A stretch of DNA of 53,390 nucleotides, the filler included, from Jimgerdemannia flammicorona (Eukaryota): NCBI GenBank assembly GCA_003990765.1. It is 2 parts of 2 records of this genome, joined end to end, with 100 filler letters (N's around TTAATTAATTAA, not from the genome) between each part and the next. Parts side by side here need not be neighbours in the genome. Positions count along the whole stretch, not along the records: positions 1 to 26,646 come from RBNJ01000708.1; 1 more part is not named here. One strand, given 5' to 3'. Below the pieces are notes generated by a model that saw only the letters and a program-made list of their open reading frames with translations, did not search any database and was not told where the DNA came from. Below are positions 1-53,390 of the stretch, one piece after another. The translations under genes and the position numbers were made by a program. Position 1 is the first letter of the stretch. Every line of letters starts with the position of its first letter.

Positions 1-46
1 ACACATTGTATTTTCGCGTTAAAGAACGTATTGTAACTCTTTCCAA

Positions 47-1803
47 ATGCTATTAATTTCAAAGCTTACCTACCTACCTTTTGCTTGTACCTCATTCTCC
101 CCAATAGAGCCTCTTCCCAAAAAGGCACGCTTGCATGATGGACTCACCCCGATGGAGGCGGTTGAGAAAGCTGAGCTTACGAATAAAGCCATAGTGAACG
201 GTTGTTTCGACCTTTCCCTCCTCAACGAGAAGGAAAGAGTTACCGTACTTGGGTTCATGGGTCAAGAGGTCCGATCTCAACGAAATTCGTTTATGATGCT
301 GTTCAGAACTGCCTGCGACCTCAAAAACAAGAAGATTCGGGACATCATATCTGTACCCCAGAGCGGCGTTGGCCTTCCTGTGATCAATATACCGAGCTTA
401 TATATCAGAGAGTCTTACAGAAACCTTTACGAATATATTGGCAAAAACTTTGCGGATAGTCCACCGTGGACGACAAATCGAATCACCGTCACCGGCACAT
501 CGGGTATCGGCAAGTCGGCGTTTCTCGTATATTTCACCATCCGACTTCTCGCTGAGAGCAATGACGACAACCCTCCTATCATCATTTTCCACGCTAAAGG
601 TGGAGATTCAGAATGCTACGCCTTTGGAGGGAAAACGACTTTTCGTGCTGGAAGTATTATTGATTTTGCAGACTTGCTCACCCTTCCCGAAACGTGGTAC
701 TTGGCGGACAGTGTCTCGCATCCCTGGCTCCGCACAGCCAAGACAATAATAGCGGTATCGCCGAAAGCTCTCAATTCTGGTGCCAACGACTACCAAGAAG
801 TTACCAAAACGACACCAATTAAATATTACATGGAGCCCTGGATGCTCGATGAATTAGAAGTGTGCCGGAGCAAAATCTTCACAGTTGTGCCAAAAGACTT
901 TATGGAGGAACTTTACAATATGATCGGTGGTGTGCCGAGATACGTCCTGCAAGCTGCAGCGACTGTATTAGTCCGAGATCGGAATAATAGGGATGGTGCT
1001 GTGAAAGACGCATGTTCTCGTGTCAACAAAGCTATTGACGAAGTCAAGAAACCGTCTATGCTTCTGCAATGTGTAGCTCAGGCGAGAGAATCTTTGGAGT
1101 TCAGCAGCCGTCTGCTCCACCATTGGCCTCTTCCTCTCGATCACACAACATACCACCTCGCATGGGCGTCAAACCACATCCTAGAGGAAATCCACAATCA
1201 GCTGGATGCCCAGGCATGGGAGGAAGTATTGAAAGATCTGGTCAAAGAGGATAAAAATCACAACCTCAGGGGACGTCTGTTTGAAATGTACGTGATACAT
1301 ATCTTTCGGAAGGGTGGCTATGTCTTCGAGGTCAAGAATCTCCAAGATAATACGTCCAGTCGGCTCACGATTCCAAAAAATCCGCCATACGAAAATTTTC
1401 GAAAGCTGGATCTGTCACAATATGACGAACAACGAGAAGGGACGAAAAAGAACAAGAAGACAAAGAAGACCGAGAAATTACTCCTTCCATCGAATCCTAA
1501 CCACCCTTGTGTCGACCTAGTCCTAACACCGGACAACATGTTCCAAGTTACAGTATCTTCACAACATCCTATCAAACAAAACCCTTTAAAAAATATTGTC
1601 GAAAATCTCGGCTATATTTTATCGTACCGGCCGACGTCTATACAAATTTCCGGCTTCAAAATTACGAAACGGAGGACGGTAAGGTCGCCAAGAATGTGCC
1701 TAAGGCTATAACAAATCGCGTTGAACAATGGGCTCTGAAATTCGATCTTAGGACTGCAGCAATTGGTAAATCACCTGGTGTGAGAAATGGCGCGCCGTAT
1801 TAA
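47..1803 (+). CDS. Crinkler (CRN/CR-effector)-like protein: P-loop NTPase plus C-terminal PD-(D/E)xK REase-like domain; frameshifted near 1605, N-terminal exon(s) probably upstream of the window
   Basis: The ORF 47..1711 has Walker A GTSGIGKS, YMEPWxxDEL, IGGVPRYVL, RGRLFE and DLVLxxDNMFQVTVSxxHPIK. The typical CRN C-terminus (RLYFIVP...Q.Y...VEQWAL) lies in another frame (1507..1803). A pyrimidine tract plus TAG at 105-107 looks like an intron acceptor. Confidence 0.8.
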
Positions 1804-1899
1804 AGGAGCACGCGAGACCGAAGAGGGACTAGGTGATAATTTGAAGTTATATCAGTTATGTAATACACTCGCTTGTATTGATAGAATATCTTTCTATAT

Positions 1900-2905
1900 C
1901 TTGTATATTGAGTATTTTAGTTAATAGAATGATGTGTTTGTATATGTGAAATATAGTTTATTGGTATATTGTAATAGGTGATTTGAATTAGGAATAAGAA
2001 TTGAGGATGGATATTTATAAAAGAAAGTTATAAAAATTTATATAAATATTCTCAGTTTTTAGAGTGAATAATTTCAAGTTAATAGTCTTCTGATAGTCTA
2101 ATAATGGGATTAGATATATGTTATAAGGAGTTAAATACTATTAACTCTGAGAATTAAGTATTTAAGATATAAAGAAATTTACTATATATTGCAGATTATA
2201 TATCTACTAAGTTATAATAATAGTTTATTAATATTTCTAGTTTTTATATTATTAGTAATAAATATATTATATAAGTAAATAATATTACAAATAATAAAGA
2301 AAAGTTATCTTATAACTTTATTAATCAATTAAATATTTGAATTTTACTATTTTTGAATTTTTGGTTTTTTTAAAAAAAAAAAAATTATAAGAGTATATAT
2401 AATAATATACTTTTAATATTTATATATTAATATTAAATGATTATTTTATATAATATAAATATTATATTAAAATTATTATAAAAAATATATATTGATTAGT
2501 AAAGAATTTATAAAAATATAATTAGTAGTAATTAATTATAGTTTATTTATACTAATATTAATTTAAATATATATATATATATAATTATAATTATTTATAT
2601 AAAATAAATATAGATAAGATTATAATCTCATCAGTGATGATAAATATATCATAACTAGTTATATAAAAATCTTTATAACTTACAATAGTATTTAGTAAAC
2701 CTTCACTATACTAAAAAAAAGAAGATCAATACTATAACACTCAGTATTCAACTTTGCTAAAATAAGTAGAGATAAATCTTTTTATTTATTTTAAAATTAT
2801 TATTTATATAATAAAAAAATAATAAAGAAGATGCTAAGCTAATCAAAGTAACTACTTCCTTAATTTAAAATAGCTTTGAGCCATAAAGCTGAGTTTAGCT
2901 CAAAG
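1900..2905 (-). mobile_element. Extremely AT-rich relic; its right part is the 5' end of another family A element (A0)
   Basis: 2805-2905 aligns by eye with 8311-8420 (tataataaaaaaataataaa...taatcaaagtaact...ctgagt(t/c)tagc) and 2630-2750 with 8050-8160. The remainder is unassignable. Confidence 0.55.
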
Positions 2906-3282
2906 GGGAAATTATTTAAGAAAGATATATCAAAAGTAATAAACAGTAAAGACTCTTGAGATGAGAAAAGCAAAAAGAGGTCAACAAAGTAAACAACTAG
3001 TTAAGAAGAACAAAACAAAGACCAGAGAGGTGACCACCCTATAGACAGGCTGGATAAAACCATTATGTCATGACCATATAGATAATAATTACAAAAAACA
3101 AGAGAAAGAGAAGCTAAGATAGAATACACAAACATCCAGTACTAACTATAGGAACAATATTGATACCCAAACTCCAAATAACTAACATGAGACATATAAC
3201 TCAATGCACTCTCAATAATAAGGAAACCAACCAGAGCGAATGTATAGAAAGAAGAAAGTAAAGAAAATGTATGATCACTCAA

Positions 3283-6200
3283 TCACTCAACCATCTTTGT
3301 AATCTTAGTCAGACAGAATCTGACTATAAGGTGGCCACCAGAATTATATATAGTATTGATAGTATAGTAGGCTGTCTTGTAAAAAGTATGAAGAGAGTAG
3401 ACATAAAGTTCCTCCTGCCATTCATCACTGGTAAACCAATTGAGCTGTTCATCATAATTAGAATTACCTTGAAAGATAGAATAGAAATTATTGAGAAGAC
3501 CATATCTGAGGAGATATTCATGATAAAACTTATCTCTACAAGAGCAGGAGTAGGGTTGGCCAAAGTAGCCATAATACCAGGTGAGTGCAGAGTACATAAG
3601 CTGGGGGGGGGGAAGGAGAGGACATAATCAGTACCCTAGGACCATAAACTGTCTTTGAGAGTAATATACTAAATGAGAGCCTGGGAGGAGGAGGACTATT
3701 TCTAAAGTAGTTGGTCCTGAAGAAACAATTAGAGAAAGGAATAGAGCAGACAAGTCTTATAGATATAAAAATGAAGGTCCCAGTATGAGTTAAGGAAGTC
3801 AAGCCAAGAGGTCCAATACTGGAACTTATCAATAATAGAATCCAGAAGATGCATGACAAAGTACTTGCTAAGGAGACTGATAGAGTTATTGCCAGACTTA
3901 CTATATCAATCCAGATGGGTTTGTAATATGCAGCAGAGGTCTAATATTTGATAAAGGAAAGAAGAAAGGCCAAGAATTGAACTACCAAGTAGGGAATGGC
4001 TGAAAAAACTAACTGTCTAAGCAATAGTGTCATCAAAGACCTGCTCAGAATACTTCAACATCTGTAGCCTCATAGTAGTAGTTAGACAAGAAGCTTATAG
4101 AAGAAAAGGCTATATTTCAGCTGTAGTCTAATAAAGATATATAGATATATACAATGGCAAACTTGAATATTACAAACTAGAGAGGACCATGGATATGATA
4201 GAATCCAAGAGTTCATTCCACCTTTACCAGATTTTGCAATATCAGACTGACAAAGTCAAACTCTTTGTTAGTATATGGCACACCCAGATATATATAGGAG
4301 GGGAGTCACAGATAAAACTCTCCCACAATCTGCACAGCACAGTCAGCAGGGCCAACATAACCACACTTCTTAGGATTGAGTTCTATACTATTCACTGAGA
4401 GTCAATCCTTATAGAAATCAATCATCCTATATTCTTCTATAGTAGTGCAGGGAGTGAGGACAATATCATCAGTAAAGAAAAGCCTAAGGAAGAAGTCATA
4501 CTCCTTAAACTGCTCATCAAAGAAGGCAGTGAGTAAGTCAATGAATACATCAAAGAGCCAGGAAGAGAGGAGAGAGCCCTGGAAGAGACTGTGTTCAGTG
4601 GGGACTAATGGAGTGACCAGGTAATTAACAATCACCTAATAGGAGCAGTGATTGAATAGGCTTCAGATAATGCTAAGGAGGGTCTAGTGCTCCCAAACAA
4701 GTCGAATCAATTCGAATAGAATCGAATTGAGGGTTAAATGAGTTGAATTGAATTGGGGATTTTACAATTCGAATCAATTTGAATCGAATCAAATTGAGGG
4801 TCTGATTTGAACCCTAATTTTCAAAATGCGATAACCCAGCGTAAACTCATCCGAATCTAACGTACTTTAGCTTGTTAGATTCACATTAATATGGTGAATC
4901 TAACAAGCTAAAATACGTTAAATTAGGATGGGTATTCATCGAGTTATTACATTTTGAAAATTAAGGTTTGAATCGAACTTCAAATCAAATTGGACCTTTG
5001 ATTCAATTCAAATCAAATCGAATTGGACCCTTGATTCAATCGAATCAAATCAAGTTTGGGCCAAATTCAATTCAATTCAATTCATTGGGAGCACTAGGAG
5101 GGTCACATTGGCTTCTCATTCCTCAAGTTGAGAGAGAATAAGCTTAAGGAGGACTCTATCATAAGCCTGCTGAAGATCAAGAAAGACACAATGGTCCTAC
5201 CCCTTAGTGTATATCTCATGTGAGAGCAAGACATGGGAGAGGGATGAGAAGTGGGTTCAGATGCCATCTTGGTAGTGTGACATTTCTGTCAGACTACTTC
5301 AGCTCTTAATAATGTCTTCCAAATATTTCTCAAAGCATCTATGAAATATCTCAGTAAGAGTGATAGGGTGAAACCCATAAATTGTTCTAGATTTCTCCTT
5401 TTTGGGAACTAGAATAATGATAGTAGAGTTCTAGTTATAGAGAGTGAGCCTCCAAATCATATATATCTAGAAGAAAAAGGACAAGGCTTTCAACAGACTA
5501 TAGGGAGCATCCTTCTCATCTACTATCACTCAAAGAATCTAGACATGTAAGGAGTTAGCCCCACAGACCTTTATGAGGGGGTAGCTGTAGATTTCCCTCC
5601 AAACTGTAGGTTAGTCAAACCAAGACTGCAGTCCAAGAGTACTTATATCAAGAGAGAAGACATTCTCAGAGTCATCAAGGCAGAGAGAGGTGTTCAGTTA
5701 GTTGAAGATTGTAGTAAAATAAGCAATCACATTATTAAACATCAGAACAGTAGAAGAGTGAGATTGAAGGAGAGCAGAAGAGGTGGAGCAGTATGCTCAC
5801 TTAAACCATTGATGGTATCAGAGACCAAAGATATACTGAGAAGAAGGTTCTGCTAGGAGAGTGGTATTGCTTTGATTTCTCTTACATATATCATATAAGC
5901 CCAGAATATTCACACAGACAAACTATAGACCAGAGGTCAAAAGGGAGTCAAGAGAGTTTATGAACTGCTAATGATCTTCCAAAGATTGAAAGTCAATGAT
6001 GTGGTCTCAAACAGAGTAAATGGACCTGATAATAATATCACAAATAATATCTACTGATTCCCAAAGATGAGCTTGAATGACCAGATCAGTCAGATATTTC
6101 GCAGAGTAGTAGTAAACATCAGCTAAAGCAGCAACTAGTGAAAAAGAGAAGGAAAAGAAGATGGTAAGGAGGGAAGAGTAGTTGGTGACAATAGCGGGGG

Positions 6201-6749
6201 TGGTATAAGTAAGAGATATATAGAGAGATGCAGTGGTAAATATATAATTAACATGTATAGATCCAGTCACTGGAGTCAGGTGGTTTAATGACCATATCAT
6301 CAAGGAGGTATTGATGATATCTATCCAATCTCAGAGACTAGAATTGATATCACCAAGTCAAGCACTAAAGTATATATTGATGTCACCAATCATGAGAAAG
6401 AGATCAGACATAAGATCATAGAAATCACCAATGGGAAGAGAGGGGGGGGCATAAACCCCAATCAAAACCAAGCTCTAAAATATGAGCTAGATATAGAAGG
6501 GGTCAGTGGAGGACTCAGAAATAAGTGGGGTGAAACAATTTGATATAAGGACTATGAGGCCACCATTCTGGTGATCCACCATCCTGTGTGATATCAGGGA
6601 GAAGATATGTGAATAAGTGGAGAGAGATATAGCAGAATATACTATATTTCACATATGAAAAAAATCTTGAGAGCAGGATCAATCAACTGACTGAGCACAT
6701 AAAACTTGTTCTGAGTTAGTCCATGTATATTGAGGAATCTGACTCTCAT
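3283..6749 (-). pseudogene. A1 ORF2: APE endonuclease, reverse transcriptase and C-terminal Cys/His knuckle
   Basis: Starts MRVRFLNIHGL...FFICE (APE motif I), then GVYAPP and MIGDIN. RT motifs LFQGSLLSSWLFDVFID and LFFTDD. C-terminus CSCxDKFxHxxLLxx. Many stops. Confidence 0.8.
4685..5096. mobile_element. Non-autonomous hAT-type MITE (412 bp) inserted in A1 RT
   Basis: TIRs TAGTGCTCCCAA / TTGGGAGCACTA; 8-bp TSD GGAGGGTC at 4677-4684 and 5097-5104; subterminal AATCG/AATTC pentamers. Confidence 0.9.
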
Positions 6750-6759
6750 TGGAGGCTGG

Positions 6760-7920
6760 ATATGTTAGTATCAATAGCATAAGAAGCACTTAAAAAGAAA
6801 GCCTTGGCTTCTAAATCCATTGCTATCTCTTAGTTATAGCCACAGTACCACCTACCTTTGAAGTAGAGCCAGCCATCAGTGGGGCAAGAGAGGAGAGAGT
6901 GATGCTAAGTTTCATGATCTATGTCTTATAGAAGGTCTGCACCTCAAGTCTCTTTGCAGTGGCATTATCAGCCAACTGCCAGACTTAGGAATGGAAGAAT
7001 TAGAGTATCTATACTTTTACAGCTTCTGTGGTGTTCTTATTGCAGAGAAGTACAGGGTCCTAGGCTGAGAGAACCAAGAACTCGAGTACCTTTATCTTTT
7101 TTTGGAATTTCATAATATAATCAGAGTATAAGAGAAATTCAATATTAGATGCTGAGATATACAATATATTGAGAATCTTTGACAATATCACATAGACATC
7201 ATATAGGTTCTTTCAGATTTGTCCAATCTTCAGATAGGCAAAGCCATTAATATAAATATGCTATAGCTTAGCATCTCTCTCAGTTGGCAACAAATGAGAG
7301 ATTGACTTGTGGATCATATGAGAGGGTAGTGGCAGCAGTAGCTCCTTCTAGCTCAGGGTAGACCTAGATCCTATCCTTAATAGAAATCTTATTAGCAGTA
7401 GTGATGTATAATTTGGGATAGTAGAGGCTGAAGCAGGGAATGAAGATAGACTAGCAGCACTGGATTCTACAGGTATAATCTGGGGCACTGGCTCAGGGGT
7501 CTTGCCCTTGCTCTTTTTAGAGGGCATGGCTTTGGTAGCTAGAGGTACTGCCATGGGAGTTGCCTCCTTAGGTAGTACACTATACTACAATATAGTGGCT
7601 TTAGTGTCCAACTTGTCTGCTTTCTTCTGGGTCTTTGATTGTGTGTTTGCAGCAGAACTAGTAGGAGTGGGGGCCAAGAACTTGGAGTGGATAGATGGAG
7701 ACTGGCCAGTAGGAGTACTTCCCAAAGAAGCACCAGATAATATAGGAGCAGTAGGTGCTGATTGCTTAGCAAGCTGTACCATGAGCTGAGTATTAATCTT
7801 AGCCAGTTCAGCTACTTGAGTTAGTATATCTAAAATCTGCTTCCTCATTATAGCTATCTCAATGGCCAGATCAGGGATAGCTGAGGGGCTCATATGATCA
7901 ATAGTTGGGGTTATTCCCAA
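6760..7920 (-). pseudogene. A1 ORF1 (coiled-coil N-terminus, Pro/Ser/Lys-rich middle, conserved C-terminal domain); boundaries approximate
   Basis: ORF fragments 7585..7920 and 7348..7554 directly upstream of ORF2; homologous segment at 18505-19440. Confidence 0.6.
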
Positions 7921-8433
7921 ACTAGTATTTAGATGACCATGCTTATTCTAATTGAGAAGCAAAGATATGTGAGAGAAGGATGAGTACTGGGCATCATGGT
8001 TCAAATCTGAAGAGATTGAAATCTCTACATCATCTTCTACATCACATAGAGAAGATAAATACACTAATAGTAATTATACATCTCTGTATAACCTGCATAT
8101 TACTATAAGGCTACTCCAGCTGAAACTGAGGGAGAAAAGACTAATAATATAATATTCAGTACAGCAGAAAGAGGTGTCAAAGTATCGAAAGAGATGAGCA
8201 GTATTGCTATTATTACTGAAAATATAAGAGATAGCTGATATTGCTGGAATAGGTAAAGATATATTTATTTATATTTGTGAAATTGTGAAATATAGATCAC
8301 ATGACCTTTGTTTGTATAATAAAAAAATAATAAATAAGAGGCTTAGTTAATCAAAGTAACTGTTTTTTTTATTATGGAATGGCTTTGGACTGTAAATCTG
8401 AGTCTAGCCAAATGGGTAAATCACATGAGTGGC

Positions 8434-8461
8434 TTAGGTTAGGGTTAGGATTAGGGTTAGG
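8434..8461 (+). repeat. Internal telomeric repeat tract between tandem family A copies
   Basis: TTAGG TTAGGG TTAGGA TTAGGG TTAGG followed directly by CTTCAAGTAAG (family A 3' terminus). Confidence 0.9.
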
Positions 8462-8990
8462 CTTCAAGTAAGAATTTTATTCATTATAGAGAAGATAAGA
8501 TACATCAGAGCTATAAAGGATAAAGACTTCTGAGAGGAGAAAAGCAAAAAGTGGCTAGCAAAGTAAATAACTAATAAAGAAGAGCAAATAAAGACTATAG
8601 AGTTGACCAACCTATGGACGGACTGGATAAAACCATTTTATCACAGTTATAAAGATAATAAATGTGAAAAGTAAGAAAAAGAGAACTAAGATAAATATAC
8701 AAATACTTAGTATTAACTATAGAAATAATATTGACACCCAAACTCCAAATAACTAATATGAGATATATAACTCAATATACTCTTAATAATAAGAGAACAA
8801 ATCAGAGCAAATGAGAGAAAAGAAAAAAGTAAAATAAATATATAATTGTTCAATCACTCAAGTATCTTTATAATCTTGATCAGACAGAACCTGACCACAA
8901 GGTGGTTACTAGAATTACACATAACATCTATAGTATAGTAGACTGTCTTGTGAAGAGTATGGAGATAGTAGATACAAAGTTCCTTCTGCT
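8462..8990 (-). mobile_element. Family A copy A2, 5'-truncated (3' end only, about 530 bp)
   Basis: Matches 9024-9550 and 21314-21845. Confidence 0.85.
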
Positions 8991-9001
8991 ATAGGTATGT
9001 A

Positions 9002-9023
9002 TTAGGTTAGAGTTAGGGTTAGG
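9002..9023 (+). repeat. Internal telomeric repeat tract
   Basis: TTAGG TTAGAG TTAGGG TTAGG followed by CTTCAAGTAAG. Confidence 0.85.
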
Positions 9024-12000
9024 CTTCAAGTAAGGATTTTATTCATTGTAGAAAAGATAAGATATATCAGAGAAATAAATGGTAAAGACTCCTAAGATGA
9101 GAAAAGCAAAAAGAGGCCAGTGAAGTAAACAATGAGCTAAGAAGACAAATAAAGGCCAGAGAGGTGATCATTCTAGAGATAGACTGGTTAAAACCATTTT
9201 GTCACAGCTGTAAAGATAATAAATATAAATCAAAGAAGTGAGAGGATAAGAAATAATATACAAATGCTTGGTACTAACTATAGGAACAATATCAATATCC
9301 AAAAACCAAACAACTAATATGAGATGAATAACTCAATACACTCTCAACAACAAGAGAATCAACTGAGATAAATAAGGAGAAAGAAAGGAATAAAGAAAAT
9401 GTGCAATTGCTCTATCATCTAAGTATCTTCATAATCTTCCTCAGATAGAACCCAACCATAAGGTTGCTACCAGAATTATATATAGTATCAATAGTGTAGT
9501 AGATTATCTCATAAAAAGTATGAAGATGATAGGCTTGAAGTTCTTTCTGCTATTTGTCACTGGTAAACTAGTCAAGCTATTCATCATGATCAGAATTACC
9601 TCAGAAGGCAGAATAGAACTATTGAGAAGACTATATCTGAGGAGATAGTATGATGAAACCTATCTCTATAGGGGCAGGGGCAGGGTTGACCAAAATAGCT
9701 ATAGCACTAGGCAAGGGCAGAATACACAACCTGAAAGAGAAAGAAGAGGATATAGTCAGTGCTATGAGACTGCAAACAATTTTTGGGGGTGATATACTGA
9801 ATGAGCACTTGAGAGGAAAAAGCCCATTCCTGAAACAGCTAGTCCTAGAGAAATAACTGAAGAAAGGAGCAGAGCAAGCAAGTCTTGTGGACCTGAGGAC
9901 AGAGGTCCCAGTACCAGTTAAGGAAGTCAAGCCAAGAGGTCCAATGTTAGAACTTATTAATAATAGAACTCAGGGGATATGTGATAAAGTACTCGCTAAG
10001 AAGACTGATGGGATTGTTGCCAGACTTGCTACACCAATCCAGGTAGGCTTAAAACATGCAGCAAAGGTCTGTCATATGATGAAGAAAGGAAGAGAGGATA
10101 AGAATAGAGCTGCCAAGCAAGAGATGGCCAAAAAATCCAACCACCCAAGTGACAGTGTCATCAAAGATCTGCTCAGGACACTTTAATATCTAAAGCCCCA
10201 TAGTAGTAGCTGAGCAGGAGGCTCATAGAAGAGAAAGGTCATACTCCAGCTGAGACCTAATAAAAGTATGTATAATGGCCAGCTTGATCATTGGTGACCA
10301 GAGAGAACCACAGATATGGCAGAATCCAAGAGTTTGTTCTGCCTTTACCATATTCTGTAATATAAGATTGATAATGTCAAACCCTTTGTTAATATACAGT
10401 ATACCCAGATATACATAGAAGTGGGGCTGCAGGCAGAGCTCACTCCCAATCTGTATAGTACAGTTGGTAGGGCCAACATAACTACACTTATTGTGGTTGA
10501 GTTCCATACCATTCACTAAGAGCCAATCCTCACAGAAGTCAATTATTTTTTGCCCTTCTGTGGCAGTATGCGGGTGAGAGCAATATTATCGGCAAAGAAG
10601 AGTCTAAGGGAGAAGTCATACTTCTTAAACTATTCATTGAAGAAGGTGGTAAGGAGGTTAATGAAAACATCAAAGAGCCAAGAAGAGAGAAGAGAGCCTT
10701 AGAAGAGGCCATACTCAGTTGGGACTGAAAGGGTGATGAGACTATTAACAATCACCTAATAGGAACAGTGATTGAACAGACTTCAGTTAATACTAAGGAG
10801 AACTGCATCAGAACCCCATGCCTTAAGTTAGAAAAAAATGAGCTTGAGGTGGACTCTGTCATATGTTTGCTGGAGATTGAGAAAGACATGGCAGTCCCAC
10901 TCCTTAGTCCACATCTTGTGTAAAAGCAAGATAAAAGAAAGGAATGAGAAGCAGGTTCAGAAGCCATCTTGGCTATGCAACATTTCTGTCAGGCTGCTTC
11001 AGCTCTTGACATATCCTTCCAAACACTACTTGAAGAGCCTATGAAACATTTTAGTAAGAGTGATAGAGCAAAATCTATCAATTATCTAAGATTTCTCCTT
11101 CTTGGGAACTGGGGTGATAATGGTGGAGTTCCAGTAGTAGAGAGTGAGCCCACAGACCATACATATCTGGAAGAAGAACAACAAGGCTTTTAACAGGCTA
11201 CAGGGAGCATCCTTCTCACCTGCCATCACCTGAAGGATCTGGACATATAAGGAGTCAGCCCCACAGGCCTTTGAGAGGGGGTAGCTATGGATAGCCCTCC
11301 AAACCACAGGTTAGTCAAACCAAGACTACAGCCCAAGGGCCTGCACATCAAGGAGAAAGATATCCTCAGAGTCATCAAGATGAAGGGAGATATCTGATTA
11401 CTCAAAGATAGTGGTAAAATAAGCAACCATATTGTTGAAGACCGAGATAGCAGTGGAGTGAGATTGAAGTAGAGTAGGGGGGGGTGGAGTAGTATACTTA
11501 CTTAAAACCGTAAATAGTATCAGAGACCAAAGATGTACTATAAAGTAGGTCCTGCTGAGAGAGTGATGCTACTCTGATTTCTCTTACATCATATGAGCCA
11601 AGAATGTCCTTACATACTAACTATAGACCAGAGGTCAAAAGAGTATTGAGAGAATTTACAAATTTTTGGTGATCTTCCATAGAGTAAAAGCTGGTAATAT
11701 AGTCTTAAAAAAAGTAGATAGACCATACAACAATATTGCAAATGATATCCACCAATTCCCAAAGGTGGACTTGAATGACCAGATCAGTTAGGTATTTTGC
11801 AGAGTAATGTTGAATACCAGCCAAGGCAGTAACTGATAAGGAGGAGAAGGGAAAAGAGACATGAGGAGGAAGGAGTTATTGGTGGTGACAAGGTAAGTAG
11901 TGTATGTGAGAGATGTATGAAAGGATGTGGTAGTCAATGTGTATAGATCCAGCCATCAGGGTTAGGTAGTACAATGGCCAAGTTATCAAGGAGGTATCAA

Positions 12001-12603
12001 TGGTATCTATCCCATCTATAGGACTAGAGTTGACAATACTAAGAGAGGTACCAAAGCAGGTATTGATGTCAACAATCAAAAGGACCTTACCCAGAAAGGG
12101 ACCAGAAATAAGATTATGGAAATTACTAATGAGAAGAGAGAGATAGATGTAAACCCCAACCAATACTAAGCTCTGAAATATAAGCTAGATATGGAAGGGG
12201 TCAGTAGAGGACCCAGAAATGAGAGAAGCAAAACAGTTTGATATGAGGACTATGAGACCACCATTCTGGTGACCCATAATATACAGAATTGTGAAAAAGT
12301 GGAGAGGAATATAGTAGAATGTGCTATGTTTCATATATAAAAAGAACATCAAGGATAAGACCAATCAACTAACTGAGTTAATTGAACTTGTTCTTAGTTA
12401 GTCTATATATATTGAGAAACCTGACTCTCATTGTGGGCTAGATACATTAGAATCAACAGCATGGAAAGTACCTGAGGAGGAAGCTTCGGCTTTTAGATCT
12501 ATCACTATTTCTATAGTCATGGCCATAGTACTATCTACCTTTGAAGCAGAGCTGGCCACTGGGGGAGCTACGGAGGAGAGGGTGAGGCTGAGTTCCATGG
12601 CCA

Positions 12604-12608
<5 letters not shown>

Positions 12609-12645
<37 letters not shown>

Positions 12646-15600
12646 GTTACTTGGACTCTTCCTTTATTACATATATCTATCCCATATAAGTACAGTGAAC
12701 CCACCTCCTATCCAATCCCCCTAGGGGGGCCCCTCCTACCTACCCCTTCTCGACGAAACCCTACTCTATTGAACACAATCCCCACTCTCCCACCACTCTG
12801 TTCACATATCCTCACCACCAAACTGTGCCATCGCCACCCTGAAGGACCCCAACCCATCTACCATCTAGTCATCAGATTCCTAAATAGCTCCTCCCACCTT
12901 AAAACCTTCTTCTGCAGTCTCATCTGCTGCTCTTCCTCAAACACAAATAGCCAATATCCCGCCAATCTCACCCAAACTGCTAACACCCACCCAACAGTGA
13001 GCCAACTATTACATACAAGCCGAGATCGCAAGTCCTCCCAGCAATCCCCCTCACCTTCCGGCCTATGCATCACATCTAGTTTATTCCCTATTTCAACCCA
13101 AAAGTCCCCCAAAACCTCACACTCTCCCAGCCAATATTCCAGCATCTGCACCAGACCCCCAGCTTGCCCTATATTGTAACACTCCTCACAATTGAAACAG
13201 CCTCCATCTACCAGATACCCAGTGTAGAAATTCAGAATGATATTCCTCCACAGCATTCACCACCACACCACCCAGAACTTGGAGGAAAGCCACTGCTATA
13301 CCTCAGCACTCCAAGACCAGATATCTGCCCAGTCCCACTACTGGCCAATCCCAACTGCCTGCCAACTACTCAGTCAAAGATCCTGGCCAAGACCCTGCTG
13401 ACACTCTACTCTGTTCCTGATATCAAAGGTAGCAAGTAGAGCACCTCCCAGTAGCAGCCTATCCCACTGCTATATACTAGATCCCCACAACACCTCCCCC
13501 TCATTGCCCTGCCAGTGTAGACCAATCCTGTGCACTCCATCAACCACTTCCCACCAAAAGCCCTTAAACTGCAGCCTTTGAATTCCATTGAGCCCAATCA
13601 AAGAGAGTAGATTACCAGAGGACCCTCAGGGGAAGGTTCTCATCTCCCACACCTTCTGCAGCAGAGGCACCCAACTCCCTCCTTATAGTTCAGCTGCTCT
13701 CTTCAACCACCAGGCCTACAAGTAGTGTAACCTCTTAGGGAAATCCCCAAGGCCAAGACCTCCCCTGACCACCAGTATTGCAAGAGTATTCCAACTGATC
13801 TGGGACCTCCTTCCTGCCTAAATCCAATCCCTAGCCACCTTCGTCAGCCTCTTCACTACCCAAGCTGGAAAGTCTAGGTGGTAGGCTACATACTACAGCT
13901 TGGAGAATCAGTATAAATTCAGAATTGATACCTGCCCTGCTAGAGAGATATGGTGGCCTCTCCAACCTCGAAGAGCCTCTATCCAAACAGCCACCCTGGT
14001 CTCCCACCACACAAGTGTCAAGACAGAGCCATATATAGAGAGGAAGATGCCCAGATACCATACCATCTCACCAGTAGGGACAATTGTTCCAATGATGTCC
14101 CCACCCACCAGTTCATTTCTGAGCACCATAGTCTCATACTTATACCTATTGAGCTTCATCCCAGAGTGATCCTCATACCATTCCACTATCTTCCTAAGTG
14201 CCTCAACATCTATTACAGACCTAAGGCCAACCATCATATCATCTGCAAAGGCTCCCACCTTCTATGCTATGTCATAGATAGAGAGCCCTACCACCTTCTG
14301 GCGAATCCTATCCATCAATGGCTACAATGAGAGAGTATAAAGAATAGGGGACAGGAGGTCCACCTGAGAAACCCCTCTCTTCAAGGTAAATACCAGACCA
14401 TGGTGAGCATTACATATCAGCACTGCCCGACTGCCCTCTAGCAGATTCAATATAGAAGCCCAAAATCCTGAAGGTACACCAGTATGATTCAATATCTTGC
14501 TCAGCCAAACCTGCTGGACCCAGTCATAGGCCTTATCCTGGTCCAAGAAGATCAATCTTCCATCCAGGCCACAAGTCTGGGCCCCTTCAATGATACTATG
14601 TACCCATGCAGTCTCATCTCTTATAAGTCTGCCTCTAACAAAGCCCCGCTGCTCCTCCCCTAGCATCTGTTGGGCAACCTTCTGCAGCCTCACAACAACC
14701 ACCTTAGTCACCATCTTCCTGTCTATGTCCAAAAGCGTGATCAGTTGTCAGTTCTTCCAGTCTTCTCTCCTCCCCTTGTCTTTGTACAATAAAGCCACCA
14801 GCCCAAGGTCCTACTCTCCAACCCACTTACCACTCTGAAGAACATGATCACAGAGAGCAGTCATTTCACCCAAAATGCCAGGGACTCTAACCATCTTCTT
14901 CCAGAAGTCTCATGGTAGTCCATCCTCTCCTGATGCTGTTTCAGTTTTAGTTGCTGCAAGGACACTCTGGACCTCCTCACCATGTACCAGCAAGACTAAG
15001 TCATCCAGTCCAGCCACTTGTAGCAGCCTTCATTCCTCTAATGTATCTTCAATAGCTGCCTCATTAGCACCCCCTTCTTCCTTACTCCACAAACCCTGCT
15101 ATCTCTCTTTCAAAACTTCTAAGATTTGTTACATACCATATATCATATCTCCATCAACATCTAGGACTCAATCTCACTGATATCACACCCTCTTAGCTTT
15201 CAGCAGATGGGATAAATATCTAGTAGGCCTCTCACTCTCTTCAAGCCCCTGTTACCTTAGCCTAGCAGCCATACCTCACATATACACCTCCTTCTCTTCT
15301 CTCAACACCTGTTGCAATTCTATAATCTCCAATTTAATTCACGTTAACCTCTAATCCTCTACCCAATCACAAGTAAGAAGACCTGCCCAATCCATTTGCA
15401 ATCTCCTCAACCTGTTGGAAGTACACCTTATATGCTCCCTCCTCTGCCTCCCAGCTTCTCTCCCAGCCCCTTCCTAATAGATCCTCGCAGCCTCTTTCAA
15501 TCTCATCCAATAGACACCCAGACAAACCCTCACACCTCCAGCAAGCAACTTTGGCCTGAATGTCCTCTATCCATGAATTCCACAACCCCTTCTCAGCCAG

Positions 15601-18495
15601 CAGAGAGAAGTTAAGGCACCAATGTCCAGGTCCATCTCCACTCTCACCAAACTGCCCCTGTCCCAACAGTCCCCAGTAATCAGACCATGGGCACTATTCA
15701 ACCTCTAATACCTTCCAGACATCAGACCCCCAGCATTCTGCCATCAGAATCCAGTCAATCCTTATACCTAAGCCATTCACCCAATGTGTATAGACCCTGG
15801 AATTGCCCCATCATGTTCAGCCCATATCCCCTAAGGAGCTCAGCTGCTCCATCTCCTCCCATATATCCAGGCCTACACTTCACCCTCCTACACTCCTCCT
15901 ACCATCAGTGTGGTCTAGATGCTGATCCCAAACCATATTAAAGTCCCCCCCAAGCACATCAACCCCTTCTGCCAAGAGAATACCCTCCTCCAGCAGCTCC
16001 TTAATCCATACAATCCTCTCACCCCTAACTGCAGGACAGTAGCAGGAGCTAACCCTCACCAACTCCCACTCCAGTCAATGCCAATCTCCCAAGACCAAGT
16101 GATCACCCCAGCTTCCAATACCCCCCAAGTATCCTCTACCCTTCCTCACTAGAATTGCCACTTTTCCAAACCAAGCAGTAGCCCCACCCCATTCCCTAGT
16201 CCACTCAACCTGATTATCCTTATAGTTACACTAAATATTCTACAGTAAAAATAGATTGGCCTCCAATCCCCTGAGCCAAATAAAAATATTCCTACACTGC
16301 TCAGATCCCCTGAGCCCATTCACATTCAAAGAGAAAATGTTGTTTGTACTGTTCAAAAGAGAAAAAGTTGTATCATGAACCCACTCTCTACAATTCTACA
16401 TCCTGCTCCTTCTGCAACATATCCAAGTCATAATCAGCAGCTAGTTTCCTTTCACCAGCTTTCTGTACCTCCAACCCTCCCAGAAGTTCAACCATTGCCC
16501 CATCTTCTCACTCCTCAAAGTCCTTATGATATTTGAGACAGACTTCCTGCCAGAACTGCAAACCATGTCACTCCACCCAACAGTATGCCGCCTACTCACC
16601 AGCAACCACTGCCAGCTTGGCCTTCCTCACCTCATCAACCTCATATCCCTCCCTCTCTAGGAAAATCGAAAGAATCTCCCCCTTCAGTACCTCCACCACT
16701 CCCTCACCACTCAAAATCTATATTCAATGCTCTTCAGGCATTACCTGCAGGTCCACTTCTCCCAAAGTCTCAGCCACAAGGTTATCCATCACCTTGCTCA
16801 TTCACAGCAAGTTTCCCACCTCCTTCCCTCTCAGAGTCTCAGGCCATCCTATGTCCAATATTGTGGTGTCAGCCCCAATACTGGCAGCCTCATTCCACTC
16901 CTCTTCAGAGATATCCACCAGCTCATCCTTGCTAACCACCACTACCTGACCCACTTTTCCCACATCAGAGACCCCAAAGTGTACTTGCTGGGCCACCTTC
17001 ATTAGTATATCCTCCATTGTCCATCTCTTTCCAGCTGAGCCCCTCTTGATAAGAGAGGGTGGAGTTGTATCCACTTCGGCTCCCAGACCTTGAAAGTGCC
17101 GTCAGCAAAGGGGTTCTTGCTCAGCACTCTTGCAGCCCCTTCCTTGCCTGCCTCTACCTCTCCAATTCCTTTACTTGCCCAAATACTAGCTTCGATACCT
17201 CCAGATTCTTTGGCTCCCACTGCCTTCTACTTCACCTCTACTTTCATACTCGCAAGTAGCTCTCTCTGCCTCCTGCACCCCTGTACTCACTCCCACTACT
17301 TTCTGTCAGTATGGATGTATTTCCCATCTACAACCTCCAGATGTGTCGACTCCTCATACATCTTCCAGGCCCTTGCCCTTTCTCCATAGCTCCACTTATC
17401 TCCTCCAGTGCCTTCAACAAGGCTTCCTCCTCCTCCTCACTCCCCTTCACCCTCAACATCTTATAGATGAACACCCCCCACATCAGCACAGAAGGCCAGT
17501 TACTTATCTTCCCTGTGGCCTCCTTGTCTGCCAGCCGAATCCTGACATCAACATCACCCATCCTGATCATTGTCCCCTCTCACACCTGAAAGCTGATGTC
17601 CACTATATCACCATACTCAATCATCACCCCCTCCACTCTCTTCCTAGTCTCCTTCTTAGTCACCATGGGCACCCTCTTCATCAGAAGCTGCACCACTCTG
17701 GGGTCCTATCATAAGCACTGCACCATGGGGATCACCACTTCCCCAACTATGACTCCAGTCTTCAGTACCTCATCCAGTGGACCTGCCTCATCAAAGCCCA
17801 CCTCGACCCCCTCCAGACCCTTCAAGAACTTCACTGAGGCTGCCCCAACCACCTGCTTCAAAACAAGCCCCAGAACTATCCTCGCTGTCACCACTAAGAC
17901 CTAAAAGTACAAGGTAACCATAAACTCCAAGATTGACTTCTTGAGCAATAGGGTCACCACGTGCCCCATTACACTATCTGCCAGGTCCCCCTTCTACATT
18001 GGAAATCCCTGCCCCACCTGGCCATCAGCTATCACATCTCTTTTTTTTTCCTGATTTCCCATCACACTCCTATCAACAGTCACACCCCCAGCTACAGCAC
18101 CTCCAGCCCCTACTCCAGCACTCCCAGCCAGAGTACCACCCCCCTCCCAAGGCTTGCCTTGCCCTTCCCCTCAGCAACACCATTCAAAGCACCAGCTGGC
18201 CACCCACTCTCCTTCACCTTGTCTGCAAAGCTTGGGAGATCAGATCTTCTACTATTATCACTGGACATCAGTCCTCCTCCAGAGCCTTCACTACTCTTAG
18301 GCCATCTGAAGGCCCCCATCCCCAGGCAATAACCCCTCCCCACCTGCTACTAGTCAAAGGCCCTAGGTCCACCCAACCTAGTATGTGTACTTATGTATTT
18401 ATTGCTTTCTATATTGCTAGTTACCTTTCACCAAAAATGTCATCAAAAGTGTTGTCTGAGTCTTGTGTCATCTGAATGTTACCAGTGAAAGATGT
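12609..18495 (-). mobile_element. Family B L1/Tx1-like LINE copy B1, full length about 5.9 kb, with poly(A) tail
   Basis: T34 at 12609-12642; 5' end shared with other B copies; degenerate 17-bp TSD at 12594-12610 and 18505-18521 (14/17 identical). Confidence 0.9.
12820..16355 (-). pseudogene. B1 ORF2 (APE endonuclease and RT); boundaries approximate
   Basis: FSLNVNGL, GGDFN, GHWCLNxSLL, EQRGFVRGRLI, DQDKAYDWV, GVSQxDxLSPILY, AFADDM, YLGIF. Confidence 0.85.
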
Positions 18496-19451
18496 TTTGA
18501 CCTATCTATGGCCCATGTCTTGTAGAAGGTCTGTATCTCTGGTCTCTTAGCAGTGGTTTCACCAGCCAACTGCTAGACCTGAGTATGGAAAGTTTGGAGT
18601 ACCCATGCTTTCACAGCCTCTATGGTGTTCTTGTTGCAGAGGAGTACAGAATTCCAGACCATCAGTATTGAGAATCCAAGCACCTTTATCTTCTTCTGGA
18701 ATGCTAAATCATAATTAGGACAGAGAAGAAATTTTATAGTTGAAGCTGAGACATACAACATATTGAGAATCTTTGACAATATCATATAGATATTATATGG
18801 GTTCTTCTGGATCTGCCTGATCTTCAGATGGGCAAATCTGTCAATATAAATATGTTACAGCCAAGTGCCTCTTTCAGTTAGTGACAAATAAGAGATCAAC
18901 TTATGAATCATATGTGAAAGAGTAGAGTGGCAGTGGTTCTTTCTATCTTAGAGTAGGTCTAGGTCCTATCTTTGATAAAAACCTTCTTGGTAGTAGCAGC
19001 ATATGATTTGAGAGTGGTGGAGTTGAAGCAGGAGACAAAGATAGACTGGCAGTACTAGGTCCCAGAGGGATAGTCTGGGGTATGACCAGGGGCCTTGGCT
19101 TTGCCCTTTTTAGGTGGTGTGGCTTTAGTGGCTGGGGCACTGCTGTGGGAGTTTCCTTCTTTAGCGGCACACCAGACTGCTATGTAGCAGCTTTAGCAGC
19201 CTGCTTGTCCACTCACTTCTGGGCCTTCGACTGCATATTTGCAGCAGATCTAGTAAGAGGGGGGCCTGAGGATTTCGGGGGAGCAGATATGGAAGGGGTG
19301 GCAGAGATACTACTCAAAAGAGTACCAGATGATAAGGGAGCTGTGGGCACTATCTATGTAGCAAGCTGTACTATTAGCTGAGCATTGATCTTGGTCAGTT
19401 CAGTTACTTGAGATAGTAGATCTGAGATCTGCTTTCTTATTCACTAATATG

Positions 19452-21313
19452 ACTCCTTTCTCCTATACAATTCATATTATACCAACTTCAAGTAATAGTT
19501 TTCAACACAACTTAGAGAAAAGGTATTATAAAAATATCATTGAGCAAGCATTCTGACAGATATGCTGAGTTGAGTAGATCTGGAGCTTTCTGCTAGCAGA
19601 ATGCAGGAAGGGGTTATGGCTTATAAATGGGGACCTTTGGAGAGTTGAAGGGTAGTGAGGGCTCTGGAGATAAACCAGTGTCTGGCAGCAATGGAGGAAG
19701 GTCTGGTCCCCTAAGCTTTGTAGATAAGATGAAGGAGAGTGGGTGGCCTGCTAGATTTAGGGCTGGTACTGCTGAAGAGAAGGGTAAGGTGAGCCTAAAG
19801 AAGGGGGAAGATACTCAGGTGAGGGAGGTGAGTATAGATGCTGGAGGTGCTGTGGCTGGGAGTTGGACTACTGATAGAAGTATTGCAGGAAATCAAGAAA
19901 ACAAAAGAGATGTAATAGCTGATAGCAGAGTGAGGCAGGGGTTTCTGATGTGCAAGAGTAATCTGACTGATGGTGTAACAGAGCTGGCAGTAGCACTAAT
20001 ACTCAGGAAATTGATCTTGGAGTTTGCAATAATACTATGCTTTCAAGGCTTAGTAGTGATGGCAAGAATGATCTTGGGGCTTATCTTGAAACAGATGGCT
20101 GAGGCTGCCTCAGTGAAGTTTCTAAAAGGTCTGGAGGGGATTGAGATAGACTTTGAGGAGGCAGGCCTAATGGAAGAGACTCTGAAGATTAGAGTGGTAA
20201 TTGAGAAGATAGTGGTCTCCATGGTGCACTATCTGAGGTTGGACTCCAGGGTGGTACAGCTACTAGTGAAGAGGGTATATTCAGTGATGAAAGAGGAGAC
20301 TAGGAGGAGGGTGGAGGAGGTGATGGCGAAGTATAGTAATGTGATGGATGTCAGTTTCCAGATATGGGAGGGAACCTTCAATAGGATAGGTAATATAGAT
20401 GTGAGGATTAGACTGATTAAAAGAGAGGCTACAGGGAAGGTGAGCAACTGACCCTCAGTATTGATATAAAAGGCTTATCTATAAGATATTAAGGGTGAGA
20501 GGGAGTAAAGAGGAAGAAGAAGACTTATTTGAGGCTCTGGAGGAGTTGGGTAGTGCTGTTAAGAGGGAGGCAAAGACCTGGAAATTATATAAAAGGTCAA
20601 AATATCTGGAGATTATTGATGAGAAGTATATTCATACTGATAAAAGATAGTTAGATAGGGCCCAAGAATAAAGGAGGTAGAGGGAGTTACTAGTGAGCAT
20701 AAAAGGAGGGGTTAAGATGATGACTGGGGGCTCTGTGAAGTCTGGGGGAGTGGTGGCGAGTGACTGGGCTAGCCAAAGAGGAGGTGATAGGTAGAAGGAC
20801 CTGGAAGGAGCTGAGAAGGCACTGCTCAAGAATCTGTTTACTGATGGTACTTTCAAGTTCTGGGACCTAGTTGTGGATGATACTTTCTCTCTTTTTTTTT
20901 TTTATAGTCCTGATACTTTCTCTCTGATCAGAAGAGGTCTAGCTATAAGAAGTTGGGCAGCAGAGGATGAGCTGATGTGAGGTGCTCAGAGTGACCATTG
21001 GTGAGGATGAGCTAGTGGATATCCCTAAGGAGAGATGAGATGAGACTGCTAGTTTAGGGGTTGATATTATAATGCTGGATATAGAAAGACCAAAGATACC
21101 AGGAGGAAAAAAAGTAGGGAACCTGCTATAGATGAGCAAGATGATGGATAACTTTATAGCTGAGGAGTTGGGGAAAGTAAAATTACAAGTGATGAGAGAG
21201 AATTATTATAGAGATTCTTATGATTTTTCTGGAGAAAAAGAGCTATAAGATTGATAAGGAGAGAGAGGCAGAGCTTGGAGTTATTGCTAGTAAGCAGACT
21301 GCCTACTGTTGGG
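19452..21313 (+). mobile_element. Family B copy B2, 5' part (ORF1 only), 3'-truncated and joined to A4
   Basis: ORF 19627..20451 is homologous to B3 ORF1; ends at GCCTACTGTTGGG. Confidence 0.8.
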
Positions 21314-23495
21314 CTTCAAGTAAGAATTTATTCATTGTAGAGAAGACAAGGTATATCGGAGCAATAAAAGACAAAGACTCCTAAGATGAAAAAAGCAAAA
21401 CAAGGCCAGTGAAGTAAAACAACTAGCAAGGAAGAACAAAACAAAGGCCAGAGAGGTGACCACCCTATGGATGGGCTGGATAAAACCATTTTGTCATGGC
21501 TGTAAAGATAATAAATGCAAAAAGCAAAGAAAAGAAAGGCTAAGATATAATACACATTTGCCCGGCACCAACTACAGGAACCGTATCGACAACTAAACAC
21601 CAAACGACTGATATGAGATGAATAACTCAATGCGCTCTCAACAGCGGGGGGAACCAACCAGGCAAATGAGGGGAAAGAAAGAAGTAAAGAAAATGTACAA
21701 CTGTTCGGTCACTCAAGCATCTTTGTAATCTCGGTCAGGCAGAACCTGACCATGAGGTGGCCACCAGAATTACACATAGCATCTATAGCATGGTAGGCTG
21801 TCTCGTGAAGAGTGTGAAGAGGGTAGGTGCAAAGTTCCTCCTGCCATTTGTCATTGGTAATTCAATCAAGCTGTTCATCATGATCGGAAGAATCTTGGAA
21901 AGCAGAATTCAAACTGTCGAGAAGACTGCACCTGAGGAGATGGCCATGATGAAACTTATCTCAACAGAGGCAGGGGCAGGGCTGGCCAAAGTTGCTATAG
22001 TGCCAGACAAGGGCAGAATGTACAAGCTGGGGGGGGAAGGAGAGGACACAATCAGCTCTCTGTGACCACAAGTAGCCTTTGGGGGTGATGTACAGAATGA
22101 GAGCCTGGGAGGAGGAGTCCTATTCCTGCAACAGTTGATCCCAAAGGAAGAACTGGAGGAAGAAGCAGAGTGAGCGAGTCTTGTGGACCTGGGGACAAAG
22201 GTCCCAGTACCAGTCAAGGAAGTCAAGCCAAGAGGTCCAATACCAGAACTTGTCAATGATAGAACCTGGGGGACATATGATAAAGTGCTCACTAAGGGGG
22301 CCGATGGAGTTGTTGCCGGACTTGTAACACCAATCCAGATGGGCTTGAAACATGCAGCAGAGGTCAGACGTATGATGAAGGCAGGAGGGGAGGCCGAGAA
22401 TCGAACTGCCAAGCAAGGGATGGCTGGAAAATCCAACTGCCCAAGTGACAGCGTCATCAAAGACCTGCTTGGGACACTTCAACACCTGAAGCCCCATGGT
22501 AGTAGCCAGACAGGAAGCTTGTAAAAGGGGGAGGCCATACTCTAGCTGAGGTCTAATAAAAGTTTGTACGATGGCCAGCTTGACTATTGGCAACCAGAGG
22601 AGACCATGGGTATGGCAGAACCCAAGAGTTCGTTCTGCCTTCGCTACATTCTGCAATGCCAGGCTGACAAAGTCAAACCCTTTATTGGTGTACGGCATAC
22701 CCAGATACATGTAGGAGAGGGGTCATGGGCAGGATTCACCTCCAATCAGCACAGTACAGTCAGCAGGGCCAACATAATCACACTTCTTGGGGTTGAGCTC
22801 CATGCCATTCACCCAAAGCCAATCCTCGCAGAAGTCGACCATCCTCTGCTCTTCCACAGCAGTGCGGGGGTGAGGGTAATGTCATTAGCAAAGAAGAGCC
22901 TGAGAGAAAAGTTGTACTCCTTGAACTGTTCATCAAAGGAGGCAGCGAGGGGATCGATAAAGACATCAAACAGTAAAGGGGAGAGGAGAGAGCCCTGGAA
23001 AAGGCCATGCACAGTGGAGACCGAAGGAGTGATAAGGCCATTGACAACCACTTGATAAGAACAGTAGTTGAACAGGCTTTGGATAATGCTAAGGAGGGCC
23101 GCATTGGTACCTCGCACCTCAAGGTGAGAAAGAATGCACTTGAGGGGGACTCGATCATACACCTGCCGGAGGTCAAGAAAGACGTGGTGGCCCCAACCCT
23201 TAGCCCATGTCTCGTGCGATAACAAGACATGAGAAAGGGATGAGAAGCGGGTTCGGAAGCCACCTTAGCAGCACAAAATTCCTCAGGCCACTTCGGCTCT
23301 TGACATAACCTTCCAAACACTGCTCAAAGACTCTATGAAACATTTCAGTCAGAGCAATAGGGCGAAATCCATCAATTGTTCGCAATTCCTCCTTCTTTGG
23401 GACTAGAGTGATGATGGCTGAGTTTCAGCAGCAGGGAGTGAGCCCCCAGACCATGCACATCTAGAAGAAGAATGAGAGGGCCTTCAAAAGGCATC
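21314..23495 (-). mobile_element. Family A copy A4, least decayed; 3' UTR, CCHC and RT, cut by B3
   Basis: DGFRPIALTE, FLDLRQVYDRVP, GLFQGSLLSPLLFDVFID, LFFANDI, YLGMPY, CPCLCxDKFHHGHLLRC; many CpGs retained. Confidence 0.9.
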
Positions 23496-23578
23496 GCACC
23501 TTTCGCTGGTAACATTCAGGTTACACAACCCTTTGACAACACTTTCGACACAGTTTCTGGAGAAATGCTACTAGTATC

Positions 23579-25609
23579 ATGGCGACCAACGAGTATCCGG
23601 AGGTGCATACTGGGCAGGGTAGCCCTGGAGCATTTGAATGGCAGCAAGTGGGGAGAGGCCCCGGCTTGGGGGGAAGTATGAGGGGCCTGCTGGTGGGGGA
23701 CCATGGTGGAAGAGGGGGTGGAGCTGGAGGTCAAGGTTCCAGCAGGGTGAGCTTTGTGGAGAAGGTAAAGGGGGGTCGACAGGGAGCTGGACTGGAAAGC
23801 TGGCTGAGAGGGGGGAAGGTATCAGTGGCGGCTTCCAGGCAGCAACCGCTTGGAGGTGCCTCTCTGGAGGGCCATAGGAGTGGAGCTGGGGGGGTAGCAG
23901 CTGGGGCGGGAACTGCTGATGGGGGTGTGATGGGTGATCTGGAAAAAAATCTAGATGGGACTGCTGATGGTGAGCTGAGCAGTGGGAAGGGCACGAGGCC
24001 TGGGTACCTGGCGGATGGTGTGACGGGACTGGCAGTGGCTCCATTACTCAAGAAGTTGATCTCAGCATTCGCAGTCATGCTGTGCTTCCGGGGCTTAGCA
24101 GTAACGGCAAAAATAGTGTTGGGGCTTATCACTAAGCAGGTGGCAGGAGCGGCTTCGGTGAAGTTTCTGAAGGGACTGGAGGGGGTGGAGGTGGGATTTA
24201 AGGAGGTAGAACCACTGGAGGAGACACTGAAGGTTGGGTTAGTGGTTGGGGAGGTGTATGTTCCGATGGCGAGGTGTTTGAAATGGGACCTGAGGGTGGT
24301 CCAACTGCTGGTGAAAGGTGTACCCACAGTGATGGTGATGTAGATGAGGAAGAGAGTGGAGGATGTCATAGCGGAGTATGGTGAGGTGGTGGACATCGGA
24401 TTCAGAGTCTGGGAAGGGACCGTGCTCAGGACTGGGGATGTGGATGTGAGGATTCGGCTAGCTGGGAAAGAGGCTACCGGGAAGATGAGGGACTGGCCCT
24501 CGGGGTTGGTCTGGGGGGCTTTCCTGTGTAAGGTGACGCGGGTGAAAGGGAGTGAAGAAGAGGAGGAAGATTTATTGGAAGCGCTGGAGGAGCTGGACGG
24601 GGCTGTGGAATGGCGAGCTAAAGCCTAGAAGACTTTCGAGGAGTTGACGCTCCTGGAGGTGGTGGATGGAAAGAGGGTTCGAGTGGACAAGGTGTAGTGG
24701 GAAAGGGCTCAAGGGCAGAAGAGGCAGAAGGATTTGCTGGCCAAGCTGGGGGGTGGTCGTCAGAAGGATGCGAGCATAAAGACAGGTACAGAAGGGGCCA
24801 GAGCAAGTGTCTGGGCTGGTGTGAGGAGTGGGAACGAAGGGGCAGGGTCCGGAAAGGCTAAGGAGGTGGAAATTAGAGACCTATATACTGATGGCACCTT
24901 GGAGATTTGGGATGATGGCTAGGAGAACTCTCCCACCCCTTCGCCTCTAATCAGGTATGGCCCAGCCTCCAGGAACAAGCCTGGGGAGGACGTGATGATG
25001 CTGGGAACCCAGCAGGTGAAATTCAGCATTCCGGAGGTATTGGATAGAGACCAAGTGGGGGCAGCAGGAGAGGAGGAACTGGTGGATGTCCCAGAGGTGT
25101 GGGATGAGGACAGGAGTGCGGGAGCAGACACCACAATGCTGGATGGAGGGAGGCTGGCGACCCCTGGTGGTAAGGAGGTGGGGAACCTACTTTGGATGTA
25201 CTGGATGATGAATAATCTGGTGGCAGATGAGCTGGGGGAGGTGGACTTGTGTGGGATGGGTGATGAGCACTGGACGAGAATTTTGCAAGGAGAAGGAGTG
25301 GCGATGGCGCTGAAGGCGGAAATTCTTGCAGTGTACCTGATGGAGGAAGGGTATGAGGTGGATAAGGAGAGGGAGGTGGAGTTGGCAGTGGTCACTGGGG
25401 AGATGGCCGAGTACTGTTGGAACAGGCATCATGGGTTGCAACTTTGGCAGGAGGCTTGTATCAAGTACCGTGAGGAGTTTGAGGAGAAGGCTGATGAGGA
25501 GATGAATGAGCTGTTGGCTGGACTGGAGTCTCAGAGGGCCAAAGAGGAGGAGGTGATGGCCGAACATAATCTGGACACAGCACAGGAGGAGAGGGGCATG
25601 GAGCAGTAA
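23579..25609 (+). pseudogene. B3 ORF1 (about 676 codons, one frame, a few TAG stops); RRM-like central segment, acidic C-terminus
   Basis: ORFs 23579, 24344, 24734 and 24992 are all in the same frame; LLVKGVP...EYGEVVDIGF..WEG...GDVDVRI. Confidence 0.75.
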
Positions 25610-25639
25610 GGATTGATCGGGAACAAACCGTATTTTATT

Positions 25640-26542
25640 ATGAACAGTACAACCAACATTTTTTCTTTGAACGTAAATGGGCTTAGGGGTGCAGCTAGAT
25701 GCAAGAACATTTTTCTTTGGTTGAAGGGATTGGAGGCTGATCTCTTCCTCTTGCAGGATGTCAGGTACGAGAATGATGCTGATAGGATGGAATGGACTAT
25801 GGAATGGGGTGGCATGGCAATTTGGAACAGCAAGGTTGGGATTCTGGTTCGGAAAGGCAGAGGGGAGATAAAGGATGTGAGGAGCTGGGGGGAGAGACTG
25901 GTCTGGGGTGAGTGGATTCGAGCAGGTTGGGAGCCGGTCACAGTTGGCTCCTGTTACTGCCCTGCGGTGCGGGAGGAGCGTGTGGATTGGGTGAAAGAGC
26001 TACTGGAGAGTAGGATCCTTGCTGAAGCTGGGTTAGATATGCTTGGAGGAGATTTAAATATGGTTCGGGATGTACAACTGGACAGAACTGATGGAGGATG
26101 GGGTGCAGAGAGCAGGAGTGGGGGTTAGTGATGTGGAAGGAGATTGAAAGGCTAGGAGCATTGGTGGATGTTAGTAGGGAGCACTGGGGGGACAGGAGAG
26201 TATATATGCATTGGGCTGGAGGTCTGGGGACAAGGATTGACTGGATTCTGATGGCCGACTGTTGGGGCCACGATGTCTGGAAGGTGTTAGAGGTTGAATG
26301 GTGTTCGTGGTCAGATCACTGGGGTCTCTTGGGACAGGGGTCTTTTGGGGGAAGTAGAGATGGGTCTGGATATTGGTGCCTGAATTCCTCCTTGTTGGAT
26401 GATGAGGCCCGGTGGGAGGAGTGGGCAAAAGACATTCAGCTGAAGGTGGTGAATTGGTGGCAGGAAGGGGCAGTGATTGGGGTTCGGTGGATGAGGATGA
26501 AAGAGATGGCCAGGATGTATTGGAGTGACGTTGGGAGAGAGG
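25640..26542 (+). pseudogene. B3 ORF2 N-terminal APE endonuclease (one frameshift near 26120), truncated
   Basis: MNSTTNIFSLNVNGL, LLQDV, CYCP, GGDLN, TRIDWIL, SDH, YWCLNSSLL. Confidence 0.9.
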
Positions 26543-26646
26543 TTAGGGTTAGGGTTAGGGTTAGGGTTAGGGTTAGGGTTAGGGTTAGGGTTAGGGTTAG
26601 GGTTAGGGTTAGGGTTAGGGTTAGGGTTAGGGTTAGGGTTAGGGTT
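26543..26646 (+). repeat. Telomere (TTAGGG)17, G-strand pointing to the contig end
   Basis: Perfect hexamer array running into the N gap. Confidence 0.95.
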
Positions 26647-26746
26647 NNNNNNNNNNNNNNNNNNNNNNNNNNNNNNNNNNNNNNNNNNNNTTAATTAATT
26701 AANNNNNNNNNNNNNNNNNNNNNNNNNNNNNNNNNNNNNNNNNNNN
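26647..26746. other. Artificial contig spacer (44 N + TTAATTAATTAA + 44 N)
   Basis: Symmetric 100-nt N pad with an all-frame stop linker. Confidence 0.95.
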
Positions 26747-27205
26747 CACTTAGATATCATTACTAAGACTCAGGGGAATGTGTGTGTGTGGGGGGGACTT
26801 GATTCTTGTATCAAGGACTGAACTAAAACTGCTTTATTTCAGATGGAAAACTGGGGGGTATTTATACAAGTTGATCCGTGATTTCTGACTAAGTATGAGT
26901 GACTAATTTGGTAACTATAATGAGGTTTGTGATCGCGACCTTTGTCAGGTGGTTTTTGGCAAAAACAACTTTGTGATCAGGACCTCAATTACTAGGCAAT
27001 GATCAGCAACTGTGGCAACTGTTGCTGCAGCGCCAGTTGTTGGGGATAAGCTGGATATCATTTTCTGCGTCGTTTTGCATCATTCGTTCATTCGTTATTC
27101 ATATGTCGCACTTCGATCGTATGATGACGTCATCACTCGTCGGGTCACGTGATCGCTCGTCGTTCATCGCTCATTGCGTCCCATCTGTTTGCTCGTTCTA
27201 TTACA
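26747..27205 (-). repeat. Partial LTR of gypsy family G1 inserted in LINE B4, cut by the contig start
   Basis: Reverse complement matches about 38680-39140; begins TGTAATAGAA at 27205. Confidence 0.9.
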
Positions 27206-30200
27206 CTCACCCTCCTCAAGCCCCTGCCACCATAGCCTAGCAGCCATATCTCGCATATGCATCTCCTTCTCTTCTCTCAGCACCTGTTGCAGTTCCAATA
27301 TCTCTAATTTAATCTACACTAACCTGCAATCCTCCACCCCATCAGAAGTAAGCAAACCTACCCAATCCAATTGCAATCTCCTCAGCCTGCTAGAAGCATA
27401 CCTTGTGCACTTCCTCCTCTGTCTCCCAGCTTCTCTCCCAGCCTCTCTCCAATAGACCCTCACAGCCTCTTTCAATCTCATCTACCAGACACCCACTGAT
27501 AAACCCTCACACCTCCAGTGAGAAACTTTTGCCTGAATGTCCTCTTCCCATGAATCCCACAACCCCTTCTCAGCCAGCAGGGAGGAGTTAAGATGCCAAT
27601 GTCTGGGTCTAGCTCCACTCCCCCCAAACTGCCCCTGTCCCAACAGTCCCCAGTGATTAGACCATGGGCACCATTCCACCTCCAATGCCTTCCAGACATC
27701 AGACCACTAGCATTCTGCCATCAGAATCCAGTCAATTCTTGTACCCAAGACATTCACCCAATGCATGTAGACCCTGGAGTTGCCCCATTATGTTCTACCC
27801 ATATCTCCTAAGGAGCTCAGCCTCTCCACCTCCTCCCATACATCCAGGCCTCCACTTCTCTCTCCTGCACTCCTCCCACCATCAGTATGGTCCAGATGCT
27901 GATCCTGAACCATATTAAAGTCCCCCCCAATTACATTGACCCCTTCTGCCAAGAGAACACCCTCCTCCAGCAGCTCCTCAATCCATGCAATCCTCTCACC
28001 TCTAACCACAGAGCAGTAGCAAGAGCCAACCCTCACCAACTCCCACCCTGGCTGCTGCCAATCTCCCCAGACCAAGTGGTCACCCTAGCTGCAGATTCCC
28101 TCCAAGTCACCTCTACCCTTCCTCACCAGAATTGCCACTTTTCCAAACCAAGCAGTAGCCCTGCCCCATTCCTTAGTCCACCTCACCCAATTATCCTCAT
28201 TCTCATACTGAACATCCTGTAGTAAAAAGAGATCAGCCTCCAATCCCTTGAGCCAAGTAAAAATGTTCTTACACTGTCCAGAACCCCTCAACCCATTCAC
28301 ATTCAAAGAGAAAATGTTAGTTGTACTGTTCATAAGGAATAATGTTAAAAAGTGATCCCATTCTCTACAAGTCCACATTCAGCTCCTCCTGCACCAAGTC
28401 CAACTCATGCTCAGCAGCTAGTTCTCTTTCCCCAGCTTCCCATGCCTCCAACCCTCCCAGAAGTTCTACCATCACCTCATCTTCTCTCTCCTCAAATTCC
28501 TCTCGATACTCCAGACAGGCCTCCCTCCAGAGCTGCAAACCATGCCACTCAGCCCAGCAATAAGTTGCCTGCTCACCTGCAGCCACCACCAGCTCTGCCT
28601 TCCTCACCTCATTGACCTCATATTCCTCCTTCTTTAAGAGGATTGCAAGAATCTCCCCCCTCAGTGCCTCCACTACTCCATCACTATACAGAATCTGCTC
28701 ACAGTGCTCCTCAGGCATAACCCGCAGGTCCACTTCTCCCAATGCATCAGCCATGAGGTTATCCATCACCTTGCTCATCCACAGCAAGTTTCCTACCTCC
28801 TTCTCTCCTGGAGTCTCTGGCCATCCCACATCCAACATCATAGTGTCAGCACTCACACTGGTAGCCTCATCCCACTCCTCCTCAGGGACATCCACCAGCT
28901 CATCCTCACCAGCTGCTACCACCTGGCCCCCTTTCACCACATCAGGGACCCCAAAATACACTCGCTGGGCCCCCTTCATCAGCACCTCCTCTGTTGTCCT
29001 TCTCTTTGCAGCCAGGCCCCTCCTGATCAGAGGGGGGGGGGTGGAGTTCAATTCTGGCTCTCAGACCTCAAAGGTGCCATTGGTAAAAGGGTCCTTGCTC
29101 AGTACCTTCTCATCTCCTTCCTTGTCTACCTCTACCTCCCCTACCCCTTTACTAGCCCAGACACTGGCTTTGATGCCCCCAGACACCTCAGCCCCCACTG
29201 CCTTCTTCTTTGCCTCGACTGTCATATTCACCAGTAGCTCTCTCTGCCTCCTGTGCCCCTGTGCCTGCTCCCACTGCCCCTTGTTCATGTGGATATGCTT
29301 CCCCTCCATAACCTCCAGATGTGTCAACTCCTCATACATCTTCCAGGCCCTTGCCCTCCTCTCCACAGCCCCACTCATCTCCTCCAGCACCTCCAACAAG
29401 TCCTCCTCCTCCTCCTCACTCCCCTTCACCCTCAATACCTTACATATAAATGCCCCCCACATCAGCACAGAAGGCCAGTCACTTGCCTTCCCTGTGGCCT
29501 CCTTTCCTGCCAGCCAAATTCTGACATCAATGTCACCTATCCTGATCATTGTCCCCTCCCACACCTGAAAGCCGATATCCACCATGTCACTATACTCAAT
29601 CATCACCTCCTCCACCCTCTTCCTAGTATCCTCCTTAGTCACAGTGGGCACCCCCTTCACCAGAAGCTGCACCACCCTGGGGTCCTATCACAAGCACTAC
29701 ACCATGGAGACCACCACCTCCCCAACCACGACTCCAGTCTTCAGTGCCTCATCCAGTGGACCAGTCTCCTCAAAGCCCACCTCGACCTCCTCCAGACCCT
29801 TCAAGAACTTCACCAAGGCTGCCCCAGCCACCTGCTTCAAAATAAGCCCCAGAACCATTCTTGTCATCACTGCCAAGCCCCGGAAGCATAAGGTCACTAT
29901 AAACTCCGAGATTGACTTCTTGAGCAATGGGGTCACTGCCAGCCCTGTTACACCATCTGCCAGGTCCCCCTTCTGCATTGGAAACCCCTGCCCCACCTGG
30001 CCATCAGCTGTCACATCTTTTTTTTTTCCTGATTCCCTGTCACACTCCCATCAATAGTCACACCCCTGGCCACAGTACCTCCAGCCCCTACACCTGCACT
30101 CCCAGCTGGAGCACTGCCCCTCCTCCCAAGACTCACCTTGCCCTTCCCCTCAGCAGCACCAGCTCTATTATCAGTCAGCCACCCACTCCCCTTAATCTTG

Positions 30201-30474
30201 TCTGCGAAGCTCAGGAGACCAGATCTTCCCCCATTGCCACTGGACACCAGTCCCCCTCCAGAGCCTTTTCCATTCTTTGGTCCTCTGAATGCCCCTATCC
30301 CCAGGCCATAACCCCTTCCCACCTGCTGCCAGTCAAAGGCCGTAGATCCACCCAACCTAGTACATGCACCTGTATGATCATTGCTCTCCATATTGCTAGT
30401 CATCTTTCACCAAAAACATTGTTGAAAGTATTGCCTGAGTCTTGTGTCATCTGAATGTTACTGGTGAAAGGTGC
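27206..30474 (-). mobile_element. Family B copy B4 (5' UTR, ORF1, endonuclease)
   Basis: ORFs 29697..30014, 29061..29675, 28365..29051 and 28085..28378 (FSLNVNGL, LLQDV); colinear with B1 15230-18495. Confidence 0.9.
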
Positions 30475-33072
30475 CTGCAGCCCCCCTCTCTCTGTCAGTC
30501 CTATCTACTAGTACATCCTACACCATATTAAAGTCTTCTCTAAGAATGTCTACTCTAGCCTCTGCAAGGGCCCCACTCTCCTGAAGTCCCTTCATCCATT
30601 CCACTCACTCACCTCTCACAGCAGGGCAGTAGTAGGAACTAACTGTAACTGGCTCCCAGCCTGATTGAATCCACTCTCCCCAAACCAGCCTATCTCTCCA
30701 GCTCCTTATACCTTATATCTTCTCTCCTCTTCTCCAGACCAGAATCCCAACCTTACTCTTCCAAACTGCCTCATCTTTCTATTTCATCATCTATTTCAGT
30801 CTATTCAAGTCATCTTCATATCTAACATTCTGCAAAAGAAAGAGATCAGCCTCCAATCTCTTCAGCCAAGTAAAAATGTTTTGATATCAAATTAAATCTC
30901 ATAGCCCATTTATATTCAAAGAAAAAATATTAATTATACTATTCATAAGAAATGATAATATTAAGAATCAAGCATACTCTCTACTGCTCTATATTCATCT
31001 TCTCCTGTATTAAGTCCAAGTCATGTTCAACAGCCACCTCCACCTCTTCAATCCTCTTAGCCTCTAATTCAACCAGTAGTTCAGCCTGCTCTCTATCCTT
31101 CTTTTCCTCAAAGTCCTTATGATATTTCAAGCAGACCTCCTATCAGAGATGCAATCTATGTTTCTCCATCTACCAAAGGGCAGTCCACTCACTAGCAGCA
31201 ACTGCCAGCTCTGTCTCCCTCACCTTATCAGCCTCATACCCTTCCTTCTCCAAGAAAACTGTGAGCACCTCTATCTTCAGAGTCTCCACCACTCTATCTC
31301 TATATAGGATACATACTCACTGATCATTGCTAAGCACCCTCAGATCAACTTTACCCAATTTCTCAGCCATCAAGTTGTTCATCATCCAACACATCCATTA
31401 TAGATTACCCACCTCCCTCCTACTAGGAGTTACTGGCCTCCCCTCTCCCAGCATCAAGGTATCAGCTTTTGCACTTACTGTCTTATCTCACTCCTCCTTT
31501 GGAATATCTATCAGTTCATCCTCACCAGCTGCCACCACCTGTCTCTCTTTTGCCACCTCAGGGACTCCAAAGTACACTTGCTAGGCTCTCTTTATAGATA
31601 AATCCTCTGCTGCTTAGTGCCTCAAGGCTAGATCCCTTCAGATAAGAGAAAGAGTATCCTCTCAGACTTTAAATATATTATCCATATATAGGTTTTGGCT
31701 AGGCACCTTCCAGGTCTCTTCTGGGTCCTCTTCCACATTCTCTCTATCTTTGTTGGTCTAAACACTCACTCTAGCTCTCCCAGTATCCCCAATTCTACCA
31801 GCATTTCTCTTTGTCTTTTCCTCCAGATTTTTCAGTAACTCCCTCTGCCTCTTGTGCCCTTGGAACCTCTCCCACAGCTTCTTATCAATATGGATGCACT
31901 TTCCATCTACTATCTCCAAGTGTATTGACTCTACATATACCTTTCAAGTCTTTGCCCTCCTCTTTACAGTACTACTCAGCTCCTCCAGTATCTCTAACAA
32001 ATCCTCCTCCTTCTTCTTGCTCTCTATCACCCTCACTACCTTACACATAAAGGTCCCCCACACCATCACTGATAGTCAGTCACAAGTCTTCCCAGTAGCC
32101 TCCCTCTCAGCTAACTGAACTCTGATGTTAACATCTCCTATCCTGAATGAGGTCCTCTTCCAGACCCAAAATCCAACATCAACTACCTCCCCATACTCAG
32201 CCATAACCTCCTCAACTCTCCTCCTCATCTCTACAGCAGTCACTATAGGTATCCCTTTCATCAGTAGTTACACCACCCTGGGGTCCCACCTCAAGTAGCA
32301 TATTATTGATATACATACCTCTTCAATAGTCAGTCCAGCCTTCAGTGTATCCTCCAATAGTCCATCCTCCTCAAAGCCCACCTCTATCTCTTTCAAACCT
32401 CTCAAGAACTTCATGGATACCATACCCTCCATCTGCTTAGCAATTAACTCCAAGATCATTTTCACTGTCACCACTAAGCCCTGGAAGTATAGAGTAACTA
32501 CAAACTCCAAGATCAACTTCTTGAGTAATGGTACTGCCACTAGCCCCATTATACTATCTGCAAGGTCACTGAGCCTTATGCTTTTCCCACAACTCAGTTC
32601 ACCATCAGCAGTCTCATCTAGATTTTTTGCCAGATTGCTCATCACACTCCTATCAGCAGTTATCTCTTCAGCCACCACACTACCAGCCCCACTACTCTGG
32701 CTCCCCTGAGGAGCTCCCCCCTTCCTCCCTGCCACTACCTTCTCCTTCCCCAGCTCCAGCCATCCATCCAGTCCAATCACCCAAGCTCCCATCTTGACCT
32801 TGTTGGCAAATATCAACCTTCTATCCTCTGCTGCTTTATTCTGCCTCTTCTATCTCTATCAGCCCCCCTGCTCCTCAAAGCAGTACTCAGCATCCCCCAA
32901 ACCTGCACCTTGATCCTTCCCTACATATTGCCAGTCAAAGGTACTGGGGCTGCTCTACTCTGTATACTCTCCAGAATGCTTGTTGCTTATTATATTATTA
33001 TCACCTTTTTACTAAAAACATTGCTTGAAGTATTGTCTGAAGTTTGTATAATCTGAATGTTACTGGAAAAAG
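30475..33072 (-). mobile_element. Family B copy B5, older (ORF1 and endonuclease start), target of B4
   Basis: ORFs 32268..32816 and 32076..32261 are homologous to B ORF1; EN remnant at 30480-30945. Confidence 0.8.
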
Positions 33073-33074
33073 AA

Positions 33075-33738
33075 ATCATGACTATGTTGGTAGAGGATGT
33101 CTGCATAGCAGAGGCTGTGAATATTTACTGAGAGTATCCAGAGACTACTGAGGTTGTAAGGCTAGAAAAGATTACTGAGGAGGATGAATAGGTAAAGGTC
33201 TCCTCTAATATCTCTGTAAATAGAGAAGTGCTATAAGAGTTGACCAGGGACTCAAGACCCACTACATCAGGACCCCTAAAGTTTATAGTAGTAGATTGAT
33301 ACAAGACAGTACTTAAGGAGCTAGCAGAGAAAAATATAAAGGAAGTGTATATATTTCATAAGTCTCAGAAAGAATGGGCAGAGTTCTTTGATATTATAAT
33401 ATAAGGGCTAAAATTAGTGACAGTAATGATAGTTATACTTCTGGAGGATGAGGGGTATGAGGCAGATGAGGTTAGGATGACTGATATCAGAAGAGTAGCA
33501 TCTGAGTATATAAATTGATTCTATAGTAGTAAAAATGACAAGTATGTCTAGAAGGTGATCTGTAAGGACTATAGAGATATTATCTAAGGAAGAGCTGAGA
33601 GAGTGGCTATAATAATGGAAGGTATTTAATCATCCATCTATTTATTATAAATAGTTTACAAATTATATTACTTAATATCAATAGTCTGTGAGATAGAGTG
33701 AAATAAAGAAGATTATTCTGATAGCTGAAGGTCAGATA
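33075..33738 (+). mobile_element. Decayed relic of a B-related LINE (ORF1 end and endonuclease start)
   Basis: EDEGYEADEV resembles B ORF1 MEEGYEVDK; IILLNINSL resembles the APE start. Confidence 0.45.
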
Positions 33739-34135
33739 TAGTACTCCCAATGAATCGACTTGAATCGAATTTGGCCCAAACTCGATTCGATTCAATCGAA
33801 TCAAGGATCCAATTCAATTCAATTCAAATCGAATCAAAGGTCCAATTCAATTCGAAGTTCAATTCGAACCTTAATTTTCAAAATGTAATAACTCGACGAA
33901 TGCTCATCCAAATTTAACGTATCTTAGCTTGTTAGATTCACCATATTAATGTGATTCTAACAAGCTAAAGTACGTTAGATTTGGATGAGTTTACGCTGAG
34001 TTATTGCATTTTGAAAATTAGGGTTCAAATCAGACCCTCAATTCAATTTGAATTGAAAAATCCCCAATTCGATTCAACTCATTTAACCCTCAATTTGATT
34101 CAATTCAAATTGATTCAACTCATTTGGGAGCACTA
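33739..34135. mobile_element. Second hAT-type MITE copy, inverted relative to 4685-5096
   Basis: TIRs TAGTACTCCCAA / TTGGGAGCACTA; 8-bp TSD GTCAGATA at 33731-33738 and 34136-34143. Confidence 0.9.
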
Positions 34136-34159
34136 GTCAGATATATGATGAATATAATA

Positions 34160-35040
34160 AGTGGGATACAAATGATATAAATAATATAGATTAAATAATA
34201 TTCAGCTTATTTCCAATAATTAGTATTACAGCAATTATTATAGCAACTGATTATTATCTAATATCCTATATTATAAAGGTCCTGATCACAAAGGTTCTAA
34301 TTATAAAGCTCATCTATAGTTATCAAATTATTTACTCATACTTAGTTAGAGATTACAAATCAATTTATATAAATACTTCCCAGTATTTCATCTAAAATAA
34401 AGCAGTTTTAGTTCAGTCCTTAATATAAGAATCTAGTCTTCCTCTACATACACACATATACTTCTGAGTCTTAGTAATAATATCTAAGTAATTCTCGTGT
34501 TTTTATTAAACTCTAGAAGTTTAGCTAACTTCTGCCAGAACTGAGACTAATATGTAAACCTCAAAGACTTAAGAAAAACTCTTTATTGAATCTGAATTCT
34601 AAGGTGAATTCAGTATATATCTAATAAAGAATAAGTATTGCTACTATAATTACTTTAAGTGAGTACTTCCTTATACTTGGTATACTTATATACTAAGTCT
34701 CTAAGTAATCTCTCCACAATACCCTAATTATTCAAGAATAAGAGATAAATTAAGAAAGGGTTATTATATCTTAATATATAATAGCAGATTACTAAGCCAA
34801 GATAGTATCAAGAATACACTCTTGTAAAGTTGAAACAAGACTAATCTTGAACAGGAGTAAACTCAGAACCAACTATAGATTACTAAGAAATAAATCTATA
34901 AACTAGAGCCAATCTAGCAATAGCTACTGGAACCAGATAGTACTGTGATAATACTGACCAAAGGATATACTAGCTACTGATCAATATAAATAGTAAGACC
35001 TATATAAGACCTTTAGAAACTACTATCTACACCTTAGAAA
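34160..35040 (+). mobile_element. Heavily mutated G1 LTR plus start of the internal region
   Basis: Aligns with about 38800-39760 (e.g. aaaataaagcagttttagttcagtcctt and ttagctaacttctgccagaactgagact). Confidence 0.8.
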
Positions 35041-35049
35041 TATAAGTAG

Positions 35050-35361
35050 CTATAAAATATATGGGTTGGAGAGTTTATAAATAGGTAGTAGTAGTTACTC
35101 TAAGAAGTAGTATAGGGGTAGTAGTATTAGAGAAAGAGGAATCAATTGAGTATCCTGAAGAAGATATAGGAGATTATACTGAAAAGTCAGGGCCACTTAT
35201 TATTAGATAACTAAGAGTTAAGATAGAAGTAAGATAATGACTAATAGCCTCTCTTAAGACTACTGGTCTGCATTTTCTTTATATGAGATAGTTTGCTACT
35301 TATGCAGTATAAGAATATTTTGCTATATATAGAAATTAATAAAATAAAGTTTTGTAGTACT

Positions 35362-35411
<50 letters not shown>
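35050..35411 (+). mobile_element. Probable LINE 3' end with AATAAA and an A46 tail
   Basis: Poly(A) at 35366-35411 preceded by aataaaataaa. Confidence 0.45.
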
Positions 35412-35414
<3 letters not shown>

Positions 35415-36850
35415 ATAGAACAAAAAAAGGAGGAGCTATTAATTACTTTTAAGGAAAGAGAGACTATAAAGGAAATATACAAGAGAAAATGAGAGAAGTT
35501 TACAAAGAACTAGATTTGAATTCTAGCAGATAAAAAGAGAGAGAGGTAGAGAAAGAAGAACTGAAAACATCTGCAGACAGTACTGCAGGAGATTACAGAG
35601 AAGATAATAGTAAGGACTGAAGTTGACCAGAATTGAATAGAAGAGATAGAGATAGCAGAGGTTTCATTTTCTCAACTTGGGATAGTAAAGGAACTTCTTT
35701 CTCTTGAACTATATCAGTTAAAAGACCCAAGTGGAAATTGAATCTCTATGGTGCAGGAGAAGGTGGGCCATCAGTGTCCTGAGATTGGGTATACTAGAAG
35801 CAGCAAGAGAAGAGAAGTCTGATGGTGTTGAGTTGCCCCAATCTCAAGGCTACAGTTTTCGAATTCAAGGTTTCTATTATTTCATAGACCAGACAGTATG
35901 ATGCAAGCTCTGGGAGCTACTGACAATAACTTAAGAAGAGGAGAAGTCTTTCTTCAGATAGTATGGCTGACTTTATAGTGAGTATCCAACTCATTGGTAT
36001 GCTCTGGTGGGCTGGGGAATGTAGGTCAGGCCCTTAGGCTTTCCTTTATATTGAGGAGACTCTTACTATATCTTTGAGGTATAGAGATATATTAGGTGAT
36101 TTCAGAAGATACTTGGAGAATTTTAGAAGGTACAGCTGGTGATTGATTAAAGCAGATGAGATGATTTCAATACATAGTATAATGGTGACCAATGATTGGT
36201 AGATATCAGATAGTGTGATATAAGATAGCAGTAATAATCAGATCAGAGGATTGGCTAGTAATGGTATGATGATCAGCAAGATGATCAGGAGGGTGACTAC
36301 TTTGCCACTTTGGAGAGAGGAGAGCTAGTAGGCCAGATATAGTACTGCAGGAGTACTTGAGATGCTGGGATCATGTCTAGTGGCCCTTTGGGGCAAGACC
36401 AGATATGATGGCAGTGCCACTTAAGGTACTGGTGTCATAAGCCAGATGGTGACTTCTGACTCAGAGCTGAATAGAGAGAGTGGCAGACCCATTCATTAAG
36501 TATATAGGTGGTACTAGGCAGCTAAGGAGGGGTGGAGGTACTCATTATTGGAGATTTCTCAGGCCTATATGCTACCTCATTTCTTTCTTCACAATTGTAT
36601 ATATTATTTATATGACCAGACCAGTTGTGGCCTTGGTAGGAGCATTGTTATTGATAAAGAGACAGAGGTGAGAGTAGCTCAGAGTAGAGAGAACCAGGCT
36701 CTGGCTACTTTGGTCTTACCAAGATTAGGTATCAGATCACCCAAGACTACTTTGTTCAGGGTCTGACCTCACTTACTTTCTTGTCAGGAAATCCAGGGGA
36801 TATTTTCCTGCTTTTTGCTTTATAACTGTATTCTGAATAAATGAGTATAG

Positions 36851-36881
<31 letters not shown>

Positions 36882-37799
36882 CTTCTTTTGCTCAAATCAC
36901 ATAGAGTAAACCAAGCCACTATAATATCTTTTAGTGAAAAGCAATATGTTTTCATATTTTTACTTATCTATCCTAGTATATAAAGTATGGCAGAAGTCTG
37001 GCAATAATATATAATAAGTTTTATTATAATCTAATTAGTTTTGACAAGATAATAAGCTAAAGTTTAATAGACTTAGAGCATTTGGAGAGGAGATGGCCTA
37101 GTCTGAATCTCCCAAGAGTTTTACAGTAGTTGCTAGAGCTGGAGATACTAGAGGTAGTAGAGGTAGATAGGGGAGAGCTACTGAGATAAAGGATTAGTAT
37201 ACTGTATTGGGGGACAGGAGGGCTATAGCCAGGCCTATGATGGCAGAATAGAGAAGATATAATATTGACAGAAAGGAAGTCAGGTGATTGATCAGATATC
37301 CAACAGGGGTTAGGGGCAAGGAGATTTGATTGATATAACTGAAAGTTCTAGAGCTGGGCTGGTTACTAATAGTACATCTGCTATTGGAGATGATATGACT
37401 AGAGATATAACTGCTAGTATATCTGGAAATAAGAGAAAGGCTATGCTGGCAGTAGAGACTGGTGAGCTAGTAGTATACCATTCTTTTACAAATTGATATT
37501 AATGTGGACAATCTTGGCCAACTTCATAGGGCTTAAAATATCTATCAGAGAGGTTTTATAGTTAGTAAGAAAAGAGCTTACTGAAGTAGTATCTCTAAAG
37601 TTTATTCTGTTAGCAGAGGCAGTAGAAATTAGGGCCCTCAAGAAGACCACTGTCACTACTTGATGAAAGGAATATATGAGAGAAGTGGTAGGTAGATGGC
37701 AGTAGTGAATAATCTGATAGTTTTTCAGAGAATATGGGTGAGAGAAAGAGAGTATATTTGAGTGAGATAGGGTAGAGTGGGACTGAGTAAAGGCTATTG

Positions 37800-38679
37800 A
37801 TATAGTATCAGGACCTTATATTTGTAATAGATTAGTTAATAAAGAGTCCTAGAGCTCATTAAAAAAAAAAGAAGAAGGTAGTGAAGATTGGCTTTATAGA
37901 GAAAAAAGAGATGATGAAGGCTTTAGAGAAAGAGTTCACTATCAAGAGTATCAATATTGATATAGTGAGATATCTGAGGTAGAATCCACATACTGTATAA
38001 CTAGTAATAAAAGAGCTACTAATACTGGGCAGACAGGAGATAAAAGAGATAGTGACAGAGGTCCTGGAGATAGTGGATTTTGGATTTATGTTCTTAGAGA
38101 GCACTAAGTTAAGAAATGGAAACTATAAAACAATGGTGCAAATAGAGGGTAAGAAAGGTACAGAAATGGAGAAGAACTGGTCTGAGATAATCTGGATAGT
38201 TAGCCAGAAGTATATATAAGATATAGAGGAGGAAGGAGATGAGACAGAAGGAGGAGAAGCTATTAATTGCCCTTGAGGAGAGAGAGGTGTGAAGGAAATG
38301 TATAAGAGAAAAAAGGAGAAGTTGATAAAGAACTAGATTTAGATTCTGATAGATAGAAAAAGGAAGAGATAAAGAAAAAATAACTGAGAGCATATATAGG
38401 CAGTACTATAGAGAACTGTAGAGGAGGCAATAAAGAGGGCTAAATTTGACCAAAATTGAATAAAAGGGATAGAGGTAGCAGAGGTTTCATTTTCTCAATT
38501 GAGGGAGTAGAGAATTCTATTCATGTACTAGTAAAGAAGAAATGAGCTAATAAGGAGGAGGTGAGAAAGAGTGGGTTTAAGAAGGATGATGTGGTGGTCT
38601 CTGAAACTCAGATAGAAGATACTTGTATGGCTGAAGCTATGAATATTCACTGGAAATACTTTGAGATTAGTGAGGTAGT
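37800..38679 (+). mobile_element. B-related LINE ORF1 relic; partial second copy at 35412-35695
   Basis: Translates LVIKELL...EVLEIVDFGF, similar to B ORF1; 38240-38510 aligns with 35412-35690. Confidence 0.5.
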
Positions 38680-39499
38680 TGTAATAGAATGAAAGAATGA
38701 CGAACAGATGGGACACGACAAATGACGAGCGATCACATGACCTGGTGATGATGTCATCATACGATCGAGTACAACATATGAATAGTGAGTGACGAATGAA
38801 CGAATGATGCGAAATGATGTGGAAAATGATATCCAGCTTATCCCCAACAATCGGCACCGCAGACAGTTGCCACAGCTGCTGATTATTACCTAGTAATTGA
38901 GGTCCTGATCACAAAGATATTCTTTATCAAAAACCACCTGACAAAGGTCATGATCACAAACCTCATTATAGTTACCAAATTAGTCACTCATACATAGTCA
39001 GAAATCGCGGACCAACTTGTATAAATACCCACCAGTTTCCATCCAAAATAAAGCAGTTTTAGTTCAGTCCTTGATACAAAAATCAAGTCCCCCCCACATG
39101 CACACATTCTCCTGAGTCTTAGTAATGACATCTAAATGACTCAAGTGTTTCTGACTAAACTCCAGAAGCTTAGCTAACTTCTGCCAGAACTGAGACTGGT
39201 ATATAAATCCCCAAAGACTTAAGTAAACCCATTGAACCAGAATTCCAAGGTGAATTCAGTCTGTATACAGCAAAGAACAAGACCCTCGAAATAGGGCACA
39301 AGAGAAAGACCTTTGAAACAGAAGGCAAACCAGAGAAAGACCTTTGAAAGATAAGATACTGCCGCTACAACTACTTTAAGCGAGTGCTTCCTCAAACTGA
39401 AGGCTTCTTGGTACACATTGTATACTAAGTCTCTAAGTAATAGTCCACTTCCCTAATTATCCTAAGGATAAGAGAGGGGTAGAAGTGAGAGTTATTACA
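38680..39499 (+). repeat. G1 5' LTR (820 bp)
   Basis: TGTAATA...TATTACA termini; homologues at 26747-27205 and about 34160-34770. Confidence 0.85.
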
Positions 39500-39502
39500 A
39501 CT

Positions 39503-39514
39503 TGGTAGCAGTGG
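39503..39514 (+). promoter_or_regulatory. G1 primer-binding site, probably tRNA-iMet
   Basis: TGGTAGCAGTGG, 3 nt after the LTR end. Confidence 0.65.
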
Positions 39515-39600
39515 TTTACCAGCTAAGAAGGCACCAAAGAACACACTTCTGAAGTTGGAACAAGACCAATCTTGGACAGGAGTAACCCCCAGAAATAACT

Positions 39601-42600
39601 GTGGATCTCCAAACTAGAGCCAGAGAAGCCCTTGCCATTAGGACCAGGTGGTACCAGGAAACCACAGACCCAAGGACCCACCAGCTTGTAATTGACCAGA
39701 CTTATAAGGATCTATATCAGGCCTTTAGAACATACCACCCAGGACTTAGGAATATTGTTAGCCACCATAGGTTCTACAAACTCCTCCGAGGACACATTAG
39801 AACCACTAGGACCTCAGAATCTACTGCTGCAGTCACTCAGGATTTTCTAGATTATATTACACCCCCTGCTGTAAGAGAAGCAGCTACCAAGTAGATTGCC
39901 TCTGACAGATATCATCATACCCCTACCAAGACCTCCCTCTACTACAGGCTAGTTGAATACTATGCCTCTGTCATAACTAGGTACAAGAACGAATAAGCAG
40001 GCCATCCATCCCCTACTGCTGAACAAGGAGCAGGCCCATCAACCCAGCTAGAGACTGATATCCTCTTTGAAGGATCTAGTCAGTATGAGGATGCACTATC
40101 TCATCAGGAAAGGGAGTCAGACGAAGACTCTACAGGTCACCAGTCTGACGATAGCCAACGAGAAACAGCAGACCTAGGAATTTACCAAGGAACCATAGGT
40201 CAAGATGATCAGACCCCAGAACCAACTCAGCCACCTATATAGAGGTTTGGTTTACTCTCTCTCACAGGACTCTTTGACTTAATATCCAGGAATCAAGTAA
40301 CCCCAAGTTATACAGCACCACAACCCCACCAAGCAGAACAATCTTCAGGAGAATCTACCCCAACAGGCCCACCACCACTAGTTAATACAATGGTAGATGT
40401 CAACATTGCAGTACTGATCACCCAGCTAGCAGCACTAGCAGGGATAGTAGGACAGATTGCTGAACAGAACAAACCAACCAAGACTTTGCAAATCCCAACA
40501 TTCAGTGGAAAAAACAGTGACATCGAAAACTTCATCAATGTAGTTGACACAAGCTACCAAGCAAACCAATGGAATGATAACCGAGTACCTATAGGAATGC
40601 TCACCAACAACCAGAACAGCACTCTTCAACAGCTGTTTGCCACATCAGCAGCACAAGTAGAAACAGTAGCCACATTCTTCACTGGAACAGCAGCCGAATT
40701 CTGGCAAACCTTGGAACAACACCCAGTAACCTGGGAAGCCCACCCTCAAGTCAATGGACAAGTACCTGGCAACAATAGACCAGGTTGGGATGACTACGAA
40801 GCAGGCCCAGGACTCAAGGCCTTGCTACTGACCAAATTCCGAAATGCAGCCTATATACAAGAAACATGGAACAAACTGTCCCAGATGAAGTTCCATAAGA
40901 ATGGCGAAGAGGATCTAGAGACCTTTGCCACCAGAATGGATGCCTATCTCAAAACTGTGGGACTTACCTATCAGGAAAACAATTTGGCCATTAATGGTAC
41001 CAGAGCCAACCATCTCTTTACAGCCCTACCAGACTGGCTCACCCAGAAGATCAAGGAACAAGATCTTCCTCAAGGATGCCCCCACTACTCATGGTGCTTT
41101 GCCCAAGTACAAAGAAGAGCCCACGAAATCCTTGCTGCACAAGCTCCATGAAACCAAGAACACAAGAAGGATAACCAAGATAGAAGAAATCCTATCAGGA
41201 GAAATGATCAAAGGAATGACCAAAGATATGATCAAAGATATGATCAAAGGAACCAGTGAAACCCCAGAGGACCCAGACCTCCCACTGAGGATGAGAAGAA
41301 GCAGCTCCATGAAAAAGAATTGTGCTTCATCTACAAGAAGGCAGGACACATCTCAGTCAAATGCTCTGAGAAGAGAAACAGATCAGGCGAACCCAGTAAC
41401 CAAAACATTACTGTCATTGGAGAAGGTCCAGGAAAGGAGAACCCCAAGAATGTCATCAAAGTACAGAAGATATAGTACAAAGCTACCATCCCCACTAAGG
41501 CCCACCCAACTGATGCTGGATATGATCTCTACAGCAGCCAAGACCTCACCATCCCACCAAGCACCAATGCTATAGTGCGAACAGGAATTGCAATGCAAGC
41601 TCCCAAAGGAACATACATCCGCCTTGCTGAGTGAAGTAGCCTAGCCAAAGAGTTCAACATTGGGCTAGGCAGAGGAGTAGTTGACCAAGGATTTACTGGT
41701 GAAATCCATGTCATCTTGCGAAATTTTGGAGACACATCATTTGAAGTCAAAGCAGGTCAAAGAATTGCCCAAGCAATCATTGAAGAAATCCATCAAGATC
41801 TCACCATTGAAGAAGTCCCTAAACTCTCCCAGACAGATCATGGCAAGAAAGGGTTTGGATCTACCAACAAATCTCCCAGTCAAAAGGTCACTACTATGAA
41901 GGAAGATGATGAAAACTGGTATAAGAGAATTGCAGATGGTTATGCACCATGTGGACAATGCCCTCATTTCATTTGAATGTACTGCATGGAACATGTTGGT
42001 GAATGCCATGCATGCCTCTCCAAAGTTTTCAAAATTCAATCTGAGAAGTGCCAAGCTCAACAGACTGAGAAACCCAAACAAGACAATCCTCCTTGTGAAG
42101 GATGGGAAGAAACTGACTTCAAGGAGACTGACAGCAATTGGGACAACAATGGGGATGAAGAGCTCAATACCATCAAGAAGGAGGATAGTTGCATCAAGTT
42201 CACAGGCTAAGTCCACAGACAAAATGTCAATGTCTTGCTTGATAGTAGTGCTACTGGAAACTACATCAGCACCAAGACTGCCAAGAGGATTGGAGCCCAA
42301 AGCAGACCAACTACTGAGAAAAGAAGTATTACCTTTAGTGATGGAAAGACTGCACCATTGACTAAGATCTGTGAAGACCTTTTGCTCAAGATTGGCAAAT
42401 ATCAAGAGAAGTTGGATTTTAGTATCGTAGACCTCTCAGGACAAGACATTATCTTAGGAAAAGCCTGGTTGACCCAGCACAACCCAGACATCAACTGGAG
42501 AACCAACAAGGTCAACCTGACCAATGAAGGCAGAAAGATCACCCTGATACTCCAGGAAGATACCAACCACCAAGGAATCGAAATCATCTCTGCCATTCAA

Positions 42601-42819
42601 ATGAAGAGACTCTCTCGAAAAAAGGGAAACACCTACTTCATCTGTACAGTACAAGAAGTCACTGAAGCTACAAGTAGCCCAATTCCAACAGAAGTACAAG
42701 AACTGTTCAAAGAATTCCAAGATATATTCCAAGACCCTCAAGGACTTCCACCCAAGTGCCAAATCCAACATGGAATTGATCTTATCCCAGGATCTGAACC
42801 CCCATACAAGAGTATCTAC
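39601..42819 (+). pseudogene. G1 gag-pol in a single frame: long N-terminal extension, capsid, CCHC, dUTPase, aspartic protease, RT start
   Basis: ORFs 39601, 40390, 41716, 41977 and 42235 share one frame; IPTFSGK; CFIYKKAGHISVKC; LLDSSATGNYIS. Confidence 0.85.
41461..41868 (+). pseudogene. dut: dUTPase domain of G1
   Basis: All five motifs: AGYDL, (R>stop)SSLA, GVVDQGFTGEI, RIAQ, HGKKGFGST. Confidence 0.92.
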
Positions 42820-44266
42820 TGTAATGTGCCAGCTCAATGGAGGCAAATTACAAGGTTGGGGGTTGATATAGTTTGGCTTGAGCCCCCAGTTACTTTGTCA
42901 AAAAGCAATAAAATGTTCTAAGATTCCTGAGGTCCTTGGTGTTTAGCAGTATAATAGTCAAAGCTAGATATCTGTGAGTGATTTCCTTATTGGGATGGTT
43001 CTCTGGGTGTAGCAGTGATTTGTGTGAATGGGTTTCCTTCCTGGGTCAACTGGGAATGGCAGAATTTGTGTGTAGCATGAGTGGTTTCCTTCTTGAGTGA
43101 CAATCTCTGATTTCTGCATGATGATCTGGCAATTTAGCGGTTCTCCTTATGCAGTTTCTGCATGATGATCTTGGTGTGGCAATCTCTGTATAGTGTGACA
43201 GGTTCCTTATGTGGATGTTCTGATAATTTGGCAGATAACTCGATTTGGCTCACTGGGAATCATATGGCACAGTTTCTTCCTAGGCTCACTGGGAATGACA
43301 AACAACTTGGATGGCTCTTCTGGGAATGCAGACAACTCGAAAGTGGCAGACGATGTGGATTTGGCGGGCTTCTTGAAAACGGCAGCTTAACTGGGAATTA
43401 ACTCAGATGGCGCAGACTTTTCTAAATCAGCAGCTTCAACTGGGAATACGATGGCACAGATCCTTTCTGAATTGGTGGCTTCGACTGGGAATGCGGATAA
43501 CTTGAAAACAGCAGATGACGCAGATTCTTCCTGAATCGGCGTGGTTCTTCTGAGAAACAGGATGGTGGCTTGGAAAGGGTCTCTTGGCAAGTGGCATCAA
43601 AGACTGGCTTTGTTTGCATGAATGGATCACTGCGAAGTTGCATCAGAAACTGGCTTAGGCAAGACAGCTTTCTCTGGGAATGTGGCAAAGTTCTTCCTTG
43701 AACTCGGCGGGAAACTGGGATTCTTCAGACTTATCTGGCAAGCAAACCAAAAGTGAACTCATTCTTTGTATTGGAAAGTGGACTGGAGTGGAAAGGGGAA
43801 ATAAGCTCACAATCTCCTAACAGTGGCTGTAGAGTTCCTCTCGAAGTGTGGTAGGCAGACTTGTCTTTTGCTTCAATTTCGAACTTTTTGGACTGAGGTT
43901 TTATTCACTCTTGTCTCTGGGGTAATTTATACAAGTTGGTTGCTATCTGGTTACTATGTGGCTAACTATAGATTTGCTATCTTTGGTAATGTTTGGGTGG
44001 GTCCTCTGGGTATAGGTGTGTCCACAGAACATGAGTGTGTCTGCAGGACATGAGTGTGTCCACAGGACATGAGAGTGTCCACAGGACATGAGTGTGTCCT
44101 CAGGATATAGGTAAACAATCCTGATCTGGTGTCTTGACTAATTATAAGTGTGGTGGGCATGAGTAACTATGATACACTGGAAGTCACATCTTGCTGAGTA
44201 AGTATGCTAATTGCTCACATCATCTGGCTAAGATATAATTCAGGTGGTACGTTTTGGTCTATTACA
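42820..44266 (-). repeat. G2 3' LTR (about 1.45 kb); 19-bp tandem CCACAGGACATGAGTGTGT at about 44016-44105
   Basis: TGTAA...TTACA termini; direct repeat of 51858-53322. Confidence 0.92.
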
Positions 44267-44280
44267 TCAGCCCCCACTGA
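44267..44280 (-). promoter_or_regulatory. G2 polypurine tract
   Basis: Minus strand reads AGTGGGGGCTGA immediately before the 3' LTR TG. Confidence 0.6.
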
Positions 44281-44305
44281 AGGGTAGTCTGTCCCAGACT
44301 ATTCT

Positions 44306-44818
44306 TCAGTTATCATCCCAATAGGCATAAGCAGCTTCTGCATCTATACTTGTTCCATCATTATCATCTGAGCTGCAGTCATTCCATTCCAGGGGCTCTT
44401 CTTCTTCCTCAGGAAATAGGGTCTCCACTTGGTGAATAATGCTGAGGTAGGTGGATAGTGTCATCCTTTGGAGATTATTCAGGGAAAACCGGGCCTGGAT
44501 TAAGGCAGAAGGATTTCATTTATATATAGTATATAGTCTGTCTGCAGCAGTAGTGTTCCTTCTATTCAGGCCAGTTGTGTTTCGGACATAGGCTAGGTCT
44601 GGGAGAGGAAGATTCTGCAATTGTTCTCCAATTGCATAATATGCCTGCAGCTGGTGGACCTGGAGTAGCCTCTCGGCCAAAGTGAGGTTCTCTTGGTGAA
44701 CCAAGATTCTCTGAAGATAGGTTCCATTGGGTTCCCAGAACTGAGGCAGGGGAACTGGTAGGGCTTGGAGGGAACTGAGAACAAGAGTTTGGAGGCAGTT
44801 GTCAATTCTCTGATTCAT
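44306..44818 (-). pseudogene. G2 extra ORF3 downstream of integrase (170 codons, one internal TGA), unknown function
   Basis: ATG overlaps the pol end; reads through one TGA at 44516 to AYAYWDDN-stop just before the PPT. Confidence 0.55.
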
Positions 44819-47110
44819 GGTGTGAGAAGAAGTATATCTTAAGGCGATTGATGTGTACTGGTGTTCTCAGGGTTCGTCCATCCATGCTTCTTAAATAGAT
44901 GCTGGTTCCTCTGATGTTGTGTACAAGATAAGGTCCTTCCCATTTTGGTTCCAGTTTGGTAGCAAAGTTTGTCTCAATCATGCTTCTCCAAACTAGGACT
45001 TGATCTCCAATCTTGATCTCCTGATCCTTCTGTTTTTGGTTATAGTACTTCTTTTGTCTTTCCTGGGCTTTGATAATCTGTCCTTGGGCTTGATTTCGTA
45101 ACTGTTCTGCCTTCTTGAGGAGGTCTCCGAGATTCTCATGGTCAGCAGTTCTGGTTTTCTTGGCAAACATCATTTCGAATGGCTTTTGTTTAGTGGATGT
45201 GGCAGGGGTATTCCGAATTTCCCATAGGATCTCAGGTAAGCAGAGGTCCCAATTAGTAGGGTTGACTTGGGCAAGTCCTTTCTTGATGGTCTGGTTCATT
45301 CTTTCTGTCATGCCATTAGTCTGGGGGTAGTATGATGTGGTCCTTTTGAGGTGGATCTTGTGAATTCGGGCATAACTTGTGATTATATTGTTGATGAATT
45401 ATGTGCCTTGGTCAGAGATGAGTTCTTCTGGAGGTCCATATCTGAGTGTGAGTCCATGGAGGAGGCCTACAATGGTTAAGGCATCTGCGATTTCCATTGG
45501 GAAAGCCTTGGGCCACTTGGTCAGATGTTCTACAAATACAAGGATGTATTTGTTTCTTCTTGGTGTAACCAGTAGAGGTCCAATTACATCTACTCCCCAT
45601 CTTTGAAAGATGTGAGTGGGTGGAGGAATCAGTTGCAGAGGGGCTTGATAGTTCTTCTTTCCTTGGTACTTCTGGCAGATGTCACATTTCTGGATGATGT
45701 CCCGAACTTGAGTTCTGAGGTGGGGCCAATGTTGATATTGTTTTTGAATCCTGTCTTCTATGCTTGTCTGCCCTTGGTGGGCTTTCTGATGTTCTTTTCG
45801 GATAAGATCTTCTTGTGCTTTGATAGTCTAAGGAGCTTCCTTTAGGGTGTGGTTCCTTGGGACACCCTTCTTCTGATTCATTGGGGCTGGTGGGAAAGTA
45901 CATCAACATTGTTGTGGGCTTTCCCTGCTTTGTGAATGATGGTGATTTTGTAATCCTGAAGGATAAGGATCCAGCAGGCTAGAATTCCAGCAGGTTTCTT
46001 GTGGTTGAATAGCCATTTGAGGGCTGCATGGTCTGTGATCAGGGTGAATCTTTTTCCAATGAGGTAATGCTTGAACAGGGTGACCACCCATATGACTGCA
46101 AGGCATTCCAGTTTGGTGCTACCATAGTTCATCTGCTGCTGGTTGGTAGCTCTGCTTGCATAAGCTATCACATAGTGCTATTGATCAGGTCCTTCTTGGG
46201 CTAGAACTGCTCCTAGGCCATCTTTGGAAGCATCTGTATACAAGATGAATGGCTTCTGTAGATTGGGGCACACAAGGATTGGTGCTGTAGTCATGCATTT
46301 CTTGAGTTCTCTGAAGGCTTTTTCCTGTGATTCTGTTCATTTGAATGTCATTCCTTTCTTGAGAAGGATTTGGATTGGGGCAGCAATTTGGGCAAAATTC
46401 TTGATGAACCTTCTGTAGTAGGATACTAGCATCAGGAATGATAGTGTTTCTTTTGGAGTCTTGGGTACTGGCCAATTGTTGATCTTCTCGGTTTTCTTTG
46501 GGTCTGCATGAGTTCCTTCTTTTGAGACCACAAATCCCAGGAATTCGAGTTTCTGTTTTCCAAAGTAGCATTTCTTTGCATTCAGTCCCAAGTGATTCTT
46601 GCAGGTGAGCTTGAAGAATTCCTCTAGGTGGTGCAGGTGTTCTTCGAAATTTGCTGAGTAGATGTTGGAATCATCTATGTATACAATCAGAGAGTAGTGG
46701 ATCAAGGGGGCATAGACTGAATTCATCATCCTCTGAAAGGTGGGGGGTGCATTGCAGAGTCCAAAGGGCATTCAGAGGTATTCAAACAGTTTTCCTAAAG
46801 CAAGGAAGGCTGTCTTTTGAATGTCATTGGGATCCATGGAGATCTCATGGAATCCTGCAAAGAGGTCTATACTGTTGAAGTATCTGGCATCTTGTAACTA
46901 GTCCAAAAGGTCATCGATTCTGGGCAAAGGATAAGCATCCTTTTCAGTGACTGAGTTGAGTTTTCTGTAATCCACACAAAGTCTCCATCCTCCTTTCTTT
47001 GGTACAATAAGTATAGGGCTGGCCCAGGGGCTGATAGAGGGTCGGATGACTCCATTGTCTAAGAGTTCTTGGATGTGCTCCTTTTCAAATGTTTTCAAGT
47101 GATGGGGTAT
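44802..47110 (-). pseudogene. G2 RT, RNase H and integrase
   Basis: [86 protein letters not shown]. Confidence 0.95.
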
Positions 47111-47699
47111 TCTATTCGGTTTCTGCCAGATGGGTGTTGCACCTCCTGTATTTATGCTGTAGTGATATGATGGGTTGTATGGCAGGTTGCCATAATTGGT
47201 AGTGAAGATATCTTGATATTTGTTGAGAAGTTCTACTAGTTGTTGCTATTGTTGAGGTGTCAATTCTTCTCCAATGTTGGTGGAAGGCTTCACTGTCTCC
47301 TGGGTCGCAGAGGGGCCTTTCCTTTCTTCTGCGACCTTTTGCCATTTCCCGATAGGTTTAGTTCGTAAACTTCCCTATGAGTTTGGTTGAGAAAAGGCAC
47401 CAGATATCCTATGATGGTTCCTTTTGGCAGAATGATGGTCTCCCAACTTTGGTTGGTTGCTTGGGAGTGTACTGGGTTCATCTTGTTGGGGAATGTGTGT
47501 CCCTCGATATCCAGGTGTGGGATATCTTCCTTGGGTTCAAAGATGAGGTTCCTGGGGTCGAGTGGTGCAAATATTTCGAAGGTGGTTTGTTCTTCAGGTT
47601 CCAGGATGAGATTCTTGTGTAGTCTGACTGGTTGCCAGTATACTTGCTGGAGAACATTCCTCTTGAGGTGGTTGACTTGAAGGAGATGTACCTCTTTCC

Positions 47700-48110
47700 T
47701 ATCTGAACTTCCAAATCCCTTGGCTTGTCTTGTTCCTTCAGTTGGTTCAGAGACTTCCTGTAACTGTGGGGTCTTGACCTTCATGAAGACTGCTTGGGCA
47801 ATCTTCTGTCCTCTGATGATTCAGTGCCATTCTGCACTGCTGTTGTGTAGGATAACCTTGATTTTGCCTATATATCCAGGGTCAATGTTTCCTCCTTCTA
47901 CAGTTATTCCTTGTCTGGCAAGTCTGGACCTTGAGGTCAGTTGAATATAAGCTCCTTGAGGTGGCTGCATGGCTAATCCGGTTCTGACCATGAAGGTTTT
48001 TCCAGGCTTGATGGATTCATCCTCCAGGCTGTGAAGATCATATCCTATATCCTCTGGGTGGGCTTTGGTCGGGGGTTTGGCCTTGGGGTGCAGCAGCGCA
48101 TACTGGGCAA
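47700..48110 (-). pseudogene. dut: dUTPase domain of G2 (between protease and RT)
   Basis: IGYDL, SRSRLA, GNIDPGYIGKI, KIAQ, RQAKGFGSS. Confidence 0.92.
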
Positions 48111-49429
48111 TATCCTTGCTGAGTTCAGGCATTCCTAAGGCTGAAGCTCCACTAGCAGAAAGCCTCCAAGCTCTAAGGTTGAGGTATGGCCATCTGGCTC
48201 CAGTAGAGGGGTCTTGGAGGTAATTGATTCCCCTCCTTCCTATAGGGTCAAGGGCTTCCATGAAGTTGGTGGTATCTTCTGCCCATCCTTGGCAGGTTAC
48301 ATGTCTGATGAGAGCTAGGATGTCTTCTCCCAAATCATAGATCTTGAGGATTCTTTTTCTGGGCTTCTTGGTCTGACTTTTTCGAATCTGACTTTTTCAG
48401 ATCTGGCTTCGGTTATCTCCTTTCTTCAAGGTGTGCACTGCAACATCATGACTGAGGTGAATCTTCTGATGTCTACAGTCTTGGCAATCAGGGTGTCTCC
48501 CATGGTTGCAATACCCCATTGCTCGGAAATGATGTTCCCGGCTATTTATCTCTTGTTGTCTTGGGAATTGGTACCCATCTTGATCATAGATTGGAGGGAG
48601 GGTAGACAAGGGATATATTTCTGTTCGGGTAAAGAAGCCTTGTCCTCTAAATCGACTTTATAACCTTGTGGTGACTTCTTGAAAGGTGGTAGACTGTGCA
48701 AGAGTAGTTGGGGGTTCTGGTCTCTGGGGTCTCAGTCTTTCTTGTTGGTCCAATAGATGACACTGATAGCAGTAGTCTCGGGGAGAGTGGAAGACCATTT
48801 GATGTGGACATCTTCCTAGCCGAAAAGCTTTCTCTTGGTGGGTTTCTTTCTTGGGGATAATGTTAATAGTACTGGGTCCTTCCTCTGTATTCCAAGGGTC
48901 ATTGTCTTCAGGTGGTGTCCAGCGAGGGTCATCCCAGGGGATGAGTTCGGGGACTTCTTCTTCATCAGGTACTTCTTGTTCAGGAACTTCTTGGTCAGAA
49001 GTTTCTTCTTCCTCAGATGATTCTTGACCCCAAATTGCTTGTACTTCAGCAGCTTTGGTTGCAGGAGTTTCTGGAACATGTCTGCATTTCTTCTTCTTTC
49101 TTCTGTATTCTGGGCAGGCTGTGCCAGGTGATTTCCTTGTTCCCATAATCTTGGAGGAGTGCTTGGGACACTTGTGTCTCTTGAGGCATGTGGGGAATTC
49201 TTTGGCTTCTCCTGCAATGGCTCCAATGGTGATGGGGATGGTGTTCTTAGCCCACACATTGTCTTCTGGTCTGTCATCCACCAGGTTAATCCAAGGATTG
49301 AGTCTGGGATCATTTCCATCTTCAGATTCTTCTTCTTCCTCTATGGTAGATTCTTCACTACTGGCATACTCTTCCTGAATAGTGACCTTTTTCTTCTTCT
49401 TTGATTGCTCATAACTAGTCACCTTAACT

Positions 49430-51825
49430 CTTTACTTCTTACCTCAGTAGTCAAACTTGAGTACTTGTTGGCCAATGTCAACAACTGCATTCATCTCCTT
49501 CATCCAATTGGTGCCAAGAATCATGTCATAGGTGACAGCTTCAGTGATGATGGCTTTGGGGATGGAGAACTGAATGTGTCCAAGGGAGATAGTGATATTT
49601 CATACTACTCCAAGGGGTTGAGTTCGGGCTCCATCTGCTACTATGATGCTGAGGTTGGATGGTCCATCAATGGACCATTGGAGGGTGTCCAAGAATCGTT
49701 TGGCAATGACACAGACAGCTGCTCCTGTGTCTATGAGGATTTTCGCTTTTGTCCTCCAATATCTCCATATAAGTAGGTGCTGATATGTCTTTCAGCTGCT
49801 TGGACCAGGATGGAAGCTGGTTCTTGCTGTGGGATTGGAACTCAGCCAGTGCTAGACCTGGTGGTTCTCAGTAATTTGTTTCAGACTCCAGCTGGTGTCA
49901 ATAGCAAGAACTGCAGGAGAGGAACTTCCATCTTGGCTTCTTGAATCTTCTGCCAGGCTTCATTGTAAATGTCTCTAGGCATGGTCTTTGGAGTGTACTT
50001 TTTTTTAGACTTTAGAGCAGCAGGTTCCTGTTCTTCTTGTTCTATTTCTTTATCTTCTGGTGGCAATTCATTTGTCTTGGGCACGAAGGGTAAGGGGGTT
50101 CAGGGAGGTGTTTCAACTTGTTCCTCCTCATGCTCTTCATCTTCTTCTTGAATAATTCTTCTGCTGATGTTCCTGGATAGTCTTCCCACAGGTCTCTTTC
50201 TTTTTTCAGCTGGGTAGACTGTCTTTTGGGTGGTATCCTTGGTAGGGTACAAGTCTAGGTCACTGTAGTCTTCACTGTTGCTTGCTTCTTCGAAATCTTC
50301 AACAGGATGGGCTTCAGTCTTCTTGTACTGGGTGTCATTCCTTCAGTTTGGTGGTTCTGAGTCCCTTTGGTCACTTCTTTTGTTGTCACATTTAGTGGCA
50401 TAGTGTCCAAATTGTCCACAGTTGAAGCATTGGACTTGGGCTCTGTCTCGGACAGGGTACCTTCTTTCTTCTTGCTGGTAATTCCTGTTATCTCTTGGTG
50501 GATAACCTTGGCTCCTCTGTGGTGGGTATCTTCTGTTGTCTTGGTAGCTCCGATTTTCGCGTATAGTGAGTTTTTCAATCTGGCCAACCAATCGATCTAA
50601 CTTGGAGCTGAGGTCTTGGATTTCACTTCTGTCCTTCTTTTCTTCCTTGGCTGGTCTTCTTTCTTCAGATCTTTCTTGTCCTTGAAGGAGTCCTTGCAGG
50701 GCTTTGACCAGGATATCTTCTTTATCTTCCTTCTTATCATGATCACTCCAGATAGTTCCTTGCCTGACATCAAAAAATTCTTGGGCTGCATCTACTTGCT
50801 CTTCAGACCTTCTGATGCCTAAGGTGTAGACATGCTGAGCAATATTCGGGGGAATTCCATTCATGAAGGTCATTGGGCCTATGATGTCTTGGTTGGTGGC
50901 ATTGAACCCAGCAGAATACATTCTCTTCTGGATTCTTGTGAAGAAGGCTCTGGGTGATTCGCCAAGATTCATCTTCATCCTCATGATGGATTCCTGAGCC
51001 TTGTGGCAGGTTTCATTTCCTGCATACTTTTCAATGAGCCAGTGGACCATGGCCTCATATTCTAACTCATTGGAGAATGCTGCTTGTATCTGTCTTGCCA
51101 GTTCTGAATCTGGGTTGTTTGCTGTTCAGTGGAAAATTCCTCTAGCTGGTTCTCTAAGCTGGGCTTTGTAGATGGCGATTTTTCTTTCATCTGAGAGGTT
51201 TCTCAAGGCTGCAATTCCTTCAATTCCATCAAGGAATTCTCTGGGGTCTTCCTCCAGGTATCCTGCAAAGGTTGGCAATGAGGTGGTCATTTTGTTGTCA
51301 CTTTCCTCTGATTCTGGTTCAGGTTTGGGTTCCGATTCTGATTCACTTTCTGAACTGTCACTAGAGACAGGAGTGCTTGGGTATCTTGAAGATGGTGTTC
51401 TGGTCCTTGGGTGAGGTGGAATAGGCCTAAATATCCATGTAGGAGCTACTTCTGGTTCAACAAGAGGTTGTGGTAGGGGTTCTATTGGTGAGATTGGTGG
51501 GGCTGGTGAATGCTGTCTGGCTGTAAGATGTTGGGTCCAGGTAATAAGTTCGTCTAGTTCTTGTGCAAGTTCTCCAAAAACTCTAGCAGGGCTGTCTATA
51601 TTATCTGGTTGATCTGGTTGATCTGGTTGGGGATTTCGGGCTATACTGCCTCCTGCTTCTGGTTGGGATCCTTCTGATGCTGGGTAGTTGGCAAGTCTTG
51701 AGATAATTACTTCTCTTTCTGTCCAAATGCTGGTGATGACTGGTTCTCCTGTAGTGGCAGAGGTTGGTGTTGTATCAAATGTATCCAGTTTAACTGTGGG
51801 TTCTTGTGAGCTGAAAAGTCACATT
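49430..51825 (-). pseudogene. G2 gag and aspartic protease; boundaries approximate
   Basis: CCHC CFNCGQFGHYATKC in ORF 50343..51050; ILIDTGAAVCVI at about 49705-49740. Confidence 0.88.
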
Positions 51826-51837
51826 GATTTTAAAATC

Positions 51838-51855
51838 TTCCCAGTTGAGCCCCCA
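51838..51855 (-). promoter_or_regulatory. G2 primer-binding site, probably tRNA-Pro
   Basis: TGGGGGCTCAACTGGGAA, 2 nt after the 5' LTR; resembles the tRNA-Pro PBS TGGGGGCTCGTCCGGGAT. Confidence 0.75.
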
Positions 51856-51857
51856 AA

Positions 51858-53322
51858 TGTAACATGCCGGCTCAATGGAGGTAAATTACAAGGTTGAGGG
51901 TTGATATAGTTTGGCTTGAGCCCCCAGTTACTTTGTCAAAAAGCAACAAAATGTTCTAAGATTCCTGAGGTCCTTGGTGTTTAGCGGTATAATAGTCAAA
52001 GCTGGATATCTGAGAGTGATTTCCTTATTGGGACAGTTCTCTGGGTGTAGCAGTGGTTTGTATGAATGGGTTTCCTTCTTGAGTCAACTGGGAATAGCAG
52101 AATTTGTGTGTAGTACTAGCGGTTTCCTTCTTGAGTAATGGGTAATTTCTGTGTAGTGCGACGATCTCTGTATGATGATCCTCGTGTAGCATGATGATTT
52201 CCAAAAGTATGCAATTTCTGGAAGATAGCTCGATTTGGCTCATTGGGAATTGTATGGCGTGGATTCTTCCATAACAGGCTCACTGGGAATGATGAATAAC
52301 TTGGATGTCATAGGAGGCAGATAATTCAATAACTCGGGTAACTTGGATGACACAGAATCTTCCTGAATCAGCGGGGTTCTTCTGGGAATGTGGTGGCTTA
52401 ACTGGGAATTAACTCAGGTGGCGCGGATTCTTCTAAATCGGCAGCTTCAACTGGGAATATAATGGCGCAGATCCTTTCTGAATCGGCGGCTTCGACTGGG
52501 AATGCAGATAACTCAAAAATGGCAGATGACGCAGATTCTTCCTGAATCAGCGGGGTTCTTCTGGGAAATGGGATGGTGGCTTGGAAAGTGTCTCTTGGCA
52601 AAGTTGCATCAAAGACTGGCTCCGTTTGCATGAACAGATCACTGCGAAGTTGTGTCAGAAACTGGCTTGAGCAAGGCGGCTTTCTTGGGAAGGCGGACGA
52701 TATGGTTCCTCAGGCTTATCTGGCAAGCATACCAATAGTGCGGCTTATTCCTTTAAGCAGCAGGTTCTTCAAAAGGCAGCGAAGTTCTTCTTGAACTTAG
52801 GCGGCAAATCTTCAGGCTTATCTGGCAAGTGAACCAATAGTTCCAAAGGCAGCGAAGTTCTTCCTCGAACTTGGTGGCAAAATCAGCTTTGTATCGGAAA
52901 GTAGACTGGAGTAGAAAGGGGATCAATGCTCAATCTTTAGAGGCTTCTTTGGTATTTGTATTTCGGACTGAGGTTTTATTCACTCTTGTCTCTGGGGTAA
53001 TTTATACAAGTTGGTTGCTATCTGGTTACTATGTGGCTAACTATAGATTTGCTATCTTCAGTAATGTTTGGGTGTGTCCTCTGGGTATGGGTGTTTTCAC
53101 AGGACATGAGTGTGTCCGCAGGACATGAGTGTGTCCGCAGGACATGAGTGTATCCTCAGGATACAGGTAAACAATTCTGATCTGGTGTCTTGGCTATTTG
53201 TAAGTGTGGCGGGCATGAGTAACTATGATACACTGGAAGTCACATCATGCTGAGTAAGTATGCAAATTGTTCACGTCATCTGGCTAAGTTATAATTCAGG
53301 TGGTACGTTTTGGTCTGTTACA
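51858..53322 (-). repeat. G2 5' LTR (about 1.46 kb)
   Basis: TGTAAC...GTTACA termini; homologous to 42820-44266 with indels. Confidence 0.92.
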
Positions 53323-53390
53323 ATACACTTGTCTATCCTCTATATAATACACAGTGCCCACTCCTATCCAATCCCCCTAGGCCCCCCCCC
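53323..53390 (-). mobile_element. Family B 3' UTR fragment
   Basis: ctcctatccaatccccctagg matches 12705-12725. Confidence 0.7.

Follow-up and report, generated by a model that had tools for sequence, protein, structure and literature searches.

The chromosome end of Jimgerdemannia flammicorona analysed here raises the question of how several copies of one LINE family, designated family A, came to lie head to tail beside a telomere, with telomere-like repeats at their joints. The window (the whole stretch of DNA that was analysed, 53,390 nt) consists of two joined contigs, with N runs at 26647-26690 and 26703-26746 flanking the spacer ttaattaattaa. As TTAGGG repeats close contig 1, the plus strand is the G strand. 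With up to one mismatch, TTAGGGTTAGGG has 21 matches in the window against 0.48 expected, of which 16 fall within the terminal array and the other 5 at 8439-8462 and 9007-9024. All four family-A copies (4/4) were placed by self-BLAST on the minus strand with their 5' ends facing the TTAGGG terminus, at the one chromosome end visible, and no A sequence was detected in the window to the right of 23495. The only match of contig 2 to the A1 region is the MITE sitting inside A1, a second copy of which lies at 33739-34136 (87% identity). These results bear out the orientation of the copies, and their absence from the right-hand contig, as given in a preliminary description of this DNA.

Table 1. Features annotated in the window, in order along contig 1.
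Feature	Position	Strand	Basis or remark
110-nt module 3' of A1, homologous to 8308-8421	2800..2912	-	BLAST, 78% over 114 nt
A1, near full-length, decayed	2918..8421	-	tblastn of intact relatives, self-BLAST; comprises a 5' UTR and the three parts below
A1 ORF1	~8130-6889	-	
A1 ORF2, APE	~6760-6100	-	
A1 ORF2, RT	~5600-4240	-	
MITE-like insertion inside A1	4684..5097	.	29-nt terminal inverted repeats
Interstitial telomere tract CTTAGG TTAGGG TTAGGA TTAGGG TTAGG	8434..8461	+	A1 5' end / A2 3' end
A2, 5'-truncated relic, last ~530 nt of A	8462..8992	-	self-BLAST
Interstitial telomere tract TTAGG TTAGAG TTAGGG TTAGG	9002..9023	+	A2 truncated 5' end / A3 3' end
A3, 3' part (3' UTR, RT, APE)	9024 to about 12609	-	self-BLAST
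B1, full-length family-B LINE (APE and RT), inserted into A3	12610..18506	-	Pfam RVT_1 match, self-BLAST
A3, 5' part (ORF1 region)	about 18507-19441	-	self-BLAST, ORF1 homology
Fragment of family B (~108-1868 of B); its terminal GTTGGG belongs to B and is joined to A4 3' end	19559..21313	+	
A4, 5'-truncated, least decayed A copy	21314..23495	-	GC 48%, RT match in Pfam
Family-B copy with full 5' end, truncated by the telomere within ORF2, past the APE and before the RT region	23497..26542	+	
Terminal (TTAGGG)17 array, perfect repeats	26543-26646	+	contig 1 end

The A copies adjoin end to end through the tracts, with no unique DNA between them (Table 1), A3 being interrupted by a family-B LINE. 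A1 shows ORF1 homology at 7569-6889, has 23 stops within its tblastn HSPs, and has lost its last ~45 nt and any tail tract by deletion. The 5' region of A1 lies beyond the A2 tract, and its first 110 nt recur past the 3' end of A1 as a module with a score of 79 in transition-tolerant local alignment (shuffle maximum 21), whose homology ends at 2800; the module is probably the 5' end of another, otherwise unrecognisable A copy (A0). Stop codons are present in all A copies, and all copies here are dead.

At the 3' termini, CTTCAAGTAAG is found exactly at 8462, 9024 and 21314, which are the aligned ends of homologous A copies. With one mismatch allowed it has 4 matches, where 1.9 are expected and 10 of 100 shuffles give at least as many, so the count alone is not significant; the fourth match, at 19486, is attributed to chance. 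Two of the three intact A 3' ends abut 4-5 degenerate TTAGGG units, TTAGG being followed directly by CTTCAAG at the joint. No poly(A) was found on the A copies when their ends were aligned, as had been claimed, the copies ending in CTTGAAG and passing into telomere units. The third intact 3' end, that of A4, abuts a GTTGGG (21308-21313) which is internal to family B. The identical 3' terminus had been described as following telomere-like sequence at all three places; this stands for the TTAGG(G) tracts at 8434-8461 and 9002-9023, but not for GTTGGG, which is rejected as a telomerase tract, as the homologous place is occupied by TACTGTTGGG or TATTGCTGGG in other B copies. Counted by hand, five Watson-Crick pairs and one G.U pair are possible between this hexamer and CCUAAC. 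Across the copies the tracts measure 29, about 22 and 0-6 nt, and a tract of such unequal length is not a fixed encoded end. AATAAA precedes the tract in A by 14 nt; an AATAAA located 10-16 nt upstream of a tract would predict poly(A), none of which is seen.

Relatives of family A were represented by 80 metagenome loci, 30 of which have a match reaching the ORF2 C-terminus, and a tract was scored where a (CCCTAA)-like sequence of at least 10 nt followed ORF2 on the sense strand. Such a tract, (CCCTAA)2-5, is carried by 19 of these 30 loci, while poly(A) occurs in 3 and shorter tracts were recognised by eye in 4 more; the other 50 loci, where the match stops before the ORF2 C-terminus, show no tract downstream of the match. 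The 30 highest-ranked loci contain 25 C-strand motifs versus 0 G-strand motifs. The tract starts 10-16 nt past AATAAA in 18 of the 19 tailed loci, and has the same phase as in A (CCTAAC) in 9/19. In the window (2/3) and in the relatives (19/30), 3' ends adjoin telomeric repeats in a single orientation, and the proposed junction with TTAGG-3' of the G strand is supported by its recurrence in related elements. Four unrelated loci (L014, L015, L024 and L005) contain head-to-tail joints, in which the 3' end and tract are followed by a 5' end or a truncated copy.

Family A might instead be an ordinary dispersed LINE, whose RNA bears a telomere-like microsatellite tail comparable to (TAA)n or (CA)n, the array being a tolerated pile-up formed by nesting and segmental duplication in a gene-poor subtelomere. 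The tracts are indeed short, and in 15 of the 19 tailed relatives the sequence past the tract is not recognisably element, so that dispersed insertions are possible at those loci. Subtelomeres are sites where transposons collect, and a MITE, family B and Gypsy elements are all present in the window. Segmental duplication could also yield the 110-nt module with an A 3' end, which occurs twice, but A2 is 80% identical to A1 and 78% to A3 or A4, so that recent duplication is not indicated. The dispersed origin is further opposed by the single orientation of all four copies and their joining through tracts without unique DNA, by the variable tract length, by an A4 joint with no tract save B's own GTTGGG, by the independent head-to-tail joints in four unrelated loci, and by a tail motif which is the telomere repeat, always of the C strand, in 19 loci. 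It is held to be quite improbable.

Family A encodes ORF1 followed by ORF2, which comprises an N-terminal APE, an RT and a CCHC motif. The claim that ORF2 starts with an APE endonuclease holds, as the reading frames of A1 contain FLNIHGL, FICE and GDIN, which line up with the APE domain in intact relatives. The APE catalytic residues (N11, E37, D130, N132 and H206) are invariant in 14 intact relatives, while C925, C928, H936 and C940 at the C-terminus are conserved in the relatives, for which Pfam reports RVT_1 in 10/10 and Exo_endo_phos in 4/10. A profile of the 14 relatives matched the L1 endonuclease in the PDB (6.5e-8), and neither the TRAS1 nor the R1Bm endonuclease with E up to 10. The relatives also match human L1 ORF2p over APE and RT (profile E 1e-45; Foldseek E 8e-30, 1168 columns), and the RT is closest to L1 and R2 by profile and Foldseek against the PDB, where L1 and R2 are the only full-length LINE proteins, so that a best-match assignment to L1 is biased. 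The APE fold matches the TRAS1 endonuclease 1wdu too (TM 0.64), folds alone not discriminating. ORF1 has no Pfam match and no PDB sequence match beyond coiled coils; its model (pLDDT 64) contains a confident domain at 400-530, with weak RRM-like Foldseek rows (E 0.04-0.09).

In an RT tree confined to A copies and relatives, with rows assembled from tblastn matches, a rapid search and SH-aLRT as the sole support measure, the three A copies fall inside the clade holding every tailed element. Compared through PDB proteins, the sequence of A looks L1-like, not R1/TRAS-like. Membership in the R1 clade (TRAS/SART) is contradicted by the absent R1-type endonuclease match and the lack of poly(A), membership in the CRE clade by the N-terminal APE and a C-terminus with a CCHC motif only and no REL domain, and an endonuclease-deficient Penelope-like identity by an APE with conserved catalytic residues and an RT nearest L1/R2.

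Among known systems, MoTeR1, FoTeR and Cnl1 resemble A in occupying fungal chromosome ends, lacking poly(A), carrying C-strand repeats after the 3' end and facing the terminus with the 5' end; 3-7 C-strand repeats follow FoTeR 3' ends, and the variable tandem repeats in the 5' regions of all three are counted as a likeness (PMC12857005). All three, the fungal telomeric non-LTR elements found in our literature search, are assigned to the CRE clade and possess a restriction-like nuclease (PMC12857005). Their single ORF encodes an RT and then a C-terminal restriction-like endonuclease, whereas A has ORF1 and an ORF2 with N-terminal APE and no REL domain. The preliminary contrast between fungal and insect nucleases is thus correct for the fungal non-LTR elements (RLE/CRE), but APE-type telomere specialists extend beyond insects, as the L1-like Zepp1 of Chlorella and Tx1-1_ACar of the anole insert in telomeric repeats, beside TRAS/SART, according to PMC10088271. 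Compared by description only, Zepp1 and Tx1-1_ACar are L1-like and telomere-associated like A but come from other kingdoms. Zepp carries poly(A).

TRAS1 and SART1 of Bombyx and other insects share with A the APE type, a fixed orientation in telomeric repeats and a telomerase that is still present, and the TRAS 3' end lies against C-strand repeats as in A; they differ in having poly(A) tails and belonging to the R1 clade, while A has no poly(A) and no R1-type endonuclease match. Coprina/Athena elements form head-to-tail terminal arrays and bear at their 3' ends short telomere repeats in reverse complement, for which pairing with G-overhangs has been suggested, but have a Penelope-type RT and no endonuclease, in contrast to the L1-like RT and conserved APE of A. 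HeT-A/TART/TAHRE of Drosophila (Jockey clade) likewise form head-to-tail arrays with 5' ends toward the chromosome end and can heal broken ends; their joints, unlike those of A, carry poly(A), telomerase repeats are absent and the clade is another one, and an essential host function is attributed to them, not to A. Within Mucoromycota, the Mucorales Grem-LINE1 is L1-like as A is; the single chromosome compartment to which it is confined is the pericentromere and not the telomere, and it is reported absent from Endogonales genomes (bioRxiv 10.1101/706580).

It appears rather probable that family A belongs, in decayed form, to an L1-like clade in which a short C-strand telomere tract replaces poly(A), and which primes on TTAGGG 3' ends. 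The anatomy, orientation, joints and domains are seen directly, and the same design recurs in the relatives; where the RNA ends, how it pairs, that and where a nick is made, and in which order the steps occur, we infer as follows. The element RNA would end ~14 nt past AAUAAA, at or just inside a CCUAAC tract, which would pair with a G-strand 3' end (TTAGG-3'OH). The reverse transcriptase would extend this end, and the antisense strand of the element would continue the G strand, which would place the 3' end of each copy centromere-ward and its 5' end chromosome-end-ward. The priming end would most likely arise when the APE encoded by the element nicks duplex TTAGGG, either telomeric or in the tail left by a previous insertion; natural or broken ends may prime as well. 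Repeated events would generate a head-to-tail subtelomeric array with 1-5 telomere units per joint. The observations that bear on a cutting of telomeric repeats by this putative endonuclease are the conservation of APE residues and the recurrent CCTAAC phase.

Nicking would be dispensable if A primed only on natural G-overhangs or broken ends, as HeT-A/TART and Coprina/Athena do, the array then recording successive healings of this end with telomerase adding few repeats in between. This agrees with the direct joining of A4, at a telomere-like hexamer rich in G, to a truncated B copy, with the terminal B copy, which shows that this end was broken and healed, with the youngest-looking A copy being nearest the end, and with the 5' UTR tandem repeats with CCCTAA-like cores of several relatives (L001, L006 and L010), which could seed capping. 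However, the APE residues invariant in the 14 intact relatives argue that nicking is needed, the decay gradient is not monotonic, as A2 is more decayed than A1, and everything beyond 26542 has been lost, so that insertion of A4 into an intact B copy is indistinguishable from end healing. End addition without a nick is considered unlikely.

Mobile DNA that shares or takes over a host function is best exemplified by retrotransposons that home to telomeres. The proposal that A maintains chromosome ends together with telomerase finds no support at this locus, as all A copies contain stops and the current telomere starts within a truncated copy of family B instead of A. A wider hypothesis, which is doubtful but can be entertained tentatively, is that an unnamed, widespread clade of L1-like LINEs, whose poly(A) tail has given way to a 3' end complementary to telomere repeats, can prime on any TTAGGG-like 3' end (nicked by the APE, natural or broken), and repairs chromosome ends in fungi, and perhaps in other eukaryotes, as a second system alongside telomerase. 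Under that hypothesis, the junction of A4 with a truncated, G-rich LINE at GTTGGG would be a fossil healing event.

The fungal telomere-homing cases found in our literature search have a restriction-like nuclease or none. If the priming of family A on TTAGGG 3' ends is correct, an APE-type L1-like lineage with this joint, in an early-diverging fungus and many relatives, would imply a further origin of telomere homing within the L1 group, which includes the human element. Such a lineage would also provide a natural system for studying how target choice is set jointly by APE and the 3' end of the RNA, and why a poly(A) signal persists when no poly(A) enters the copies. Arrays of this kind account for interstitial telomere tracts, as well as for chromosome ends that are unstable and hard to assemble.

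Family-B LINEs inserted into the A copies later. The poly(A) of B1 is the T run at 12610-12643, and the element is flanked by a target-site duplication of ~14 nt (12596-12609 and 18507-18520).

The window consists of two contigs joined through runs of N and a ttaattaattaa spacer, and contig 1 terminates in an uninterrupted run of TTAGGG repeats. As these lie on the plus strand, this is the G strand, with the chromosome end to the right. Self-BLAST and alignment of the ends confirmed the preliminary description of family A, a decayed non-LTR element (LINE), as a minus-strand array without poly(A), whose copies (A1-A4; see table) share the 3' terminus ...AATAAA-ATTCTTACTTGAAG, and self-BLAST found no family A block in contig 2. 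The last, and only, host gene of contig 1 before the array (23-1711) encodes a CRN/RHS-like P-loop protein (GTSGIGKS), whose best named relatives are three Jimgerdemannia flammicorona proteins (90, 79 and 66% identity), followed by proteins of Mortierellaceae and Endogone. These matches make an Endogonales fungus (Mucoromycota) the probable host, outweighing a weaker atlas lead to Basidiomycota. This gene family has many paralogues in Jimgerdemannia, Linnemannia and Mortierella.

Features of contig 1 from the AT-rich block to the chromosome end
Feature	Position	Strand	Delimited by
AT-rich block, 15% GC	1830-2800		
110-nt module, just past the A1 3' end	2800-2912		self-BLAST and alignment of ends
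A1	2918-8421	minus	self-BLAST and alignment of ends
Telomere-like tract between A1 and A2	8434-8461		
A2, 5'-truncated	8462-8992	minus	self-BLAST and alignment of ends
Second telomere-like tract, between A2 and A3	9002-9023		
A3, split by B1	9024-12609 and 18507-19441	minus	self-BLAST and alignment of ends
B1, family B LINE with poly(A) and target-site duplication of about 14 nt	12610-18506		
Stretch of 118 bases separating the A3 5' part from the family B fragment, aligning with neither A nor B	19442-19558		
Family B fragment	19559-21313	plus	
A4, 5'-truncated	21314-23495	minus	self-BLAST and alignment of ends
Second plus-strand family B copy	23497-26542	plus	
Telomere, perfect TTAGGG repeats	26543-26646		

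The reverse transcriptase (RT) fragment of A4 matches Pfam RVT_1 and, in an exhaustive search, finds proteins of about 1000 aa at 45-52% identity; among the relatives' proteins tested with Pfam, RVT_1 was matched in all 10 and an N-terminal Exo_endo_phos domain in 4. The motifs FLNIHGL, FICE and GDIN, from which an APE endonuclease had been proposed, all occur in family A and can be aligned with the APE of intact relatives, and the catalytic residues N11, E37, D130, N132 and H206, together with a C-terminal CX2CX7HX3C, are invariant or nearly so in 14 aligned sequences. A profile of the relatives matches human L1 ORF2p, with both APE and RT covered (E 1e-45), as well as the L1 endonuclease (E 6.5e-8); with the E cut-off relaxed to 10, the same profile still gave no match to the TRAS1 or R1Bm endonuclease. 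The top Foldseek match of an AlphaFold model (pLDDT 84) is L1 ORF2p (E 8e-30), and the modelled APE fits the L1 and TRAS1 endonucleases to the same degree (TM 0.63 and 0.64). By these matches, family A is provisionally placed among APE LINEs of the L1-like type.

The fungal telomeric non-LTR elements MoTeR1, FoTeRs and Cnl1 are described together in the CRE clade, which has a restriction-like nuclease (PMC12857005). Family A has no such nuclease and is therefore not of the MoTeR/FoTeR/Cnl1 kind. APE-type telomere specialists had been given as known from insects; they are not restricted to these, as the 2023 survey in PMC10088271 describes telomere-inserting LINEs in four clades, namely CRE, L1-like (Zepp1 and Tx1-1_ACar), R1 (TRAS/SART) and Jockey, and the L1-like members place such specialists outside insects as well. 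In Mucoromycota, an L1-like element restricted to pericentromeres has been described, which is reported there as absent in Endogonales (bioRxiv 10.1101/706580). No description of a fungal APE or L1-like LINE with C-strand telomere tails was found among the openly readable papers searched.

The ORF1 of the relatives contains an N-terminal CxxC...CxxC, a coiled coil and a conserved C-terminal domain of about 120 aa, the last of which is matched by A1 (7569-6889) and A3 (18902-18513). This match puts the ORF1 start of A1 near 8130, which makes 8421 plausible as the A1 5' end. The ORF1 family gave no Pfam match, no PDB sequence match and no Foldseek match at E <= 0.001. The CxxC...CxxC motif, which is zinc-ribbon-like and common to the ORF1 of seven related metagenome loci (L006, L009, L012, L014, L015, L027 and L031), is a candidate for the DNA-binding part involved in target choice; in L027 it is accompanied by a weak ORF1 match to Zn_ribbon_InsA (E 3e-4, below the cut-off).

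Scanning of metagenome contigs with the ORF2 alignment yielded 80 related loci, and the match extends to the ORF2 C-terminus in 30 of them. In 19 of these 30 loci the sense strand carries, 65-870 nt past the match, a C-strand telomere-like tract of 10 nt or more, a weak 8-nt regex match in L002 being discounted from the count, while shorter or degenerate tracts were recognised by eye in four (L002, L013, L015 and L025). Poly(A) is found instead in three, and in the remaining four, one of which has just 114 nt of flank, neither tract nor poly(A) was seen. None of the other 50 loci, with a match ending before the ORF2 C-terminus, has a C-strand tract downstream of that match. The 30 highest-ranked loci scanned contain 25 C-strand and 0 G-strand motifs. 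In 18 of the 19 tailed loci the tract starts 10-16 nt past an AATAAA, the gap in family A being 14 nt, and in 9 of the 19 its phase is CCTAAC, the same as in A. A few tails depart from CCCTAA, namely (CCTAA)3 in L026 (3244-3258) and CCTAAACCCTAA or CCCTAAA in L005 (3410-3421) and L022 (2732-2743); these may track different host telomere repeats.

In an RT tree of 81 rows (quick IQ-TREE run with SH-aLRT as the only support, two rows being dropped for short coverage), three A copies form one group (100) nested in a 50-row clade (99) which contains all tailed elements, and the 31-row sister group contains none. Within the 50-row clade, neither a tail nor poly(A) nor a short tandem repeat was found at the 3' side of a 17-row subclade (L028, L047 and others), the copies of which look degenerate.

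Head-to-tail arrangements also occur among the relatives. At the start of L014, one copy terminates in its 3' end and tract and the 5' end of a second copy follows directly; behind the tract of that second copy lie a 30-nt mini-copy, which carries a tract as well, and another 5' region. The start of L015 is arranged in the same way, L024 is a tandem unit in which the tract is followed by a 5'-truncated copy, and the 86 nt past the tract of L005 are an internal piece of the same element; for the other 15 tailed loci, the short stretch past the tract is not recognisable as element sequence. The 5' regions of some relatives contain tandem repeats (L001, 1-240; L006, 5749-5860; L010, 4483-4710; L015, 930-1150), those of L001, L006 and L010 with CCCTAA-like cores, which bring to mind the variable 5' repeats in MoTeR and FoTeR. 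FoTeR 3' ends are described as being followed by 3-7 C-strand repeats (PMC12857005), a joint design which is that of family A.

Family B, a distinct LINE with poly(A), APE and RT, has a further copy in contig 2 (27206-32725) and three copies lying in or against A copies. The sense strand of B1, the full-length copy, is very G-rich (2064 G vs 788 C). The GTTGGG at 21308, directly before A4, had been read as a telomere-like tract, but it is family B sequence, the homologous position in three other B copies being TACTGTTGGA, TACTGTTGGG and TATTGCTGGG. A telomere relic is thereby ruled out, and A4 is thus joined straight to a B copy ending by chance in a telomere-like hexamer. At the other side of A4, a joint at 23495 made by template switching from A RNA to B RNA is ruled out by orientation, as B runs in sense from its own 5' end; it is simpler to assume that B inserted into A4 and that terminal sequence was then lost.

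The terminal TTAGGG array begins inside ORF2 of the last B copy after ...GGGAGAGAGG, where the other B copies run on, and the arrangement at 26520-26560 suggests that a telomere was added de novo to a broken end. The chromosome end of contig 1 went through at least one cycle of breakage and healing, and its cap is B, not A. Two plus-oriented B copies break off at G-rich sites, where A4 follows in one case and the telomere in the other. The history would have begun with the head-to-tail build-up of A copies, after which G-rich-sense B LINEs entered the AT-rich A copies, as B1 certainly and the other two copies probably did. The end would then have been lost twice within plus-oriented B copies at G-rich sites, with A4 restoring it on one occasion and telomerase on the other.

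The preliminary description of family A as a telomere-primed APE LINE stands in part: it is strengthened by the clade-wide tail, and has been corrected on the third joint, the clade and the restriction to insects. The geometry is as expected if first-strand synthesis on the element RNA were primed by the G-strand 3' end (...TTAGG-3'OH), where the antisense strand of the element would be the continuation of the G strand, with its 3' end to the centromere and its 5' end to the terminus. That tract length differs between copies, that A4 has no telomerase-made tract and that the B hexamer GTTGGG is able to pair with CCUAAC (five Watson-Crick pairs and one G.U, counted by hand) suggest that the tract repeats are at least partly target-derived rather than a fixed encoded end, and that the start point may be set by pairing of a short RNA CCUAAC with the primer.

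Conservation of the APE argues that the primer would normally come from nicked duplex TTAGGG, in the telomere or in the tail of an earlier copy. In TRAS, the primer is made by nicking duplex telomere repeats. The A4/B joint, and the terminal B copy with its healed end, indicate that broken ends were also on offer at this chromosome end and, since all sequence distal to 26542 is lost, A4 is compatible with nicking and with end healing alike. The AATAAA of family A is located exactly where other LINEs begin their poly(A), which in Hebe is described as beginning 11 bp past the signal (PMC2861651). A read-through transcript may be cleaved within its first telomere units, and priming there would leave poly(A) uncopied.

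Differences between the A copies are 84-85% transitions, chiefly C>T and G>A and mostly at CpA/TpG. Stops in the tblastn matches number 6 in A4, 12 in A3 and 23 in A1, and no copy is stop-free; with every A copy carrying stops and the present end capped by B, the suggestion that family A co-maintains chromosome ends is unsupported. Decay is lowest in A4, which has 48% GC and background-level RIP-type indices, intermediate in A1 and A3, and heaviest in A2 and the AT-rich block, where RIP-type indices are strong; this gradient fits an order of 'distal = younger' only loosely. RIP is not known to be established in Mucoromycota, and a RIP-like signature in a probable Endogonales genome is worth attention.

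Two candidate additions to the array were rejected. Transition-tolerant alignment of the AT-rich block, considered as a degenerate A copy, gave the 110-nt module alone and nothing beyond 2800. CTTCAAGTAAT at 19486, considered as an extra A end, aligned no better than shuffled sequence when compared with the A 3' end, the A1 5' region and the B 5' end, and is taken as chance. A1 also contains a MITE-like element of about 413 bp (4684-5097), bounded by 29-nt terminal inverted repeats and holding an internal hairpin, a second copy of which (87% identical) lies in contig 2 at 33739-34136. Contig 2 further contains Gypsy-type retroelement ORFs (40243-51818), one of which, on the minus strand (47821-48396), is dUTPase-like by eye.
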